Shown here: in pieces, positions 1 to 64,000 of the stretch
Position numbering within the stretch: the first letter of the stretch is position 1
How the letters are laid out: every line of letters begins with the position of its first letter
DNA from: an uncultured virus (IMG/VR IMGVR_UViG_3300025070_000011)
Lineage: Duplodnaviria > Heunggongvirae > Uroviricota > Caudoviricetes
IMG/VR virus record: IMGVR_UViG_3300025070_000011
DNA: 64,000 nucleotides
Reading direction: 5' to 3' (one strand)
The notes under the pieces: model-generated
Seen by the model: the letters and a program-made list of their open reading frames with translations, nothing else
What the model was told of the DNA's origin: nothing
Databases searched by the model: none
Program-made: the position numbers and the translations under genes

Positions 1-23
1 CTATAGATGGTGGAACATTTTAA
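1..23 (+). CDS. 3' end of upstream structural gene (partial, ...IDGGTF*)
   Basis: ATAGATGGTGGAACATTTTAA reads IDGGTF-stop, the same C-terminal signature as the next gene (IDGGTY). Confidence 0.4.
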
Positions 24-61
24 AAAAAATAAAAACATAAAAACTCTAGGGAGAAAGTTAA

Positions 62-1609
62 ATGTCAACAACAATTCAGATTAAAAGGTCAACGGGCAGC
101 GCCGCTCCAGCTACCAGCGACTTGCTCAACGGTGAAATGGCTTATGCACAAGATACCTCTAATGATGGTGCTTCTGCAAAATTATATATGGAGTCGGTTG
201 ATAGTGGTTCTAACGCAGTTATTCACACCATCGGTGGTAAGTACTACACCGATGAGGTAGATGGCGCCACTAATGCTAACACCGCATCTAAAATTGTAAA
301 GAGAGATGGTTCTGGTAACTTCTCTGCTGGTACAATTACTGCTGCACTCACAGGCAACGTAACTGGTAATGTCACTGGTACAGTTAGTGATGTTAGTAAC
401 CACGATACAGATGACATCTCTGAAGGTTCAACCAACCTTTACCACACTACTGCTAGAGCAAGAGCTGCTATATCTGCTAGTGGTGATATTTCATACAACT
501 CTACTACTGGTGTAATTTCATTTACAAACGATGCCGGTGACATTGAGTCTGTTGTCGCTGGTTCCGGTCTAACTGGTGGTGGAACATCTGGTGATGTCAC
601 TCTGAATGTTGGTGCTGGTACTGGTGTTACAGTTGCCGCTGATGCGATTAGTATTGGTCAGGACGTTGCTACGAACGCTAGTGTCACCTTTGCGGGTATT
701 ACTGGTCCACTTACGGGCAACGTAACAGGTGACGTTACTGGTGATATTACTGGTGACGTAACAGGTAATGCTGATACTGCTACTGCTCTCGCAACTGCTC
801 GCACAGTTGGTATGACAGGAGATGTCTCATGGACTTCTGCTGCCTTTGATGGTTCAGCAGCAGTAAGTGGAACCTCTACTCTCGCAACAGTAAACAGTAA
901 CGTAGGTTCTTTCGGTTCTACAACGGCTGTTCCCGTTATTACAGTCAACGCTAAGGGTCTTGTAACTGCTGTTTCAACACAGTCTATTGCAACTTCTTTT
1001 GATGTTGCCGCTGACAGTGGAAGTACTGACACGGTTGCTGGTGGTGAAACACTTACATTCGCTGGTACAACAAATGAGATCGAAACTGCGGTTTCTAATA
1101 ACCAGATCACTATCGGTCTGCCAGATGATGTAACAATCGCTGGTAACCTTACTGTAAACGGAACAACAACTACTGTTGCCACAACAAACTTGGAAGTGAC
1201 CGACCCATTGTTCTCAATTGGTTCTGGTAACGGTGCTTCTGACTCTGTTGACCTTGGTTTCTATGGTCTGTATGACACATCTGGTTCGCTAGACCTGTAC
1301 TCTGGTCTATTCCGTGATGCATCTGACAGTGGTAAGTGGAAGTTGTTTAAAGACCTACAATCAGCTCCGACCACTACCGTCAATACGGGTGGAACTGGAT
1401 ACACAGTGGGTACTCTTGTTGCAAACCTTGAAGGTAATGTAACAGGTAACGTAACTGGTACTGTTTCTAGTATTTCTAACTTTGACACGGATGATCTCAG
1501 TGAAGGATCAACTAACCTGTACTACACAGATACAAGAGTCGGTACTTTCTTGGCTGGTGGTACTTCAAAAACTATTGCTAATGCTACCATCGATGGTGGT
1601 ACTTACTAA
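62..1609 (+). CDS. tail fibre / virion structural protein (G/T/S-rich)
   Basis: IQIKRS..AP..L..GE.A fibre-type N-terminus, GNVTG repeats, duplicated DTDD.SEGSTNLY motif; GGAG SD upstream. Confidence 0.75.
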   Translation: MSTTIQIKRSTGSAAPATSDLLNGEMAYAQDTSNDGASAKLYMESVDSGSNAVIHTIGGKYYTDEVDGATNANTASKIVKRDGSGNFSAGTITAALTGNVTGNVTGTVSDVSNHDTDDISEGSTNLYHTTARARAAISASGDISYNSTTGVISFTNDAGDIESVVAGSGLTGGGTSGDVTLNVGAGTGVTVAADAISIGQDVATNASVTFAGITGPLTGNVTGDVTGDITGDVTGNADTATALATARTVGMTGDVSWTSAAFDGSAAVSGTSTLATVNSNVGSFGSTTAVPVITVNAKGLVTAVSTQSIATSFDVAADSGSTDTVAGGETLTFAGTTNEIETAVSNNQITIGLPDDVTIAGNLTVNGTTTTVATTNLEVTDPLFSIGSGNGASDSVDLGFYGLYDTSGSLDLYSGLFRDASDSGKWKLFKDLQSAPTTTVNTGGTGYTVGTLVANLEGNVTGNVTGTVSSISNFDTDDLSEGSTNLYYTDTRVGTFLAGGTSKTIANATIDGGTY

Positions 1610-1619
1610 ATAGTTTACT

Positions 1620-1645
1620 GAGGGGGGATACGTCCCCCCGTTTTA
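1620..1645 (+). terminator. putative intrinsic terminator
   Basis: GGGGGGA-TACG-TCCCCCC hairpin followed by GTTTT. Confidence 0.6.
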
Positions 1646-1659
1646 ATATGGAGAATATT

Positions 1660-1836
1660 ATGGACGAAGAATTTTTGCAACTTTATGTGAATAAGTTGAC
1701 CAGCAAAATTAACGAATTGACCCAAGAGAATTTACTTCTCAAAGCTCACTTGGAGAATGCAAACGCAAAACTACAAGATTCAGCTACAGAAATGCCTGGG
1801 TTGTCCGAGCCGGAAGAGAAAAAAGAAAAGAAGTAA
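1660..1836 (+). CDS. small coiled-coil hypothetical protein
   Basis: ORF with GGAG SD before ATG 1660; heptad-like sequence. Confidence 0.65.
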   Translation: MDEEFLQLYVNKLTSKINELTQENLLLKAHLENANAKLQDSATEMPGLSEPEEKKEKK

Positions 1837-2790
1837 ATGACGAATATCATCAAGCCAAAAAGAAGTGAATCAAGTGGAGCTCCTACTGCCAGTGATTTAG
1901 CTGTTGGGGAACTTGCCATAAACCTAGCGGATGGTACTATCCATTCTAAAAAGGTTGATGGTACGGTTGTCTCTCTTGGTTCATCTTCTTCCTCAGCTGG
2001 GAGTATTACATTTGCTTCTGCAAACGATACTCAGGATTTTGGTGATTTAACTACTTTTAGTCATACTGGCGATCTGGGGTCCATTGCAGAAACAGAAAAC
2101 AATGGACTCACCCCAACAGATTTGGGTCTGTTGCATTACGACGAAATCTTTAGAAGTCTCACAGTCAATATTTCCCTTACTGCAATGGGATTGACGTATC
2201 CCACTTCAGACGGTTCTGCTGGCCAGTTTTTAAAGACGGATGGCAGTGGTACGCTTTCTTTTGCCACTGTCTCAACAGATTTGGTGAGTGATACTACTCC
2301 GCAACTTGGGGGCGATCTAGATTTAAACTCAAACGATATTACTGGAACGGGTAATATTGACATTACGGGAAACACTGGTCTCACTGGCACTACAACACAG
2401 GGCGCGACTGACTTCTACACCAAACAATATGTTCTGTACGGCACAACAACAGATGCCACTGAGACAGAAGTATTGATAGGAGGTTCAACTAGAATTTCTG
2501 TACCCTCAAACACAACAATGTTTTATGAAGTAAATATTGTTTCTAGAAGGACAGACGCAACAGGAGAGTCTGGTGCGTGGCACTTGAAGGGTTGTGCAGA
2601 CAACTTCTCTGGTACTGTCGCTGACGTAGGTGATGTTTACGAAATTGCTGTCGCTCAGGATGATGTAAACATGTCCGTCGATGTTAGGGCAGATGACACA
2701 AACGATGCAATCAATGTGTTTGTAACTGGTGTCGCTAGTAAGACGATTCGATGGACTGCAATTGTCAAGACGATAGAGGTTGCACAATAA
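1837..2790 (+). CDS. tail fibre-like structural protein
   Basis: IKPKRS...PTASDLAVGELAINLADG N-terminus; DGSAGQFLKTDGSGTLSF and DTTPQLGGDLDLN fibre motifs. Confidence 0.75.
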   Translation: MTNIIKPKRSESSGAPTASDLAVGELAINLADGTIHSKKVDGTVVSLGSSSSSAGSITFASANDTQDFGDLTTFSHTGDLGSIAETENNGLTPTDLGLLHYDEIFRSLTVNISLTAMGLTYPTSDGSAGQFLKTDGSGTLSFATVSTDLVSDTTPQLGGDLDLNSNDITGTGNIDITGNTGLTGTTTQGATDFYTKQYVLYGTTTDATETEVLIGGSTRISVPSNTTMFYEVNIVSRRTDATGESGAWHLKGCADNFSGTVADVGDVYEIAVAQDDVNMSVDVRADDTNDAINVFVTGVASKTIRWTAIVKTIEVAQ

Positions 2791-4361
2791 TGGCTCGTAG
2801 AAACAGAAAGTTTTTCTTTGATAACGTCAGAGGAAAACTCTTAAAAAATACAAACAAAGGTGTCAAAGATTCTGCCGATGAAGGACTCAAAGTAAGTGGA
2901 TTTGCCAACACCGCAGTTATTCATAGTACAGATTCTTTTTCAGACGTAAACACGAAGTTTATGACTGCGGCGGCGATTGATGATAGAATCGGCACACGGA
3001 CAAGCGATCTAGTAGACTCTGCGCCTTCAACTTTAAACACGCTCAATGAACTTGCCGCGGCGCTCGGAGACGATGCTAGTTTTTCTACGACAACTGCAAC
3101 ATCTCTTGGTAATCGATTACGCATTGATGTAGACGATCAGTCCTTAACCTCAGCGCAAAAGACAAATGCAGTGACCAATCTGGGTCTTGCTACTGTTGCA
3201 TCAAGTGGTGCATACAGTGACCTCACTGGTACACCTACTATCCCAACGAACAACAACGAATTGACTAACGGTGCATCATACATCACAGGGTACACTGTAA
3301 CCGAATCTGATGTCACTGGTCATCAAGCCGCGCTCTCAATTACTGAGTCACAGATCAGTGACTTGGGATCGTATTCTACATTCAGTGGCGCGTATGCCGA
3401 CCTAACAGGTAAACCTACATTATTCTCTGGTGCTTATGCTGATCTAACTGGCAAACCTACTATCCCAACGAACAATAATCAATTGACGAATGGTGCTGGA
3501 TACATTACTTCTGCTGATGGAGGTAATGCTGACAACTTAGACGGATATACATGGGACACTTCTGGTAAAAATGTAAGGGCATCCGAATCTTATTCTGACG
3601 GCTGGTTCCGCAATTATAATAGTGGAAAAGGTCTATACAATCAGGCAACTACTCAGCATTTTTATTCTGATAACGACGATGGATGGACGATTGCTGGTGG
3701 TACGGGCGCTAACTGGTTAAAACTGTGTGCTGAATACGAGGGTTCAGTGCAGGGTTGGTTTTATGCTGATAATGATTACCAAGGATTTTTAAATCACGCA
3801 GGACAGTGGCAATTAAGAATACGAGCAGACGATGGATATTCACCTAGTTTATATTTTCTTGAGGAAAGCAATGAGAGTTGGAGTGGGAATCCTGGATCAA
3901 ATCAAGGAAAAATTGAGTATCATTCAAATCGTTTTTATATTGCATCTGGGTCTAATTCCACTGAAGTTTTGAGATTAAGACGGAGCGGTGATGATGTTGC
4001 CGCGTTCGCCAATGACGGCAGCCTAAGATGTCAAGGAAATATTACAGCCTACTCTGACCCATCAGATATTAAACTAAAAGAAAATATAACTAATATCCCC
4101 AACTCTCTTGATAAAGTAAAGTCTCTAAACGGAGTGCAATTTACATACAAGAAGGATGGGGGTAAGTCTAGTGGTGTTATTGCACAAGAAGTTGAAGCGG
4201 TGCTGCCGGAGCTTGTTTATGAGAGTAAAGACCTAGATACCGACGAAGCATTTAAAGTCGTGAGGTATGGAAACATGGTAGGACTATTAATTGAAGCAAT
4301 CAAAGAGCAACAAGAACAAATTGAAGAATTGAAGGAGATGATCGGTGGCTCTTCAGAGTAG
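2790..4361 (+). CDS. tail fibre with C-terminal intramolecular chaperone (peptidase S74-like) domain
   Basis: APSTLNTLNELAAAL motif, SGAYADLTGKPT repeats, SDIKLKENI...GVIAQEVE...YGNMVGLLIEAIKE chaperone domain; TAATG-coupled start at 2790. Confidence 0.85.
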   Translation: MARRNRKFFFDNVRGKLLKNTNKGVKDSADEGLKVSGFANTAVIHSTDSFSDVNTKFMTAAAIDDRIGTRTSDLVDSAPSTLNTLNELAAALGDDASFSTTTATSLGNRLRIDVDDQSLTSAQKTNAVTNLGLATVASSGAYSDLTGTPTIPTNNNELTNGASYITGYTVTESDVTGHQAALSITESQISDLGSYSTFSGAYADLTGKPTLFSGAYADLTGKPTIPTNNNQLTNGAGYITSADGGNADNLDGYTWDTSGKNVRASESYSDGWFRNYNSGKGLYNQATTQHFYSDNDDGWTIAGGTGANWLKLCAEYEGSVQGWFYADNDYQGFLNHAGQWQLRIRADDGYSPSLYFLEESNESWSGNPGSNQGKIEYHSNRFYIASGSNSTEVLRLRRSGDDVAAFANDGSLRCQGNITAYSDPSDIKLKENITNIPNSLDKVKSLNGVQFTYKKDGGKSSGVIAQEVEAVLPELVYESKDLDTDEAFKVVRYGNMVGLLIEAIKEQQEQIEELKEMIGGSSE

Positions 4362-4869
4362 TGGAACAATCAGTCTCAACGATATACACATTGAAGCTGG
4401 GGGATCATCAGGTACACTTTGTAGCATCAACGACTCAGATATTCGTGGACTTATAGGAAAATCGTCGGGTGCGGCATCCTCGTTTAGCAACTTCTATGGT
4501 GCATCTGCTGTTTCTGTAAGTGTGTCTAGATCAAGTTGGTATAACACTGGATCAGGAACAAGCAGTAGTAAGTGGACAGGATACTCACAGAACAAATCAC
4601 ACAATTCTCAGGCAAATATTTATTTTAATGTTTCTGGAGGCACTGCTACGTTTAATGTGAACGCTGTAATAAGTAGTGAACGAAACTATGACTTTGGATA
4701 TGTTTATAACGGAGGATCACAGTTGTGGCGTCAGTCTGGTAGTGGTTATAGTTACAACAACAGCAGTTTATCGATTGGAGCAGGGTCGTACTTACGTTTA
4801 AGATATACTAAAGACTACAGTGTTTCTAGTTATGGAGACGATTTGACACATACAGTATATTGGTCATAG
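4345..4869 (+). CDS. putative distal fibre / adhesin protein
   Basis: MALQSSGTISLNDI N-terminus typical of fibre-tip proteins that follow S74 fibres; S/G/Y-rich C-terminal domain; GTG start. Confidence 0.55.
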   Translation: MALQSSGTISLNDIHIEAGGSSGTLCSINDSDIRGLIGKSSGAASSFSNFYGASAVSVSVSRSSWYNTGSGTSSSKWTGYSQNKSHNSQANIYFNVSGGTATFNVNAVISSERNYDFGYVYNGGSQLWRQSGSGYSYNNSSLSIGAGSYLRLRYTKDYSVSSYGDDLTHTVYWS

Positions 4870-4877
4870 GTAAAAAA

Positions 4878-5339
4878 ATGAATTATTCTTACGAAATCTT
4901 AAAAGCAGAACCCAAACACAAGTTCCTCAGTGTTAGATATTTCGCTGAAGGAAAGGATGATTTTTTCAAAAACTTCAATCCAGAAAATTGGGAAGCAGAA
5001 GCGATTACTGGTTTAATTGAAGATCACGCTCAGTTTGTCGTTGCACACTGGGACTATCAAGAAACTGCTACTGAAACTAGTCCCCTGTCTGTGGGTGATA
5101 TCGGCACATCAAGTGCGACCGCTTGGACTCCCCCTCCTCCGCCTGGGTTTGATGACCCTACACAAGAAGAGATGGTTAGACAGGAAAGAAACTATCTATT
5201 GAGAGAAACTGATTGGATGATGTTTTCTGATACAGACTCTCCTTCTCAGGCCTGGTTAGATTACCGCCAAGCATTACGAGACATTCCAGAACAGTCTGGG
5301 TTTCCAACGTCGGTCACTTGGCCCACCAAACCCGCATAA
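4878..5339 (+). CDS. tail fibre assembly chaperone
   Basis: C-terminal RQERNYLLRETDW...YRQALRDIPEQSGFP...WPTKP motif of phage tail assembly chaperones. Confidence 0.8.
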   Translation: MNYSYEILKAEPKHKFLSVRYFAEGKDDFFKNFNPENWEAEAITGLIEDHAQFVVAHWDYQETATETSPLSVGDIGTSSATAWTPPPPPGFDDPTQEEMVRQERNYLLRETDWMMFSDTDSPSQAWLDYRQALRDIPEQSGFPTSVTWPTKPA

Positions 5340-5340
5340 T

Positions 5341-5348
5341 TATAAATA
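5341..5348 (+). promoter_or_regulatory. T4-type late promoter TATAAATA
   Basis: Exact TATAAATA in intergenic DNA; gp55 is encoded in the window. Confidence 0.75.
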
Positions 5349-5382
5349 GGTAGTAAATTGAATCTTTATAAAGAGATAGAAT

Positions 5383-5814
5383 ATGCCTACTAAACTACAA
5401 CTTAGACGGGGCACCACTACTGAACACAACAGTTTTACTGGAGCTGCTGGGGAAGTAACATTTGATACCACCCTTGATACCATCAGAGTACACGATGGTA
5501 GTACGGCGGGTGGTATTCGTCTAGCAAAACATTCAGAAGTAACTCTTGAAGACGTTGTTGGTGGTGCTGGTCTTACTGAGTCTGGAAGTACAACCGTTAC
5601 TCTTGCTGTTGGTGCAGGAACAGGCATCACAGTCAACGCAGATGATATTGCGGTAGATACTGCAACCATCTTTGCCTCTGCCGCTTTAACTGGTACGCCG
5701 ACTGCTCCTACCGCGTCTACGGGAACCGATACAACACAGATTGCAACTACCGCATTTGTTCAACAAGAAATTACTGCGTTGAAGGCACTGTTGTACGCAT
5801 ACGAACAATCTTAA
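5383..5814 (+). CDS. virion structural protein with Mtd-N-like fibre N-terminal domain
   Basis: LQLRRGTT..H..FTGA.GE.T.DT....IRVHDG.T.GG motif; LTGTPTAPT..TQIATTAFV fibre motif. Confidence 0.65.
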   Translation: MPTKLQLRRGTTTEHNSFTGAAGEVTFDTTLDTIRVHDGSTAGGIRLAKHSEVTLEDVVGGAGLTESGSTTVTLAVGAGTGITVNADDIAVDTATIFASAALTGTPTAPTASTGTDTTQIATTAFVQQEITALKALLYAYEQS

Positions 5815-5826
5815 TAGGAGACACTA

Positions 5827-6789
5827 ATGGCATTGTCTAGCAGACAAGAACTGATTGATTACTGTCTCAGGCGACTTGGGTTTCCTGTAATTGAAATCAA
5901 CGTCGATGAAGACCAAGTATCCGATAGAATAGACGATGCGTTTCAATTTTGGACAGACTATCACTTTGATGGTTCGGAAAGAACTTACTTTAAGAAGGCG
6001 CTAACAGGTTCTACAGTAAACCTTCAAGCCTCGCTGGCAAGCAACTTTCATATCGGTGAAACCATCACTGGGAATACTTCTGGAACAACAGCTATAGTAA
6101 AAGAATTGGACGGTAATAACATCTCCGTAGAGAAGTCCAAGGGAACTTGGGAAGCCAGCGAAAGTATCACTGGTGGAAATTCTGGTTACACTGCAACACT
6201 TTCTACTACACCTTACACAAAGGGCGACATTGAAAATGGTTATGTCGAAGTAGGAAATAACATCTTGAACATCACAAAGTTGTTTAAGTTTGGAAAGTTG
6301 TTGGGAGGCACTAAGTCTGATGGATTATTTGATATAGACTATCAGTTTGCATTAAACGATATGTACAACCTGATGTCGGCGGATGTCACATATTACGCCA
6401 TGACAAAAACTCATCTGTCAACTCTTGAACAACTGTTCCGAAACGAAAGACAAATAAGATGGAACAGAAAAACAAATAGATTGCACATTGACGCTGATTT
6501 GTCAGAGACATATGATATCGGCGACTTTATTGTTGCAGAAGGATACGCTGTGCTAGACCCAGCGCAATTTACGGAAGTTTATGATGATATGTTTCTCAAG
6601 AGGTACTCCACTGCTCTTATCAAAAGACAGTGGGGGGAGAACATGAAAAAGTTTCAAGGCATTCAAATGCCTGGTGGCGTAACTCTCAACGGAGAAACGA
6701 TATACCAAGAAGCCATACAGGAGATTGCACAGATAGAAGAAGAAATGCAACTCAAGTACGAACTTCCCCCGACACTTATGGTGGGGTAA
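5827..6789 (+). CDS. gp13: neck protein gp13
   Basis: SRQELIDYCLRRLG.PVIEINVDEDQ and QWGENMKKF.G..MPGGVTLNG motifs; position before gp14. Confidence 0.92.
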   Translation: MALSSRQELIDYCLRRLGFPVIEINVDEDQVSDRIDDAFQFWTDYHFDGSERTYFKKALTGSTVNLQASLASNFHIGETITGNTSGTTAIVKELDGNNISVEKSKGTWEASESITGGNSGYTATLSTTPYTKGDIENGYVEVGNNILNITKLFKFGKLLGGTKSDGLFDIDYQFALNDMYNLMSADVTYYAMTKTHLSTLEQLFRNERQIRWNRKTNRLHIDADLSETYDIGDFIVAEGYAVLDPAQFTEVYDDMFLKRYSTALIKRQWGENMKKFQGIQMPGGVTLNGETIYQEAIQEIAQIEEEMQLKYELPPTLMVG

Positions 6790-6792
6790 CTA

Positions 6793-7536
6793 ATGCCCAC
6801 TAACTTTTATTTTCAGTCCGGTAACACAATGGGTACGACCAACGAACAAAGGTTGGTCGAGGACTTGGTTATTGAGAGCCTGAGAATATATGGACATGAT
6901 GTTTACTATCTCCCAAGAACAGTAGTGAACAGAGACACGATATTTGACGAAGATTCTTTGTCTCAGTTTACTCAAGCGTATCCCCTAGAAATGTATTTGG
7001 AAAACGTTGATGGTTTTGAGGGAGAGGGTGATCTTTTTTCCAAATTTGGTATTGAGATAAGAGACTCGGCAAACTTCATCCTATCAAAGAGAAGATGGGA
7101 ACAGATGGTTGATAGTACTGGTGGCCAGTTTCAGTTGGATGCTCGACCGGCCGAAGGTGATCTGTTGTATTTTGAAAAGACGGGTTCTATCTTTGAAATA
7201 AAGTTTGTAGAGTTTCAAAACCCCTTCTATCAACTAGGAAAGATTTACGTCTTTAAATTGCAATGCGAACTCTTTGAGTACTCTTCAGAAAGTTTCGATA
7301 CTGGTCTTGATGATCTTGACGGTGTTGTTTCTGACTTCAGTCTTGATGCATTGAGATTCCAATTTCAGACAGAGAGTGGCGATCTATTGTTGCAAGAGGA
7401 CGATGGATGTCTTATCTTGGAGGACTTCACTGCACAAAGAGGTCTCATCAACAGTGACAATGACGATCTGGATGTGTTCCAAGAACAAGAGGGAATACTT
7501 GACTTTAGTGAAGTCAATCCCTTTGGGGAAATCTGA
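6793..7536 (+). CDS. gp14: neck protein gp14
   Basis: EQRLVEDLVIES...G.DVYYLPR, RPAEGDLLY, PFYQLGK.YV..L.CELFEYS motifs. Confidence 0.92.
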   Translation: MPTNFYFQSGNTMGTTNEQRLVEDLVIESLRIYGHDVYYLPRTVVNRDTIFDEDSLSQFTQAYPLEMYLENVDGFEGEGDLFSKFGIEIRDSANFILSKRRWEQMVDSTGGQFQLDARPAEGDLLYFEKTGSIFEIKFVEFQNPFYQLGKIYVFKLQCELFEYSSESFDTGLDDLDGVVSDFSLDALRFQFQTESGDLLLQEDDGCLILEDFTAQRGLINSDNDDLDVFQEQEGILDFSEVNPFGEI

Positions 7537-8537
7537 TGTTTAAGAATCAACAATTTTATAATCAACATACAAAAAAAGCAATCGTAGCTTTTGGTACAAT
7601 CTTCAATAACATTCAGATCAATAGAGTGAATTCTGCCGGAGAAGTAGCCCAGAGTGTTCGTGTACCACTAGCATACTCCCCAAAACAAAAGTTTTTATCT
7701 CGTATAGCGCAAGTCCCAGACACCACTACTAGAGGCGAGGTTGCAATTACATTGCCTAGAATGGGGTTTGAGATTCTTGGTTTTAACTTTGACCCTCTCA
7801 GAAAATTATCACCGATTCAGAAAAACATTTCTGTCGGTACTGGAGATGACGCCAATACATTCAGAAAAACTTTTGTATCAACTCCATACGATATGCAAGT
7901 TGGTCTTTATATCTTTGCAAAGAATCAAGAAGACGGTTTGCAGATCGTAGAACAGATTTTACCATACTTCAATCCCGATTTTAATGTCACGGTAAATGAT
8001 CTTCCATCTATGGGTATCAAACGCGACATCAAAATAACATTGGACAGCATCGGATTTGAAGATGAGTATGAGGGTGATTTTGCCGCGAGACAAAGTATCA
8101 TTTGGTCATTGAATTTCACAATGAAGTTAAATTACTATGGCGTTGTCGATAATCAAGGATTTATTAAGAAAGCTATTGCAAAAGTTTTTGAGAATGAGTC
8201 AATGGATGGACCCCATATTAAGAGACAACTTGAGATTGCAACCACTATTCCAACCGCAACTGCAACGATAAGCGGAGGTTCTGTCGATTCTATTACTCTC
8301 ACATATGGTGGAGAGGGATATTCTAGTAACCCACCCAATATAACTGTAGATGGCAACGCTAGGGCTCATGCAGAAATTACCAATGGCGTTGTTACAAAAA
8401 TCGTAATCGATGATGTAGGTTCTGGTTATGTGACTGCTCCAACAGTCACCTTTGAAGAACCACCGGAGTACAATGACAACCCTTACAAGCATGAACCTTA
8501 TAGGTTTATTGATGAATTTGAACAAGTATATGAATAG
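7536..8537 (+). CDS. gp15: tail terminator / sheath stabiliser gp15 with C-terminal insertion
   Basis: AFGTIFNNI, VPLAYSPKQKFL, LPRMGFE, QIVEQILPYFNP motifs. Confidence 0.92.
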   Translation: MFKNQQFYNQHTKKAIVAFGTIFNNIQINRVNSAGEVAQSVRVPLAYSPKQKFLSRIAQVPDTTTRGEVAITLPRMGFEILGFNFDPLRKLSPIQKNISVGTGDDANTFRKTFVSTPYDMQVGLYIFAKNQEDGLQIVEQILPYFNPDFNVTVNDLPSMGIKRDIKITLDSIGFEDEYEGDFAARQSIIWSLNFTMKLNYYGVVDNQGFIKKAIAKVFENESMDGPHIKRQLEIATTIPTATATISGGSVDSITLTYGGEGYSSNPPNITVDGNARAHAEITNGVVTKIVIDDVGSGYVTAPTVTFEEPPEYNDNPYKHEPYRFIDEFEQVYE

Positions 8538-8545
8538 GTGATGTG

Positions 8546-8983
8546 ATGAGCAGAAACAAAGTATTCGATGCTCTTGATAAAACATTTCAAACCGTATCAA
8601 CTGAAACGACTAAGGTGAACCCCCCAGCCGTGACAGATAATAACGATGTTGATGCAGACTTTCAAAAGGCGAGACAGGCTATGGAAAAGGCCATGTCTTA
8701 CAGTGAACAAGCCGCAGAAGGTATTTTGAATGTTGCAATGAATAGCGACAACCCCCGAGCCTACGAGGTCGCCGGTCAGATAATCAAGACGATGGGTGAA
8801 CAGGCAAAAGACATGATGGATGTCCAAGAAAAGAAACATAGGATTGATGTTAAGTCTGGTGTCGATAATAAACCAAAAATTGAAACACAGAACAATATCG
8901 TTTTTGCCGGTACTACAAGTGATATTCTTAAAGCTATTCGTGATGAAAAAGATGGGACCGTCATAGACCATGAACCAGATTGA
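8546..8983 (+). CDS. gp16: terminase small subunit gp16
   Basis: PRAYEVAGQIIK and NNIVFAGTTSDI motifs; precedes gp17. Confidence 0.9.
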   Translation: MSRNKVFDALDKTFQTVSTETTKVNPPAVTDNNDVDADFQKARQAMEKAMSYSEQAAEGILNVAMNSDNPRAYEVAGQIIKTMGEQAKDMMDVQEKKHRIDVKSGVDNKPKIETQNNIVFAGTTSDILKAIRDEKDGTVIDHEPD

Positions 8984-10598
8984 AACCTCATACCACGGCA
9001 ATCCAAATCTAAAAGCAGTTGGATACCAACACGATTTCACCAAAGAACAACTGGAAGAATTTGTCCGGTGTTCTGAAGACCCCATTTACTTCATTGAAAA
9101 TTATTGTAAGATTGTAACTCTTGATAAAGGTTTGCAACCATTTAAACTATATGATTGTCAGAAAGTGAAAGTAGATTTTATTATGAACAATCGTAAAACA
9201 ATCTTGATGGAGGGCAGACAACAAGGAAAAACAATCACCTCGGCCGCATGTATTCTGCACTATACTATTTTTCAAGATAATAAGAACGTTGCGATCATGG
9301 CGAACAAGACCGCAGCTGCCAGAGAGGTGTTGTCTCGTTATCAAATCATGTATGAGAACCTGCCTATTTGGATGCAACAGGGTGTAAAGACTTGGAACAA
9401 GGGTGACGTTGATTTAGAAAATGGATCAAGAGTTTTCACATCTGCAACCACAACATCTGGTATTCGTGGTAAGTCGGTAAACTGGTTGTACATTGATGAG
9501 GCTGCGATCATCCCAAACAACATTGCGGATGAGTTCTTTGCTTCTGTATATCCAACCATTTCTGCTGGTGAGACAACAAAGATTCTTTTGACATCAACAC
9601 CATTGGGATACAACCACTTCTGGAAATTCTGGAATGAATCGGAGAAGGGTACTAATGGGTTTGAGAATATGTTCATCCACTACACGGAGATTCCTGGCCG
9701 TGATGAGAAGTGGGCAGAAGAACAATTTAAACTTCTCGGTGAAGTAAAGTATAATCAGGAAGTTTTATGTGAATTCTTGGGATCAACAAACACTCTTATT
9801 AGTGGAAAAGCACTGGCAGTAATGTCATCAAAAGAAATTCTTTACAAGAAAGATGGGTTAGACATTTATGAAGAACCTCAAGAAAATAAATACTATGTAA
9901 TAACAACTGACACAGCGAGAGGAATCGGTGGAGATTATTCTGCTTTTGTTATCATTGATATTACAGAGATGCCTTTCAAGGTTGTCGGAAAGTTTAGAGA
10001 CAACAAGGTTTCGCCGCTCTTGTATCCAGACTTTATTGCAAGAGTGGCAAAAGATTTTAACAATGCGTATGTATTAATAGAAAATAATGATATTGGTCAA
10101 CAGGTAGTTGACATACTGCACCAAGAACTAGAGTACGAGAATATCTTTAGTACAGTGCAAGAAAAAAACAAACAATATGTATCGCCTGGTTTTGGAAAAC
10201 AAACTACTCTGGGTGTTAGAACATCAAAGGCTGTCAAAAGACAGGGGTGTTTGGCACTAAAAAGTTTGGTAGAAGAAACTAAGTTTTTAGTTTGGGATGC
10301 CGACTGTATCAATGAGTTGTCAACCTTTGTGGAAAAGGCTGGTTCTTTTTCCGCTGATGAAGGATATCATGATGATCTGGCCATGTGTATGGTCTTGTTT
10401 GCTTGGTTGTCTACACAACAATTTTTTAAAGACTTGACTGATGTGGATATTCGCGAAGGGTTGTATGACTCACAGATAAGGTACATCGAAAGAGACTTGA
10501 CTCCGTTCGGGTTTGTAGAAACAGGGCATGGAGTAGAGGCAGAAGTAATTGATGGCGACTATTGGATGTGGTCAAATGAGAAAACAGATTTATTATAA
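8970..10598 (+). CDS. gp17: terminase large subunit gp17
   Basis: GRQQGKT Walker A, YIDEAA Walker B, TSTP, D.ARG..GDYS and HDDLAM nuclease motifs. Confidence 0.97.
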   Translation: MNQIETSYHGNPNLKAVGYQHDFTKEQLEEFVRCSEDPIYFIENYCKIVTLDKGLQPFKLYDCQKVKVDFIMNNRKTILMEGRQQGKTITSAACILHYTIFQDNKNVAIMANKTAAAREVLSRYQIMYENLPIWMQQGVKTWNKGDVDLENGSRVFTSATTTSGIRGKSVNWLYIDEAAIIPNNIADEFFASVYPTISAGETTKILLTSTPLGYNHFWKFWNESEKGTNGFENMFIHYTEIPGRDEKWAEEQFKLLGEVKYNQEVLCEFLGSTNTLISGKALAVMSSKEILYKKDGLDIYEEPQENKYYVITTDTARGIGGDYSAFVIIDITEMPFKVVGKFRDNKVSPLLYPDFIARVAKDFNNAYVLIENNDIGQQVVDILHQELEYENIFSTVQEKNKQYVSPGFGKQTTLGVRTSKAVKRQGCLALKSLVEETKFLVWDADCINELSTFVEKAGSFSADEGYHDDLAMCMVLFAWLSTQQFFKDLTDVDIREGLYDSQIRYIERDLTPFGFVETGHGVEAEVIDGDYWMWSNEKTDLL

Positions 10599-10601
10599 AT
10601 A
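10594..10601 (+). promoter_or_regulatory. late promoter TATAAATA (gp18)
   Basis: Exact motif upstream of the sheath gene. Confidence 0.75.
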
Positions 10602-10653
10602 ATTCTCAGGAACACTATTTATTTAGTAAAATAAAAACACGAAGGAGAACAAC

Positions 10654-12603
10654 ATGGCTTTCCAGTTATCACCTGGCGTCCTAATCAAAGAGAGAGACCT
10701 CACCAACGTTGTCCCAGCAGTAGCTACTACAATCGGCGGGATTGTTGGAAATTACATTTGGGGGCCCGTTCACGAAATTACGTCCGTAGATTCGGAGAAC
10801 AATTTGGTAGAAAGATTTGGGAGACCAAGTACTACGACTTTCTACGATTTCATGACCACCGCATCATTTTTGGCATATGGGTCTAATTGTTTAACAGTAA
10901 GAGAAGTCGGTGCTCTATCCGTGAACAGCGTTTCAGAAGGAACCGCTGTTCTTATTAAGAATGAAGATCACTATCAAGACCAATTTTCACAGGGCACCAA
11001 CAGTGTTGGTCCTTGGGCATCAAAGTATGCCGGTGGTCTTGGTAACAGTCTCAAAGTTGTTATGGCTGATGCCACTTCAACTTCTAATTTAAGTGTCGCA
11101 ACTATTACACTAGATGCTTCTGACACTGCTGGTGACAGAACTACTGCAACAGTGGCAATTGCCGCACCTGATTTGTTTGCAGTTGGTAGTGGTGGTATTC
11201 AAGCTACTGCAACCGCAACTGTCTCTGGTGGTAACGTTACTTCAATCACTGTTACAAACCCAGGCTTTGGTTACTCTAACTCAACTCCCCCCACGGTCAC
11301 GGTGACCGCTGATGGTACTGGTGCTGTTGCTGCTACTGCTGTTATGGCAGTTGAGTGGGAATACAAGGACGAGTTTGACAGTATCCCCAATACTACTACT
11401 TGGGCTTTAAACAACGGTGCAGAAAACGACGAATTAAACATTCTCGTTATTGACGAAGATGGTGCCATTAGTGGTGTTGCTGGTACTATACTTGAGAAGT
11501 TTGCCGGTCTATCAAAGGCAAAAGACGCAAAAGATGATGTCAACTCTACCAACTACTATAAGAACGTAATCAATGATCGTTCTAAGTGGGTTTGGTGGAT
11601 GGACAATCCAGCCAGTGGAACAAACTGGGGCGCATCTTCAGAAGGTGGAACATCATTTGCCTGCATGGGTGTGGATGATGCGGATCAAAATATCTCTCTC
11701 ACGGGTGGTATTGATGATGCACCATCAATTGGCCAACTTCAACAGGGTTACGATCTCTTTGCAAACGACGAATTAGTTGACGTTTCTTTGATTCTACTGT
11801 CTGCACACCCAGTTTCAGTTGGTGATTACGTTATTGATAACGTTGCAGAGGTTCGCAAAGACTGTCTCGCATTCATTTCTCCGCAGAGAGGAAACGTTGT
11901 AAACAACGAAGGTGATGAGGTTGCTGACATTCTTTCTCAACCAGATCACGGTTCTTACACTCGTTCTTCTTACGCTGTCATGGACAGTGGTTGGAAGTAC
12001 ATGTACGATAAGTACAACGATAGATACACATATGTACCCCTAAACGGTGACGTTGCTGGGTGTTGTGTAATTACTGACCTCGGTGATGATCCTTGGTTCT
12101 CTCCTGCTGGTTTGAACCGCGGCATCATTAAGAATGCTATCAAACTTGCTTGGTCTCCCAGAAAGGCTGACAGGGATACTCTGTATCAGAAGAGTGTAAA
12201 CCCTGTTATCAACACGCCTGGAACGGGTATCGTTCTGTTTGGTGATAAGACAATGCTTGCCAAACCTTCTGCTTTCAATAGAATTAACGTTCGCAGATTG
12301 TTTATCGTTCTTGAGAAGGCAATCGCAACTGCTGCAAAATTCCAGTTGTTTGAATTCAACGATGCGTTTACAAGAGCACAGTTTGTTGCACTAGTAGAAC
12401 CATTCTTGCGTGACGTACAGGGACGCAGAGGTATTTACGACTTCCGTGTGGTTTGTAATGAAACAAACAACACGCCACAGGTTATCGACTCTAATGAGTT
12501 TAGGGCAGATATTTACATTAAACCTGCTAAGTCAATCAACTTCATCACTCTGACGTTTATTGCTACTAGAACTGGCATCTCGTTTGAAGAACTTGGCGCT
12601 TAA
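10654..12603 (+). CDS. gp18: tail sheath protein gp18
   Basis: MAFQLSPGV...WGP, PWFSPAG.NRG, FGDKT, RINVRRLF motifs. Confidence 0.97.
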   Translation: MAFQLSPGVLIKERDLTNVVPAVATTIGGIVGNYIWGPVHEITSVDSENNLVERFGRPSTTTFYDFMTTASFLAYGSNCLTVREVGALSVNSVSEGTAVLIKNEDHYQDQFSQGTNSVGPWASKYAGGLGNSLKVVMADATSTSNLSVATITLDASDTAGDRTTATVAIAAPDLFAVGSGGIQATATATVSGGNVTSITVTNPGFGYSNSTPPTVTVTADGTGAVAATAVMAVEWEYKDEFDSIPNTTTWALNNGAENDELNILVIDEDGAISGVAGTILEKFAGLSKAKDAKDDVNSTNYYKNVINDRSKWVWWMDNPASGTNWGASSEGGTSFACMGVDDADQNISLTGGIDDAPSIGQLQQGYDLFANDELVDVSLILLSAHPVSVGDYVIDNVAEVRKDCLAFISPQRGNVVNNEGDEVADILSQPDHGSYTRSSYAVMDSGWKYMYDKYNDRYTYVPLNGDVAGCCVITDLGDDPWFSPAGLNRGIIKNAIKLAWSPRKADRDTLYQKSVNPVINTPGTGIVLFGDKTMLAKPSAFNRINVRRLFIVLEKAIATAAKFQLFEFNDAFTRAQFVALVEPFLRDVQGRRGIYDFRVVCNETNNTPQVIDSNEFRADIYIKPAKSINFITLTFIATRTGISFEELGA

Positions 12604-12644
12604 TAGTACGAATAAATAACAGACAAACTTAGGAGAAAAGTTAG

Positions 12645-13160
12645 ATGAATATTGAAGAGTTTAAGGCAAGACTTGGCGCCGGGGGTGCTCGCCCCAATCA
12701 GTTTAGGGTGAAACTCGCGTTTCCATCTTATGTGGTTGGTGTTGACACTTCTTATAGTCTGCTCGTAACTGGTGCCGCACTTCCTGCTTCTAACGTAAAC
12801 CCCGCGATCATCCAGTATAGGGGTCGCGAGGTGAAGTTGGCGGGAGAAAGAATCTTTGATCCGTGGACAATTACGGTTGTAAATGATTCTGAATTCAGTC
12901 TCAGAAGTCCCTTTGAACAGTGGATGAATGGTCTGAATGATCGTGCTGAAAACACTGGTGTTCTTACACCGCGTGATTATCAGACCGACATCGTTGTTGA
13001 ACATTTGGATAGAAACGATGCAGTATTGCCTGGTGGTGCTTATACACTACGCAATGCCTTCCCTATCCAGATGTCAGAAATCGCATTGAACTATGCACAG
13101 AATGATATTTTTGAAGAATTTACGGTGACTTGGCAGTATTCACACTACGATATTGATTAA
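12645..13160 (+). CDS. gp19: tail tube protein gp19
   Basis: GGARPNQFRV, GREVKLAGERIFDPWTITV.ND, EEFTVT motifs. Confidence 0.95.
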   Translation: MNIEEFKARLGAGGARPNQFRVKLAFPSYVVGVDTSYSLLVTGAALPASNVNPAIIQYRGREVKLAGERIFDPWTITVVNDSEFSLRSPFEQWMNGLNDRAENTGVLTPRDYQTDIVVEHLDRNDAVLPGGAYTLRNAFPIQMSEIALNYAQNDIFEEFTVTWQYSHYDID

Positions 13161-13187
13161 GTTTTAACCGTTAATCTAGGATAAATT

Positions 13188-14696
13188 ATGGAATTATTTG
13201 GGTATAGCATAGAGCGATCCAAACCATCTAAGGGGGAGAAATCTTTTGTACCTCCTTCTGATGATGGGTCGCTCGAAGCTATTAGAGCTGGTGGATACTA
13301 CGGTACATACTTTGATATCGAAGGTACTGCTAATAATGAAAGCCAGCTAATTAAAAGATACAGGGACATCTCTATGATGGGAGATGTTGACGCAGCTATT
13401 GAAGATGTGGTCAACGACTCTATATCAAATCTTGACGATGAAAAACCAGTAGTACTTGATCTTGATAATATAAACGCTTCTGCAAGTGTAAAGAAAACTA
13501 TTGCAGAAGAGTTTAACAACATCATGACTATCTTGGACTTCAATACGAAGGCGCAAGATTATTTTAGAAGATGGTATATTGACGGAAGAATTTACTTCCA
13601 CAAGGTGATTGATACAGAAAAACCCAAAGAGGGTTTGAAAGATATTCGTTACGTTGATCCAAGAAAGATTCGCAAGGTCAGAGAGATCAAAAAAGAGAAA
13701 GATGCAAAGTCGCAAGTTTCTCTGGTCAAAGAAGTAAATGAGTATTTTGTTTTTGATGAAAAGGGTATTGCTCTCACTAGCAATCAATTGTACAAGACAG
13801 ATGTTGCTAATGACAAAGCAATTAAGGTTAGTAAGGATGCGGTTGCGTATTGTACATCTGGTCTAGTTGACCAAGATAAAAATATACCACTGTCCTTCCT
13901 TCACAAGGCTATTCGACCTGCTAACCAACTGAGAATGATGGAGAACTCAGTGGTGATTTATCGTATCACACGTTCCCCAGAAAGAAGAATATTTTACATA
14001 GATGTTGGTAACTTGCCGACTGCAAAGGCAGAACAATATCTTAAAGATGTCATGAACAGATATCGTAACAAGTTGGTGTACGATTCTGAGACCGGAGAAA
14101 TCCGAGATGACAAAAAGTTTATGTCAATGCTTGAAGACTTCTGGTTACCACGAAAAGAGGGTGGCAGAGGAACAGAGATTCAAACATTGCCTGGTGGTCA
14201 GAACTTGGGTGAGATTGAAGACGTAGTTTACTTTCAAAAGAAACTATATCAATCACTCAATGTTCCTGTCTCTAGATTAGAACAACAGGCTGGACTTAAT
14301 TTTGGTAGGTCGGCCGAGATTACAAGAGATGAATTAAAGTTTACTAAGTTCATTTCTAAACTGAGGAGAAGGTTCTCCGGTGTCTTTGATGATTTGTTAA
14401 AGACTCAGTTAATTCTCAAAGGAGTTATTAACGAGACAGAGTGGCCTGCAATCAAAGAAGACATTCAGTATAGATTTGCATCTGATGCTTATTATACTGA
14501 GTCGAAAGAACAAGAAGTATTAAGAAGTAGAGTTGAAATTCTTAATCAGGTTGCACCTTATGTTGGACAACTATTCAGCAAAGAATATGTCCAGAAAAAT
14601 ATTTTAAGATTTAGTGACAAAGAAATTGCCTTAATAGATCAACAAATAGGGTCAGGTCAACCAGAAGATAATGTAGTAGGAGATAATAATGAGTGA
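13188..14696 (+). CDS. gp20: portal protein gp20
   Basis: FRRWYIDGRI, YRITRSPERRIFYIDVGNLP, EDFWLPRKEGGRGTEI motifs. Confidence 0.97.
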   Translation: MELFGYSIERSKPSKGEKSFVPPSDDGSLEAIRAGGYYGTYFDIEGTANNESQLIKRYRDISMMGDVDAAIEDVVNDSISNLDDEKPVVLDLDNINASASVKKTIAEEFNNIMTILDFNTKAQDYFRRWYIDGRIYFHKVIDTEKPKEGLKDIRYVDPRKIRKVREIKKEKDAKSQVSLVKEVNEYFVFDEKGIALTSNQLYKTDVANDKAIKVSKDAVAYCTSGLVDQDKNIPLSFLHKAIRPANQLRMMENSVVIYRITRSPERRIFYIDVGNLPTAKAEQYLKDVMNRYRNKLVYDSETGEIRDDKKFMSMLEDFWLPRKEGGRGTEIQTLPGGQNLGEIEDVVYFQKKLYQSLNVPVSRLEQQAGLNFGRSAEITRDELKFTKFISKLRRRFSGVFDDLLKTQLILKGVINETEWPAIKEDIQYRFASDAYYTESKEQEVLRSRVEILNQVAPYVGQLFSKEYVQKNILRFSDKEIALIDQQIGSGQPEDNVVGDNNE

Positions 14697-14961
14697 AGAA
14701 GTTGAAAACGTTGAATTGGAAGTACAGGACGAAGTTGGTTCCCAAGATGCTATCAGACAAATGATGGATAAGTGGGCCGATGGTGACCTTGCTGGTGCAA
14801 ACGACGAATTCTTTTCGATGATGAACAAACGTGCCGATGATATGCTCGCGGTCAGAAAGTCCGAGATCGTACCAGGCATCTTCAACGATCCAGAAATGCA
14901 AAAGATGGGTTTAGAAGCAACCCCAGAAGAATCAGAGGAAGAGTCAGATGAAGACGTTTAA
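14689..14961 (+). CDS. acidic prohead core protein (gp67-like position)
   Basis: Small acidic ORF directly after the portal gene, syntenic with T4 gp67. Confidence 0.5.
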   Translation: MSEEVENVELEVQDEVGSQDAIRQMMDKWADGDLAGANDEFFSMMNKRADDMLAVRKSEIVPGIFNDPEMQKMGLEATPEESEEESDEDV

Positions 14962-15295
14962 AGATTTTCGTGAAGAGGCCAAACCAGTAGAGAAGGTTTC
15001 AAAAGAAGAGCCTACTGCGAATCATCCTACTGAAACTGGTACTGAGGGAGACAAGACTCCCCCGAAACAGGGTAGCTCTGAAGAACCCAAACTCACTCAC
15101 GCTTGTGCTACAAAAGTGGTGCATCCTAAGTTTGGTGAAGGTAAGCCAATCATGGGAGAACACGCAGAACCTGATGCAAACGGGGATGTGTGGTGGTATA
15201 AAGTTATGTTTGAACATGGCATTGAAATGTGTGAGACATACGCCTTGGATATTCAAGAAATGGCGTCTCACGGCAACCACAAAAAGAAATACTAA
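14948..15295 (+). CDS. putative internal head protein with capsid-targeting-like N-terminus and Tudor/SH3-like domain
   Basis: MKTFKDFREE resembles T4 internal-protein N-termini; VVHPKFGEG...YKVMFEHG. Confidence 0.55.
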   Translation: MKTFKDFREEAKPVEKVSKEEPTANHPTETGTEGDKTPPKQGSSEEPKLTHACATKVVHPKFGEGKPIMGEHAEPDANGDVWWYKVMFEHGIEMCETYALDIQEMASHGNHKKKY

Positions 15296-15308
15296 CGGAG
15301 ATAGGTAG

Positions 15309-15701
15309 ATGGCATTCGCAAAATCTAACTTAAAACTGACTCAAGTGCAGGCAGTTGTTAGGTGTACGGGCACTGGTGGTGACAGCGGAACCATCGATAT
15401 CGACACCGATATAGTCAAGTCGGGAGAGACTGCCTCTAGTCCGACAGTAAACATAACAAGAGTACACTGGAACTGTGACAAAAACGCCGCTATAACTATC
15501 ACTCGCAACAGTGTTGATATTATGCATGTCCACGGTACTGGTTTTACCGATTGGTACGGATGGGTAGAAAACACTGAAAACGATCAAGACATTGACATTG
15601 CCATTTCAAACGGTGATGCAGTTGTCTGGTTAGAACTATCCAAGGTTACTGGATTTGGTTCACAACAACACCAAGATCAGGGAACTCTGGGAGGTAATTA
15701 A
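15309..15701 (+). CDS. hypothetical virion protein (head module)
   Basis: Beta-rich ORF between portal and protease; TAATG-coupled to gp21. Confidence 0.6.
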   Translation: MAFAKSNLKLTQVQAVVRCTGTGGDSGTIDIDTDIVKSGETASSPTVNITRVHWNCDKNAAITITRNSVDIMHVHGTGFTDWYGWVENTENDQDIDIAISNGDAVVWLELSKVTGFGSQQHQDQGTLGGN

Positions 15702-16354
15702 TGAAACTAATAACCGAAGTTACTGAAGATATTCAATATATCTCAGAAGAGAAAAACGGAAAAAGACACCTTTATATCGAAGGTGTTTTCTTGCAATCCA
15801 ATATCACCAATCGCAATAATCGTTCTTATCCCAAGGAGATTATGCGAGCAGAGGTAGATAGATATCGGACTGAACAGATAGACAAGAAGAGAGCGATGGG
15901 CGAATTAGGTCACCCAGAAGGACCGACTCTCAATCTGGATCGGGTATCTCATATGATTACCGGACTTAAAGAAAGTGGTGATAACTGGGTAGGTAAAGCT
16001 AAAATCCTAGACACTCCTATGGGTAACATTGTTAAGAATTTGATGGACGAAGGCGCACAACTTGGTGTGTCATCAAGAGGCCTTGGTTCACTGAAAGAGA
16101 AGAACGGCATCAATGAAGTACAAGATGATTTTGTTCTCGCAACTGCTGCTGATATTGTGGCAGACCCTTCTGCTCCTGATGCCTTTGTTAGAGGTATCAT
16201 GGAAAACAAAGAATGGATGATGATAAACGGTGTATGGACCGAAAGAGAAATGGACATTGCTCAAACGATTATTAGAGAATCTAGTTCCCGTGAACTGGAG
16301 GAGCAAAAACTCCAAGTGTTCAGTTCATTCCTAGATCGTTTATCAAAGATATAA
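15701..16354 (+). CDS. gp21: prohead protease gp21
   Basis: MKLITE, YIEGVFLQ, GELGHP, GVSSRGLGS, DIVADPSAPDAFV motifs. Confidence 0.96.
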   Translation: MKLITEVTEDIQYISEEKNGKRHLYIEGVFLQSNITNRNNRSYPKEIMRAEVDRYRTEQIDKKRAMGELGHPEGPTLNLDRVSHMITGLKESGDNWVGKAKILDTPMGNIVKNLMDEGAQLGVSSRGLGSLKEKNGINEVQDDFVLATAADIVADPSAPDAFVRGIMENKEWMMINGVWTEREMDIAQTIIRESSSRELEEQKLQVFSSFLDRLSKI

Positions 16355-16359
16355 TTTTT

Positions 16360-16367
16360 TATAAATA
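16360..16367 (+). promoter_or_regulatory. late promoter TATAAATA (gp22)
   Basis: Exact motif, intergenic. Confidence 0.75.
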
Positions 16368-16404
16368 ATTATCAGTAACGCAAAAATTCTCAAAGGAGAC
16401 AATC

Positions 16405-17625
16405 ATGAGCGTAGAAAGTAAAATCAGAGACTTTCTGAAGAAGGGTAAGGAGATCGAAGAATCTCTGCAGCTCGCTGAAGAAGTCAATGAACTGGAAGAG
16501 AAGGCTGCTGCGGAAAACCTTAAGCCCAATGCAACACCCGGCGATTCCACAAATCCTACTCAGGGTTCTTCTAACCCATCACCCGAAATGCAAGACCTGT
16601 CTGGTACAGGTGACAAGCACGGCGGGTTGACATCCTCTATTGGTAAGGCTGCCGCTGACAAAATGAGTCAGTCTGGTGAACTTACTAACTCTGGTGCTGG
16701 CGATGCGCCCAACTATGAAACTGACGAAGACCCCCGCAAGGTTGTCAATCAGTCATCTTCAAAGGGCAACGTCAATCAAGAAGAAGTAGAAGAGTCGGAA
16801 GAAGAAGTTATCGCTGAAGACGAAGCTGTAGAAGAGTCTGAAGAAGTTGAAGTTGTTTCTGAAGAAGAGTCTATTGAAGACGCTGAAGAAGAAGTCGAAG
16901 GCGAAAGTCTCTTTGAAGGTGACATCGCTGGTCTGTTCGCAGACGAAGAACATCTTTCAGAAGACTTTAAGGTTAAGGCCGCTGAACTTTTTGAGACAGT
17001 AGTTACTGCTCGTCTTGCTAACGAAATCGAAGGTATCCAGGCCGAACTTGCAGAAGAGGCTGATGCCGCTCAAGCAAAATTCCAAGACGATATGGTTGAG
17101 AAGATTGACGCATACCTCAACTATGTTTCTGAGAACTGGATGAAAGAGAACGAACTCGCTATTGAACGCGGTATTCGTACTGAAATTACAGAAGACTTTA
17201 TCAAGTCTCTGAAAACCGTTTTCACCGAACACTATATTGAAGTGCCTGAAGAAAAGTACGATGTACTTGGTGAAATGCAAGCACAAATCGAAGAACTCAA
17301 AGGAAAACTCAACGAGTCTATCGAAACACAGGTATCTCTGACTAAGGAAAGAGAAGACATGTTGCGCGATAAGATTATCGGTGAGGCATCTGAAGACTTG
17401 ACAATGACAGAATCAGAAAAACTGTCATCACTTCTTGCTGATGTAGATTTTGGTGACTCGGAACTGTTTGCTGAGAAAGTTTCTGTTGTTAAGGAAAACT
17501 ATTTCCCCAAACAGGGTGTAGATACTGCTGAAGTGATGTCAGATACCGTCGAAGGCGAAGGTCTGACCGAATCATCCTCAATCAGTAAGTACGCTCAGGC
17601 AATTTCAAAACAGATTAAAAAGTAA
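16405..17625 (+). CDS. gp22: prohead core scaffold gp22
   Basis: Very acidic; LSEDFK.KA..LFE and D.YLNYV.E.WM.EN.LAIE.GIR.EI.EDF motifs; between gp21 and gp23. Confidence 0.92.
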   Translation: MSVESKIRDFLKKGKEIEESLQLAEEVNELEEKAAAENLKPNATPGDSTNPTQGSSNPSPEMQDLSGTGDKHGGLTSSIGKAAADKMSQSGELTNSGAGDAPNYETDEDPRKVVNQSSSKGNVNQEEVEESEEEVIAEDEAVEESEEVEVVSEEESIEDAEEEVEGESLFEGDIAGLFADEEHLSEDFKVKAAELFETVVTARLANEIEGIQAELAEEADAAQAKFQDDMVEKIDAYLNYVSENWMKENELAIERGIRTEITEDFIKSLKTVFTEHYIEVPEEKYDVLGEMQAQIEELKGKLNESIETQVSLTKEREDMLRDKIIGEASEDLTMTESEKLSSLLADVDFGDSELFAEKVSVVKENYFPKQGVDTAEVMSDTVEGEGLTESSSISKYAQAISKQIKK

Positions 17626-17631
17626 AATTTT

Positions 17632-17639
17632 TATAAATA
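17632..17639 (+). promoter_or_regulatory. late promoter TATAAATA (gp23)
   Basis: Exact motif, intergenic. Confidence 0.8.
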
Positions 17640-17678
17640 AACCTAGTACAATTAAAAAAACCCCTAAAGGAGATTACA

Positions 17679-18950
17679 ATGTATCTTTCTGAAGAAATCC
17701 AAAAAAAGTGGAGTCCTGTTCTGGATCATCCCGATCTGCAAGAGATTGCTGACCCTTATCGTAAGGCAGTAACTTCCGTAGTTCTTGAGAACCAAGAAAA
17801 GGCTCTCCGTGAAGAGAAGAATGTTTTCTCTGAAGCGGTACACGCTAACAACATGTCAGGTGAGATTGATACATATGATCCCATCCTGATCTCTCTGGTT
17901 CGTCGCGCACTCCCTAACTTGATGGCGTATGACGTTGCTGGTGTTCAACCGATGACTGGTCCTACTGGTCTTATCTTTGCGATGAAGTCGCATTACTCTT
18001 CACAGACAGGTGATGAAGCTCTGTTCAACGAAGCTGATACAGACTTCTCTGGTGCTGGTACTCACGCTGGTTCAAACCCAGTTGACGGTTCCTACACTAC
18101 GGGTACTGGTGTGTCGCGTGATGACGCTGAGAGATTCGGTGATTCCGGTGGTACTACTCTGAACCAGATGGCGTTCTCAATTGAGAAGACCACTGTAACT
18201 GCTAAGTCACGCGCACTGAAGGCAGAGTACACTGTCGAATTGGCGCAAGACCTCAAGGCAGTCCACGGTCTTGACGCTGAGTCAGAGTTGTCAAACATTC
18301 TGTCTCAAGAAATCCTCGCTGAAATCAACCGCGAAGTGATCCGTACAATCTACAAAGTCGCTAAGACGGGTGCTGCTTCTACTGCAACGCCTGGTACTTT
18401 TGACCTTGACGTAGATTCAAATGGTCGCTGGTCTGTTGAAAGATTCAAGGGTCTGTTGTTCAACATCGAAAGAGATGCGAACGTAATCGCACAAGACACT
18501 CGTCGCGGTAAGGGTAACTTCCTCATCTGTTCTTCAGATGTTGCTTCTGCCCTCTCAATGGCTGGTGTACTTGATTACACTCCTGCTCTTTCTACTAATC
18601 TGAACGTTGATGACACTGGTAATACTTTCGCTGGTGTACTGAATGGTCGTTACAAGGTTTACGTTGATCCTTATTCTGCAAACACTGGTGCTGCTAGTCA
18701 GTTTTACGTTGCAGGTTACAAGGGTACTTCACCTTATGACGCAGGTCTGTTCTACTGCCCATATGTACCTCTGCAAATGGTACGCGCAATTGACCCTGAC
18801 ACCTTCCAACCAAAAATTGGTTTCAAGACTCGTTACGGTATGATTGCTAACCCTTACGTTGTTGATGGTTCTGGTAACACTGACGGTGATACTTTCACTG
18901 CTGATCGTAACCAGTACTACCGCGCTGTTAAGGTTTCAAACTTGATGTAA
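17679..18950 (+). CDS. gp23: major capsid protein gp23
   Basis: KWSPVL, GVQPMTGPTGLIFA, KSRALKAEYT.ELAQDLKA.HG, YCPYVPL, FQPKIGFKTRYG motifs. Confidence 0.98.
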   Translation: MYLSEEIQKKWSPVLDHPDLQEIADPYRKAVTSVVLENQEKALREEKNVFSEAVHANNMSGEIDTYDPILISLVRRALPNLMAYDVAGVQPMTGPTGLIFAMKSHYSSQTGDEALFNEADTDFSGAGTHAGSNPVDGSYTTGTGVSRDDAERFGDSGGTTLNQMAFSIEKTTVTAKSRALKAEYTVELAQDLKAVHGLDAESELSNILSQEILAEINREVIRTIYKVAKTGAASTATPGTFDLDVDSNGRWSVERFKGLLFNIERDANVIAQDTRRGKGNFLICSSDVASALSMAGVLDYTPALSTNLNVDDTGNTFAGVLNGRYKVYVDPYSANTGAASQFYVAGYKGTSPYDAGLFYCPYVPLQMVRAIDPDTFQPKIGFKTRYGMIANPYVVDGSGNTDGDTFTADRNQYYRAVKVSNLM

Positions 18951-18978
18951 TAAAAAGAATCCCTAAAGGGACGATTTT

Positions 18979-19006
18979 AAGGGACTCTACGGAGTCCCTT
19001 TTTTTT
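18979..19006 (+). terminator. intrinsic terminator after gp23
   Basis: AAGGGACTC-TACG-GAGTCCCTT hairpin followed by a T-run. Confidence 0.85.
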
Positions 19007-19019
19007 GGCTTAGAATCCT

Positions 19020-19027
19020 TATAAATA
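19020..19027 (+). promoter_or_regulatory. late promoter TATAAATA (gp3-uvsY-uvsW)
   Basis: Exact motif, intergenic. Confidence 0.75.
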
Positions 19028-19049
19028 GTGTCATACATAGGAGACTATA

Positions 19050-19640
19050 ATGGCTTACACTCCCACACTGTCACCCAATACAGGGTTGTACAATGCACAT
19101 GCTAACGGTGATCTAGATTATCTGAGACCTACTGGTTTTAAGTTTCAGATACATAATATTCCCCACGTTGCATTTTTCTGTCAGGGTGCAAACATTCCAG
19201 ACATTAGCATGGGGTTCCCTGTTCAGGCCACCCCGCTACAGGACATTGCATACCCAGGCGACAAGTTGACATTTGGTGATCTGAATATTAGATTTCTGAT
19301 TCAAGAAGATATGGCAAACTATAAAGAACTTTACGATTGGTTGATCGGACTTGGTTCGCCAGAGAAGACTCAACAGTATAAAGACTATGTTGCAAGTCAG
19401 GAGTGGAGGACGGGTCTGTCAAATAGAACGGACAAGAGAGAGGCTCTCGCTCAGGTAAGTGATGCGAGTCTATTTGTTCTTGACTCAAACGACAATCCAA
19501 ACGTAGAAATTGTTTTTAGAGATGCATTCCCAACTGCGCTGTCTGGACTAGAATTCGATCAGTCTGCTGGTGATTCACCATACTTCACTGGGTCGGCGTC
19601 ATTTAAATATAGGATATATAATATTAAAACTGTGACTTGA
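19050..19640 (+). CDS. gp3: tail tube terminator / tail completion protein gp3-like
   Basis: YL.PTGFKF...FFCQ.ANIP, PGDKL.F..L..RFL..EDM.NY.E..DW, F.DAFP..LS motifs. Confidence 0.8.
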   Translation: MAYTPTLSPNTGLYNAHANGDLDYLRPTGFKFQIHNIPHVAFFCQGANIPDISMGFPVQATPLQDIAYPGDKLTFGDLNIRFLIQEDMANYKELYDWLIGLGSPEKTQQYKDYVASQEWRTGLSNRTDKREALAQVSDASLFVLDSNDNPNVEIVFRDAFPTALSGLEFDQSAGDSPYFTGSASFKYRIYNIKTVT

Positions 19641-19650
19641 TAGGTACATT

Positions 19651-20094
19651 ATGGCAACATTAAATGAACTTCAGGCTGAATGGGCTGAAGATTGTAAACT
19701 TGATGAATTGGATTTGGGTGGGGAGTCAACAAGAACTCCCGTATTACACTCAAAGTATGTAACATTACTCTCCAATAATAAACTTCAACTCCGCAAATCA
19801 ATTGCTGATCTGAAAAGACTTGAAAGAGTTAAGTCGGATTACTATCGCGGGGAACTCTCAAAGGAAGAACTTGATAATCTAGGGTGGGAACCTTGGAGAA
19901 AAAATGCTGTGTTGCGAACAGACATGAGAGATCAACTGGACAGCGATGCAGATGTGATTCGCCAACAGGATAAAGTATATTACTTAGAAACTACCGTAGA
20001 CTTTTTAGACCGAGTACTCCGCAGTTTGAATGGCCGAGGATGGGACATCAAGACTGCTGTTGAGTGGGCCAAAATGCAATCTGGGCTTATATGA
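19651..20094 (+). CDS. uvsY: recombination mediator UvsY
   Basis: W.EDC.LD...L..ES...P.LHSKY; R.WDIK.A.EW C-terminus; precedes uvsW. Confidence 0.88.
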   Translation: MATLNELQAEWAEDCKLDELDLGGESTRTPVLHSKYVTLLSNNKLQLRKSIADLKRLERVKSDYYRGELSKEELDNLGWEPWRKNAVLRTDMRDQLDSDADVIRQQDKVYYLETTVDFLDRVLRSLNGRGWDIKTAVEWAKMQSGLI

Positions 20095-21578
20095 TTTGGG
20101 TAAAACAAAAAGATAACGTTCATGCTTATGTGGAGGCAGATGACGGCATAAGGAGAGAGATATCAGATTTCTTTACCTTTGAAGTGCCTGGGGCTAAGTT
20201 TATGCCCTCGTATCGCAACCGACATTGGGACGGAAAAATTCGTCTGTATAATATGCAAAAGTGTGAACTGTATATTGGATTGATTCCCTATCTTATTAAG
20301 TTTGCCAAACAACTAGAGTATGAGATTCAGATTGATCTTGAACCATTCGGTGAAAAGATTTCTAAAGAAGAGGTATCAGAGTTTTGTGGTGTCTTGAATC
20401 TCCGCAGTCAAAAGAAAAAAATTGAAGCAAGAGACTATCAACAGGCCGCAATTCATGAGGCGATAAGTTCTGGTAGGACTCTGCTGTTGTCACCGACTGC
20501 ATCTGGTAAGTCACTTATCATTTACTCACTGATTAGATACCATCAAGCTCTAGGTCGCAAACAATTGATAGTAGTACCCACCACCTCACTGGTAGAACAA
20601 ATGTACGGTGACTTCCGAGACTACTCAACCAACAACGGGTTCAAAGTGGCAAAACACTGTCACAGAATTTATGGTGGGAAAGAGAAATCAAACAACGCTG
20701 ATGTTGTTATCTCCACATGGCAATCTATCTACAAGTTTCCGAAAGAATGGTTCAGTCAGTTTGATGTAGTCTATGGTGACGAGGCTCACTTGTTCAAGGC
20801 GAAGTCACTGATGACACTCATGGACAAATGCACTAATGCACGTTTCAGAATTGGTACTACTGGTACACTAGACGGTACAAAGACACACAAACTTGTCTTG
20901 GAAGGCGTGTTTGGCCCAGTATTTAAGGTGACCACAACCAAAAAATTGATGGACAAAAAAGAACTTGCAGAACTTAAAATTATCTGTATGATAATCGGAT
21001 ACACGGACGAACAAAGAAAACTTGTATCTAAAATGACTTATCAAGAAGAGATGGACTTCCTAGTGTCTAACCCAGAACGCAATGACATTCTGGCGAAACT
21101 GGCGACCTCTCAGAAGGGTAATACGCTGGTATTGTACCAGTTTGTAGAGAAACACGGCGATGTCCTGTATAAGATGATAAAGGCTATCACCGACAAACCA
21201 GTGTACTTTGTTTTCGGTGGCACCGAGACCGAACAGAGAGAAAAGATTCGCGAGTTGACAGAACAATCAAAAGACACTATAATTGTAGCCTCTTATGGTA
21301 CGTTCTCCACTGGTATAAATATTCGTAACCTACACAATGTAGTGTTCGCCTCGCCAAGTAAGAGTCGAATAAGAAATCTACAGTCTATTGGTAGGGGTCT
21401 GAGGAAAGGCGAAGACAAATCTAGTTGTAATTTATTTGATATTGGTGATGATTTATCATGGAAGAACAAAAAGAACTATACTTTGAATCATGTGCTTGAG
21501 AGAATTAAATTATATAATGAAGAGAACTTTGAATACAAAGTAATAAGGATAGACTCTAATGGTAAAATGCAAACCTAG
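20091..21578 (+). CDS. uvsW: SF2 DNA helicase UvsW
   Basis: WDGKIRL, SPTASGKS, DEAH, FSTGINI, LQSIGRGLR motifs; ATGA overlap with uvsY. Confidence 0.95.
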   Translation: MIWVKQKDNVHAYVEADDGIRREISDFFTFEVPGAKFMPSYRNRHWDGKIRLYNMQKCELYIGLIPYLIKFAKQLEYEIQIDLEPFGEKISKEEVSEFCGVLNLRSQKKKIEARDYQQAAIHEAISSGRTLLLSPTASGKSLIIYSLIRYHQALGRKQLIVVPTTSLVEQMYGDFRDYSTNNGFKVAKHCHRIYGGKEKSNNADVVISTWQSIYKFPKEWFSQFDVVYGDEAHLFKAKSLMTLMDKCTNARFRIGTTGTLDGTKTHKLVLEGVFGPVFKVTTTKKLMDKKELAELKIICMIIGYTDEQRKLVSKMTYQEEMDFLVSNPERNDILAKLATSQKGNTLVLYQFVEKHGDVLYKMIKAITDKPVYFVFGGTETEQREKIRELTEQSKDTIIVASYGTFSTGINIRNLHNVVFASPSKSRIRNLQSIGRGLRKGEDKSSCNLFDIGDDLSWKNKKNYTLNHVLERIKLYNEENFEYKVIRIDSNGKMQT

Positions 21579-21969
21579 TATTATTTGTTTAGAAAATGGT
21601 ATGCAACTAATTGTTGGTATCATATCAGAAGACGAAACCAATATTGAAACCACGATTCCTCTGGAAATAACAAGAATCAAAATCTCTGACACTCATGAGG
21701 CCTTGTCATTAAGGCCGTGGATATCTTTCACGGATCAAGAATCTTACATGATTAAACAAAGTAAGATCATTACTGTCTGCTCTTTGGATGAACAGTACAC
21801 CGAAGGATTCTACAAGATGACCGAGGGGTACATGGAAGATAGAAAAGAGGGTTTAGATTTCATGGATGCCATGGACGATTACGATCCGCAAATTGATGAA
21901 GACGCCACGTTAGATGAAATCATGGATAAAATTACTCGGATGGGTAAACCCAAGGATCAGCTTCATTAA
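21559..21969 (+). CDS. hypothetical protein between uvsW and gp55 (possible Sm-like fold)
   Basis: Position and L.NG..IV...L.PW pattern. Confidence 0.6.
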   Translation: MVKCKPSIICLENGMQLIVGIISEDETNIETTIPLEITRIKISDTHEALSLRPWISFTDQESYMIKQSKIITVCSLDEQYTEGFYKMTEGYMEDRKEGLDFMDAMDDYDPQIDEDATLDEIMDKITRMGKPKDQLH

Positions 21970-21998
21970 AGCTTAATTATCCTTTGAACCACAAGTTG

Positions 21999-22027
21999 AT
22001 TATAATTGTTTTGACACCAGTTGTCAA
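21999..22027 (-). promoter_or_regulatory. perfect-consensus sigma70 promoter, antisense orientation
   Basis: Minus strand reads TTGACA-N17-TATAAT. Confidence 0.7.
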
Positions 22028-22044
22028 GGTAAATTATTTGACCA

Positions 22045-22073
22045 TTGACATTTAGTATAAAATGTACTATACT
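22045..22073 (+). promoter_or_regulatory. sigma70-type promoter for gp55
   Basis: TTGACA-N17-TATACT. Confidence 0.75.
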
Positions 22074-22099
22074 AGTTTTTTAATGTTAGGAATTTAATT

Positions 22100-22690
22100 A
22101 TGGCAAACAAAAAAGAAAACAGACACTACGTCAACAACAAAGAATTTCTGGCAGCGATGACGGAGTATCGTGAAGAACGATTGGCTGCGGAAGAAGCTGG
22201 CGAACCCAAACCGAGGGTGTCGAATTATATTGGTGAGTGTTTTGTTAAGATCGCCAATCACTTGGCGTACAAGTCTAATTTTGTAAACTATACTTTCCGA
22301 GAGGAAATGATTCTCGACGGCATCGAAAACTGTATTACCTATATCAATAACTTTGATCCCGCTAAATCCAAGAATCCCTTTGCATACTTCACTCAGATTA
22401 CCTACTATGCTTTCTTGCGTAGGATTCAGAAAGAAAAGAAACAGATCGATACGAAGAACAAGTATATTCAGAGTCTTGATCTTCACGCCATGATGGATGA
22501 ACTTGGCGGAGATAGTGGTTCCAATGAATTTCTTGAGTACATGAAGAGACAGATTGAAGAGTCTGATAAGGCAAATGAGAAGTTTGCGGAGACCGCAAAG
22601 AGTCAACCAAAACGTAGACCAAAGTACTTCAATGACAAGGAAGCAATGGACTTAGCCAAAGAGAAAATTGAAGCACTAAAAGAGTCTTGA
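22100..22690 (+). CDS. gp55: late-transcription sigma factor gp55
   Basis: HYVNNKEFL, NF.NYT.R.EMI.DGIENC, SKNPFAYFTQI.Y.AF.RRI.KEK motifs. Confidence 0.96.
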   Translation: MANKKENRHYVNNKEFLAAMTEYREERLAAEEAGEPKPRVSNYIGECFVKIANHLAYKSNFVNYTFREEMILDGIENCITYINNFDPAKSKNPFAYFTQITYYAFLRRIQKEKKQIDTKNKYIQSLDLHAMMDELGGDSGSNEFLEYMKRQIEESDKANEKFAETAKSQPKRRPKYFNDKEAMDLAKEKIEALKES

Positions 22691-22715
22691 CATCTGACCT
22701 ACAACCAAGTATAAT
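22687..22715 (+). promoter_or_regulatory. sigma70-type promoter (perfect consensus)
   Basis: TTGACA-N17-TATAAT upstream of the ORF at 22743. Confidence 0.8.
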
Positions 22716-22742
22716 GGTAACAAATACTAGGGGGTATATATT

Positions 22743-23285
22743 ATGAACGCATTTGGACTTGACAAGAATCCTATCGTTGCTGCACGTTTGCACAATGACA
22801 AACACGTTGTCAAAATGAATATTGAATATCCGCAAATGATGTCCACGGCTCACCGTGTGCTTGATGGTACTCAATACCTTGATAAGACTGCCAATGGTAG
22901 GAACATCAAACGATGGCGTATGGATGATGATGTTGTAGAACAAACTCTATACAAGGCATCTCATATCAATCATCCGACTAATATCTGGGTTCGTGCCACT
23001 CATGAAAATTACATGTGGATGTACACTCTATGGTCAGAACTTGCCAAAGAGTATACCTATCGTTATGGCAAACATCATGCCTCTTGGGTCAAACTCCACA
23101 AAGTTCTAGAAAAACCACCGGAGAATATTCGGCCGGGTGGTATCACAATTTTGCCGCAAGCAATGCCAGATGATGTCAAACGTGATGACTTTGTTGAGGC
23201 ATATCAATTGTATTATCGTAAATACAAAGCTCATTTTTCTAAGTGGACAAAACGACCTGTTCCACGATTCATGACTGCTGTATGA
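22743..23285 (+). CDS. DenV / pyrimidine-dimer glycosylase-like family protein
   Basis: DKHVVKM..E..QM.STAH, H.NHP...WVR, EYTYRYGK.H, PQAMPD motifs. Confidence 0.7.
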   Translation: MNAFGLDKNPIVAARLHNDKHVVKMNIEYPQMMSTAHRVLDGTQYLDKTANGRNIKRWRMDDDVVEQTLYKASHINHPTNIWVRATHENYMWMYTLWSELAKEYTYRYGKHHASWVKLHKVLEKPPENIRPGGITILPQAMPDDVKRDDFVEAYQLYYRKYKAHFSKWTKRPVPRFMTAV

Positions 23286-24394
23286 TTCTATGTAAAGAAG
23301 ACTCGCTGTACGCGAGCAAACTAATTATTGATTACTTCTCAAACTTTGAAAGAATTGATGATTATTTTCGTGCAAGAAAAATTGAAAGGGTGAAGGCATT
23401 ACCTCCACCCCTTTTTGGTATGTCTGTTGAAGACGACATGTTTCAAGATTGGGAAACGCCACCCGATGATATGGACTTTGAAGTTGTTCAAATGAACAAC
23501 GAAATCTTTGACCAGATGTTAGAGATGACCGCTTCTTTCTCCCCCGATGAAGCGCCAGGCAAATCTCTAAAACTGGTGGTAAAAGAGAAGAACACAAACA
23601 AAGCCGTTGGGTTCATCAAGATGGGTTCTCCCCTCATCAACTCAAAACCCAGAAATGATTATCTGGGTGGCGTTCCCGATCTTGGAATCTTTAATCAACG
23701 TGCCATCATGGGGTTCAACATTGTCCCCGTACAACCATTCGGGTTCAACTATCTTGGTGGTAAACTTATGGCCGCAATCTGTTGTTCCCATGAGGTTCGC
23801 CGCATGTTGGACAAAAAATATAAAACAGAATTCTGTTTGTTTGAGACCACCTCTCTGTACGGTAACATCAAAGGCGCATCCATGTATGATGGCATGAGAC
23901 CCTTTCTTAGATATAAGGGTGACACGCAGTCACAGTTTTTGTTGACTATGGGTGAGGACATATACTTTCATCTGCGTGATTGGTTTACTGAAAAGAACGA
24001 TGGAGAAGAACTGATACACAAGGGTGCGTCTAGTCGCAAACTAAAAATGCAAACCAAGATGGTTGGTATTGTCAAGGCATCCTTGAAAGAACATGATGCT
24101 GATGAGTACAAAAGATTTACTGACACGATCAAGTCATCTACTGATGTAACAACAAACAAAAGATTTTATATGTCGGAATATGGATACTCCAATACAAAGG
24201 ATGTTCTTCTAGGTAAGACCGACACATTGCAGAAAGCCGAGAACTTTGACAGGTTTGAATTGCCAGAGGTCATCAAGTGGTGGAAGAAACTTGCAACCAA
24301 ACGACACAACAATCTTATGTCCGATGGTAGGATTAGAAAAGAGTTGGAAGTGTGGAACCAAAATACAATTGATAAGATAGATATTATACGATGA
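23282..24394 (+). CDS. DUF4338 / Druantia DruA-like protein
   Basis: P.QPFGFNYLGGKLMA and ETTSLYG motifs resemble DruA-family motifs (recalled, not searched); ATGA-coupled start at 23282. Confidence 0.55.
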   Translation: MILCKEDSLYASKLIIDYFSNFERIDDYFRARKIERVKALPPPLFGMSVEDDMFQDWETPPDDMDFEVVQMNNEIFDQMLEMTASFSPDEAPGKSLKLVVKEKNTNKAVGFIKMGSPLINSKPRNDYLGGVPDLGIFNQRAIMGFNIVPVQPFGFNYLGGKLMAAICCSHEVRRMLDKKYKTEFCLFETTSLYGNIKGASMYDGMRPFLRYKGDTQSQFLLTMGEDIYFHLRDWFTEKNDGEELIHKGASSRKLKMQTKMVGIVKASLKEHDADEYKRFTDTIKSSTDVTTNKRFYMSEYGYSNTKDVLLGKTDTLQKAENFDRFELPEVIKWWKKLATKRHNNLMSDGRIRKELEVWNQNTIDKIDIIR

Positions 24395-24786
24395 AAGTTG
24401 GATTTACTTGTGGTGCATTTGATTTGTTACATGCTGGACATGTAGTAATGTTGGAAGAAGCGGCCAGTCGATGTGATTGGTTGATTGTTGGGTTGCACAT
24501 TGATCCGAGTGTGGATAGACAGAATAAGAATTCACCAGTGCAGTCCGTATACGAAAGGTTTATCCAGCTTGACGGGTTGAAGTATGTAGATGAAATTATT
24601 CCATACTCAACCGAGACTTGCTTGATGGATATTCTTCTCACCAAAAAAATTGATGTGAGATTTGTTGGCGAGGACTATAGAGACAAACGTTTTACTGGTG
24701 ATGAATTGAATATACCTGTTGCATATACCAATAGGAAACATTCCTTTTCTTCTACTAGTTTGCGAGACCGAGTGAAGTTATCATGA
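24391..24786 (+). CDS. cytidylyltransferase (TagD / glycerol-3-phosphate CTase-like)
   Basis: GAFDLLHAGH HxGH motif, VDEIIPY, RKHSFSSTSLR. Confidence 0.9.
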   Translation: MKVGFTCGAFDLLHAGHVVMLEEAASRCDWLIVGLHIDPSVDRQNKNSPVQSVYERFIQLDGLKYVDEIIPYSTETCLMDILLTKKIDVRFVGEDYRDKRFTGDELNIPVAYTNRKHSFSSTSLRDRVKLS

Positions 24787-25775
24787 AAATTGCATGTGCC
24801 AGATTGCGATCCAATGTGAGATACGAGGGCCCATTACAAACTGTGTTGGACAGTTTCTTGGAGAACTATGTTCGTTGGATGGAAGACAATCCCCAACACG
24901 AATATAGAGAGTACAACATTTCGTTTGGCGGCAAACCATCGCGTGACCCAGAAGTGATTGAGTGGGCAGATGTAATTGTGATCCCTAGTGACAGCGAGTT
25001 TCGATATCACGGTGAGTTGCAGATGAATCCAAAAGACCTTGCCAAGTCTCAGTCTCACATGGATAAGATCATCCCTCACTTCAAGGGTAAACATGTAATC
25101 GTATTGAGATCAGATAGGGGTGACACCGAAGAACTCTACCGCAAACACACATTGAAAGGTGAGACAATCAAGTCTTACACCGAGATTGATGAGATAGATT
25201 TCTCTGGCAACATTCATGGTATGAAGTATCATTTCATTAGAGAAAGGTTTGACAATGCCATATCTCAAATGTTTGGTAGGACATACAATCATGACTTTGG
25301 ATATTGGGGTAGAATGAAAGATGGGTGTGATCGCGGCAAAGTATTGAGAAAGATTTACAGAGACCCCGACATCTCCACCGTTCTCATTGGTGGGTTTCCC
25401 TCTGGTATCAAGAGACAGTCTGCGTGGATCAAGGATTGGAATTTGTTGTATCCCAGACTAGAATCTTGCCGTGCGACATTGTGTTTCAACTGGAAAGACC
25501 CTGCTGCAACAACTTCAAGATATGTGGAGGCACTTGCGATTGGCATGATTCCATTTGTCTACAAGAACTATGATGAGAACAATACATACAATATCGATGA
25601 CTGGCAAAGAGTTGATGACTTTGAGGACTTTCAGGCTAAGATAAATATATTGAAAGACCCCACGGCAATGGATTTTTTGCTTAAGCAGTATAGAAAGAAT
25701 TACGAAGAGGTGTTGTTGTCCAAGAATGAATACTATGAGAAATTTTCATACAAAATGAATAGGGCTATTTCATGA
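24783..25775 (+). CDS. GT-B glycosyltransferase resembling T4 DNA beta-glucosyltransferase
   Basis: MKIA N-terminus, Y.GR motif and C-terminal TSRYVEALA.GMIPFV...D...V segment like T4 BGT; similar length; directly before gp47, as a-gt is in T4. Confidence 0.6.
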   Translation: MKIACARLRSNVRYEGPLQTVLDSFLENYVRWMEDNPQHEYREYNISFGGKPSRDPEVIEWADVIVIPSDSEFRYHGELQMNPKDLAKSQSHMDKIIPHFKGKHVIVLRSDRGDTEELYRKHTLKGETIKSYTEIDEIDFSGNIHGMKYHFIRERFDNAISQMFGRTYNHDFGYWGRMKDGCDRGKVLRKIYRDPDISTVLIGGFPSGIKRQSAWIKDWNLLYPRLESCRATLCFNWKDPAATTSRYVEALAIGMIPFVYKNYDENNTYNIDDWQRVDDFEDFQAKINILKDPTAMDFLLKQYRKNYEEVLLSKNEYYEKFSYKMNRAIS

Positions 25776-26824
25776 AGGTTGCACTGGTAACTGACACGCA
25801 CTTTGGTGCAAGGTCGGACAGTCTTGCGTTTGATGCGTATTTTAAGAAATTTTATGATGAGTATTTCTTTCCATTCTTGCAAGAAAATAACATAGATACT
25901 ATTGTACACTTGGGTGATGCATTTGATAGAAGAAAGTTTGTAAACTTCAACACACTCAAATCTTGTAAGGAATACTTTTTTGGGCAGGCAGAACGCCTTG
26001 GTATGACATTGCACATGATTCCAGGCAATCATGATACATATTATAAAAATACCAATGACGTAAACTCATTAGAATTGTTACTGAAGGAATATGACAACAT
26101 CCATGTCTATCCCGAAGTCACGGAGATAACGTTAGATGAAAGAAAAATTTTATTCGTCCCTTGGATATGCAACGACAATTATAGCACTACTATGGATGCT
26201 GTTAGTGAGACAGATGCCAAAGTATGTTTCGGACACTTTGAGTTTACTGGGTTCCAAATGTACAAAGGTGTTCCAAATCCTCACGGAATGGATACTGATG
26301 CCTTTGACCATTTTGATTTGGTATGCAGTGGCCACTTCCATCATCGCAGTAGTAGGGACAACATTACTTATCTTGGCAACCCTTACGAAATTACATGGTC
26401 TGATTATAACGATGACAGGGGGTTCCATCTCTACGATACGGAAACCAATGAATTGGATTTCTTCAAAAATCCGTACAAGATGTTTCACAAACTATTCTAT
26501 AACGATATGGACGGAATCAGCTCTTTTGACCTTTCTAATCTTGTCGGTTCTTGCGTTAAACTCATTGTGGTAAAGAAAGAGAACTTCTTAAAGTTTGACA
26601 AACTGGTAGATTCCCTGTATACTTGTAACTGCGTAGAATTAAAAATCGTAGAAGACTTCTCAGAGTTTGAAGATGATGCGGTTGGCGATGATGTAGAACT
26701 TGCCGTAGATGATACGATGACTCTGCTCCGAGACTATATCGGAAATACGGTCACCGACCTTGATAAAAACAAATTGACATCGGTTGTGCAAACCCTCTAT
26801 GTCGAAGCACAACACATGGAATAA
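25772..26824 (+). CDS. gp47: recombination endonuclease subunit gp47 (Mre11/SbcD-like)
   Basis: DTHFG, LGD.FD.R, GNHD, GHF, SGHFH phosphoesterase motifs. Confidence 0.95.
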   Translation: MKVALVTDTHFGARSDSLAFDAYFKKFYDEYFFPFLQENNIDTIVHLGDAFDRRKFVNFNTLKSCKEYFFGQAERLGMTLHMIPGNHDTYYKNTNDVNSLELLLKEYDNIHVYPEVTEITLDERKILFVPWICNDNYSTTMDAVSETDAKVCFGHFEFTGFQMYKGVPNPHGMDTDAFDHFDLVCSGHFHHRSSRDNITYLGNPYEITWSDYNDDRGFHLYDTETNELDFFKNPYKMFHKLFYNDMDGISSFDLSNLVGSCVKLIVVKKENFLKFDKLVDSLYTCNCVELKIVEDFSEFEDDAVGDDVELAVDDTMTLLRDYIGNTVTDLDKNKLTSVVQTLYVEAQHME

Positions 26825-26830
26825 TAATGT

Positions 26831-28501
26831 ATGATAATGTTTCAAAAGTTGCGATGGAAGAACTTCCTATCCACAGGCAACACTTTTACTGAAATAGATT
26901 TTACTCGCAACCCCACGACACTGATCGTGGGTGAGAACGGCAGTGGTAAGTCCACCGTTCTAGATGCTCTGTGTTTCGGTTTGTTCAACAAACCTTTCCG
27001 CAACATTAACAAACCACAGCTTGTCAACTCTATCAACGGCAAGAAGATGATGGTGGAGGTTGAGTTTCTGGTTGGCAAAAAACAGTATAGGGTCATTCGC
27101 GGAATAAAGCCCAATGTCTTTGAGATATACTGCAATGATGAGTTTCTAGATCAAGATGCCGCACTCAGAGATACCCAGAAGTATCTTGAAGAAAGCATAC
27201 TCAAACTAAACTACAAATCTTTTACACAAATTGTGATCTTGGGTAGCGCCTCTTTCACTCCCTTTATGCAGTTGCCTTCCGCGTCTCGCCGAGAAATAAT
27301 AGAAGACATTCTCGACATACAAATATTCACCACCATGAATGTTTTGCTCAAAGAAAAGATGAACGTCTTGAAAGAAGATATTCGTGTCATTGAGGGTGAA
27401 GTGCAACTTGCCAAACACAAGACCACCGTTCAAAAAGGTTATATTGATACCTTGGAGAAGGATAAAGCCACTAAAATCGACAACATCAAGGAGAACATCA
27501 ATGAGACGACACTCGCAATTGAGGACAATGAGAAACAACTTGCGGAACTCTCGGCAAAGAAGTCAGTACTTGGTGAACCAGAAACGAGAAAACGACAACT
27601 TGATTCCTTTAGAGAAAAGTTTTTCGCTGGAATCAAAAAAACAGAAAAAGAATTAAAATTCTACGAAGAGAATAGTGACTGTCCAGTATGTAAACAAGAA
27701 ATTTGTGAAGACTTCAAACATGATATGACTTCCAGTAAACATGATGAGAGGTTGGTTTTAGAAAAGTCTCTCAAGGGTCTGGAAAAAGAATATGAAGAAG
27801 TCTCTAAAACACTTGAAACTTGGCAGGAACTTTCTGATATCGTATCAACAACACAGTCTGATATAATTGGCCAAGAAAGATATAAGTCAAAACTCAAAGA
27901 CATGTTGGTTGAAGCAGAAAATAATGTCACGGACATTAGTGATGAGAAATTAAAACTAAAAGAGATGGCAAAAGATGTGGTTGCAAAGAATGATATTAAA
28001 TCACATAAGAGTGAACAACAACATTATAATACGGCAGTATCACACCTCTTAAAAGACAGTGGTATCAAAACTAGAATCATCAAACAGTACTTGCCTGCAA
28101 TAAATAAACTGGTCAATAAGTATTTGCAGTCAATGGATTTCTTTGTACATTTTGAGTTGGATGAGAAGTTTAACGAAATAATTAAGTCTCGACATAGAGA
28201 TAGGTTTAGTTACGCTTCTTTTTCTGAGGGTGAGAAACAACGCATAGACTTGGCACTGTTGTTCACATGGAGAACTATTGCTAAGATGAAGAACAGCGCC
28301 AGTACGAACCTGTTAATTCTAGATGAAGTGTTTGATTCTTCACTGGACAACAACGGAACCGACTATGTTATGCAACTACTAAATACTATTGGCGATCAGG
28401 CAAACGTCTTTGTCATTTCTCACAAGGGTGACCAGTTGTTTGATAAATTTAGAAGTCAAATTAAGTTTGAGAAGAAACAAAATTATTCGGTGATGTCATG
28501 A
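26831..28501 (+). CDS. gp46: recombination ATPase subunit gp46 (Rad50/SbcC-like)
   Basis: GENGSGKST, CPVC zinc hook, FSEGEK signature, LILDEVFD. Confidence 0.96.
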   Translation: MIMFQKLRWKNFLSTGNTFTEIDFTRNPTTLIVGENGSGKSTVLDALCFGLFNKPFRNINKPQLVNSINGKKMMVEVEFLVGKKQYRVIRGIKPNVFEIYCNDEFLDQDAALRDTQKYLEESILKLNYKSFTQIVILGSASFTPFMQLPSASRREIIEDILDIQIFTTMNVLLKEKMNVLKEDIRVIEGEVQLAKHKTTVQKGYIDTLEKDKATKIDNIKENINETTLAIEDNEKQLAELSAKKSVLGEPETRKRQLDSFREKFFAGIKKTEKELKFYEENSDCPVCKQEICEDFKHDMTSSKHDERLVLEKSLKGLEKEYEEVSKTLETWQELSDIVSTTQSDIIGQERYKSKLKDMLVEAENNVTDISDEKLKLKEMAKDVVAKNDIKSHKSEQQHYNTAVSHLLKDSGIKTRIIKQYLPAINKLVNKYLQSMDFFVHFELDEKFNEIIKSRHRDRFSYASFSEGEKQRIDLALLFTWRTIAKMKNSASTNLLILDEVFDSSLDNNGTDYVMQLLNTIGDQANVFVISHKGDQLFDKFRSQIKFEKKQNYSVMS

Positions 28502-29013
28502 AAGATATGAAACTACTACCACTCAACGACCCTCTGATGAAGAAGGTGCCCGAACAGTTTGAGGATTGGGACAATGTACAGGAGTTTGTTGACAGATTAT
28601 GGAACTACCAAAATTCAATTGGTGGTGTTGGTCTGTCTGCCAACCAAGTTGGATTAGATGCAAGTGTGTTCACTATGGGACATGGTGTGCATAGGTGGGA
28701 TATTATCAACCCCAAATTAATATCCAACAGCGAAGAGGTTGTGACGATGGAAGAGGGATGTCTGAGTGCTCCCGGCCTGATGCTCAAAGTCAAGAGACCG
28801 GAGAGGTGTACTCTCACATATAAAAATGCAGAAAATGAAGATGTCATCGAAGAATTTGAGGGCATCTGGGCAAGGATTGCGTTGCATGAATACGATCACA
28901 TGCTCGGGCAGAGTTTCTTGCAGAGAGTTGGACCTGTTCAGTTAGAACGAGCAGTAAAAAAGATCAAGAAACAAACTAAAAAAATGATTCAAAGAAGGGA
29001 AAAAAATGTATAA
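28498..29013 (+). CDS. def: peptide deformylase
   Basis: GGVGLSANQVG, EGCLS, HEYDH motifs. Confidence 0.93.
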   Translation: MKDMKLLPLNDPLMKKVPEQFEDWDNVQEFVDRLWNYQNSIGGVGLSANQVGLDASVFTMGHGVHRWDIINPKLISNSEEVVTMEEGCLSAPGLMLKVKRPERCTLTYKNAENEDVIEEFEGIWARIALHEYDHMLGQSFLQRVGPVQLERAVKKIKKQTKKMIQRREKNV

Positions 29014-29311
29014 ACTACTAGTCATTATGTTTCTAGTTGTACCGTACACTGTAAATGCAGAAGATGATGTGTACCTTGTGGGTGGATTTAAACATCTATC
29101 CTCACCGACAACAGCTACGCCAATTGACAACCGAGACGAGGTAGCTTATGATATGCCTTACATTGGAATTAAGTATCACAAAAAGTCTTGGGATATGAAC
29201 TTTCAATTTAATGTTGGTCATATGATACAAGGAGATGAACTAGCTGGTGATAATCCCAGAACAGAATTCATTGTCGAGAAACAATTCAATATAAATAGTC
29301 TATTCAAATGA
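29006..29311 (+). CDS. hypothetical exported protein
   Basis: Signal-peptide-like N-terminus (..VNA), beta-strand-rich body. Confidence 0.6.
   Translation: MYKLLVIMFLVVPYTVNAEDDVYLVGGFKHLSSPTTATPIDNRDEVAYDMPYIGIKYHKKSWDMNFQFNVGHMIQGDELAGDNPRTEFIVEKQFNINSLFK
29290..29297 (+). promoter_or_regulatory. late promoter TATAAATA ahead of the iscU cassette
   Basis: Exact motif ending 23 nt before the small ORF at 29321. Confidence 0.6.
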
Positions 29312-29320
29312 GTAGAATAG

Positions 29321-29464
29321 ATGTCCCATTTACGAGACAATAACATAAGTTACTTTCAACACTTAAAATTTGCTTGGTGTGTTGCTTTTGTTCTCGTTGT
29401 TCATGGTATATTTCCTAATATCTGGAAAGAAAGGGCGTCACAATTATTGTGTGACAAGGAATAG
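29321..29464 (+). CDS. small membrane protein (DUF6356-like), not in ORF track
   Basis: Manual translation MSHLRDNNISYFQHLKFAWCVAFVLVVHGIFPNIWKERASQLLCDKE; HL....SYFQH...VH..FP pattern. Confidence 0.6.
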   Translation: MSHLRDNNISYFQHLKFAWCVAFVLVVHGIFPNIWKERASQLLCDKE

Positions 29465-29466
29465 AT

Positions 29467-29862
29467 GTGGCATATTCAGACAAGGTACTAGACCATTATG
29501 AAAATCCCCGAAATGTCGGCAAGCTTGACGAAAATGATGAAGATGTCGGAACTGGCATGGTTGGAGCTCCGGCGTGTGGAGACGTTATGCGGTTGCAAAT
29601 CCGAGTATCGGATGACGGAATTATTGAAGACGCTAAATTCAAAACTTACGGATGCGGCAGTGCAATTGCTTCTTCATCATTACTCACAGAATGGGTTAGA
29701 GGAAAGTCCCTTGACGAAGCAAGAGAAATCCGCAATACAGAAATTGCTCAAGAACTATCACTCCCGCCTGTAAAGATTCATTGCAGCGTACTTGCCGAAG
29801 ACGCGATCAAGGCCGCTGTACAAAACTACAGAGAGAAACATGGAACCGATACAAGTAACTGA
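29467..29862 (+). CDS. iscU: Fe-S cluster scaffold IscU
   Basis: YSDKVLDHYENPRNVG, GAPACGDVM, KTYGCGSAIASSS, LPPVKIHCS. Confidence 0.97.
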   Translation: MAYSDKVLDHYENPRNVGKLDENDEDVGTGMVGAPACGDVMRLQIRVSDDGIIEDAKFKTYGCGSAIASSSLLTEWVRGKSLDEAREIRNTEIAQELSLPPVKIHCSVLAEDAIKAAVQNYREKHGTDTSN

Positions 29863-30166
29863 AAAGGCTGCTGATTGGATTTCTAAACAATTGAGTGAGA
29901 GAGGAAAAGGATTGGGTGTCAGACTTGGAGTCAAACCCAGTGGTTGTTCCGGTTACAAATACATAATAGAATACGCCGATCATCAAAACATAGACGATAC
30001 AGTTACTAGTGTATCTGGTGTAAATGTCTATGTTGATTCTAAGAGCGCGATCTATCTTTCTGGGTCCAGAGTTGATTTTAAGATAGATGGAATTAACAGC
30101 GGAATAGAGATATCCAATCCAAAAGCAATCGCTCACTGTGGATGCGGGGAGAGTTTCGCCGTCTAA
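29840..30166 (+). CDS. iscA: A-type Fe-S carrier IscA
   Basis: GVRLGVKPSGCSG.KY and NP.....CGCGESF motifs. Confidence 0.93.
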   Translation: MEPIQVTEKAADWISKQLSERGKGLGVRLGVKPSGCSGYKYIIEYADHQNIDDTVTSVSGVNVYVDSKSAIYLSGSRVDFKIDGINSGIEISNPKAIAHCGCGESFAV

Positions 30167-30294
30167 TGTATCTATGCATATGTAATGCCGTTAAAGAGGG
30201 AGACACAACTAGGTATCATTTAATTGGTACTAATTGTGGCAAGTGTGTAGAAAATAAAAACTCCAAATGCAAGGAGAATAAACGTGTCAGATGA
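30166..30294 (+). CDS. minimal Bfd-like [2Fe-2S] ferredoxin, not in ORF track
   Basis: Manual translation MYLCICNAVKEGDTTRYHLIGTNCGKCVENKNSKCKENKRVR; MY.C.CN...G..CGKC pattern of Bfd; TAATG-coupled to iscA. Confidence 0.65.
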   Translation: MYLCICNAVKEGDTTRYHLIGTNCGKCVENKNSKCKENKRVR

Positions 30295-30652
30295 TTTCGA
30301 TTTTGGTTTTACTGCGGTAGATGATATACCGACAGCCCCGATTGCTAATACAACACCAGTAACGGCAGAACTCTCGCCGGACTCACTAGATGCGGTCATG
30401 GACAAACTAGAACAGTTAGAGTCCCGAATACTGTCTGCTGATAACAGTGGTATGATAAATGAACATCGAGCTCTTCTGGAATCGGATGTTGCCAGTAAAC
30501 TAAAGGATGTGGAGATGTTGATTTTGCCCTTGTTGCAGAATCTAAAGAAGAATCCCGAAAAGGATTACATACATTGGCCCAATAGAACCGCGATTATTGA
30601 CAAACAAATTGAAAGAATCACCGCTGTAACTCGCTATTTTGAGCGGATTTGA
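30284..30652 (+). CDS. hypothetical phage protein
   Basis: DFDFGFTAVD and LPLL.NL.KNPEK.YI.WPNR pattern; AGGAG SD. Confidence 0.75.
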   Translation: MSDDFDFGFTAVDDIPTAPIANTTPVTAELSPDSLDAVMDKLEQLESRILSADNSGMINEHRALLESDVASKLKDVEMLILPLLQNLKKNPEKDYIHWPNRTAIIDKQIERITAVTRYFERI

Positions 30653-30676
30653 CCGAAAAAAATTCAAAAAAAATCG

Positions 30677-30747
30677 TAAGCCATTGATTTATAAGGGAAT
30701 CTTTTTTCGGCTGGCCCCTTGACTTCTGCTTCAATAGCTGTCATAAT
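30677..30747 (+). promoter_or_regulatory. putative early promoter with upstream IHF-like 20-bp box
   Basis: TAAGCCATTGATTTATAAGG box, then TTGACT-N17-CATAAT (30719-30747). Confidence 0.75.
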
Positions 30748-30773
30748 GGGTGTTCATTGAGAGTGAGAGTTCT

Positions 30774-33074
30774 ATGAATATTGAGTCAAAGTCCTACCTC
30801 GCCAAACTTCTGGCTACTGAAGACATTGCAATCGAACATGCTAATGTTCCTACCGCCGCGTTTGATCTAAAGGCGCGCAAAATTATCCTGCCAAACTGGA
30901 AGGATATGCCCGACTTTCTTTATGATCTTCTGATCGGCCACGAAGTTGGTCACGGTTTGGTGACCCCGCCAGAAGGTTGGCACGATGCAGTGTGTTCTAA
31001 GGGTGCGGGTTTCAAATCCTTTCTTAATGTTATCGAAGACGCTCGTAACGAACGACTAGTCAAGCAACGATATCCAGGCCTTGTCAAATCATTCTACAAG
31101 GCTTACCGATACCTGTTTGAAAAAGATTTCTTTGGTGTTGGCGATACCGATGTCAACACTCTGTCATTTATTGACCGCATCAATCTTCACTACAAAATTG
31201 GTTCATTCCTCAATGTTCAGTTTTCTGATACCGAACGCGAAACACTCGCTCGTATCGATGTCGCTGAAGAGTGGGATGATGTAGTTGATATCGCCACCGA
31301 CATTTACGATGGCGCCCTTGAAGAAATGGAAGATCAACAACCAGAAAATCAGTCCGCTCCTGCCAATGGCGAAGATGATAGTGAAGAGACTGAAGGACAA
31401 GGTTCTTCAACCGAGTTGTCCGATGATGCTGAAGACACCGATGACCCCACCGAAGGCGAAGGTCAGTCGGGTGAGACTGATGGCGAAGAGTCTGATGATG
31501 AGTCTGCGCCATCCGGTGCCGCCGATGCTGAACAATCTGATGAAGAGTCTGATGACAGTGAGAGTGGCGAGGCCTCTGCCGAGAGTGGCACCCCCACTCA
31601 ATCCAGCGAAGAATCTATCACTGAACCTATGTCCGAGACCGATCAAAGTTTCCGACAGAATGAAGGTCGCCTTCTAGATGACGGTTCTGAGTCAGTGTTC
31701 ACTGCTTACGTTCCCAAGTTTATCAGTCGCGCTCACAATGTGTTGCCTTCCTCAGAGACTTGGAATTTTGAGTGGAAGTTGTCTCAAAATTATTATGAAC
31801 CAGTTGACTCTAGTAATATCAAAACATATCAAAAAGTTCTGGTAGATACCTTCCGCAGTAAAAACAAATCTGCCATCAATCAATTAGTGATGCAGTTTGA
31901 GATGAAACGCAAGGCGTCAGAGTTACGCAAGGCTCAGGTCAACAACACTGGTAAACTCAACGAAGATAAGTTGTGGGCCTACAAGTTGACCGAAGATTTG
32001 TTTTTGTCAAACACTATCATGCCGTCTGGTCAAAATCATGGCATGTTTATGATTATTGATTTCTCTGGTTCAATGGCACAACATATGGCGGGTACGCTTG
32101 AACAGTTGTTAATTCAAGTTGCCTTCTGCAAACAGGTTGGTATTCCGTTTGATGTTTACGGTTTCAGTTCGCAAATGCCTAACAAAGATGGTATTAGACA
32201 ATCCGACAATGAGAACGAAGTTTCTTTGTGCAGTGGTTCCGGTCTTGTTCAGTTGATTACTTCAGAGTCTTCACCTGCTCAGTACAAAAAAGAATTTGAA
32301 AACTTGTTGATGTTCGCTGACTGTTGGTCTGCCTACACTGCTCGACGTTGGAGAGGCGCCGAGTCCAAATACTACATTTCTCCATATGATATGCCAAGGC
32401 ATATGCAGTTGGGTTCTACTCCGCTTGCTAGTGCAATGATGATTGCAATCGATGTGGCAAAAGAATTCAAAGACCGCAACCGCATTGAAGTAATGAACAC
32501 CATTGTTCTTTCCGATGGTGGTAACACCGACGAGTATGAAATTTTTGCCGATGCGAATGATGATTCATATTGGTCTGAACACAAAAGTGTTAATGCCACC
32601 AAACTGATTCTAAAACGTGGCACTACTTCTGTCATGGTTCGACATCCCAAGTCAGTCTATCGCAATCAGTATCGTTTGGGCCGAGAGATTAGTCTTCTCG
32701 CTGGTATTGCTATGTTTAGAAAGATCACTGGTTCGCGCATGGTAAACTTCTGGATTTGTTCAAAGAAAAAATCTGAAGTCAAGAATGCTTGGAATTGGGT
32801 GACCTTAAGCGAATACACTTGGGCAGAACCACAAGAGTTCTCTGCCCCATACAAGTCTCATTGGATGAAGAAAGATTACATGGCAGTTGACAGTGCATGG
32901 GGTTACGATCAGACTTTCCTAATCAAAGGCGGTGCTGACCTTGAAATTGATGACGCCCAATTGGATATCAAGTCTGACAAAAAGTCCGATGTACTGCGCG
33001 GATTCCGCCAGTTTCAGTCTAAAAAGTCGAATTCCCGACATTTCATTAACCGATTCGTTGACATGGTTGCCTAA
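30774..33074 (+). CDS. CobT-like metallopeptidase + VWA domain protein
   Basis: HEVGH HExxH, N..ED.R, acidic linker, DFSGSM MIDAS, STPL, LSDG; partner of the downstream AAA ATPase. Confidence 0.85.
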   Translation: MNIESKSYLAKLLATEDIAIEHANVPTAAFDLKARKIILPNWKDMPDFLYDLLIGHEVGHGLVTPPEGWHDAVCSKGAGFKSFLNVIEDARNERLVKQRYPGLVKSFYKAYRYLFEKDFFGVGDTDVNTLSFIDRINLHYKIGSFLNVQFSDTERETLARIDVAEEWDDVVDIATDIYDGALEEMEDQQPENQSAPANGEDDSEETEGQGSSTELSDDAEDTDDPTEGEGQSGETDGEESDDESAPSGAADAEQSDEESDDSESGEASAESGTPTQSSEESITEPMSETDQSFRQNEGRLLDDGSESVFTAYVPKFISRAHNVLPSSETWNFEWKLSQNYYEPVDSSNIKTYQKVLVDTFRSKNKSAINQLVMQFEMKRKASELRKAQVNNTGKLNEDKLWAYKLTEDLFLSNTIMPSGQNHGMFMIIDFSGSMAQHMAGTLEQLLIQVAFCKQVGIPFDVYGFSSQMPNKDGIRQSDNENEVSLCSGSGLVQLITSESSPAQYKKEFENLLMFADCWSAYTARRWRGAESKYYISPYDMPRHMQLGSTPLASAMMIAIDVAKEFKDRNRIEVMNTIVLSDGGNTDEYEIFADANDDSYWSEHKSVNATKLILKRGTTSVMVRHPKSVYRNQYRLGREISLLAGIAMFRKITGSRMVNFWICSKKKSEVKNAWNWVTLSEYTWAEPQEFSAPYKSHWMKKDYMAVDSAWGYDQTFLIKGGADLEIDDAQLDIKSDKKSDVLRGFRQFQSKKSNSRHFINRFVDMVA

Positions 33075-33152
33075 GTGATTGATTTTAAAGGGAAAGAAAA
33101 TCAAATTATTTCGCTTTGGCCCCTTGACTTTTGCTTCGGTATGTAGTAAGCT
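33072..33152 (+). promoter_or_regulatory. putative early promoter with upstream IHF-like box
   Basis: TAAGTGATTGATTTTAAAGG box, then TTGACT-N17-TAAGCT (33124-33152). Confidence 0.65.
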
Positions 33153-33192
33153 AGTATAGTAAAGTGAGAAATTCAGAGAGAGTGAGTATATT

Positions 33193-34377
33193 ATGAGTAT
33201 TAAACAGAAAGATCAGTTGTTGTCCGCCCTTGCCGATTCTAATAATCAGTCGGGTATCTTCTCAAAATCAGAGGTTATGGATATTGCCCGTGAGGCGGGT
33301 CTCAAAAATCCGATGTGGTTTTTCAAAGAGGCCAAGGTTGGTCGCAATCAATTCAACCCCATGATGGTCGGACAAGTTGTGACTATGCCGACACCCGCTG
33401 AACCAATTGCAGTAATTCAATCGCAACCAGAACCAGTTGCAGTTGCCGCTGCAAAGGTTCTCAGTCAGGCTAAACTTGTTGTGGAAATCGAAAACTTAGT
33501 TCCCGCCAAAGATTCAACATATGTTCCTTTCGGTTTCTATCGTGACCTAGTGAACATTGTCAAGTCTGGCATGTTCTACCCTACATTCATTTGCGGTTTG
33601 TCCGGTAACGGTAAAACCATGATGGTCGAACAGGTTTGCGCCAAACTCAAACGTGAAGCAATCCGTGTCAATATCTCAATCGAAACCGATGAAGATGATC
33701 TGATTGGTGGTAACACGCTTGTCGATGGTAACGTAGTCTATCGTGAAGGTCCGGTACTGACCGCCATGAAACGTGGCGCAGTGTTGATCCTTGATGAGAT
33801 TGACCGTGGATCAAACAAGTTGATGTGTCTACAGGCAATCCTTGAAGGCAAACCCTACTTCAACAAAAAGACTGGCGAAGTTATTACTCCCGCCTCTGGT
33901 TTCAATGTGATCGCTACTGCGAACACCAAGGGCCGTGGTTCCGATGACGGTAAGTTCATGGGTGCCCAAGTTCTTGATGAGGCATTCCTCGAGCGATTTG
34001 CAATCACAGTCGAACAAGAATACCCTTCTGCCGCTCAAGAGAAAAAGATTGTTCTCAACAAAATGGCAGTTGCCGATTGCGTTGATGATGAGTTTGCCGA
34101 CAAGTTGGTACTCTGGGCTGATGTGATCCGAAAGACTTTCTATGAAGGTGGCATCGATGAGTTGGTTTCGACTCGCCGTCTGGAACACATTGTCAAGGCG
34201 TTCGCCATGTTCAAAGACCGACTCAAGGCGATTCAGTTGTGCGTCAATCGATTCGACACTGACACCAAGTCTGCCTTCATTGACCTGTACACCAAGGTTG
34301 ATGCTGGTGTCGATCTCACTGAGACCTCAGAAGAAGATATCGCCGATGAAAAAGAGGCAGATGAATATGACATCTAA
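33193..34377 (+). CDS. cobS: CobS-like MoxR AAA+ ATPase
   Basis: GLSGNGKT, ETDEDDLIGG, LILDEID, ATANTKG.G, AFLERF, STRRL motifs. Confidence 0.88.
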   Translation: MSIKQKDQLLSALADSNNQSGIFSKSEVMDIAREAGLKNPMWFFKEAKVGRNQFNPMMVGQVVTMPTPAEPIAVIQSQPEPVAVAAAKVLSQAKLVVEIENLVPAKDSTYVPFGFYRDLVNIVKSGMFYPTFICGLSGNGKTMMVEQVCAKLKREAIRVNISIETDEDDLIGGNTLVDGNVVYREGPVLTAMKRGAVLILDEIDRGSNKLMCLQAILEGKPYFNKKTGEVITPASGFNVIATANTKGRGSDDGKFMGAQVLDEAFLERFAITVEQEYPSAAQEKKIVLNKMAVADCVDDEFADKLVLWADVIRKTFYEGGIDELVSTRRLEHIVKAFAMFKDRLKAIQLCVNRFDTDTKSAFIDLYTKVDAGVDLTETSEEDIADEKEADEYDI

Positions 34378-34645
34378 TATCGATTATCGATACAACGAGT
34401 TTGCGTTGATTAGTGAGTTGGAAGATTATGTTAATTCTACATATACCGAACACTACTCCAAGAACAAGTTTCAGGCCACTGAGTTTATCATTGACGGTGG
34501 CCACGGTGAAGGTTTCTGCCTCGGTAATATCCTAAAGTACACTCAACGATATGGTAATAAGGAAGGCAAGAACCGTAAAGACCTCTTGAAAGTACTTCAT
34601 TATGCCCTAATTGCACTGCATGTTCACGATTTAGAACATCAGTAA
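34367..34645 (+). CDS. DUF3310-like protein
   Basis: HYS...Q....I....GEGFCLGNILKY..RYG.K.G...DLLK.LHY motif. Confidence 0.8.
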   Translation: MTSNIDYRYNEFALISELEDYVNSTYTEHYSKNKFQATEFIIDGGHGEGFCLGNILKYTQRYGNKEGKNRKDLLKVLHYALIALHVHDLEHQ

Positions 34646-34664
34646 AGGTTCGCCCTTGCGGCGG

Positions 34665-34722
34665 CCGAGAACCGACAGGCCTCTCTCACTCTCTCTCAAC
34701 TTGTCGGTTCTCGGTTTTTTTT
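34665..34722 (+). terminator. intrinsic terminator with a 20-nt CU-rich loop (candidate antisense RNA)
   Basis: 15-bp stem 34665-34679/34700-34714, loop CCTCTCTCACTCTCTCTCAA, followed by T8. Confidence 0.8.
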
Positions 34723-34724
34723 AT

Positions 34725-34732
34725 TATAAATA
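34725..34732 (+). promoter_or_regulatory. late promoter TATAAATA
   Basis: Exact motif right after the terminator. Confidence 0.7.
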
Positions 34733-34768
34733 GAGAGAGAAATATCAACCCCCGTAATGGAGAGAATA

Positions 34769-35104
34769 ATGGCTTATAGAAAAGTTACAACGTTTACAAG
34801 AACCGATGCAGAATCAGAGTGGCCTTTTTGGGCAACGGAATTGCTGGGTACTGACTACGACGCTCAATCCACTGCTTGGCTGGATTGGATGACCGGAAGA
34901 ACGGATGTCTCAATGACAAATGACTTCAGTGATCCTTTGAGTGTTGTGATTAAATTAAACTTTGCGGATGAAGCAGCATACATTGCTTGGAACACTGCAA
35001 GAAGTGATGCTGGACATCCAGATGATTACTTGGGTAACTCGGAAGTGACCAGTTATTGTACTACAAATAGTATTACAATCGCTCACACTACGGAGTCAGA
35101 TTAA
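34769..35104 (+). CDS. hypothetical protein (late)
   Basis: ORF with GGAG SD behind a late promoter. Confidence 0.7.
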   Translation: MAYRKVTTFTRTDAESEWPFWATELLGTDYDAQSTAWLDWMTGRTDVSMTNDFSDPLSVVIKLNFADEAAYIAWNTARSDAGHPDDYLGNSEVTSYCTTNSITIAHTTESD

Positions 35105-35107
35105 CCC

Positions 35108-35136
35108 TTGACATTTGAGTGTCGTTTTGTTATTAT
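35108..35136 (+). promoter_or_regulatory. sigma70-type promoter for the gp45 operon
   Basis: TTGACA-N17-TATTAT. Confidence 0.75.
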
Positions 35137-35161
35137 GTAGTTTGTTTGATTGGAGTTTATT

Positions 35162-35818
35162 ATGATGAAAGTTTCTAAGTCCACCCTTGATACATTCAAG
35201 AACTTTGCCTCTATCAACACGAATCTTCTGATTCGTGAGGGGCAAACTCTTGCTACTGTGTCAAATTCTATGAACATTCTGTGCCGTGCAACGGTTACGG
35301 AAAGTTTTCCCAAAGAGTTTGCTATCTACGATCTCAATCAGTTTTTGTCTTTGTTGACAATGGATGAGAATGCTGACCTTGAGTTTGGTGATGAGTCAGT
35401 CACCGTACAAACCAATGCCGGTAAGTTTGAATTCTATTACGCTGAACCGTCTGTGATTAAAGCTGCACCAGACAAAGAGATTCAAGTAGAAACGCTGTAC
35501 GAATTCCCGATTGCCAAAGAAAACATTCAGACAATCTATCGTGCCGCGTCTGCTATCTCTGCTCCCTTCCTGCGAGTAATTGGTGATGGTAGTCAGGTAT
35601 CACTCTCTGTTGGTGATCCCAATACTCCCAAGAGTAATTCTTTCACTACCATTCTTGGTGATAGTAGTTTGGAATTTGATGCACGACTCTCAATTGAGTC
35701 GCTCAAGATTATCCCAGACTCTTACGTTGTCACAGTCGGTACTGCGCCAGTAATTATGTTTACCAATGATGAAAGAACATACTGGTTGGCATTGGACCCA
35801 AGTTCAAAAACACAGTAA
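35162..35818 (+). CDS. gp45: sliding clamp gp45
   Basis: MK.SK.TL..FKNFASIN..L and F.IYDLNQFL motifs. Confidence 0.93.
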   Translation: MMKVSKSTLDTFKNFASINTNLLIREGQTLATVSNSMNILCRATVTESFPKEFAIYDLNQFLSLLTMDENADLEFGDESVTVQTNAGKFEFYYAEPSVIKAAPDKEIQVETLYEFPIAKENIQTIYRAASAISAPFLRVIGDGSQVSLSVGDPNTPKSNSFTTILGDSSLEFDARLSIESLKIIPDSYVVTVGTAPVIMFTNDERTYWLALDPSSKTQ

Positions 35819-35828
35819 GAGGTCTCAA

Positions 35829-36443
35829 ATGTTAGAAGTAGGTCAGAGACTTCCACAGGAAGTCGTATTCAAAACTCGGACCCGTTGTCCAAACATGGAC
35901 TCTATGGGTCACCCAAATCCCTACAAGTGGGAGGATGTACTTTCTGCCGATTTGTTTAAGGACAAGAGAGTCATTCTATTTTCATTGCCTGGGGCTTATA
36001 CCCCGACATGTTCTGCGTATCAATTGCCAGGCTATGAAGAGAACTATACGTTTTTTCAGTCAAAGGGGATTGATGAAATCTATTGCGTCTCCGTCAATGA
36101 TACCTTTGTGATGAACGCATGGTTCCGATACCAAAACATTAAAGGTGTAAAACCGATCCCCGATGGTTCTGGTAAGTTTACTAAAGAACTGGGCATGTTG
36201 GTTGACAAAGATAACCTTGGTTTTGGTATGCGGTCTTGGAGATATGCCCTGCTGGTGAATGACGGCGTTATTGAAAAGTCGTTTGTTGAAGCTGGCATCT
36301 GCGACAACAATGAAGATGACCCATATGAAGTATCTGATCCCGCAACAATGGCATCATATATCATGGAAGAAAGTGAAGTTGGTGGGCATCAACTAGAACT
36401 TAATTTGGAAGAGTCTCTTGGGACTCAAGATAAAATTGGATAA
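35829..36443 (+). CDS. peroxiredoxin (Prx5 / redoxin type)
   Basis: FSLPGAYTPTCS, SVND.FVM.AW, DG.G.FT..LGM, GFG.RSWRY motifs. Confidence 0.92.
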   Translation: MLEVGQRLPQEVVFKTRTRCPNMDSMGHPNPYKWEDVLSADLFKDKRVILFSLPGAYTPTCSAYQLPGYEENYTFFQSKGIDEIYCVSVNDTFVMNAWFRYQNIKGVKPIPDGSGKFTKELGMLVDKDNLGFGMRSWRYALLVNDGVIEKSFVEAGICDNNEDDPYEVSDPATMASYIMEESEVGGHQLELNLEESLGTQDKIG

Positions 36444-36451
36444 GGAGTAGT

Positions 36452-36610
36452 ATGGCTACTGCATGGCGTAAAAATAATCAACGCGCTCGTCGAGTTGTGG
36501 CACTTGAAAACCTCAAGAGTGCCAAGTTTTTCCCCAAAGGTGATCGCACCGAACAGAAGTGGGAAGAGAATCGACAACAACAAATTGAGGTGCTTGAAAA
36601 AAGGATATAA
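36452..36610 (+). CDS. small basic hypothetical protein, not in ORF track
   Basis: MATAWRKNNQRARRVVALENLK...EKRI, 52 aa; AAGGAG SD; fills the gap up to gp44. Confidence 0.7.
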   Translation: MATAWRKNNQRARRVVALENLKSAKFFPKGDRTEQKWEENRQQQIEVLEKRI

Positions 36611-37542
36611 TGATGAATGAATTTCTCTGGGTGGAGAAGTACAGACCGCAGACTATCTCGGAGTGTGTATTACCGAGTAGACTGAAAGAAGTATTTCAAT
36701 CTTTTGTTGACCAGAAAGAAATTCCTAACATGTTGCTCTGTGGTACTGCCGGTACTGGTAAGACCACAGTTGCTCGTGCTCTTTGTAATGAATTAGAATG
36801 TGACTACATCATTATCAATGGATCAGATGAATCTGGCATTGATGTTCTCAGAACAAAGATTAGGGACTTTGCAAGTACGGTAAGTTTCGGTGGTAAGACC
36901 AAGGTGGTCATACTAGACGAGGCAGACTATTTAAACCCCAACTCAACGCAACCAGCTTTGCGTGCCTTTATCGAAGAGTTTTCTAAAAACTGTCGATTCA
37001 TTTTTACCTGTAACTTCAAGAATCGAATCATCGAACCACTTCACAGTCGGACAACGGTGGTTGAATTCAAACTCAAGAAAGATGAGAAACCTCAGATGGC
37101 ATCTGCCTTCATGAGTCGCATCTCAAATATCTTGGGTGAAGAAAACATCGAATACTCCGAAAAGGTTCTCGCCGAACTTTTGATGAAGTACTTTCCAGAC
37201 TATCGTAGGACACTAAACGAACTTCAAAGGTACTCTAGGTTTGGTGCAATCGATGAGGGTATCCTTAGTAACATTGCCGAAGTCAACATGAAGGGGTTGT
37301 GTGACAGTCTCAAAGACAAAGACTTCAAGAAGATGCGGCAGTGGGTTTCTAACAATGTGGATACGGACCCGCAAGGCCTGTACCGTAAAATTTATGACAC
37401 TCTTTTGGAAAGAGTTGTACAGGTGCCGCATCTCGTTCTATTGATTGCAGACTACCAGTACAAGTCTGCGTTTGTTGCCGACCAAGAAATCAATCTGACC
37501 GCATGTCTGGTTGATATTATGGCAAACGTGGATATGAAATGA
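36610..37542 (+). CDS. gp44: clamp loader large subunit gp44
   Basis: LWVEKYRP, GTAGTGKTT, ILDEAD, PLHSR motifs. Confidence 0.96.
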   Translation: MMNEFLWVEKYRPQTISECVLPSRLKEVFQSFVDQKEIPNMLLCGTAGTGKTTVARALCNELECDYIIINGSDESGIDVLRTKIRDFASTVSFGGKTKVVILDEADYLNPNSTQPALRAFIEEFSKNCRFIFTCNFKNRIIEPLHSRTTVVEFKLKKDEKPQMASAFMSRISNILGEENIEYSEKVLAELLMKYFPDYRRTLNELQRYSRFGAIDEGILSNIAEVNMKGLCDSLKDKDFKKMRQWVSNNVDTDPQGLYRKIYDTLLERVVQVPHLVLLIADYQYKSAFVADQEINLTACLVDIMANVDMK

Positions 37543-38330
37543 GGTTGATATCCGGCGATCTATCCACAATTGGCAAAGGTGCCGCTGAAGCAATTGCTGA
37601 AGAAGTTTTGCAATATGGTGTTGTTGTTATACGAGATCAAAACTTGACCCCAGATGAAGAGGTTAGGGTTTGCAAGATGATCGGCAATGTACAAGAGTAC
37701 ACCGATGCGGATAGAACAAAACATATTGCTTGTCATCCAAACATACTGCGGGTCACCGGACAGAAAGATCAACACGGCGAGCCAGGATTGTTTGGACATA
37801 CAAGTGCTCTTGACTGGCATGCCAATCAGGCAAGTAACTATGAACGAGACCCTTTGATCTGGTTGTACGGGAAGAAAAGTACCGAGGGAAGTTGTACCAG
37901 TTGGATCGATATGAGAAGGGCATATGAAGATTTGCCAAGAGATGAAAAGAATCGTCTACGGAAAATAAAGATCACTCTGGGATATAAGTCTGGTTCTTAT
38001 TCCGACAGTCAATTCTTCAAAGAACATCATGCCACTGACAGACCATTTGATCTGGTGTATACTAACGAGTATGGTATTACTGGTTTGTACTTTCCGTTCC
38101 TACAAATTTTTGGTATGGTGGGGATGGATAAAATACAGTTTGAAGAAACGATGTCAATGCTTAAGGAACATGTGTTACAAGATCAGTACAGGTATGACCA
38201 CTATTGGCAAGACGGTGATGTGGTCATCAGTGAACAGTGGTTGACCATCCACAAACGATGGGAGTGTGATTTTATGGAAGATAGAGTACTGCATCGAATC
38301 GCATTTGATTACAGTAAGACAAATATATGA
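37539..38330 (+). CDS. TauD/TfdA-like Fe(II)/2-oxoglutarate dioxygenase with variant H-x-N motif
   Basis: GVVVIRDQ.LT, DWHAN, T.W.DM..AY..LP, H.WQ.GD.VI.....T.H.R, RVLHR. Confidence 0.8.
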   Translation: MRLISGDLSTIGKGAAEAIAEEVLQYGVVVIRDQNLTPDEEVRVCKMIGNVQEYTDADRTKHIACHPNILRVTGQKDQHGEPGLFGHTSALDWHANQASNYERDPLIWLYGKKSTEGSCTSWIDMRRAYEDLPRDEKNRLRKIKITLGYKSGSYSDSQFFKEHHATDRPFDLVYTNEYGITGLYFPFLQIFGMVGMDKIQFEETMSMLKEHVLQDQYRYDHYWQDGDVVISEQWLTIHKRWECDFMEDRVLHRIAFDYSKTNI

Positions 38331-38509
38331 TTTGGTTATTATTCATAGTGTTATCCAGAGAACCCGTAGACGTTCATGTTCTGGAAGGTACTTTTGAAAC
38401 GAAACAAGAATGTCAGGATGCTATGATTGCTCATGCTATTATGGCTGGTTTCTCTGGTCAAGAGTTTAAAGCTGCTTACTGTAAGGAGACAGAACATGAG
38501 TCTCGGTGA
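38327..38509 (+). CDS. small hypothetical protein
   Basis: ATGA-coupled; hydrophobic N-terminus, F.T..EC...C pattern. Confidence 0.6.
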   Translation: MIWLLFIVLSREPVDVHVLEGTFETKQECQDAMIAHAIMAGFSGQEFKAAYCKETEHESR

Positions 38510-38945
38510 TCTGCTGGGTGAAAAACCTAAACAAGATATAGACGTAGAACAGTTTCAAGTCAAACAAAAGTCTATCAGTCCGTTTGACTTTGCTGGTAGT
38601 ATCACTCACACCAAAGAAAATTTGATGGTAGATGATTGGTCTGAGAAACAGTATAGTCCTTTCATTGTGAACAAGTCTCTGTCGCATGGTAGTGATACGG
38701 TCTATGCGGCGAATGAGATGAATGCAAGACCGCACATTGATTATAAGATGCAGTATGATTTTCTCCGTGGTATCATACGCAAGAAGAAACGATTCAACAA
38801 GTGGATCAAACCGGAGAAAGAAAATGACATTGAGATCGTCAAGGAGTACTTTGGATATAGCAATGTAAAAGCAATTGAGGCTTTGAGGATACTAAGTGAT
38901 GATGATCTTCAGAGGATTACTAAACTATTGAATAGGGGTGGATAA
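38496..38945 (+). CDS. gp62: clamp loader small subunit gp62
   Basis: Y.PFIVNK.LS, ANEMN, QYDF...I.K.KRF.KW, EYFGYS..KA motifs. Confidence 0.9.
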   Translation: MSLGDLLGEKPKQDIDVEQFQVKQKSISPFDFAGSITHTKENLMVDDWSEKQYSPFIVNKSLSHGSDTVYAANEMNARPHIDYKMQYDFLRGIIRKKKRFNKWIKPEKENDIEIVKEYFGYSNVKAIEALRILSDDDLQRITKLLNRGG

Positions 38946-38958
38946 AAAATCAGCAAAT

Positions 38959-38966
38959 TATAAATA
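38959..38966 (+). promoter_or_regulatory. late-type promoter TATAAATA before regA
   Basis: Exact motif, intergenic. Confidence 0.55.
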
Positions 38967-39005
38967 ATCTTCATAATAATTAGAATTTTTTGAAGGTCGT
39001 TTAAA

Positions 39006-39422
39006 ATGAGTGAAGATTTTTTTGCTATTGATTTTCCAGATTATACGCCAGTGGAAGTAAAGTTAAAAAGTGACGATGACTTTTTGAAGGTGAGAGAGAC
39101 ACTATCTAGAATTGGTGTCGCATCCAAGAAAGAAAAAGTCCTGTATCAGTCCTGCCACATCTTGCACAAGCAGGGCAGATACTTTATCACCCACTTTAAA
39201 GAACTTTTTGCCTTAGATGGCAAACTTGCTGAGCTCAGTGAAAATGATCTGATGAGAAGAAACTCCATTGCCAAGTTGTTGCGCGATTGGGGTTTGATAG
39301 AATTGTGCCAACCAATTTCTGAAGAGAAGTTGGCGCCGATGAGTCAAATCAAAATTCTGCCCTTCAAGGAGAAGAATGATTGGACTCTTGTTACCAAGTA
39401 TAATATTGGTAGAAAAAAATAA
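39006..39422 (+). CDS. regA: translational repressor RegA
   Basis: DDFLKVRETLSRIG, LYQSCHILHKQGRY.I.HFKELFALDG motifs. Confidence 0.96.
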   Translation: MSEDFFAIDFPDYTPVEVKLKSDDDFLKVRETLSRIGVASKKEKVLYQSCHILHKQGRYFITHFKELFALDGKLAELSENDLMRRNSIAKLLRDWGLIELCQPISEEKLAPMSQIKILPFKEKNDWTLVTKYNIGRKK

Positions 39423-39423
39423 T

Positions 39424-39509
39424 TATATAAGGCACGAAGTCTTATATATATTATCGTATCGCCGTAAGGGATACGCAATTTAAACTCGCTGAAAAGGAGA
39501 CTAAAAATG
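39424..39509 (+). promoter_or_regulatory. structured 5' UTR with ROSE-like RNA thermometer (hsp20)
   Basis: CTC-G-CT-GAAA-AGGAG hairpin with a bulged G pairing the SD; two upstream hairpins. Confidence 0.55.
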
Positions 39510-39983
39510 GTCACACGCAGATATGGTGTAGCTGATATCGATAAATTTGTTGAACAATACAGACCCTTCACTATTGGGTTTGACAGACTGTTTGACAATC
39601 TAACATCGGTCAGTGAAATCGCAAACAACTACCCTCCCTACAACATTGTCAAACAGGATGATGAGAATTATATCATTGAGATTGCCGCTGCTGGTTTTCG
39701 ATCTGATGAATTCAATATCCACCTTGTTCCAAACGGCAACAAACTGGTTGTCCAAGGTGTACAAGAGCGGGGAGAAGACACAAAAGAATATCTTCACAAA
39801 GGTATCGGTGCCAGAAACTTTACTCGCACATTCGCTCTGACGGATGACGTAAAGGTAGAAGGTGCTGACTTTGATGATGGTATGCTTTACGTTTCTCTGC
39901 AAAAGGTAGTGCCAGAGGAAAAGAAACCCAAGATCATCGCAGTCAACAAAGGTAAGCCCCAATTTCTTCAAGAAGGAGAATGA
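39507..39983 (+). CDS. small heat shock protein Hsp20 (IbpA-like)
   Basis: IGFDRLF, NYPPYNI, IEIA.AGF, YLHKGI..R.F.R.F.L, VPEEKKP motifs. Confidence 0.95.
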   Translation: MVTRRYGVADIDKFVEQYRPFTIGFDRLFDNLTSVSEIANNYPPYNIVKQDDENYIIEIAAAGFRSDEFNIHLVPNGNKLVVQGVQERGEDTKEYLHKGIGARNFTRTFALTDDVKVEGADFDDGMLYVSLQKVVPEEKKPKIIAVNKGKPQFLQEGE

Positions 39984-40087
39984 TGAAAAAGCAAAGAGTG
40001 TTTCGTAGATTAAACACATATGGAATCTACGCCCTATCCTTGGTGATAGGTTTTGCTACTGTCTATAGTGTTGCTGCAATAATTTAA
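39983..40087 (+). CDS. small single-TM membrane protein, not in ORF track
   Basis: MKKQRVFRRLNTYGIYALSLVIGFATVYSVAAII; AAGGAG SD; start overlaps the hsp20 stop. Confidence 0.55.
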   Translation: MKKQRVFRRLNTYGIYALSLVIGFATVYSVAAII

Positions 40088-40102
40088 AATGGAGATCATG
40101 TT

Positions 40103-40483
40103 ATGAGTGAAGAAGTGATTGATGCTGATATTAATCAGCCGGTATCAATGGAAATTGAACAACCAGAAAAATCTTGTGTGGGTATTAGAATCAACGGAAT
40201 TCTTTCCGACATGATTGGATACCTCAGTGATGATGCAGAGGGCAATAGATTTATTCTAGAGAACCCTGCTGAGATTCACTACAAGAAAGAGGATGGTGCG
40301 CCAGAAGGACAGTATAAAATTGTTTTCCTGCCGTGTTGTCCTTCTAGTAATGGTACTCTGTTTATACCATATGGCAATTTGACTTATGTGTTTGACCCCA
40401 AGGATGATATCAAGTCAGAGTACCAGTTGAAGTTTAAACATTCTTTGACTGAGATATCAAAGACTCCACAATATCAGGGGTAA
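40103..40483 (+). CDS. hypothetical protein
   Basis: ORF with GGAG SD before gp43. Confidence 0.7.
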   Translation: MSEEVIDADINQPVSMEIEQPEKSCVGIRINGILSDMIGYLSDDAEGNRFILENPAEIHYKKEDGAPEGQYKIVFLPCCPSSNGTLFIPYGNLTYVFDPKDDIKSEYQLKFKHSLTEISKTPQYQG

Positions 40484-40486
40484 CCA

Positions 40487-40515
40487 TTGACATCTACGAC
40501 TTGTTGTGGTAACAT
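40487..40515 (+). promoter_or_regulatory. sigma70-type promoter for gp43
   Basis: TTGACA-N17-TAACAT with extended -10 TG. Confidence 0.7.
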
Positions 40516-40547
40516 ATAGTTTGTTTGATTATTTTGGTTATGAATAG

Positions 40548-43055
40548 ATGTCTCAAAACTTCTACACTTATGCATGGCAGTATGGCAACTCTATACTAGT
40601 GCGTGGGGTGAGGAATGGCAAACGGTTTACGGAACGCCATCCCTTCACCCCAACATTATACGTCAAGTCTGCTGAACAAAGTCAGTACAAATCTATCGAC
40701 GGTCAAAACCTAAAGGAAATAACCTTTGGTGACAATTCTGACTGTAAAGAATTCTTGGACAATTACTCCAAGGTCGAAAACTATCCCATCTATGGTCAGA
40801 CCGATCTGACCTATCAATATCTATCCTCCGTCTATCCCGACGAGCTGACATTTGATATGAGTCAAATGAAAATCTTGTCTATCGATATTGAGACTACCGC
40901 CGAACATGGGTTCCCAGATGTCGAGAACCCCATCGAAGAAGTTCTTCTTATCTCTGTCATTGACAATGCCACAAAAGAAATCCACACTTGGGGTGCGGGT
41001 GAGTGGAAGTGCGTTTCAGAGGAAGTCGAAGGACTGCCCGTGACCTATCACTATTGCAGTGATGAATATGATCTGCTGGAACAATTCATGCAGTGGTGGG
41101 CTAGTGACTATCCAGACATTGTTACTGGTTGGAACATGGAACAGTTTGATATGCCCTACTTGGTCAACAGGATTGACCGAGTGTTTGGCAACGATGCTAA
41201 AAACAATCTCAGTCCGTATGGCATGACTCGCAAACGCATGGTGCGAGGACACAACCGAGAGATCATGAAGATTGATATGAAGGGTGTGATTCAACTTGAC
41301 TACATGGACCTGTACAAAAAGTTTACCTACACATTCCAAGAATCTTATCGACTTGATTATATTGCCGAGGTAGAACTAGGAAAGAACAAACTTGAAATGG
41401 GGTTTGAAACTTTCCGAGAGTTTTACGAGGGTGATTGGAATAGATTCATCGACTACAACATCATCGATACCAAACTCGTTGACGAACTTGATGACAAGAT
41501 GAAGTTCCTTGAGTTGATTATCACGATGGCATATGACTGCAAGTGTAATTACAATGATATCTTTTCTTCAGTGCGTACATGGGATTGCCTGTTGTACAAT
41601 CACCTGTTGGATAAAGGTATCATGATTCCACAGAAGAAAGAACAATTCTCTGATGGATTCCCAGGCGGTTATGTACAAGAACCAAAGACGGGAAAGTACA
41701 AGTGGATCGTATCGGTTGATGCCACCTCACTGTACCCATCGATCATTATGCAACACAATCTCTCACCAGAGATGTTGGCAACGAATCACAAACCAATTGA
41801 TTGCACTGTCGATAGTATTCTTGATCGCAAACACAAACTCAAGTTGGATGATAGTGATCTATCTATGGCTGCCAATGGTTACCTGTACCACAAAGATAGA
41901 CAGGGTTTCATGGCAGAGATCACCCAGAAGTTTTTTGATGATCGTCAACGGTACAAGAAACTGATGAAACAGGCAGAACAAGAGTATGAGGATACAAAGA
42001 ATCCCGCACTCAAGAATGACATTGCCAAGTATCACAACTTCCAGATGGCACGAAAGATTCAGTTAAACTCTCTCTTTGGTGCAATTGGTAACAAGTGGTT
42101 CCGATACTTTGATGAACGCATCGCGGAGTCTATCACCCTGACCGGACAGTTGATTATCCGTGACACCGCCAAGGTCATCGATGAATTCATGAACAAGTTT
42201 CTCGACACAGAGGGTGAGGTATATTCTTTTTACACCGACACCGACTCTTGTTATCTCACGCTGGACAAGATGGTGGAGAAACATCTCAGTGGTAAATCCC
42301 GCGAAGAGATAATCAATGTACTTGATAAGTTTGTCGAGGATAAACTAGTACCATCAATCAATGGACGTATGTCTGAACTTGGTGACTACATGAACGTGTT
42401 CGACAAGAAGATCGATTTCAAACGCGAGGCAATTGCCGACACTGGCATCTGGGTTGCGAAGAAAAGATATGCAATGAATGTGTGGGATAACGAAGGTGTC
42501 CGATACAAAGAAGCAAAACTGAAAGTGATGGGTCTAGAGATTGTTCGATCCTCTACTCCAGCTCCTGTTCGTAGTTGGTTGAAGGAGGCAGTTGCGTTGT
42601 GTCTGGTTGCCGATGAAAAGGAGTTGCAGACTTATGTCGAAGAGACATGGCAGAGGTTTAGAAGTATGGACCCAGAACTGATTGCCTTTCCGCGTGGATG
42701 TAACAATCTCGGCAAGTACATGTCCCGCGAAACCGTATACACCAAGGGTACTCCCATGCATGTCCGTGGCGCATTGGTTTACAACCACCTGTGCAAGACA
42801 CAAAAAATCGAGAACAAGTATCAGTTGATTCAAGATGGTGATAAGATCAAGTATGTGTATCTGAAAGAACCAAATCATATCAGGGAGAACTGTGTTGCCA
42901 TGAACGGACTCATGCCAAAGGAGTTTGATCTGCATCGATACATTGACTATGATACTCAATTCCAGAAAGCATTTCTCGACCCACTAAATACAATTGTTGA
43001 AAGTTTGAACTGGAATACAAAACCAGTGGCTACGCTGGAAGGATTGTTTTCGTGA
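40548..43055 (+). CDS. gp43: family B DNA polymerase gp43
   Basis: DIET exonuclease I, GWN...FD, D..SLYPSII, KIQLNSLFG, YTDTDS, KKRYA motifs. Confidence 0.98.
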   Translation: MSQNFYTYAWQYGNSILVRGVRNGKRFTERHPFTPTLYVKSAEQSQYKSIDGQNLKEITFGDNSDCKEFLDNYSKVENYPIYGQTDLTYQYLSSVYPDELTFDMSQMKILSIDIETTAEHGFPDVENPIEEVLLISVIDNATKEIHTWGAGEWKCVSEEVEGLPVTYHYCSDEYDLLEQFMQWWASDYPDIVTGWNMEQFDMPYLVNRIDRVFGNDAKNNLSPYGMTRKRMVRGHNREIMKIDMKGVIQLDYMDLYKKFTYTFQESYRLDYIAEVELGKNKLEMGFETFREFYEGDWNRFIDYNIIDTKLVDELDDKMKFLELIITMAYDCKCNYNDIFSSVRTWDCLLYNHLLDKGIMIPQKKEQFSDGFPGGYVQEPKTGKYKWIVSVDATSLYPSIIMQHNLSPEMLATNHKPIDCTVDSILDRKHKLKLDDSDLSMAANGYLYHKDRQGFMAEITQKFFDDRQRYKKLMKQAEQEYEDTKNPALKNDIAKYHNFQMARKIQLNSLFGAIGNKWFRYFDERIAESITLTGQLIIRDTAKVIDEFMNKFLDTEGEVYSFYTDTDSCYLTLDKMVEKHLSGKSREEIINVLDKFVEDKLVPSINGRMSELGDYMNVFDKKIDFKREAIADTGIWVAKKRYAMNVWDNEGVRYKEAKLKVMGLEIVRSSTPAPVRSWLKEAVALCLVADEKELQTYVEETWQRFRSMDPELIAFPRGCNNLGKYMSRETVYTKGTPMHVRGALVYNHLCKTQKIENKYQLIQDGDKIKYVYLKEPNHIRENCVAMNGLMPKEFDLHRYIDYDTQFQKAFLDPLNTIVESLNWNTKPVATLEGLFS

Positions 43056-43738
43056 TATTAGAGTTTCACGGAATAGAGTGGGAGACAATTAATAATTCTT
43101 TTTCAGAAAGATATCACGATCATTTGAAAAAATACTTATTTGAATCCGAAGAGTATTTTGAGGGACGTAAAGAAACTGAAGAACTAATAGAAGAAATAGT
43201 AGAAGTTTGTAGAAATCTTGACATAGAATTTACAACCTTGAATGAAGTGCATGAACTAACAGTTGACCGTAGAAGTTCAGATATTCAATATGAAAAGCTG
43301 AATGATCTCATACACTATTACGAAAGAGAACAACAAAACTATCCTCCCAGATGGGGATTTAGAAACGGCAATTCTCCAATGGAATTGATTGAATCTGACT
43401 ATGATTATTTTACTGTAGATAGAAAGTATGGATACCTATACACAATGTATCCACACATAGCTAGACATTTTGCTGAAGCGGTTATGGCAGACGATCCTAC
43501 TGGAACTATAAGACCACAAGAACTCGTTAGACCAAATTTCTTTTGTTGGTTGGGGAACGACATGATAGTCGAGGATAAATTTCTGGTAATGGCAAAACAG
43601 TTTATCGATAAGTATAAATTATCATACAATTTAGATGACAAAAAATTAGCAATGGGTTATATTCCATTTGCTAGAGTTAAAAGTGAAACGAGGGATTTGA
43701 CAGAAATCCTACAAAGGAGTTATAATGAGTTTAATTGA
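43052..43738 (+). CDS. hypothetical protein (AT-rich insertion between gp43 and uvsX)
   Basis: 228-aa ORF overlapping both neighbours. Confidence 0.7.
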   Translation: MILEFHGIEWETINNSFSERYHDHLKKYLFESEEYFEGRKETEELIEEIVEVCRNLDIEFTTLNEVHELTVDRRSSDIQYEKLNDLIHYYEREQQNYPPRWGFRNGNSPMELIESDYDYFTVDRKYGYLYTMYPHIARHFAEAVMADDPTGTIRPQELVRPNFFCWLGNDMIVEDKFLVMAKQFIDKYKLSYNLDDKKLAMGYIPFARVKSETRDLTEILQRSYNEFN

Positions 43739-44786
43739 TAAGTTAAAAAAGAATTCAACCATCAAAGAGTCTTCTGTACTGACAGACTCAAAGTTTTTCA
43801 ATACAAAAGATTTGATTCAGACATCTGTGCCCGCATTGAATGTGGCATTGTCTGGTAAACTTGATGGTGGACTGACGCCTGGACTGACAGTGTTCGCCGG
43901 GCCCTCAAAACATTTTAAGACGGCATTTGCCATGCTCCTTGCCAAGTCTTATCTTGACAAGTATGATGATGCAGTAATCTTATTTTATGATTCGGAGTTT
44001 GGTGCCCCGCAAGGATACTTTGACAGTTTTGGGATTGACACTGACCGAGTGATCCACACTCCTATCACCGATATCGAACAGTTGAAACATGACTCTATGT
44101 CTCAGTTGAATGACATTGTACGCGGTGACCGCGTGATGATTATTGTAGACTCGGTTGGTAACTTGGCATCCAAGAAAGAAGTTGATGATGCACTTGACGG
44201 TAAGTCTGTCGCAGATATGACACGCGCCAAACAAATGAAGTCTCTCTTCCGCATGATTACACCGCACCTGACAATCAAAGACATTCCTGCTGTGGTGGTG
44301 AATCACACCTACAAAGAGATTGGTTTGTTTCCCAAAGACGTTGTTTCTGGTGGCACAGGCATCTACTACTCTGCTGATAATATCTACATAATCGGCCGAC
44401 AACAAGAAAAGACCGGCACAGACTTGGTGGGATACAACTTCATCATCAATATTGAGAAGTCTCGTTATGTCCGTGAGAAATCTAAGATTCCAATCGAAGT
44501 CACGTTTGAGGGTGGTATCAGCAAATGGTCCGGTCTCTTAGATATGGCAATGGAATCTGGTCACGTTGTAAAACCCAGTAACGGTTGGTATCAAGTTGCG
44601 TCGGCTGGAGAAGACAGCAAAAAGTATCGTACAAAAGATACCTACCAGAAAGAATTCTGGTTGCCCATTCTCAAAGACGAAACGTTTGTCGAATGGATTT
44701 CTAATCGATACCTCATTTCTTCTGATGCAATCATGTCTGCTGAGGTGACTGAAGAGGATATTGAAGATGCCTACAGCGAAGTGTGA
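43725..44786 (+). CDS. uvsX: RecA-like recombinase UvsX
   Basis: AGPSKHFKT, FYDSEFG, DSVGNLASKKE, DMTRAK, SGGTG motifs. Confidence 0.96.
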   Translation: MSLIDKLKKNSTIKESSVLTDSKFFNTKDLIQTSVPALNVALSGKLDGGLTPGLTVFAGPSKHFKTAFAMLLAKSYLDKYDDAVILFYDSEFGAPQGYFDSFGIDTDRVIHTPITDIEQLKHDSMSQLNDIVRGDRVMIIVDSVGNLASKKEVDDALDGKSVADMTRAKQMKSLFRMITPHLTIKDIPAVVVNHTYKEIGLFPKDVVSGGTGIYYSADNIYIIGRQQEKTGTDLVGYNFIINIEKSRYVREKSKIPIEVTFEGGISKWSGLLDMAMESGHVVKPSNGWYQVASAGEDSKKYRTKDTYQKEFWLPILKDETFVEWISNRYLISSDAIMSAEVTEEDIEDAYSEV

Positions 44787-44946
44787 TCGATGTGGTAACG
44801 AGATCGACCTTGACAAAGACGCTGCTATGTGTTTTAATAATGGTGATGAAGATAAGGTTTATCTTTGTGAACCATGCGTAGAAATTGTAAAGAGAGAATT
44901 TATTGATGAGATTAGAGAAACAAATATTATCGAATCTGATACTTGA
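44767..44946 (+). CDS. small zinc-finger-like protein
   Basis: CDRC...CEPC; bridges uvsX and gp41. Confidence 0.55.
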   Translation: MPTAKCDRCGNEIDLDKDAAMCFNNGDEDKVYLCEPCVEIVKREFIDEIRETNIIESDT

Positions 44947-46291
44947 TGAGGAGTATGCTAGAAAAGTCATTGCATTTCTGAAAGAAGATTACTTTCTTGA
45001 TGCTGACTACCGAACTGTCTTTCAGGCGGTAGGCGAACACTTTGTTAAGTATAACTCTCCACCGTCCAAGAGTGCAATTCTTATTTCTTTGCAGAACAAT
45101 CGTTCTATCACAGAAGATTTGTATGTTAGATCAGAAGAACTTGTAAATAGTTTGAACAGTGCTGAACCCGATGAGGATTGGCTTGTAGATCAGACCGAGA
45201 AGTTTTGTAAGGACAAGGCAGTTTACAATGCCATCATGCAGTCAATTCAGATTATCGATGGGGATGATAAAATTCATACCGTCGATTCCCTCCCTAGTAT
45301 ATTATCTGATGCTCTAAGTGTTGGGTTTGATAATCATGTTGGTCACGATTATGTTGCCGATGCAGAAACCAGATATGAATATTATCACAGAGAAGAAGAA
45401 AAACTTCCATTCGATTTGGACTACTTCAACAGAATTACTGAGGGTGGTCTGAGTAACAAGACTTTGAATGTTGCACTTGCAGGAACGGGTGTCGGTAAGT
45501 CTCTCTTCATGTGTCACTGTGCCGCATCCTGTATCTCTCAGGGCAAGAACGTTTTGTATATTACTCTAGAGATGGCGGAGGAACGTATCGCAGAACGTAT
45601 TGATGCGAACATGATGAATGTGCCTATCACAGACTTGCGCGAACTTTCCAAAAAAATGTTTGATGATCGGGTCGAGAAGATTAAGAACAAAATTGATGGG
45701 CGTTTGATTATCAAAGAGTATCCGACTGCCTCTGCTCACGTTGGACATTTCCGTACACTACTTGAAGAACTAAAAGTCAAACAGGATTTCAAACCAGACA
45801 TCATCTATGTTGATTACCTAAATATCTGTGTGAGTCAAAGACTCCGTGGCAATGTCGGTGCAAACTCTTACACCATTGTCAAGAGTATCGCAGAAGAAAT
45901 GCGTGGCCTTGCTGTTGAGTTTGATGTGCCGATTGTCACCGCAACACAGACAACCAGAGGTGGATACAACAACAGTGATGTTGACCTGACAGATACTTCA
46001 GAGTCTTTCGGTCTCCCTGCCACCGCCGACTTGATGTTTGCTCTAATCTCTACAGAGGAATTAGAACAACAGGGTCACATCATGGTGAAACAATTGAAGA
46101 ATCGATACAGTGACCCCACGAAGAACAAACGATTTATGATCGGTGTTGATCGTGCGAAGATGAGACTGTATGATTTGGATGAAGAAGCACAACACGACAT
46201 TCACGACTCTGGGCAAACTATTGACGATGGTCCAGTTTTTGACAAATCAGAGTTTGGTTCTAGAGCAAACTTGGGTTCTATAAAGATATAA
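44906..46291 (+). CDS. gp41: replicative helicase gp41
   Basis: AGTGVGKS, LEMAEE.IAERID, IKEYPT, DYLNI, TATQT.R, SESFGLP motifs. Confidence 0.96.
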   Translation: MRLEKQILSNLILDEEYARKVIAFLKEDYFLDADYRTVFQAVGEHFVKYNSPPSKSAILISLQNNRSITEDLYVRSEELVNSLNSAEPDEDWLVDQTEKFCKDKAVYNAIMQSIQIIDGDDKIHTVDSLPSILSDALSVGFDNHVGHDYVADAETRYEYYHREEEKLPFDLDYFNRITEGGLSNKTLNVALAGTGVGKSLFMCHCAASCISQGKNVLYITLEMAEERIAERIDANMMNVPITDLRELSKKMFDDRVEKIKNKIDGRLIIKEYPTASAHVGHFRTLLEELKVKQDFKPDIIYVDYLNICVSQRLRGNVGANSYTIVKSIAEEMRGLAVEFDVPIVTATQTTRGGYNNSDVDLTDTSESFGLPATADLMFALISTEELEQQGHIMVKQLKNRYSDPTKNKRFMIGVDRAKMRLYDLDEEAQHDIHDSGQTIDDGPVFDKSEFGSRANLGSIKI

Positions 46292-46294
46292 ATA
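46287..46294 (+). promoter_or_regulatory. late promoter TATAAATA (lysis-like cassette)
   Basis: Exact motif just before 46300. Confidence 0.65.
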
Positions 46295-46299
46295 AAAGT

Positions 46300-46683
46300 A
46301 TGATTAGTAAAATACTATTTGGTTTTATTCTGGCTGGAGGCGCGGTAGGTTATCTATACTACACGCAGACTCAAGCTGAACTGATTGAGTTGAGAGAGTA
46401 CAATCTAGCTTTGGAAATCAAGACTCAAACCCAAGATGATACCATAGATAAAATGAATAGTCAGTACCAGTTGCAAGCACAAGCTCTTATGGATTTGACA
46501 TCTAGAAATGCGGAGATTGTTGCGGAGAGAGATAGGTACTTAGATATTTTTCGTAGACATGATTTGTCTAAATTGGCCGCTGCAAAACCCGGCTTAATAG
46601 AACCGAGAGTTAATAATGCTACCAAAGAAGTTTTCGACAGTTTGGAAAACGACAGTAATTACGACTTCAATCCTGATCCTTAG
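46300..46683 (+). CDS. putative i-spanin (Rz-like)
   Basis: N-terminal TM followed by coiled coil; overlaps the lipoprotein gene. Confidence 0.6.
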   Translation: MISKILFGFILAGGAVGYLYYTQTQAELIELREYNLALEIKTQTQDDTIDKMNSQYQLQAQALMDLTSRNAEIVAERDRYLDIFRRHDLSKLAAAKPGLIEPRVNNATKEVFDSLENDSNYDFNPDP

Positions 46684-47038
46684 TGGATGTGCGCTGATGA
46701 AACCAGCGCCAAGGGAAGTTGAAATCAGAACTGTCGAGATGAAGATACCCATCCAGCACCCCGTAATGCCGAGACCTATCGACATGAAAGACCCCGCTTG
46801 GTATGTAGTGTCGGAAAAGAATATAGAAGAATTCATGAAGAGAATTCAAAAAGAAACTGGCGGAGTGTTCTTTGCAATGACGCCGGGTGATTACGAACTA
46901 ATGGCTTACAACCTTCAAGAAATCAAAAGGTTTGTAAAAGAAACTAGAGAAGTGATTATATATTATCGTACTGTGACTTCAGATGATGAAACTGAAACTG
47001 AAAAAGAGGTTACAGATGACGGACGAAGCGAAGAATAG
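46616..47038 (+). CDS. putative o-spanin lipoprotein (Rz1-like)
   Basis: Lipobox ILSGC, Pro-rich segment; overlaps the preceding gene by 68 nt. Confidence 0.6.
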   Translation: MLPKKFSTVWKTTVITTSILILSGCALMKPAPREVEIRTVEMKIPIQHPVMPRPIDMKDPAWYVVSEKNIEEFMKRIQKETGGVFFAMTPGDYELMAYNLQEIKRFVKETREVIIYYRTVTSDDETETEKEVTDDGRSEE

Positions 47039-47339
47039 AGAATATCATCCTGCTGATTCAAATGGTGATGGTAAAGTAGATGATGAAGAAAAAGCAATGT
47101 ACATGGAATTCAAGAGAAAGGAACTTGAAGACAACGATGCCATGCGTGATGCCCAAAGGAAGATGGCATGGTTCGCATTATTTGGAATGTTACTTTACCC
47201 TTTTGCAGTGGTCATTGCTTCTCTCGCCGGTTTGGATCAAGCACAAGATACTCTTGGAGACATGGCGCCTACTTATTTTGTTGCTGTTGCTGGTATCGTT
47301 GCCGCTTTCTTTGGCGCACAGGCTTTTAGTAAGAAATGA
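47016..47339 (+). CDS. two-TM membrane protein with EF-hand-like loop (possible holin)
   Basis: DSNGDGKVDDEE loop, two hydrophobic helices, basic C-terminus. Confidence 0.5.
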   Translation: MTDEAKNREYHPADSNGDGKVDDEEKAMYMEFKRKELEDNDAMRDAQRKMAWFALFGMLLYPFAVVIASLAGLDQAQDTLGDMAPTYFVAVAGIVAAFFGAQAFSKK

Positions 47340-47345
47340 TATGAT

Positions 47346-47936
47346 ATGATCTATTTTAAAATCCCTCTGGAAATGACAGAGGGTTTCCGCAATGAGTTTG
47401 AACAAGTACTTTTTAATAGTCAGAGTTCACTTCACAGACATCAAGTGCCTCACAAAGAGTCCATTCCCCATGATCTTGATATCTTGTTTATGACTCCCCA
47501 TGACCATTACTCCAATCTAAATCCACCACAACACCACAGAAATCTAATACAGCGGGTAGTGGACATCGTACACCCCGATATCCCACTCGCAGCATTTCCC
47601 GCCACTATGTTTCACATTCCCCCACACGGGCAAGTGCCATCTCACGTTGACAATCCTGCGTATGGTAGAAGAACTGGAATTGTTTTTCCAATAACACCAT
47701 ACGACCCAGACAAGTGGGCTCCCTGTAAGGTTGGAATACCGGAACCCGACACGGATTGTGAGTTTCATTCCTGCTATGCCTTCTCTACTGACGCCCGACA
47801 TGAGGTTTACAACAATGAATATGTCCGCTCAATGGTGCAAATCTGGGTAGATTTAGACTGTTCAGAGGTCTATGACAGGTTCAAAACGGAAAAACTTTTT
47901 AAGCCATTGAATTCTAAGGATTTCTTTTTCGTTTAA
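47346..47936 (+). CDS. putative 2OG-Fe(II) oxygenase
   Basis: P.G.VPSHVD (HxD)...HEVYN...R pattern. Confidence 0.6.
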   Translation: MIYFKIPLEMTEGFRNEFEQVLFNSQSSLHRHQVPHKESIPHDLDILFMTPHDHYSNLNPPQHHRNLIQRVVDIVHPDIPLAAFPATMFHIPPHGQVPSHVDNPAYGRRTGIVFPITPYDPDKWAPCKVGIPEPDTDCEFHSCYAFSTDARHEVYNNEYVRSMVQIWVDLDCSEVYDRFKTEKLFKPLNSKDFFFV

Positions 47937-48039
47937 AATCAATGACTTACAAAAAAATCAAATTTTTTTTATTCTCCTTATAAATCAACAACTTACAGAC
48001 CCCACTAGACTTGACATCTGCCCCGATAGCTGTCATAAT
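47900..48039 (+). promoter_or_regulatory. putative early promoter with three IHF-like boxes
   Basis: Boxes at 47900-47919, 47930-47949 and 47976-47995; TTGACA-N17-CATAAT at 48011-48039 sharing ATAGCTGTCATAAT with the 30719 promoter. Confidence 0.8.
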
Positions 48040-48076
48040 AGGTGTGTAAATTGAGTTGAGAGAGGTTTTTTGGTTA

Positions 48077-48472
48077 ATGTTTCGATTGTTTCAGTTAGAC
48101 ATCCCCCGCGAAGAGTTCAACGCCGTCAATCGGTTGGGTTGGACCGAGGCGATGTCACAGTTTCCCCGCGTCGAGGCTCACATGGCATTGTCCACTGGTG
48201 GTTCCGATGCCTATGTGACCGAGTACGATCAGTACTTCAAACATGTTGCTGACATCGATGTGAATGACCCCGAAAAGGCATTCCTTGTTCACAACAATCC
48301 ACATGGTCGCACCGATCTTGAGTGGCTTGTTGTTCGATACGGACCCCAACATTCGATGTCAGTTGGTGACATTCTCGTTGGTGAGTATGGCGAAGTTCTC
48401 ATGGTAGACAATTCTGGTTTCACTCAGTTGATGTCTTCCTACGTTGGTGCTGATGTTGCGGAGGTTGCGTAA
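48077..48472 (+). CDS. putative early protein, YodL-like
   Basis: HSMSVGDILV...VD..GF motif. Confidence 0.65.
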   Translation: MFRLFQLDIPREEFNAVNRLGWTEAMSQFPRVEAHMALSTGGSDAYVTEYDQYFKHVADIDVNDPEKAFLVHNNPHGRTDLEWLVVRYGPQHSMSVGDILVGEYGEVLMVDNSGFTQLMSSYVGADVAEVA

Positions 48473-48627
48473 TGGCTCAAGAATCTGAGTGTGTGTTGTG
48501 TGGTGAGAAGTTCAATGAGTATGGCAACAATCCATACCCGTTGGCAGAAGAGGGTGAATGTTGCGACAGTTGCAACAATGATGTTATTTACGCTAGACTT
48601 GAGGAAATGATTCGTGACACTAAGTAA
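48472..48627 (+). CDS. small Cys-rich zinc-binding protein, not in ORF track
   Basis: MAQESECVLCGEKFNEYGNNPYPLAEEGECCDSCNNDVIYARLEEMIRDTK; GGAGG SD; TAATG coupling. Confidence 0.75.
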   Translation: MAQESECVLCGEKFNEYGNNPYPLAEEGECCDSCNNDVIYARLEEMIRDTK

Positions 48628-48760
48628 AGCAGGACGTATTATCAATGCCGAGGCTGAGTTCCTTGGCAAGACTTGGGATTGGGTGATGAATGCCATCGCC
48701 GCCAACCCAAACATGTTCCCCAATCGTGCTATTGAGGCACACAAGGTTTTGACATCATGA
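48614..48760 (+). CDS. small hypothetical protein, not in ORF track
   Basis: GTG start, MTLSKAGRIINAEAEFLGKTWDWVMNAIAANPNMFPNRAIEAHKVLTS; ATGA overlap with the next gene. Confidence 0.6.
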   Translation: MTLSKAGRIINAEAEFLGKTWDWVMNAIAANPNMFPNRAIEAHKVLTS

Positions 48761-48984
48761 AATTAGTATTCGCGTTGATCGTTCTGGTCAACAATTTACC
48801 CAACAACACCGATGGCATGTACTTTGTCAATGCCTCTGACTGTAACCAAATGGCTTTTGAGACCGAGACGGGTTATGCTGGTTCCGGCCCAGATGGTACT
48901 TCAAAGAGTTGGAAGTCCAATGGTGTAAATATTCGTGCGTATTGCGAACCACGAATGGTAGAGAAAAATGCGAGGGCATTTTAA
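48757..48984 (+). CDS. small exported/membrane hypothetical protein
   Basis: Hydrophobic N-terminus, C...AYC.P pattern. Confidence 0.65.
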   Translation: MKLVFALIVLVNNLPNNTDGMYFVNASDCNQMAFETETGYAGSGPDGTSKSWKSNGVNIRAYCEPRMVEKNARAF

Positions 48985-49274
48985 TGAAGTATTTTATTTG
49001 TGCATTTATGATGATGCCCACAGTGGTATTTGCCCTGTCGCCAAAGATTCCGGTGCCTGAACCCGATCCAATTGTGATTTATTATCCAGATGGAAGCACT
49101 TATACTCTACGAGAAGGCGAAAACATCTTTGTGTCTGACTCAAATGTTCTCTTTGAAATCCTTGAAGAAGACGAAGACTTGCATCTCAAATCCAATCAGG
49201 TTTGGATGTATAGAGACTTTGATATGCATGTTGAAGAATGGATTCCAGAGCCCATATGGACTACAGGTGAATGA
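48984..49274 (+). CDS. hypothetical exported protein
   Basis: MKYFICAF...VFA signal peptide; TAATG coupling. Confidence 0.65.
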   Translation: MKYFICAFMMMPTVVFALSPKIPVPEPDPIVIYYPDGSTYTLREGENIFVSDSNVLFEILEEDEDLHLKSNQVWMYRDFDMHVEEWIPEPIWTTGE

Positions 49275-49468
49275 TGTCGCGTAGATACTTCAAAGAAATT
49301 ACCAAGTGGGATAAGTGTGATTATTCCGTCAAGAACCACACATATATATTTGAAGACTCAAAGTGTGTGGGATACATTAAGACTGGCACCAAAGAAGAAA
49401 TTATATTTTCAAAATTCTCCCGCCAGTTCACGCGGAGTTATAGAAAATTTGTCGAGATTTACCCTTGA
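49271..49468 (+). CDS. hypothetical protein
   Basis: KEIT.W......NHTY...GYIK...F..SYRKF pattern. Confidence 0.65.
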   Translation: MMSRRYFKEITKWDKCDYSVKNHTYIFEDSKCVGYIKTGTKEEIIFSKFSRQFTRSYRKFVEIYP

Positions 49469-49493
49469 CATTTTCTATCGTATTTGGTACTAT
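49465..49493 (+). promoter_or_regulatory. sigma70-type promoter
   Basis: TTGACA-N17-TACTAT. Confidence 0.7.
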
Positions 49494-49513
49494 AAGTACT
49501 GATAGGAGAAACT

Positions 49514-49732
49514 ATGTCGCCATCTAGAGAACATTTGCAAAAAATTGCAGAGTTTATTAAGACCCTTCCCCCAGAACAGGTGGAAGTGGCACAAAACATA
49601 TACGAAACGTACAGTTTTGTATCAAGACTGTTGGACCCAGAAGGGTTTGGTCTAGCAGTGTCCGCCGAAGTTAGGGATGAAGCAAGAAAGTGTCTTGGTA
49701 TGCCAAAGGTAGAAACCAAGTTTTACCAATGA
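49514..49732 (+). CDS. hypothetical protein
   Basis: AGGAG SD; LLDPE..G.AV..EVRD.AR..LG motif. Confidence 0.7.
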   Translation: MSPSREHLQKIAEFIKTLPPEQVEVAQNIYETYSFVSRLLDPEGFGLAVSAEVRDEARKCLGMPKVETKFYQ

Positions 49733-49737
49733 ATTTA

Positions 49738-49814
<77 letters not shown>

Positions 49815-49830
49815 ACATGAAAGGATAGTA

Positions 49831-50127
49831 ATGCCAACATACAAGTTTCATAATAAGAATACTGGAGATATGTGGGAAGACTTTATGGGTATATCCGCTG
49901 CGGATGAATACCTAAAAGAAAATCCTCATATTGAACGGATGGTTGCCGGTGCCCCAGGCTTAGTTGCTGGGCGCGGTGACCGCACCAAACCAGATGGAGG
50001 ATTCAAGGAAGTCCTCTCAAAAATCGCAGAGTCTAATCCGACATCGGCTCTTGCAAATGATTATGGTAGAAAGGACGCCAAGTCGGTTGCAGTACGAAAT
50101 ATTACACAGAAATACCAACCAAAATGA
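49831..50127 (+). CDS. hypothetical protein (FmdB-like N-terminus)
   Basis: MPTY.F....TG..WE..M......YL..NP and GF..VL.KI patterns. Confidence 0.75.
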   Translation: MPTYKFHNKNTGDMWEDFMGISAADEYLKENPHIERMVAGAPGLVAGRGDRTKPDGGFKEVLSKIAESNPTSALANDYGRKDAKSVAVRNITQKYQPK

Positions 50128-50137
50128 TATTTCTGTG

Positions 50138-50145
50138 TATAAATA
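50138..50145 (+). promoter_or_regulatory. late promoter TATAAATA
   Basis: Exact motif, intergenic. Confidence 0.65.
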
Positions 50146-50182
50146 ATTTTTGAACCCTGTGTTATTATTAGAGGAATTAAAT

Positions 50183-51079
50183 ATGAATAGGTTCATTACA
50201 GTCGCAACGCTTAGTCTAATGGTTGCGTTTAACGTGGGGTGTGCTTCTGCCTCAGGAAGTGATTACTACGAAGCAATTCGCAAGACCGCAGAAGCTCAGG
50301 CTCTTGCATCCGAAGCGAAGTATCGTGCTCTTGCACAAGTCGCCGCAAGTGGTGATGGTCAGGCTGCATCCGCAGCTGTTATGGCTATCGCACTTTCTCA
50401 AGACAAAACTGTGACCCCGCAGTACGTTGAGTCTACCGCTCTGAAATGGGCGCAAGTTCTCACACCTACTGTTGGTACTCTCGGTCTTGGTTTGATTCAG
50501 GCCGGTGTTTCCAAAAATGCGTCTGACAACGCCTCCAAAGTCCAGATGGCAAGTATGGCTAGTAATGAAGCCATTCAACTTGGTCAACAGGGTATGGTCG
50601 GTGATTTGGTCGGTGATCTGAGTACTGGTTGGTCTACTAGTGCAGCTGCTGGTGGTGCCGCTACTGCTGAGATTGCAATTGCAGGATTCACTGCATTGAA
50701 TACTGCGGGTGGCCAAACTGTTTCGTTGGGTGTTGCCGGTCTTGATGCTACGGAAAATGTCGCTACGGTTGGTATGAACAATATCACCCAGTTGGGTCAG
50801 GATGGTCTGACCACCGCCTCAACAATCGCCAATTTTGGCATGACAGGTATGCAAACGTTGGGTGTTGCCGGTATGGAGGGCATTGCAGATGTTTCCAATA
50901 CTGGTATGACAAACCTTACCACTCTTGGTGTAACGGGAATGGCTTTGGTTGACAGTCAAGGAAATAACTACGCTGATATCATTACTGATATGCAGAGTAG
51001 TATCGATTCCGCTATTGGTGAGTTGGCTACTCCAATCACTTGTAGTCCTGATGCAAATGGTGCGATGGTCTGTCAGTAA
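50183..51079 (+). CDS. G/A/T-rich lipoprotein
   Basis: GAGG SD, signal peptide with NVGC lipobox, repeated G..G helical motifs. Confidence 0.7.
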   Translation: MNRFITVATLSLMVAFNVGCASASGSDYYEAIRKTAEAQALASEAKYRALAQVAASGDGQAASAAVMAIALSQDKTVTPQYVESTALKWAQVLTPTVGTLGLGLIQAGVSKNASDNASKVQMASMASNEAIQLGQQGMVGDLVGDLSTGWSTSAAAGGAATAEIAIAGFTALNTAGGQTVSLGVAGLDATENVATVGMNNITQLGQDGLTTASTIANFGMTGMQTLGVAGMEGIADVSNTGMTNLTTLGVTGMALVDSQGNNYADIITDMQSSIDSAIGELATPITCSPDANGAMVCQ

Positions 51080-51102
51080 TTACATCTAAAAGTGTGATAA
51101 AT

Positions 51103-51126
51103 AAGGGGGGTAACACCCCCTTTTTT
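51103..51126 (+). terminator. intrinsic terminator
   Basis: AAGGGGG-GTAACA-CCCCCTT hairpin followed by a T-run. Confidence 0.75.
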
Positions 51127-51154
51127 ATTGTGCCGACATATCATGGAGTAAATT

Positions 51155-51622
51155 ATGGCAAAAGAAGACAGTTTTGCAGGACACTATGCGTCCCTGTTTG
51201 ACCCAAAAGAACTCAAACTTCTAGAAGATAAAGCTCAGAAGGAATTTCTCAAAGGTCAGGAATTATTTGAAACAAATATTGAAGAAGAAGAGGTCAAGGC
51301 CTTGTCCGAGGCATTGGCTATTGACTACGCTGAAAAGTGGAAAGTCTATGCCCGCATGAAGGTTGCAGAAAGAAACTTTGAGCGGTCAGAGAATATTAGG
51401 GCAAGCCTTACTCAGAAGTTGATCCATGCAAATGCAAATCTTGAAGTTACACTCAAGACGTTGGAAGAAAAGAAGGTTGCAGTTGCATATGAATTGAGGG
51501 AGAAAGAGAAGGCCAAGACACTGGTAAGGGAACTGCGTGCCGAACTCAAGTCGCTGAAAAAACCTAAAGAGGTTTCAAAGCGTTCGGCCCCCGAAAAAAA
51601 GTCCGCGGCCAAAAACGCCTGA
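51155..51622 (+). CDS. coiled-coil hypothetical protein
   Basis: GGAG SD; E/K-rich helical sequence. Confidence 0.7.
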   Translation: MAKEDSFAGHYASLFDPKELKLLEDKAQKEFLKGQELFETNIEEEEVKALSEALAIDYAEKWKVYARMKVAERNFERSENIRASLTQKLIHANANLEVTLKTLEEKKVAVAYELREKEKAKTLVRELRAELKSLKKPKEVSKRSAPEKKSAAKNA

Positions 51623-51631
51623 GAGGTTTTT

Positions 51632-51639
51632 TATAAATA
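51632..51639 (+). promoter_or_regulatory. late promoter TATAAATA
   Basis: Exact motif ending 5 nt before ATG 51645. Confidence 0.7.
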
Positions 51640-51644
51640 ATGGT

Positions 51645-52904
51645 ATGTATAGTTTTTCATCATATTTAAAAGAAGATGCCCAAGGCAAGAATCTTCATCT
51701 AGAACACCTAGAAGACGAAATCATTAATTTCGGAATAGGTGGGGCTAGAGGCGCAATTAACTTTTTACAGTCGTTGCGTGATATGCTTTCTGGTAGTTCT
51801 CGTTCATCTGTTCACATGACTGTGAAATGGGATGGTGCGCCTGCGATATTCGCCGGCGTCGATCCTTCTGATGGAAAGTTCTTTGTCGCAAAGAAATCGG
51901 TATTCAATAAAACACCGTTACTATACAAGACACGACAAGAAATTCAGTCTGACCCCAAACTTCCACAGGCACTCAAACCCACCTTTATTACTGCGCTTGA
52001 TGAATTCAGTAAATTGGGTATAAAGGGTGTCTTACAGGGTGATCTGATGTTTACTGGTAGCAGTCTAGAAACAGATACGATTGATGGCCAGCGATACACC
52101 ACTTTTCAACCTAACACAATCGTCTACGCAATTCCAAGTGGGTCTGAGTTGGATCGACAGATTCGTGCCGCGAAGATCGGCGTTGTGTGGCATACCACAT
52201 ATTCTGGTAACAGTCTACAAAATATGAGAGCGTCATTCGGTGCCAACATATCTGGATTGAAAAAAAGCAGAAGTGTGTGGATGGATGATGCCTCTTATAG
52301 AGACGAAAGTGGTACTGCTACATTTACTAAATCAGAGACCGCATCTATAACTGCGAAACTTGCTGCGGCAGGTAGACTATTTCAAAACATTGACGCGGGA
52401 CAACTAAAGACTTTTCTCCGCTTGCAATCTGCAATGGAGGGTTCTAGTCACACCGCTGGTGCTACACTCAAGACCTACAACAACTCAAAGGTTCGGGTCG
52501 GGAAAAAGGTTACCAATGTCCGACAACATGTGTCTGGATATGAAAAGTGGGTAGAAGAAAAATTCGATGCCGCAATCAACAAATTAAAAACGCCGGCGTC
52601 CAAAGATAAACTCGAAAAGAAAAAGAAAGAGACTATAAGAGAACTCAAAAAGTATGACAATCTGCTTATTAACGTGGTTGGTTTTCAAAACGAACTTGTC
52701 GAAGCAAAAATGCAGATCGTCACAAAACTAAACGGCATCAAACAGCTGATGAATACCTTTGTTCGCACCAAACAGGGATTCAAAGTAACTGCACCGGAAG
52801 GATATGTTGCGATTGACAGGGTTGGTGGCAACGCGGTGAAGTTGGTAGACCGCATGGAATTTAGTTACAACAACTTCACTGCGATAAAAAGTTGGGACAG
52901 ATGA
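51645..52904 (+). CDS. DUF6267-like protein, ATP-dependent ligase/nucleotidyltransferase-like
   Basis: HLEHLED, TVKWDG (KxDG), QGDLMF, EGYV, VKLVDR motifs resembling ligase motifs I, III, IV, V. Confidence 0.65.
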   Translation: MYSFSSYLKEDAQGKNLHLEHLEDEIINFGIGGARGAINFLQSLRDMLSGSSRSSVHMTVKWDGAPAIFAGVDPSDGKFFVAKKSVFNKTPLLYKTRQEIQSDPKLPQALKPTFITALDEFSKLGIKGVLQGDLMFTGSSLETDTIDGQRYTTFQPNTIVYAIPSGSELDRQIRAAKIGVVWHTTYSGNSLQNMRASFGANISGLKKSRSVWMDDASYRDESGTATFTKSETASITAKLAAAGRLFQNIDAGQLKTFLRLQSAMEGSSHTAGATLKTYNNSKVRVGKKVTNVRQHVSGYEKWVEEKFDAAINKLKTPASKDKLEKKKKETIRELKKYDNLLINVVGFQNELVEAKMQIVTKLNGIKQLMNTFVRTKQGFKVTAPEGYVAIDRVGGNAVKLVDRMEFSYNNFTAIKSWDR

Positions 52905-53551
52905 GACTAAGAGAAGAAAAAGAAAAACATATGGTCTTTGCTTTCGGTAGGATGAATCCACCCACTGCCGGTCACAGTAAACTAGTGGATAAGGTTCACT
53001 CCCATGCAAAGTCTATTGGGGCTGACCACAGAGTTATCGTGAGCCACTCTCAAGATAAACACAAGAACCCTCTGACATCTGCACAGAAGACTCGTTATCT
53101 AAAGCACGTTCATCCGCATGGGAAGTTTGAGGCATCCTCTAACTCGCAACCACATGTTTTTGCACACCTTGCAAAGATGCACAAAGAGGGACACACTCAC
53201 GTTACTATGGTTGCCGGTTCTGACCGTGTACATGAATTTCACAAACTGATAAACAAGTACAACGGCAAGAAAGGTAGTCATGGATATTACAAATTCAAGA
53301 GTCTCAAAGTAGTCTCTGCTGGGGCCCGTGATCCAGACGCAACGGGTGTCGCCGGTATCAGTGGAACAAAGATGCGATCACACGCATCCAATAACGATTA
53401 TAAATCCTTTAAGTCTGGTTTACATAAAAACACCTCACATGGCGAGGCAAAAAAACTATTCCATGCTACAAGAAAGGGAATGGGTCTCAAAGAGGGTCAA
53501 ACTAGATTATCATTTGGAGCATTTTTAAATGAACAGAGAAGCAGTATTTGA
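52901..53551 (+). CDS. cytidylyltransferase-like nucleotidyltransferase
   Basis: FGRMNPPTAGH, KNPL, V.GSDR, SAG.RDPD, SGTKMR motifs; ATGA-coupled. Confidence 0.85.
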   Translation: MRLREEKEKHMVFAFGRMNPPTAGHSKLVDKVHSHAKSIGADHRVIVSHSQDKHKNPLTSAQKTRYLKHVHPHGKFEASSNSQPHVFAHLAKMHKEGHTHVTMVAGSDRVHEFHKLINKYNGKKGSHGYYKFKSLKVVSAGARDPDATGVAGISGTKMRSHASNNDYKSFKSGLHKNTSHGEAKKLFHATRKGMGLKEGQTRLSFGAFLNEQRSSI

Positions 53552-53972
53552 ACAACTAAAGATTGACGAGGGAGTAGAATACGAAATCTACCTCGACCAT
53601 CTTGGATATCCTACCGTGGGTGTCGGCCACCTCATTTTAGAAGAAGATTACGAGTACGGAAAGGAAGTCGGTACTATGATTTCTGTTGAGAGATGTGAAG
53701 AGTTATTCTCACGCGATCTCGACACCTCTATCAGCGAATGTACTGCTTTGTATGGAGATGGATTTGGAGATTTTCCCGACGAGGTTCAACAGATATTGGT
53801 CAACATGATGTTCAATATGGGTAGAACCAGATTGTCCAAATTCAAAAACTTTAATGCTGCTATTGCTGAAGGAGATTGGAAAACTGCCGCAGTAGAGGGA
53901 AGAGATTCACTCTGGCATCGTCAGGTTACGAATAGGGCAGAAAGATTGATGGTGAGGATGGAAGAAGTATGA
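53529..53972 (+). CDS. lysozyme (T4 e / GH24-like)
   Basis: LKIDEG...YLD.LG.PT.G.GH catalytic region, NM.FN.G, DS.W..QV..RA. Confidence 0.9.
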   Translation: MNREAVFEQLKIDEGVEYEIYLDHLGYPTVGVGHLILEEDYEYGKEVGTMISVERCEELFSRDLDTSISECTALYGDGFGDFPDEVQQILVNMMFNMGRTRLSKFKNFNAAIAEGDWKTAAVEGRDSLWHRQVTNRAERLMVRMEEV

Positions 53973-54340
53973 GAGCCTTTTTAATTGGTGTTGTATTTTT
54001 GTCTATGGTAGGATGTTCTCAACTCACAGGATTTCTCCCCGACAAGTTTGACAGTACAGAATATGGTACATTGGTAGAACTCGCAATCGTATCAGAAAAC
54101 ACAAAAGACTGTGACCGAGATGTGATGGAGTTTGCATGGGCAAAGAGTGCCTTCTTGCAAAAATATTCAGAACACACGATGAATGACAACAATGCGGCGA
54201 TCTATACTCAAATCCATGATCTAGTGAACGAACTGAAAATTAGACAGGAACCATCGCTTGGTTACTGTAGAATCAAGTGGGGAAACATTTCCTCTATTGT
54301 AGAAGAAGCATTAGTCATATCTGGGAGTAGAATGAAATGA
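53969..54340 (+). CDS. lipoprotein of unknown function
   Basis: Signal peptide with MVGC lipobox; ATGA-coupled to the lysozyme gene. Confidence 0.7.
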   Translation: MRAFLIGVVFLSMVGCSQLTGFLPDKFDSTEYGTLVELAIVSENTKDCDRDVMEFAWAKSAFLQKYSEHTMNDNNAAIYTQIHDLVNELKIRQEPSLGYCRIKWGNISSIVEEALVISGSRMK

Positions 54341-54552
54341 CAGAAGAACAACTCATAAAAAAATATTCCCAGAAAGTCCGTGAATTGAACGAACTCCTAG
54401 ATACTGGAATGATATCTCAGGCAGAGTATGAAGAACTGGTGCAGGATTTTACTGATATCGAAACTATTCGTGATGACATTAAAGAAGAGGACATGAAAAT
54501 TAAGGCGGCTAAAATCATAGACGCCATCTCCCATTTGATTAAAATATTATAA
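54337..54552 (+). CDS. small helical protein (SHOCT-like)
   Basis: L.ELLD.G.IS..EY motif. Confidence 0.65.
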   Translation: MTEEQLIKKYSQKVRELNELLDTGMISQAEYEELVQDFTDIETIRDDIKEEDMKIKAAKIIDAISHLIKIL

Positions 54553-54555
54553 ATA
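54548..54555 (+). promoter_or_regulatory. late promoter TATAAATA
   Basis: Exact motif before 54561. Confidence 0.7.
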
Positions 54556-54560
54556 GTCTT

Positions 54561-56897
54561 ATGGAAAAATCATTCAAAGACTTTGTACCACTTGAGGAGG
54601 GCGTAAACGATCCCGCCATCTTCAAAGCGGTATTTTTAGCAGGTGGGCCAGGCAGCGGAAAATCTTTCGTTGTCGGTAAATCCGCACTGACCTCGTTTGG
54701 TCTAAAATTAGTAAACTCTGATACCGCATTTGAGGCTGCACTGAAGAAGGCAGGTCTTACAAAAACACCAGGCGATATTTTCTCCACGAAAGGTCAGTCT
54801 TTGCGTGATCGTGCCACGTTAATAACCAAGAAGAAACAAGAGGGTTACTTAAATGGTAGACTCGGTTTGGTTATCGATGGTACTGGAAAAGATTTTGAGA
54901 AAATCAGACAACAAAAAATAGAGTTAGAAAAGTTGGGATATGAGACTGCAATGATTCTCGTAAACACTGACTTGGACACTGCTGTTGCCAGAGATAAGAA
55001 ACGCGACAGAACTTTGGGTAAGACAAAAGTCGAACCAATGTGGAGATCGGTTCAAAACAACATTGGTAAATTCCAAAACCTATTTGGTAATCAGTTTATC
55101 GTTGTTGATAACACAGATGGTGCCAACTACGAAGGTGGTATCATGTCTGCTTTCAGAAAGATCGGTCAGTGGACAAGACAAACTCCAAACAACCACCTTG
55201 CTCAAAGATGGATTCGCGACCAGAAACAACGGAGAGGTATGAAAGAAGAAAAAGAATTTAAACCTCACTATATGTTCAAGGATGGCAAAAAGGTTTTTGC
55301 GAAAAAAGAAAAAGATCATATAAAACTCATGAAACAGGGTTGGTCTCATGATGACCCCTCTACAAAAGAAATAGAAGAAGATTTACGCAAGTGGTTTGGC
55401 AAGGGGCCAAAAGGTGATTGGGTCCGTGTAGGTACAGACGGAAAGATCAAAGGTGACTGTGCTAGAGAGCCTGGAGAAGGCAAACCCAAGTGTATGCCCA
55501 GATCAAAGGCTCACAGCATGTCCAAAGATGACAGGGCAACATCTGCTAGAAGAAAAAGAAGGAAAGACCCAGTTGCAGATCGTAGTGGTAAGGGCGGCAA
55601 ACCAGTTATGGTAAAGACCGATGTCAAAGAGGCATCAATGTCAGCACAAGATCGTTTTGCAAAAAGACTTAAAGACAAACATGGTATGGACTTGGAAGCC
55701 AAGTTGAAGTACTATGAGGACATGAAGAAAAAATTTCAACAGACATCAGCGAAAACAGTAAAATCAGAAGAGAAGATTGATGAAAAGTGTTGGAATGGAT
55801 ATAAAGAGAAAGGTCTGAAAAAGAAAGGCAATAGGGTTGTTCCGAATTGCGTCCCAGTATCAGAGACTCCGCAGTGGATGCAACCCGCACTGGCAAAGAC
55901 TGTCTATAAAACTCAGTACAAACACGCACACAAACTTCTGAAACAAATTGTAGACCGCAAGAAGAAAGAGGGTGGTGGCAAACTCCGACATGGTGTTGAG
56001 TACTATGCCGCAAAGGTTGCAGGACAGGTTTCGGATAAGGTTGATCCCAGAACTCTTGCTGGTATGTATGAAGATGTGCAGATTAGTAAGTACGAGTGGG
56101 GTAGACCAGAAGGAACTGCGTATTTGAAGGCAGTAACACCTGGCGAGCCAGGAGAAACCACAAAGAAAAACAAGACTACTAATAAGTACCACTACAAGGC
56201 AAAGGTACAAGAGAACTGCGGTTGCGGTCAAGACCCCTGCATCACATACGGTAAGCAAGCAGTGAAAGAACACTGTGGTTGTGAAGAAGATGCCGATTAT
56301 GATGTTTTGGAAATGGACCACCATGTATTCAGTGAGAGAGAAATCGAAGAGATGGAAACTCAGATTGATGGCATGAATTTCGATGACCTAATTGATCTTG
56401 GAATGTATGACGAAGAAGAAGTTGAAGAATTAGATGCTGCGGCAGAGGAAGATGAGGATATTCACGATAACATTGATATCCTTGAAAATCTGTCAATTCA
56501 AGGTAGAATGAAACGTCGATTCAACGCTCGTCGTAACAAACAAAAACTGAAGGTTGCTCGTATGAGGGCATCCAGAAGAGCCGCCGACCCCGCAAGAATT
56601 AAGAGAAGGGCATCTCGCGGTGCAAGAAACATGATTAAAGGTCGCATTGCGAGAGGTAGAGATATCAAGTCTTTGCCACCCGCAGAGAAGGCAAGAATTG
56701 AAGCGATGGCCAAACGTTTTGGTGGTCTGGTTTCTAGACTCGCACAGAGAATGGTCCCGATAATCAGAAAGAACGAACTGAAGAGACTTACTTCAAGAAG
56801 AAGTAAACCACAGAAGGCTAAGAAATATAATCCAGCACAGGCGAAGTCACAGGCGTCTAAACAGAAGGCTAAGAAGTTTAAGGTGAAGAAGAAATGA
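54561..56897 (+). CDS. modular protein: N-terminal P-loop kinase (zeta/AAA_33-like) plus many small basic modules
   Basis: LAGGPGSGKS, NSD..FE, LVIDGTG, A..R...R.R kinase motifs; downstream modules bounded by hydrophobic-X-E. Confidence 0.8.
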   Translation: MEKSFKDFVPLEEGVNDPAIFKAVFLAGGPGSGKSFVVGKSALTSFGLKLVNSDTAFEAALKKAGLTKTPGDIFSTKGQSLRDRATLITKKKQEGYLNGRLGLVIDGTGKDFEKIRQQKIELEKLGYETAMILVNTDLDTAVARDKKRDRTLGKTKVEPMWRSVQNNIGKFQNLFGNQFIVVDNTDGANYEGGIMSAFRKIGQWTRQTPNNHLAQRWIRDQKQRRGMKEEKEFKPHYMFKDGKKVFAKKEKDHIKLMKQGWSHDDPSTKEIEEDLRKWFGKGPKGDWVRVGTDGKIKGDCAREPGEGKPKCMPRSKAHSMSKDDRATSARRKRRKDPVADRSGKGGKPVMVKTDVKEASMSAQDRFAKRLKDKHGMDLEAKLKYYEDMKKKFQQTSAKTVKSEEKIDEKCWNGYKEKGLKKKGNRVVPNCVPVSETPQWMQPALAKTVYKTQYKHAHKLLKQIVDRKKKEGGGKLRHGVEYYAAKVAGQVSDKVDPRTLAGMYEDVQISKYEWGRPEGTAYLKAVTPGEPGETTKKNKTTNKYHYKAKVQENCGCGQDPCITYGKQAVKEHCGCEEDADYDVLEMDHHVFSEREIEEMETQIDGMNFDDLIDLGMYDEEEVEELDAAAEEDEDIHDNIDILENLSIQGRMKRRFNARRNKQKLKVARMRASRRAADPARIKRRASRGARNMIKGRIARGRDIKSLPPAEKARIEAMAKRFGGLVSRLAQRMVPIIRKNELKRLTSRRSKPQKAKKYNPAQAKSQASKQKAKKFKVKKK

Positions 56898-57160
56898 AGA
56901 CTTTTTTGGAGTTTGTCACAGAAGAAGGTATTAAGTCTGGACACAAACGGCCCACTGATAAAGGTGCTGGTCTGACACAGAAGGGCGTAGATGCAGAGAA
57001 CCGCAGAACCGGCGGCAATCTACAGACTGCTGTTACTACGCCTCCTAGTAAACTAAAGAAAGGTAGCAAAGCGGCTAATAGAAGAAAATCCTTCTGTGCC
57101 CGATCACGCGGTTGGACGGGTGAAAGAGGTAAGGCTGCAAGAAGAAGATGGAACTGCTAA
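56894..57160 (+). CDS. small basic protein (DUF6321-like) with capsid-targeting-like N-terminus
   Basis: MKTFLEFVTEE; GLTQKG...RRKSFCAR...ARRRWNC. Confidence 0.75.
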   Translation: MKTFLEFVTEEGIKSGHKRPTDKGAGLTQKGVDAENRRTGGNLQTAVTTPPSKLKKGSKAANRRKSFCARSRGWTGERGKAARRRWNC

Positions 57161-57175
57161 GAGTTTAATTTCGTT

Positions 57176-58132
57176 ATGACAATTGATGATATTCTGAAGT
57201 ACACAAGACAGTACTTGGGTAAAGGTCTTTCTTGGGAAAACAGTGTGTGTCTCCCACAAGAAAATCTGCCAACAATCCGAAAGTGCCTCGGTGGTATCAA
57301 TCTTGCTTTATGTGATTCAATAGACTCGTGGAAAGAAAACAGAACACATAATTTGTTTTGGATTGACCCAGACACACAAGAAACCTTTAACGAACACAAG
57401 AATGACCCCCAGACCCGAAAGTGTCTGGAACAGTTTAACTGGATAAGAACTGACGGGTCGCAAAACGCCGTTTCAGTCCAGTACCTCCTCAACGACCAAG
57501 GATACCGAATAGACCACGGTTATGATGAAGACGGAATTATTTTCTATGGATGCAGTTTTACATTCGGTATCGGTCTAGACAAGGAACATACCTTCACTGA
57601 GATAGTATCAAAAGAACTGGGTCTTGCAAATTTTAATTTCGGTATCCCTGGCGTTGGACTTGATGCAAGCGTAATTCATGCTTTGTTCTTACTCAAACAC
57701 ACTGTCAAGAAACCAAAAGCGATGGTTGTTTTTACACCACCACCAAGAAGGTGGAACTACTTTAACGGATCTCAGATTGTAACCACCTCTTCTCAACAGA
57801 TTTCAAAATACAGGAAAATTACAGAAGAGTATGTAATGTCAATGGAGTATCAATGTGTCACGGATGACATGAATAACCTTATTCAGACAACCAAGAACAT
57901 CATGGTGTTGCGAGATATCGCAAAAGAACTGGATATCCCTTTCGTTTTGGCTGACTATTCAAAGGACTTTGACAGAGAGTTTAAAGCTTATCATTATTGG
58001 AAACACTGTGCTCAACGTGGAGATGAATCTTTTGATGGGGTTTCTATGGCCAGAGACCTCATACACCCAGGCGAAGAAACAAATGCAAAGTGGGCAGAAA
58101 TAATCATAAAACTAATCAAAGAAAAACTATAA
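57176..58132 (+). CDS. SGNH/GDSL hydrolase-like protein
   Basis: FYGCSFTFG.G, NFG.PG, RD..HPG blocks. Confidence 0.65.
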   Translation: MTIDDILKYTRQYLGKGLSWENSVCLPQENLPTIRKCLGGINLALCDSIDSWKENRTHNLFWIDPDTQETFNEHKNDPQTRKCLEQFNWIRTDGSQNAVSVQYLLNDQGYRIDHGYDEDGIIFYGCSFTFGIGLDKEHTFTEIVSKELGLANFNFGIPGVGLDASVIHALFLLKHTVKKPKAMVVFTPPPRRWNYFNGSQIVTTSSQQISKYRKITEEYVMSMEYQCVTDDMNNLIQTTKNIMVLRDIAKELDIPFVLADYSKDFDREFKAYHYWKHCAQRGDESFDGVSMARDLIHPGEETNAKWAEIIIKLIKEKL

Positions 58133-58135
58133 ATA
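58128..58135 (+). promoter_or_regulatory. late promoter TATAAATA
   Basis: Exact motif before 58142. Confidence 0.6.
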
Positions 58136-58141
58136 CTGTTT

Positions 58142-58390
58142 ATGAGATGGTTAATAGAAAAAATTAAAGAGTGGTTGAAGGAAGAATATCAACTTACTGT
58201 TTACTACCCAGGCGAAACTACTGTTCTGCCTGATGGTACTCGCATAGAGACGTTTAGTCCAAAAACTTATCATGCTAAAAAAATCTTAAAACTAAAACAA
58301 AACCACATTATTTTTATTGGTACTGATAAAAAGAGACATGAAATAAGAGTTGTAAATCCAGTTGGATTTGATTTGAAAAAAATATATTGA
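58142..58390 (+). CDS. hypothetical protein
   Basis: ORF following a late promoter. Confidence 0.65.
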   Translation: MRWLIEKIKEWLKEEYQLTVYYPGETTVLPDGTRIETFSPKTYHAKKILKLKQNHIIFIGTDKKRHEIRVVNPVGFDLKKIY

Positions 58391-58403
58391 TGATGGAGAC
58401 AAC

Positions 58404-60008
58404 ATGGATTACGTTGACGTACTATTATTTACGGGACTAGGTTCGTATTCACACGGCGTACAGGCTGCAACAGAAGAACCTAGTTACGAAACCAGAAGTC
58501 GAACTTCTGGCACCTACCGAATTGCCACATACCTAAGAGATGAATTCGACTTTAACGTAGAAGTTGTCGATTTTATGTTTTCTTGGCGGTATGAAGAACT
58601 CGTTGAAATTGTAGATAGCAGGGTCGGACCAGACACTAAGATGGTGGGTGTGGGTGGGCTCTTCTTTCTTGCAGCCCCGAACATTGTTAATATATTCAAA
58701 TACGTTAAAACCAATTATCCCAATGTGACCACTTGTGCTGGAAGTCAGGACATCTGGTCACTTATGAAAATACCAAACATCGATTATTACTGTATTGGTT
58801 ATGGTGAACTCGGCATGAAGGCCATAATACAGGGTAATCCAGAAGTAAAACAATTTACGCCCTTTGAAGGCGGACCTACATTTCCAGTAGTAGATTGTTG
58901 GGAAAACTCAAAGTATCATGCGTACCCTTGGTCTGAATTGCCAATCCGATACGAGAAAAGAGACTTTATTAAACCCTACGAAGTTTTGTCTATGGAAACT
59001 TCTAGAGGATGTCGATTCGCCTGTTCCTATTGCAACTTCCCGATTCTGGGTGTGAAGGGTGACTATACTCGTTCACAAGATTGTTTTGAGAGAAACATAA
59101 AAGAAAACTATGACCTTTGGGGAACAACAGAGTACATCATTACTGATGATACTTTCAATGACTACATTCCAAAAATTAAAAAGTATGGTGATGTTGTTCA
59201 GTCATGTGATTTTAAACCAAACTTTACTGGGTACATTCGCGCAGACTTGATGACTCAACGCAAGGGTGACCTAGAAGAACTTGCTAGAATGAGATTCAAT
59301 AGTCATCTCTATGGGATCGAATCAACAAATCATGCAAGTGCCAAATCAATGGGAAAGGGTGGTGACCCAAAGAAGATTCTAGATGGCATTCTAAAAGCTA
59401 AAGAATATTTCTTAAAAGAGAATGGGTTTTATCGGGGGGAGATAAGTTTGATTTGGGGGTTGCCGTACGAGACTCCAGAAACTCTAGACTGGACCTTCAA
59501 GTGGTTGGATGATAATTGGCAGTCTCAGGCAGTATCGATGTTCCCTCTACATATTATGAGAGACAATGGAATGACGCGACCCAGTGATCTTACCTCTAAG
59601 AAAGACAAGTGGTACAAGACCCCGCAACCAATGGAAATCGAACCAGTAGGCGACAGACTAGATCACATCTACGCCGATCCAAATGTCGATGATTATTTCA
59701 AGAGAAGAATCAAACTCCTTGAACCAGATTTGAATAGTCCACACTGGCACCATTTGACATATATGTGGAAAAACGAACACTATGATGCGGTCAGTGCATA
59801 TATTGGTGTGCAGAACATGTTATTTGGTCATGATAGATATTGGGATAGGGGTGTACCCATTTTTAACCAATCAAACTGGCAAGGAGTGGGGTTTAGTAAG
59901 GCCGATATGTTGAAAAATTTCAGAGAATTGCCTAGTATGATGAATCCACCCGAAGAAATGGTAAAATCAGCTATAGAAGAGTACAAACAGAATAAGTTAT
60001 CTTTATAA
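58404..60008 (+). CDS. radical SAM protein with B12-binding-like N-terminal domain
   Basis: ETSRGCRFACSYC (CxxxCxxC), DDTFN, GIES, I.GLPYET; G.GE motif. Confidence 0.88.
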   Translation: MDYVDVLLFTGLGSYSHGVQAATEEPSYETRSRTSGTYRIATYLRDEFDFNVEVVDFMFSWRYEELVEIVDSRVGPDTKMVGVGGLFFLAAPNIVNIFKYVKTNYPNVTTCAGSQDIWSLMKIPNIDYYCIGYGELGMKAIIQGNPEVKQFTPFEGGPTFPVVDCWENSKYHAYPWSELPIRYEKRDFIKPYEVLSMETSRGCRFACSYCNFPILGVKGDYTRSQDCFERNIKENYDLWGTTEYIITDDTFNDYIPKIKKYGDVVQSCDFKPNFTGYIRADLMTQRKGDLEELARMRFNSHLYGIESTNHASAKSMGKGGDPKKILDGILKAKEYFLKENGFYRGEISLIWGLPYETPETLDWTFKWLDDNWQSQAVSMFPLHIMRDNGMTRPSDLTSKKDKWYKTPQPMEIEPVGDRLDHIYADPNVDDYFKRRIKLLEPDLNSPHWHHLTYMWKNEHYDAVSAYIGVQNMLFGHDRYWDRGVPIFNQSNWQGVGFSKADMLKNFRELPSMMNPPEEMVKSAIEEYKQNKLSL

Positions 60009-60011
60009 ATA
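60004..60011 (+). promoter_or_regulatory. late promoter TATAAATA
   Basis: Exact motif before 60047. Confidence 0.7.
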
Positions 60012-60046
60012 TATTGAAACGTCAGATTTATTTTGGAGTATACACA

Positions 60047-61996
60047 ATGCCGGTAGAAAGAAACATCCGTGACATATTACAGTCTGGAGAATCTACCCTA
60101 TTAGAAGCTGATATGTCAAGAAGACTTGATATGCTGGTTCGACAGGGTATGTTGCCAGTTGCAAAACTGCCACTGTTAAAACGTGGTCTTGAAAAAATGA
60201 AATCTGGTAAAGTGGGTACTCCGCAAGAAAGAGATGCTGTTAGTGGTGTTCTTGACCAAATGATGTATATCATACTTGGTGACGATACAGTATTCCAGAA
60301 AGCACGACAACACACTCAAAAGAATCGCTATCAGACCGAAGAGAGTGAGATCGAAACGGCCGAAGAGAGTGATGATGTAACCTTGAATGAATGGGAAGAA
60401 CTGTTGTTGGACATTCAGACTCTTGAAGAGAAGAATGTCCCAACAAACCCGAAGTTGTGGTCAAAGTACAAGTCACAGGCGAAGGCAAAATTCGATGTGT
60501 ATCCTTCTGCTTATGCCAATGGTTGGGCTGCCAAGATGTATAAAAAAGCCGGTGGAAGTTGGAAATCAGTTAGTGAAGATGTAGAACAGGTTGATGAAGT
60601 ATCATCTAAAATGTTGGCAAGTTACCAACAAAAGAACGAGACTGATCGTGAAAAGGCGGTTGGTACTCAGGATGTAGATAAGATTAAAAAACGTGTGAAG
60701 GGTGACCGTCTTGCAAGTAAGAAGAGATATTCATCCGTTTACAAGAAGTATGGTTTATCTACTGCCAAGGTTCCTGCTACTAACGAAGAAACGGACCTAG
60801 AAGAAAAGGTTGAAGACATGGAAATGGGTGAAGTCATCAAGGACTTCCAAAAGTCTGATGCACCCCAATTTAAGGGCAAGTCTAAAGAAAAGAAGAGAGA
60901 GATGGCCATCGCTGCTAAACTCTCCAAAGAAGAGACCGAAGAGGAAATTACCGTGGACATGAACAATCCGTTTGCCGCCGCTAAGAAATCAAAACTCGAC
61001 GAGTACAAAGTTAAGAATCCTGGCTCAGACGCAGAAGATTCTCGACAACGCGCCAAGAAGGCCGCCGAGAGACTTTCTCGCAAAGTTTCAAAGACTGAGA
61101 GGGAAACTGATCCGGGCCTTGACGAAGTTAAAAAGGTTGATTGTCCAGAGTGTAAGGGTAAAGGTTGTTCCGAATGCGATGACAAGGGATATCAACTCAA
61201 AGAGTATATCACTGGTAAACAAGTTAAGATGGCGAAGGGTATTGCAAATGACCCCCGTCACAAGGGTGGTGACATGACGGGTGCCGCAAAGAAGATGGAA
61301 AAGATTAAGAAAGGTCTTTCTAATCACCCAGGCGCTCAGAAGGCTCTCCGCACTGCAAACGAAGGTATGTTCGATGACTACTCCGATGAAGAGTTGGATG
61401 AGTTGATCGAAATGGAATTCAAGGCAAAGTTTCAGGCGATGCTGAAGAAATCAGGTAAGTCTCTTGGTTCTATGTCCCCAGAAGAGAAAAAGAAATTCTT
61501 CAACAGTGTAGATGCCGCACACAACGCAAAGAATGAAAACTACACCATGAAGAATGATTATGCAAAGTCTTCTGGTGCTATGTCAAAGGACAAGGCAAGT
61601 CACAACACTGGTGGGATGCGTATCTCAAATAAAGATGCTGGTGCTGCCAAGGCAAGACTCATGAAGAAGAAGGGTATCACTGAAGATGCCGCTGCGGATG
61701 CAAAGAGAGACTATGATGCGGATGATAAGAAAGGTCTTGCTCCTACTAAGTCGGACAAACCCGCAAAGGTCAGTGACGCATCAAACGCAAAAGAAATCGA
61801 ACACATTGTACCTCAGATGCGAAAAGCAATTACCGTTGGTAAAGAGGTTCAATTCCAAGATGGGAAGACGCACAAGATCAGTAAAGGACACGCTGCAAAG
61901 TTCTTGAATAAGTACATGAACAGCAAACCCGCTGACAAACAAGCAATGCAAACGTCTGCCCACAAGAGCCACGATCATTTTAAGAAGCACGTATAA
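60047..61996 (+). CDS. modular K/E-rich protein (putative internal-head polyprotein)
   Basis: GGAG SD; basic modules (e.g. PTNPKLW...YPSAYANGW...YKKAGGSW; CPECKGKGC..C) separated by acidic hydrophobic-X-E linkers. Confidence 0.75.
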   Translation: MPVERNIRDILQSGESTLLEADMSRRLDMLVRQGMLPVAKLPLLKRGLEKMKSGKVGTPQERDAVSGVLDQMMYIILGDDTVFQKARQHTQKNRYQTEESEIETAEESDDVTLNEWEELLLDIQTLEEKNVPTNPKLWSKYKSQAKAKFDVYPSAYANGWAAKMYKKAGGSWKSVSEDVEQVDEVSSKMLASYQQKNETDREKAVGTQDVDKIKKRVKGDRLASKKRYSSVYKKYGLSTAKVPATNEETDLEEKVEDMEMGEVIKDFQKSDAPQFKGKSKEKKREMAIAAKLSKEETEEEITVDMNNPFAAAKKSKLDEYKVKNPGSDAEDSRQRAKKAAERLSRKVSKTERETDPGLDEVKKVDCPECKGKGCSECDDKGYQLKEYITGKQVKMAKGIANDPRHKGGDMTGAAKKMEKIKKGLSNHPGAQKALRTANEGMFDDYSDEELDELIEMEFKAKFQAMLKKSGKSLGSMSPEEKKKFFNSVDAAHNAKNENYTMKNDYAKSSGAMSKDKASHNTGGMRISNKDAGAAKARLMKKKGITEDAAADAKRDYDADDKKGLAPTKSDKPAKVSDASNAKEIEHIVPQMRKAITVGKEVQFQDGKTHKISKGHAAKFLNKYMNSKPADKQAMQTSAHKSHDHFKKHV

Positions 61997-61999
61997 ATA
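61992..61999 (+). promoter_or_regulatory. late promoter TATAAATA
   Basis: Exact motif. Confidence 0.7.
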
Positions 62000-62027
62000 A
62001 AATAATAGACCCAAGGAGAAAGTCACA

Positions 62028-62429
62028 ATGAGCGCATGGTCAAAATCCAATAAGCCAGTAATTACTGGGATTCCTGCATCTGAAATCTTTATGGTTGACG
62101 AAGCGGAAGTCGCTGCTACTGCTGGTATTACACAGCCCGGTTGGGTACGGAGAACTACTGTCGGTTCGCGCAAGAAGTATGAAACTCTTGTTGCTATGGC
62201 ATCCGCATCTACTGACGCAGTATACGAGGCGGCTGTAGGTGTTGTCGCTACTGCTCTTGCCGCCGCAACTGAGTACAAAATTCTTACCACTGGAACTACC
62301 GACTTCACCGCAGTTGGTGCCGCTGACTCTAACCCAGGCACAGTATTCACCGCTTCTGGCGCTGGTACTGGAACGGGTACTGCTGTCGCTACTGCCGATG
62401 ATGACGATACTGAATTCCCCGACTCATAA
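62028..62429 (+). CDS. putative virion structural/decoration protein
   Basis: AAGGAG SD; PGWV...R...ETLVAM and Y.I.T.GTTDFT..GA....GT.F.A patterns. Confidence 0.7.
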   Translation: MSAWSKSNKPVITGIPASEIFMVDEAEVAATAGITQPGWVRRTTVGSRKKYETLVAMASASTDAVYEAAVGVVATALAAATEYKILTTGTTDFTAVGAADSNPGTVFTASGAGTGTGTAVATADDDDTEFPDS

Positions 62430-62439
62430 GGTTTAACTG

Positions 62440-62883
62440 ATGTCTGATTCAAAACTATCAGAACTCACTGCGGCCACCTCGGTGGCCGCTGATGATACCC
62501 ACTACCTTGTACAAGGTGGTTCCAGTAAGAAAGTTAGTACTGCAAACATATTTGGACAGATTTCTACTCCAACATTGTTCGCAGACAAGGTTTCTATTGG
62601 AGATCATATAAATGTTACAAGTGCTGGTGTATTGTCAAATGATTACAACGTACATCTGATTGTTGATCCTGCTGTTGGTGGTACTCTTACCCTCACTGGT
62701 GGAACTACGGGTCAGTTAAAAACTATCATCATGACTTCTAATGCTAGTGCCGTGACCCTTTTGCTGGATGACAGCGATCTGGGACATGACACTATTACCT
62801 TTGACAGTGCTGGTGACACCGCCCTTCTGATTTATGCAGGATCGAAGTGGTGGATGGTTGGGGGTTCTGCTGCGGTAACCTAA
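62440..62883 (+). CDS. putative virion structural protein
   Basis: M.D.K.SEL.A fibre-type N-terminus; G..GQ.K.I and F...GD...L.Y....W beta domain. Confidence 0.7.
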   Translation: MSDSKLSELTAATSVAADDTHYLVQGGSSKKVSTANIFGQISTPTLFADKVSIGDHINVTSAGVLSNDYNVHLIVDPAVGGTLTLTGGTTGQLKTIIMTSNASAVTLLLDDSDLGHDTITFDSAGDTALLIYAGSKWWMVGGSAAVT

Positions 62884-62890
62884 TAATAAT

Positions 62891-63268
62891 ATGATTGAAT
62901 TGAATGAAAGTAATTATCTTGTTTATGCTATAAAACATTACAACAGTCCAGAGTGTTCGGGGATCGAAGACTTTGAGGAAGATGTAAAAAGATTCAAGTA
63001 TCTGAAGAGGCTGTTTAGAAGATATGAAAGATCGGGTCAATTAAATGACAGACTCATCTTGAATCACCTTATAGTATTATACAACGTGTTTGATAGACAT
63101 GCTACTCCAATGTTGTTTTACAAGATTGATAAACAACATTGGTCAATACTAAAAACTTTTTTGGTATTCCTAAACCGGATGCCTTTGGAGTCAATAATTA
63201 CTGGTGGTGTTCGCGGTGATGATATACCACTGGACTTTAAAATTATTAACATACTTAGGAATATCTGA
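62891..63268 (+). CDS. hypothetical T4-like phage protein
   Basis: A.K.Y..P.C....F.ED.KRFKY.KRL and RLILNH.I...NVF motifs. Confidence 0.8.
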   Translation: MIELNESNYLVYAIKHYNSPECSGIEDFEEDVKRFKYLKRLFRRYERSGQLNDRLILNHLIVLYNVFDRHATPMLFYKIDKQHWSILKTFLVFLNRMPLESIITGGVRGDDIPLDFKIINILRNI

Positions 63269-63816
63269 TGTCAAGAACTGTAGTTGATAGTCTCGTAGCG
63301 ATAAGACTTCTCAGGTTGTTTAGTACACCCTACGAGAAGCATCCAGCTTTTGAGATGGGTATCATCGACAATAAAGGCAACAAAATTAAAGACCCTCGCA
63401 CCTCCGAAGAACGAAACGCATACACCTTTTTAGATAGACTCGGATTCAAAATTCGTAGAGCATTGACCACCTCATCAAATGCAGCTGCCAGAAGATTATT
63501 AGTATTTGCTTCTGCTATTGCCATGATAAGAGAAAACAATGACATCGAAAATATGTCAGATGATGAATTTCAAGTTTTACTTGATATGTATTCACAAGAT
63601 GAAAATGTAATCACTGAGGCTAAAATTCTAGAAGCTGGTAATGTCCCATTCAAATATTTCATGATGGGAGAAGAAATCGCTAATGTTGCAGGACCAATGA
63701 CGGGTGGTAAAATCGCTGGTCTGGGAACTGACGCGCAAGGTGAACCAGGCCGAAAATCCATAGCAATGCCTCTTCAACGTAGAAAGAAGAAGAGGAAGTT
63801 TCCAAATGTCAACTGA
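63268..63816 (+). CDS. hypothetical T4-like phage protein
   Basis: L.TP.....AF..GIID..G motif; TGATG coupling. Confidence 0.75.
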   Translation: MSRTVVDSLVAIRLLRLFSTPYEKHPAFEMGIIDNKGNKIKDPRTSEERNAYTFLDRLGFKIRRALTTSSNAAARRLLVFASAIAMIRENNDIENMSDDEFQVLLDMYSQDENVITEAKILEAGNVPFKYFMMGEEIANVAGPMTGGKIAGLGTDAQGEPGRKSIAMPLQRRKKKRKFPNVN

Positions 63817-64000
63817 GACCAGAATCGCCGTACTGGAAGCTGATACCAGAAAAATGGAAGGATTTTTTAGTCGTCTTGACACTTCCATAGAAAAAATTGC
63901 AGAACTAAACGTATCCATACGAGAAGTATTATCTTCTCACGAAACTAGAATTAACGCTACGGAAATCGAATTGGAGACGCAATTTTCTATGTTTGACCAG
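63806..64000 (+). CDS. coiled-coil protein (partial, runs off the window)
   Basis: MSTETRIAVLE...RLD.SIEKI.E......L..HE.RI; open to the window end. Confidence 0.65.
   Translation, partial: MSTETRIAVLEADTRKMEGFFSRLDTSIEKIAELNVSIREVLSSHETRINATEIELETQFSMFDQ

Follow-up and report, generated by a model that had tools for sequence, protein, structure and literature searches.

A DruA-family protein and a distant relative of T4 DNA beta-glucosyltransferase form a candidate DNA-modification module in phages

An uncultured, T4-like ocean phage of the Caudoviricetes (IMG/VR record IMGVR_UViG_3300025070_000011) carries a cassette of four genes that looks like DNA-modification machinery, here analyzed within a 64,000-nucleotide (64-kb) stretch that we refer to as the window. 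We read the cassette in this way because its glycosyltransferase (ORF4) is apparent kin of T4 DNA beta-glucosyltransferase (BGT), its DruA-family protein (ORF2) has a predicted GNAT fold that nominally best matches Mom, the two genes form a conserved pair, and genes of related islands point in the same direction. The phage probably decorates its own DNA in a way that is not yet described, because a BGT relative is present without a visible route to the usual target base of BGT. We found no published description of the module in the literature.

Gene order and promoter

The cassette is preceded by gene 55, which encodes the late sigma factor (22100–22690; phrog_234, E 1.1e-60), and followed by the SbcD/SbcC-like genes 47 and 46 (25772–28501; phrog_100, Metallophos), all on the + strand. 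The initial annotation had placed it at the position of a-gt in T4, between genes 55 and 47, and this is correct. The G+C content of the cassette equals that of its flanks. An early sigma-70-type promoter of perfect consensus (TTGACA-17-TATAAT, 22687–22715, + strand) overlaps the stop codon of gene 55 and, as had been claimed, matches at 12 of 12 positions. Perfect TTGACA-N16-18-TATAAT sites occur four times within the window, whereas 100 shuffles gave 0.04 on average. The promoter is conserved in relatives: across eight aligned sequences the -35 CTTGAC is invariant and the -10 element is TATAAT in six, with a variable spacer. The four ORFs had also been described as chained by ATGA overlaps, and all four junctions, from ORF1 through ORF2, ORF3 and ORF4 into gene 47 (start at 25772), read ATGA. 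We take ORF2 and ORF4, joined by ORF3 in this lineage, to make up a mobile, early-transcribed module.

The glycosyltransferase ORF4

ORF4 (24783–25775, + strand; 330 aa) has no family matches of its own in sequence searches, Pfam included. Based on its predicted structure (pLDDT 94.6) and on a family HMM, it appears to be a GT-B glycosyltransferase and a true but distant relative of BGT. The top Foldseek matches are T4 AGT and BGT (E about 2e-7). In VIA comparisons BGT ranks first (Z 19.5, rmsd 3.7, 296 of 330 residues aligned, 14% identity), followed by AGT at Z 16.5 and by the next GT-B enzymes at Z 15.0 or less. A grouping of ORF4 with LPS or protein glycosyltransferases, which would have spoken against the initial reading, was not seen; BGT stands 4.5 Z above the envelope GT4 enzymes, and no TagF-like enzyme is among the best 50 structural matches listed. 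When the family HMM (42 members) was compared with the PDB, BGT was the sole significant match (E 0.001, 21.6 bits, over the C-terminal 86 residues). With hhalign, ORF4 aligned to BGT over 161 columns (Prob 51.5, E 1.5e-4), versus Prob 5 for AGT. None of the 42 family members matches the BGT Pfam family, and seven have a weak match to Glyco_trans_1_2. The resemblance to T4 BGT seen in the initial annotation is upheld by the structural ranking, and the PDB profile search points the same way.

The block T244-x-R246-x-x-E249 of ORF4 aligns with T267-x-R269-x-x-E272 of BGT. R246 is nearly invariant and E249 invariant in the family, and their counterparts R269 and E272 are the residues that we take to be the nucleotide-sugar-binding Arg and Glu of the BGT C-terminal domain. 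D114 of ORF4 is also nearly invariant; in BGT the catalytic base is presumably Asp100, in the N-terminal domain.

The DruA-family protein ORF2

With its ATG at 23282, ORF2 (23282–24394, + strand) has 370 aa, a length equal to that of its homologs. It scores 34.9 bits against the Pfam DruA family PF14236 (cut-off 27), with residues 69–192 matching profile positions 55–181 (127 of 297 positions covered), and it matches phrog_19197 over its full length. PADLOC, applied to the four cassette proteins, matched it to DruA1 (E 1.7e-5). The DUF4338/DruA-like gene proposed from the window is thus confirmed by a DUF4338 match above the cut-off. DUF4338 is termed a GNAT domain in the available text of PMC10853773.

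The ORF2 model (pLDDT 88.6) has helical extensions at both the N and the C terminus. Based on VIA, Mom (8bv8) ranks first both among the top 1000 Foldseek chains (Z 10.3 versus 9.3 for the next, 185 residues aligned) and among 48,161 representatives (Z 10.0 versus 9.3, 169 residues aligned), and these alignments are the longest in either search; the leads over other GNATs, 1.0 and 0.7 Z, count as a tie under the VIA rule. The Mom family (PF25680) gave no Pfam match in ORF2 at E 0.1 or better, and hhalign of the ORF2 profile returned Prob 0.3 against Mu Mom and Prob 0.15 against a five-member Mom alignment. Two ORF2 paralog families share 30 invariant columns and conserved catalytic-type blocks. 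ORF2 is predicted to be a DruA-family GNAT, with the DNA-modifying Mom as its nominal best fold match.

Linkage of ORF2 and ORF4

ORF2 is the core of the module, and not the further modifier or reader for which it had been taken. It is present at 72 of 80 ORF4-anchored metagenomic loci and in 26 of 29 clusters formed at 90% ORF4 identity. Six of the eight loci that lack it lie on truncated contigs that break off <900 bp upstream of ORF4, and in the remaining two (L038 and L083) a Pfam Mom gene lies immediately 3' of ORF4. The two genes overlap or are separated by at most 50 bp at 19 of the 72 loci, and by at most 700 bp at 34 more. The pair spans at least five genome neighbourhoods. It adjoins gene 47 at 35 of the 80 loci and lies elsewhere at 45, for example between DNA polymerase and uvsX. 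The 55–47 and polymerase–uvsX sites are the two T4 slots of a-gt and 42/b-gt.

ORF2 is often found without ORF4: both ORF3 and ORF4 are missing from 14 of the 32 ORF2-anchored loci whose flanks each reach at least 2.5 kb. Mom and ORF2 occur together at one locus (L045), and therefore they are not simple substitutes. Related islands contain genes for TAGT, Mom, GT4, FkbM, GmrSD_N, MT-A70 and PD-(D/E)XK nucleases.

ORF3 and ORF1

ORF3 (24391–24786, + strand; 131 aa) is a predicted HxGH cytidylyltransferase of the TagD/ECT/CCT type, in agreement with the initial annotation. It scores 57 bits against PF01467 (cut-off 21), its HxGH motif is H-A-G-H (residues 13–16), and its PDB matches are ECT 3elb (E 5e-23) and TagD 1coz (E 4e-14, over the full length). 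Among NCBIfam families, rfaE domain II matches best; ORF3 is far under the equivalog cut-offs both for this family (72.3 versus 181.5 bits) and for TagD (59.4 versus 165.4). It had been thought to make the donor for the glycosyltransferase, but it is not a fixed partner. ORF3 is an optional member of the module, present at 43 of 80 ORF4 loci and in 11 of 29 clusters; it also occurs beside ORF2 without ORF4, and 139 records of unrelated phages, diverse in type, hold its homologs without the module.

ORF1 (22743–23285, + strand; 180 aa; phrog_624, E 2.3e-46) may be a distant DenV/Pyr_excise-like DNA glycosylase, a weak assignment made from sequence, and is a neighbour of the module. Pyr_excise (PF03013) is found in 6 of 11 ORF1 homologs (best E 4.6e-6) and is carried by 13–33% of members in its Atlas neighbours. 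The window protein has no Pfam match at E 1 or better, and its family profile has no match in the PDB. The earlier DenV-like label is weakly confirmed, because the Pfam support comes from homologs and Atlas neighbours and not from ORF1 itself. ORF1 is present at 23 of 80 ORF4 loci and accompanies the module in the 55–47 slot only.

The acceptor base

No hydroxymethylase is among the annotated ORFs of the window, as stated initially. The search beyond the window that had been suggested was done in relatives, and the ThyA-type hydroxymethylase (PF00303) is found in none of five near-complete genomes (completeness 90% or more in three); the control for this search was positive in 10 of 14 genomes. 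Tet_JBP was matched in none of the five relatives in a search whose control was also without a match. The window contains a TauD-family dioxygenase (37539–38330), and in Pelagibacter phage HTVC008M genes for 2OG-Fe(II) oxygenases lie next to genes 47/46 and the clamp loader.

Proposed function and alternatives

DNA as the target, the base that is modified, the donors and the step order are all inferred. We see about an even chance that the module performs post-replicative hypermodification of the phage's own DNA, with the GNAT making or marking the acceptor and the BGT-like enzyme adding a sugar. By the example of Mom, ORF2 would acylate or aminoacylate a base in DNA, giving an acceptor or a first mark. 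ORF4 would add a sugar from a nucleotide-activated donor, and this sequence of steps would replace the hydroxymethyl-pyrimidine step that seems to be missing in these phages. Where present, ORF3 would make a CDP-activated small alcohol or sugar phosphate, by which the donor pool may be widened or changed. More tentatively, we propose a specific form of this chemistry that dispenses with 5-hydroxymethyl and 5-hydroxy pyrimidines: the DruA-family GNAT would attach an acyl or aminoacyl moiety to a base of duplex DNA, possibly from a charged tRNA as in Mom, and the BGT-like enzyme would glycosylate the adduct; in lineages with ORF3 the adduct may receive a CDP-activated alcohol in place of the sugar.

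A role at the host envelope seems unlikely to us. ORF3 would activate a sugar or polyol, ORF4 would transfer it to LPS, capsule or lipid and so alter the surface of the infected cell, and ORF2 would acylate the same glycan. Such a role has already been proposed for pelagimyophage glycosyltransferases and rfaE-like genes in the available text of PMC7029224, which also reports a restriction-modification system in only one of >100 SAR11 genomes. That rfaE domain II tops the NCBIfam matches of ORF3 (72.3 bits) favors this role, but the score is far under the equivalog cut-off, as is that for TagD. The weak Glyco_trans_1_2 matches in 7 of 42 ORF4 relatives and the GT4 and FkbM genes in related islands, which are common in polysaccharide loci, also speak for it; yet the top structure and sole significant profile match of ORF4 is a DNA enzyme, 4.5 Z above envelope GT4. 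Furthermore, the fixed partner of ORF4 is a DruA/Mom-type GNAT and not a sugar-synthesis gene, the module is placed amid replication and recombination genes with an early promoter, and its neighbours include TAGT, GmrSD_N, MT-A70 and nucleases.

Similarly doubtful is that the cassette places two independent DNA marks, linked only because both belong to a modification island. ORF4 would glycosylate a base directly, or one derived from another route such as a 2OG-Fe(II) oxygenase, as in base J, and ORF2 would place a separate Mom-type mark. The TauD-family dioxygenase, the HTVC008M oxygenases, the frequent occurrence of ORF2 alone and the presence of both Mom and ORF2 at L045 fit this arrangement. 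However, ORF4 is rarely without an adjacent DruA/Mom-type gene (ORF2 at 72 of 80 loci, and Mom at the two untruncated exceptions), the two genes overlap or lie close together at most of the 72 loci, and Tet_JBP is absent from the five relatives, in a search with a silent control. Less probable still is a target other than DNA, in counter-defence or host takeover, where the GNAT and glycosyltransferase would act on a protein of host or phage or on RNA such as tRNA, or where the DruA-like product would serve as a decoy against a Druantia-like host system. We found no published account of a DruA mechanism in the literature, the main substrates of GNATs are proteins and small molecules, and Mom itself binds tRNA according to the accessible part of PMC13219725, all of which leave room for such targets. 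Against a decoy, the 30 invariant columns in catalytic-type blocks argue for an enzyme, and the kinship with BGT and the DNA-type neighbours favor a DNA target.

If the more tentative chemistry without hydroxymethyl or hydroxy pyrimidines is correct, T4-like phages of the ocean would carry this GNAT-then-glycosylation system in their thousands, and the DruA of Druantia would itself be a nucleic-acid-modifying enzyme. In the sources available to us, and in T4, glycosylated phage DNA bases start from hydroxymethyl or hydroxy pyrimidines, via ThyA homologs or TET. A BGT relative paired with a GNAT instead therefore indicates a different acceptor chemistry. Ocean viromes abound in the module genes (5871 ORF2 homologs and 637 ORF4 relatives), and therefore an unknown base could bias sequencing and affect studies of SAR11 and cyanobacterial phage–host systems. 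The module offers a concrete, testable way into DruA, the still unexplained product of the first Druantia type I gene. HTVC008M, which has an ORF4 homolog and two DruA-like genes, is a carrier in culture, and therefore the question is open to direct testing.

Comparison with known systems

ORF2 resembles the DruA of Druantia type I in that it is above the Pfam cut-off and matches PADLOC DruA1. The available part of the Phold preprint reports that six Synechococcus phages have DruA-like structures, S-PRM1 among them, and we find that S-PRM1 encodes an ORF2 homolog of 47% identity. Unlike in Druantia, the gene is a phage gene and the match is partial (residues 69–192). No DruB-E partners are among the annotated ORFs of the window, where the helicases are of the UvsW and gp41 types only.

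TagD with TagB/TagF carries out glycerophosphate transfer in teichoic acids. There, too, a small TagD-like cytidylyltransferase adjoins a GT-B-fold transferase, and 1coz aligns with ORF3 over its full length, but the nearest structures to ORF4 are DNA glucosyltransferases and ORF3 is optional.

Sugars are put on DNA bases after replication by TET/5mC-oxidase pathways with TAGT and by the ThyA-homolog 5-hydroxycytosine arabinosylation of RB69 and DLP3; the latter, in the available text of PMC13326640, includes a donor-making nucleotidyltransferase. TAGT-family genes also occur in islands related to the module. As far as the available sources describe them, these pathways start from 5mC oxidation or a ThyA homolog, whereas neither was found in five relatives (with the TET control silent).

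Mu Mom (PF25680; 8bv8) is a Gly-tRNA(Gly)-dependent N6-adenine dsDNA aminoacyltransferase with R111 and S124 as essential residues, and it acts alone, no glycosyltransferase partner being mentioned in the accessible portion of PMC13219725. ORF2, in contrast, is without sequence-profile similarity to Mom and, at 370 aa, carries helical extensions at both ends. The two are alike in a predicted GNAT core with extra helical elements and in the nominal first rank of Mom in both structural searches, and a true Mom-family gene sits beside ORF4 at the two loci without ORF2.

In T4, glucosylation of hydroxymethylcytosine requires the gene 42 dCMP hydroxymethylase together with a-gt and b-gt, and structures of BGT are available (1bgt, 1qkj and 1j39). 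The module differs in that ORF4 has 14% identity to BGT and is without a Pfam family, in that a ThyA-type hydroxymethylase is found in none of five relatives, and in that it has a GNAT as fixed partner, an enzyme absent from T4. The likeness lies in the predicted BGT fold of ORF4 (Z 19.5), in the T-x-R-x-x-E block kept from BGT 267–272, and in position: the module occupies the a-gt slot between genes 55 and 47, and in relatives the slot that T4 gives to 42/b-gt, with gene 43 and uvsX on either side.

Results

The last gene of the cassette, ORF4 (24783-25775), has no family match in Pfam, PHROG, NCBIfam or PADLOC, and it has 637 metagenomic relatives (147 representatives at 50% identity). The initial annotation had described it as a GT-B enzyme resembling T4 beta-glucosyltransferase (BGT), and its structural model (pLDDT 94.6, built from a 42-sequence alignment) bears this out: its best Foldseek matches, with E values near 2e-7, are the alpha- and beta-glucosyltransferases of T4. 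In the VIA structural comparison, BGT leads with Z 19.5 (296 aligned, rmsd 3.7), ahead of the alpha-glucosyltransferase (AGT; Z 16.5) and of generic GT-B enzymes, which reach at most Z 15. BGT is also the sole significant match (E 0.001) of the family profile against the PDB, with T244-x-R246-x-x-E249 of ORF4 aligned to BGT 267-272, and hhalign gives BGT Prob 51.5 over 161 columns and AGT Prob 5. Glyco_trans_1_2 is weakly matched by 7 of 42 relatives. A fold search of BFVD returned mainly unnamed phage proteins and, at rank 9, an entry named DNA beta-glucosyltransferase, which is not decisive. No TagF-like enzyme appears among the 50 VIA matches listed for ORF4, which leaves room for kinship in fold. 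Based on the model and the Foldseek, VIA, profile and hhalign results together, ORF4 is predicted to be a distant BGT homolog.

A single-protein query gave 189 confirmed ORF4 loci in IMG/VR, of which the best 80 were analysed; for ORF2 (23282-24394), 591 loci were confirmed and again the best 80 were analysed. Each set covers only the 80 nearest relatives, often on short contigs. Among the best 80 of 189 ORF4 loci, 72 contain ORF2; of the eight lacking it, six have <900 bp upstream of ORF4 and the other two (L038 and L083) carry a Pfam Mom-family gene directly 3' of ORF4. When the same 80 loci are clustered at 90% ORF4 identity, ORF2 is found in 26 of 29 clusters and ORF3 (24391-24786) in 11 of 29. 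Again within these best 80 of 189, 35 loci adjoin gene 47, with ORF3 in 31 of them, and 45 lie away from gene 47, with ORF3 in 12.

The dependence between ORF4 and ORF2 runs in one direction only. Among the best 80 of 591 ORF2 loci, 50 have neither ORF3 nor ORF4, 12 have both, 10 have ORF4 only and 8 have ORF3 only; for the 32 of these with at least 2.5 kb on each side, the corresponding counts are 14, 9, 5 and 4. In several loci with ORF2 'alone', the next gene encodes a 447-aa protein for which 10-24% of the members of its Atlas neighbours belong to GT1/GT4 families; we treat this as a lead only. Pelagibacter phage HTVC008M, the closest named relative of the cassette proteins (cyanomyoviruses come second), has an ORF4 homolog (gp104) after gene 46, a DruA paralog two genes further and the ORF2 ortholog after the DNA polymerase gene; its DruA-like proteins are gp106 and gp122. 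The cyanophages S-PRM1 and S-SSM7 are examples with ORF2 only.

The DUF4338/DruA match claimed for ORF2 scores above the Pfam DruA cut-off, but it extends across residues 69-192 only. ORF2 has 5871 relatives, mostly of 370 aa, and its model (pLDDT 88.6) combines a GNAT core and helical extensions. Its Foldseek matches are weak (best E 3.4e-4), with the phage Mu DNA modifier Mom at rank 49. In VIA, Mom (8bv8) comes first both among the 1000 chains ranked highest by Foldseek (Z 10.3 over 185 aligned, next 9.3) and among 48,161 representatives (Z 10.0 vs 9.3), margins that amount to ties, and hhalign detects no similarity between ORF2 and Mom. We dropped a P-R-N motif common to ORF2 (123-125) and Mom (119-121): the ORF2 copy follows strand 3 of the model, the Mom motif is expected in the loop linking strand 4 and helix 3, and hhalign leaves the two unaligned. 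DUF4338 is labelled a GNAT domain in PMC10853773, and according to the Phold preprint six Synechococcus phages have DruA-like folds. Marine T4-like phages commonly carry a second family of DruA-like paralogs (425-458 aa, 3766 members; for example L140:2621-3997 and L001:6569-7711), which has no member in the window. The 419-aa protein at 51645-52904 is a DUF6267 protein and, at BLASTP E 8.1, was discarded as a candidate DruA paralog.

ORF3 is a 131-aa HxGH cytidylyltransferase with ethanolamine-phosphate cytidylyltransferase and TagD as its nearest solved structures, and it falls far below both the TagD and rfaE equivalog cut-offs. Homologs were found in a diverse set of 139 phage records, and neither in Vibrio phage Va1 nor in Caulobacter phage Cr30 does their context include an ORF2 or ORF4 relative. 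For ORF1 (22743-23285; phrog_624), the DenV-like label is weakly confirmed: Pyr_excise is matched by 6 of 11 homologs, and the Atlas neighbours concur. Its invariant E28 aligns, by eye, with the Glu that serves catalysis in T4 endonuclease V. ORF1 is most likely a UV-repair-type glycosylase that shares only the operon.

The perfect sigma-70-type promoter proposed upstream of the cassette is present at 22687-22715 (TTGACA-17-TATAAT, 12 of 12 positions), and the four ORFs and gene 47 are indeed chained by four ATGA overlaps. Across eight related loci the -35 element is invariant and the -10 element is TATAAT in six while the spacer sequence drifts, a pattern that indicates a working promoter. 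The only terminator-like site inside the cassette on the + strand is a 5-bp stem within ORF2. The G+C of the four ORFs (0.39-0.42) is the same as that of the flanks. Perfect TTGACA-TATAAT sites number four in the window, vs 0.04 expected; the others are at 21255, 43697 and 21999-22027, the last on the - strand in the gap before gene 55, though the called genes are all on the + strand.

All sizeable ORFs of the window lie on the + strand, and they include a T4-type structural, replication and recombination set (portal, gp23, UvsW, gp55, gp47/46, gp45, gp44/62, gp43, UvsX and gp41). Megablast of the cassette DNA against named phages gave no match; the closest record to the window is a 43.7-kb fragment, identical across the 5 kb compared. 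In run X7, genes 55 and 47 are connected on one DNA contig (22426 to 25895), which omits 3468 bases and has one side of 35 letters; this contig may represent a cassette-free relative or an assembly artefact. One oligo-dT RNA library yielded four short contigs on 23256-23585, 24376-24627 and 25726-25920, which fall on portions of ORF2 and ORF3 and on the junction of ORF4 with gene 47. They hint weakly at transcription of the cassette, DNA carry-over being another possible source.

Elsewhere in the window, 51645-53551 encodes the DUF6267 protein (419 aa, E 5e-102) and a weak cytidylyltransferase-like protein (PF01467, E 2e-4; phrog_3041), which as a pair match both halves of a single PHROG (phrog_455); a lysozyme comes next. 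A 778-aa protein (54561-56897) combines an N-terminal AAA_33/zeta-toxin-like kinase domain with several unknown PHROG domains. At 58404-61996, flanked on both sides by unknown ORFs, a radical SAM protein (534 aa) with a weak sub-threshold match to a B12-binding domain precedes a 660-aa protein without family. There is one tRNA-Arg (anticodon TCT; 49738-49814).

The absence of a base hydroxymethylase from the window, noted initially, holds for PF00303, which was also found in none of five near-complete relatives (the control was positive in 10 of 14 genomes). Tet_JBP was likewise found in none of the five, a result without weight because the controls were also silent. The published glycosylated-cytosine pathways consulted depend on a ThyA homolog (PMC13326640) or, reportedly, on TET (TET/TAGT papers). 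A TauD-family 2OG-Fe(II) dioxygenase (37539-38330), which could conceivably act as a base hydroxylase, is encoded in the window between genes 44 and 62 of the clamp loader. In some cyanophage-like relatives (such as L118) the same slot holds ORF2 and the 447-aa protein.

Discussion

The most economical model for the ORF2-ORF4 module is post-replicative DNA hypermodification. The GNAT (ORF2) would set a first mark or provide the acceptor, ORF4 as the BGT-like enzyme would add a sugar and ORF3, where present, would supply a CDP-activated donor. The chief alternative, envelope modification, is the role put forward for pelagimyophage glycosyltransferases and rfaE-like genes in PMC7029224, whose authors also argue that restriction systems are rare in SAR11. 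Most of the genes that accompany the pair point to chemistry on nucleic acid and not on the envelope: TAGT lies beside it in six loci and Mom in three, and other neighbours include GT4 glycosyltransferases, FkbM methyltransferases, IMPDH/GMP-reductase, GmrSD_N proteins, MT-A70, one PD-(D/E)XK nuclease and radical SAM enzymes. The public sequencing runs consist of assembled contigs only and therefore say nothing on base modification.

GmrSD_N (DUF262) proteins also lie within ORF2-containing islands (L091:4988-6430 and L094:5359-6819), which suggests a nuclease telling modified from unmodified DNA.

A literature search confined to the papers themselves turned up no account of the module. Mom, a Gly-tRNA-dependent aminoacyltransferase, acts on N6-adenine of dsDNA (PMC13219725); that paper makes no mention of DUF4338, Druantia or glycosyltransferases. 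Besides the site next to gene 47, the hypermodification candidate module is found in the gene 43-uvsX gap, among clamp-loader genes, next to Hsp20/AhpC and, as an inverted island, amid structural genes. In T4, a-gt lies between genes 55 and 47, as initially claimed, and 42/b-gt lies between 43 and uvsX. Since these are the sites in which it is found here, the module uses both T4 glucosyltransferase slots.

Follow-up and report, generated by a model that had tools for sequence, protein, structure and literature searches.

A conserved hairpin at the 3' end of the cobT-like/cobS/DUF3310 operon of marine T4-like phages and its complementarity to the operon's own leaders

The cobT-like and cobS genes are a widespread auxiliary pair in marine phages. 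In an uncultured virus of which we analysed a stretch of 64,000 nucleotides (hereafter the window), they form an operon with a DUF3310 gene, and the operon closes in a terminator-like hairpin with a 20-nt, CU-rich loop. Does this hairpin simply end a transcript, or does its loop have partners elsewhere in the phage and, if so, which? An initial annotation of the sequence proposed that the loop is an antisense seed, acting as a small RNA or by 5'-3' pairing in cis, which switches off three early genes. Comparison with relatives supports loop/leader pairing for the cobT-like and cobS genes and gives no backing to a general early switch. Our reading, held with moderate confidence and built on sequence comparison, is that translation of the operon's own cobS and/or cobT-like genes is probably repressed when the loop at the operon's 3' end pairs, within the same mRNA or as part of a 3'-derived small RNA, with their SD-containing leaders.

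The operon, its terminal hairpin and the complementary sites in the window

A crude longest-ORF call over the whole window placed 79 of 83 ORFs on the plus strand, and at least one of the minus-strand calls is erroneous. PHROG assignments returned a T4 core set comprising neck proteins, terminase, sheath, tube, portal, prohead protease and major capsid protein, together with UvsY/W/X, gp55, gp46/47, gp45, gp44/62, RegA, gp43 and gp41, as well as auxiliary genes for peptide deformylase, NifU- and IscA-like proteins, Hsp20, peroxiredoxin and a cobS-like ATPase. The best matches of the capsid protein are to Methylophilales phage Melnitz (69.8%) and Pelagibacter phage HTVC008M (67.7%), and a near-identity search of phage records with positions 30000-38000 returned zero matches, the nearest record (G001) being without the region. 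Given the T4 core genes, these capsid affinities and the lack of a near-identical record, the window is a piece of an uncultured marine T4-like myovirus. Its late genes have the T4-type late promoter motif TATAAATA and AGGAG-type SDs, and several early genes have promoters resembling TTGAC(A/T)-17-TATAAT.

All features of the operon lie on the plus strand. A sigma-70-type early promoter predicted from the sequence (TTGACT, 17-nt spacer, CATAAT; 30719-30747) is kept in relatives and precedes the leader tract TTGAGAGTGAGAG (30756-30769); 4 nt further on is the ATG of an ORF of 766 amino acids (30774-33074). The name cobT, given to this ORF in the initial annotation, is without Pfam confirmation (zero matches), and its PHROG family, 459, is labelled 'peptidase'. 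The cobS early promoter region (33124-33161) has TTGACT at 33124 and an ambiguous -10 element, either TAAGCT or TATAGT. It is followed by the leader tract AGAGAGAGTGAG (33175-33186) and, after 6 nt, by the ATG of the cobS-like AAA+ ATPase gene (33193-34377; AAA_5 and CbbQ_C, PHROG 249). The operon's final gene encodes a DUF3310 protein (PF11753; 34361-34645). Judging from promoter spacing, the leaders would be short: the predicted start site lies some 20 nt ahead of the ATG. A 20-bp box had been ascribed to the promoters of all three putative target genes; only those of the cobT-like gene and of the third gene, ORF48077, share a box of about 20 bp (ATAGCTGTCATAAT.GGTGT), and cobS shares the -35 part alone.

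Six nucleotides past the DUF3310 stop codon begins an element of two hairpins, P1 and P2, with a T8 tract at its end. RNAfold predicts P1 (34651-34663) as a small GC hairpin of 4-5 bp, preceded by a conserved R-G-U-U-Y, and P2 (34664-34715) as a stem of 15-16 bp. The 5' arm of P2, CCGAGAACCGACAGG (34665-34679), pairs with the 3' arm, CTTGTCGGTTCTCGG (34700-34714), with one G-U pair, and the stem encloses the single-stranded loop CCTCTCTCACTCTCTCTCAA/CCUCUCUCACUCUCUCUCAA (34680-34699), which contains an anti-SD-like CCUC and is the putative pairing (seed) region. The T8 tract (34715-34722) gives the whole the look of a terminator hairpin; it, the stem and the loop lie behind the DUF3310 gene just where the initial annotation had placed them. 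With a predicted folding energy of -33.4 kcal/mol (z = -6.03), the hairpin is equalled by 0 of 200 shuffles. Next on the same strand is the late-promoter motif TATAAATA (34725-34732), and directly behind it we found the further GA tract that had been reported, AGAGAGAGA (34732-34740), with 8 nt complementary to the loop. A small ORF of unknown function (34769-35104, plus strand), which starts MAYR... and has the SD GGAGAGA, lies upstream of gp45.

Of the features by which terminators are recognised, a GC-rich stem with an immediate U tract is found here; in place of a short unconstrained loop (3-8 nt in the definition used for our scan) there is one of 20-26 nt with conserved sequence. In Rfam (release 15), tRNA alone reached threshold across the whole window, a search of 34500-34900 with E values up to 10 gave chance-level matches only, and in seven related or look-alike loci the best non-tRNA match was Pseudomon-1/ErsA, with 28.9 bits against a threshold of 50. 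A full-text literature search with the loop and leader strings gave none of relevance among the matches listed, the sole phage-related one being an unrelated Staphylococcus phage terminus, and the available part of the Melnitz paper mentions promoters and terminators only generally and contains neither 'sRNA' nor 'hairpin'.

Seven metatranscriptomic RNA runs contain 5-7% of the words, and the matches in the four runs examined are contigs. One RNA-library contig of 197 nt, which comes from a relative (one run, X2), spans 34648-34800, for which read-through or DNA are possible sources. The remaining RNA-library contigs match pieces of cobS, and contigs of this kind carry no end, strand or level information. 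An antisense promoter on the GA-rich strand was considered and rejected: the minus-strand TATAAT owes its presence in the window to chance in its flanking bases and is not conserved in relatives.

The loop had been described as complementary to three leaders, and all three tracts exist. In the cobT-like leader, GAGAGTGAGAG (30759-30769) is an 11-nt perfect complement of the loop that spans the SD region (duplex energy -20.1 kcal/mol); the cobS tract AGAGAGAGTGAG is a 12-nt perfect complement (-21.1 kcal/mol); and TTGAGAGAG (48056-48064), ahead of ORF48077, matches over 9 nt, or 10 with one stem base. These are not the only such sites, however: the window has nine distinct sense-strand sites with a perfect complement of at least 9 nt, six of them coding, such as a 12-mer at 29893 inside the IscA-like ORF. 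The other three fall at -35 to +5 of start codons, an interval that makes up about 5% of the window, for which we calculate a binomial P of about 0.01, a value to be read in the light of two of the three matching leaders being paralogous.

By duplex energy over 83 ORF starts, the three leaders score -19.5 to -21.1 kcal/mol and the next best -14.8 kcal/mol. Dinucleotide-shuffled leaders equal the observed match in 1 of 5000 cases for the cobT-like gene (11 nt) and in 23 of 5000 for cobS. When G-U pairs and bulges are allowed, 16 sites in the window, 3 of them leaders, reach -17.5 kcal/mol or lower, as do 33 sites in the relative G2; a duplex-energy scan with G-U pairs is unspecific on the purine-rich coding strand, and perfect-match lengths were used instead. 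Enrichment at ribosome-binding sites, a check that the initial annotation had suggested, is seen for the cobT-like and cobS leaders.

The third leader fares differently. As a possible partner it comprises an early promoter (TTGACA-17-CATAAT), the leader tract TTGAGAGAGG (48056-48065) and the start of ORF48077 (together 48011-48079, plus strand), and it has no covariation support. By tblastn, a homologue of ORF48077 is present in one of five relative contigs, with a leader match of 7 nt, which leaves the proposed three-gene early switch unsupported. The GA tract at 48056 may be just part of a promoter/leader module held in common with the cobT-like gene.

Structure and placement of the element in relatives

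Relatives were drawn from IMG/VR as the best 80 of 597 DUF3310 matches and the best 80 of 439 cobS matches. Downstream of the DUF3310 homologues among the best 80 of 597, the layout is the same as in the window: the stems differ, the loop is nearly identical, and TATAAATA stands 6-10 nt past the hairpin. In the alignment of relatives the loop columns are invariant while the stems vary, and the GTT of R-G-U-U-Y before P1 is invariant or nearly so (alignment A1).

From the plain MAFFT alignment A1, RNAalifold recovered merely 7 pairs because the stems are out of register there, and a covariance-model realignment was used instead. The model was made from 14 distinct sequences, and 15 were realigned with it (A3), so that the alignment is fitted to the model structure. 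Standard pairs fill 93.1% of the pair cells of A3, against 71.4% after shuffling (0 of 500 shuffles reach the observed value) and 32-45% when partners are slid. Changes on both sides occur in 18 of 20 pairs (5 of 5 in P1 and 13 of 15 in P2), and 94% of P2 cells are paired, both counted in this model-fitted alignment of 15 sequences.

The covariance model has one match in the window and one each in relative contigs of 137 kb and 53 kb. Among the cobS-centred loci (from the best 80 of 439), the element is present in at least 35 of the 70 with sufficient downstream sequence, and the detector behind this count missed at least five further cobS-centred loci. A U-rich tail follows the stem in 17 of 18 distinct elements (5-8 T within 9 nt), the remaining one having 3 T. 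In three loci (L274, L237 and L302) the element is not immediately followed by TATAAATA. The GA tract past the late-promoter motif matches the phage's own loop over 6-11 nt in loop classes A-F only. In the cultured phages Melnitz and HTVC008M, the DUF3310 gene abuts gp45 and the element is absent; in phage C48C1 the context is different. The hairpin is a conserved structured element, not an ordinary terminator.

Away from this operon, other phage contigs have the same CU-rich sequence in the loops of hairpins with unrelated stems. Some of these are candidate stand-alone small-RNA genes (L160/L161/L097, L176 and L179), in which a TTGACx-17-TATxAT promoter is followed by the hairpin and by a second hairpin with a U run; the unit of L179 lies just upstream of a gp45-like ORF. 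In three of five such contigs (G9, G10 and G12), low-complexity matches of 9-11 nt occur at SD regions ahead of start codons, those of G10 and G12 just behind a TTGACA promoter, and G9 has an additional low-complexity match of 16 nt.

Loop and leaders change together across lineages

In the window's own class, the loop matches its own leaders over 11 nt (cobT-like) and 12 nt (cobS). The cobT-like tract TTGAGAGTGAGAG is invariant in the window, L014, L026 and G2, with variation in the leader that flanks it, and varies in later loci of the window's loop class (L254, L269 and L296). The cobS leader tract varies among relatives, in each case keeping a match to the loop of the same phage. Relatives further removed differ in the loop itself, and there the phage's own cobT-like and/or cobS leaders carry its complement, including the non-repetitive UAUAGUUAGGAA and ACUUGUGAGGAGA.

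The class of L027/G004 has the loop UUUCCUAACUAUAC... and the own leaders UAUAGUUAGGA (11 nt, cobT-like) and UAUAGUUAGGAAA (12-13 nt, cobS), and the class of L031/L048 has the loop ...CUAACUCCUCUCCUC... and the leaders GAGGAGUUAG (10 nt) and GAGAGGAGU (9 nt). Locus L247 combines the loop ...UCUCCUCACAAGU... with the cobS leader ACUUGUGAGGAGA (13 nt), and L249 combines ...CUCCUCACUAU... with the cobT-like leader AUAGUGAGGAG (11 nt). For cobS, the loop GACCUCUCUCUCAA... of the class of L068/G006 goes with UUGAGAGAGGUC (10-12 nt), and the loop CUCUCUCUUA... of L015 with UAAGAGAGAG (10 nt). Additional matched loop/leader pairs are found in L237, L274 and L302, which the first detector had missed. 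A perfect complement of 9-13 nt to the own cobS and/or cobT-like SD region is present in classes A-E and G-K and is weak in class F; the complement always takes in the SD and ends 2-11 nt ahead of the start codon.

We compared these assignments with all others in a permutation test of eight loop classes against eight lineages, with one representative per class and the summed longest leader match as score. No assignment exceeds the cognate sum of 86, and 3 of 40,320 reach it; since the lineages are related, the corresponding P value should not be taken as a strict probability. In four of the eight lineages the own loop alone gives the best score and in one it ties, and another lineage's loop fits equally or better in three of the eight. 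For the ten own pairs of at least 9 nt, 0-58 of 5000 dinucleotide-shuffled leaders do as well as the observed leader.

The initial annotation had cautioned that the sequence is of low complexity. Lineages in which loop and leader pair through sequence other than GA/CU repeats answer that caveat, examples being the complementary pairs UAUAGUUAGGAA and UUCCUAACUAUA, and ACUUGUGAGGAGA and UCUCCUCACAAGU; in the 28.9-kb contig G004, the 11-mer occurs exactly three times, in two leaders and, as complement, in the loop, the reversed-pattern control giving 0 and 1. For the operon's own two leaders, the permutation and shuffle results remove the low-complexity objection. Loop/leader covariation, which had been put forward as a check, is present for the cobT-like and cobS leaders, and with the positive result at ribosome-binding sites it lends comparative support to loop/leader pairing: the comparative data alone indicate a specific long-range RNA-RNA contact.

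Class F (the G2 type, from the 137-kb contig) pairs poorly: its own leaders match over 7-8 nt, which shuffles reach in 254-593 of 5000 cases, and its cobT-like leader fits the window-class loop better, over 12 nt. For classes I and K, the loop of a related class is a slightly better fit than their own, and L247 and L231 each have a single matching leader, the other reaching 5-6 nt. Leaders of the same GA-rich style also occur in at least nine relative loci with the complementary hairpin absent within ±3.2 kb, so that these leaders do not depend on the element. Both class F and the leaders without a hairpin would suit a different role, in which the hairpin terminates the transcript or stabilises its 3' end and a protein (S1, Hfq or an RNA-binding protein of the phage, for example) binds the loop; the complementarity would then be a by-product of anti-SD/SD composition and serve no pairing. 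The strong stem and U tract agree with this as well, and loop conservation by itself is equally compatible with it. A protein site does not, however, predict complementary loop/leader changes that include bases other than GA/CU (UAUAGUUAGGAA/UUCCUAACUAUA; ACUUGUGAGGAGA/UCUCCUCACAAGU), and it leaves the permutation result of 3 in 40,320 unexplained; we regard it as quite improbable.

All loop classes retain the anti-SD-like CCUC/CUCC core, which pairs with ordinary SDs such as AGGAGA over 6-7 nt, and it is the bases flanking this core that, as far as can be read from the sequences, give lineage specificity. A core common to every class is what one would look for if the released hairpin were a global, trans-acting anti-SD small RNA that represses many GA-rich ribosome-binding sites, those of early phage genes and possibly of the host. 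The 9-10 nt match of the third early leader in the window points the same way, as do the CU-rich loops of the stand-alone units (L160/L161/L097, L176 and L179) and the 9-11 nt matches at SD regions in three of the five stand-alone contigs. We nevertheless consider such a global role unlikely: it is to the cobS and cobT-like leaders in particular that the non-repetitive, lineage-specific portions of the loops are complementary, the 11-mer of G004 is found nowhere else in 28.9 kb, the third leader does not covary, and the other early leaders in the window (gp45, gp43, gp55 and gp41) have zero loop match.

Leader and loop could also matter as DNA, either as inverted repeats that flank a cassette and serve recombination or mobility, or, in the case of the hairpin, as a structure in the DNA for use by the neighbouring late promoter. 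The repeats, 1.5-3.9 kb apart, do bracket the cobT-like/cobS/DUF3310 module, the end repeats of mobile elements likewise co-evolve, and the hairpin generally lies 6-10 nt ahead of TATAAATA. Yet the module sits at one conserved position, there are zero recombinase-like families among the window's PHROG matches, the two leaders use different registers of the loop, and the repeats coincide exactly with SD regions and a single-stranded loop. The stand-alone versions moreover have their own promoter and terminator, and the elements of L274, L237 and L302 are without TATAAATA directly behind them. A DNA-level role is accordingly very improbable in our estimation.

A putative self-targeting loop and its relation to known systems

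Under the reading that we prefer, namely pairing of the loop with the operon's own leaders, a structured RNA of about 70 nt (P1 and P2) would form the 3' end of early cobT-like/cobS/DUF3310 transcripts in an uncultured clade of marine T4-like phages, with the RNA strand as the active form. P2 would present a loop of 20-26 nt, made of the anti-SD-like CCUC/CUCC core and lineage-specific flanking bases, and this loop would pair with the short 5' leaders, at the SD region, of the operon's own cobS and/or cobT-like genes. Two modes of action can be envisaged. In cis, 5' and 3' ends would pair within one mRNA, and each transcript would be silenced once its own 3' end had been made; in trans, a 3'-derived small RNA would act after termination at the U tract, perhaps with cleavage at R-G|U-U-Y before P1. 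In both modes pairing would occlude the ribosome-binding site, and the operon would thereby limit its own translation, a negative autoregulation. We infer repression of cobS and cobT-like synthesis from the overlap of the complement with the SD. A timing role may be added to this: in T4-type transcription, late transcripts, starting from the promoter directly behind the hairpin, would not include the element, whose presence would then be limited to the early phase.

To our knowledge, very little has been described of RNA pairing as a means of post-transcriptional control in lytic T4-like phages that infect abundant marine bacteria. If our reading is confirmed, a new RNA family would be added, the dosage of the cobT-like/cobS pair would apparently be under tight phage control, and several natural, mutually distinct loop/leader pairs would be at hand as potential orthogonal translational regulators. 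More tentatively, marine T4-like phages may possess a portable 'loop-seed' RNA module, consisting of a long stem, an anti-SD core and a few specificity bases, which would be used either as a self-targeting timer fused to an operon or as a stand-alone gene and be re-tuned by co-mutation of loop and leader. This wider idea is possible rather than probable; if true, regulator/target pairs would be naturally orthogonal across phage lineages.

Among known elements, intrinsic (Rho-independent) terminators likewise close an operon with a GC-rich stem and a U tract. The element described here differs from them in its loop of 20-26 nt, in the conservation of that loop while the stems vary, and in its covariation with distant leaders. 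Phages P1 and P4 have stem-loop antisense RNAs (c4 and CI, respectively), whose loops pair with sites in transcripts of the same region, ribosome-binding sites included. They serve temperate-phage immunity and are processed from leader regions, and the present element is related to them neither by sequence nor by context. The PeSL-type promoter/stem-loop cassettes of T4-type phages occur in many near-identical copies per genome and have conserved stems, unlike the present element, which gives a single model match in the window and in each of the 137-kb and 53-kb contigs and has stems that differ between phages.

Further parallels come from bacteria. In LhrC1-5 of Listeria, according to the available part of the description (PMC5880928), CU-rich single strands, those of loop A and the terminator loop among them, bind AG-rich SD regions by base pairing, much as we propose here. 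The LhrC RNAs are, by the same account, bacterial sRNAs that stand alone, are induced by stress and have three short redundant sites, with no autoregulation of a host operon, and their sequences are unrelated to the phage element. In icaR of Staphylococcus aureus, the 5'UTR and 3'UTR of the mRNA pair (Ruiz de los Mozos et al. 2013; PMC3868564, available portion): as in the phage, a pyrimidine-rich anti-SD motif downstream of the coding sequence is complementary to that mRNA's own SD, and in icaR this pairing blocks initiation. The icaR transcript is described there as a monocistronic bacterial mRNA with a long 3'UTR, a 7-nt UCCCCUG and cleavage by RNase III, unlike the phage operon, which is 1.6-4 kb long and has matches of 9-13 nt and a motif in a terminator-like loop, its action in cis being hypothetical.

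OppZ and CarZ of Vibrio cholerae are autoregulatory 3'UTR-derived sRNAs (Hoyos et al. 2020, eLife; PMC7398697, available portion). They too are RNAs from the 3' end of an operon that share its terminator and are complementary to its own translation-initiation region, a complementarity that in the phage is computed only; for OppZ and CarZ the outcome is negative feedback. RNAs of this type are set free by RNase E as stable molecules, usually with Hfq bound to them. The RNase E motif RN|WUU quoted for OppZ and CarZ is resembled by the conserved R-G-U-U-Y before P1, and the Rfam search gave no sequence relationship between the two. In the phage, however, the putative seed is part of the terminal hairpin's large loop, whereas that of OppZ and CarZ is a single-stranded stretch upstream of the terminator. 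The phage case further differs in belonging to lytic T4-like phages and in having up to two leaders of its own operon matched. Its lineage-specific re-tuning is another difference from the known systems, and confirmation of our reading would extend to phages the autoregulation of an operon by the 3' end of its own mRNA, as in OppZ/CarZ and icaR.

The GA tract behind the late promoter

A GA tract lies at window 34732-34740, immediately 3' of the T4-type late promoter TATAAATA that follows the hairpin, and we compared it with the equivalent place in relatives. Throughout loop classes A-F, the GA tract after the late promoter shows complementarity to the phage's own loop over 6-11 nt, and the GAGAGUAAGA version of the tract matches the UUAC variant of the loop. 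The post-promoter tracts of classes H-K show no complementarity to their own loops, and the remaining late promoters of the window have no comparable GA tract behind them. The tract could possibly form a pseudoknot, or serve as a decoy, within a read-through RNA. A single 197-nt contig from the marine metatranscriptome run X2, belonging to a close relative and covering window 34648-34800, reaches from the hairpin across its U tract and past the late promoter into the following ORF; it may represent read-through RNA or carried-over DNA.

Stand-alone units and other loop complements

Stand-alone units resembling small RNAs were seen in other phage contigs, at loci L160, L161 and L097 (also L103, L122, L124, L164, L199 and L201), L176 and L179. 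In each, a sigma-70-type promoter precedes two hairpins, the first with CCUCUCUC(N)ACUCUCUC in its loop and the second followed by a run of U; the L179 unit has a gp45-like ORF immediately downstream. The top Rfam hit, Pseudomon-1/ErsA at 28.9 bits, stays below its threshold of 50.

In contig G009 (L311 and L312, reverse-complemented), GAGTGAGAGAGAGTTG at ~24803 could pair without mismatch over 16 nt with the loop of the contig's own putative stand-alone CU-loop RNA, which is 10 kb away; an 11-nt loop match is found at ~29487, 5 nt upstream of an ATG. Within the window, a 12-nt perfect loop complement (29893-29904) falls inside the coding sequence of an IscA/HesB-like ORF (29840-30166; Pfam Fe-S_biosyn), where the crude ORF call had instead placed a minus-strand ORF.

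Early promoters and leaders

The cobT-like and cobS promoters have in common the upstream stretch ..TTTCG(G)CT(G/T)GGCCCCTTGACTT (window 30680-30720 and 33085-33125), which is kept in relatives, and the spacer/-10 box ATAGCTGTCATAAT.GGTGT is common to the cobT-like and ORF48077 promoters. Promoter/leader modules appear to have been duplicated within the phage genome. A separate motif, TAGTTTGTTTGATT, is common to the gp45 and gp43 early-promoter leaders (window 35105-35164 and 40484-40550) and also lies upstream of gp45 in relatives; it may be another leader-level control element, such as a RegA-type operator. Small early-region ORFs also surround a tRNA gene at 49738-49811 (Rfam RF00005, 67.3 bits).

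Sequence 5' of the hairpin

Immediately upstream of P1, the small 5' hairpin of the element, R-G-U-U-Y is kept (window 34646-34652; plain alignment A1 of 14 relatives). This sequence is similar to RN|WUU, the motif at which RNase E cleaves.
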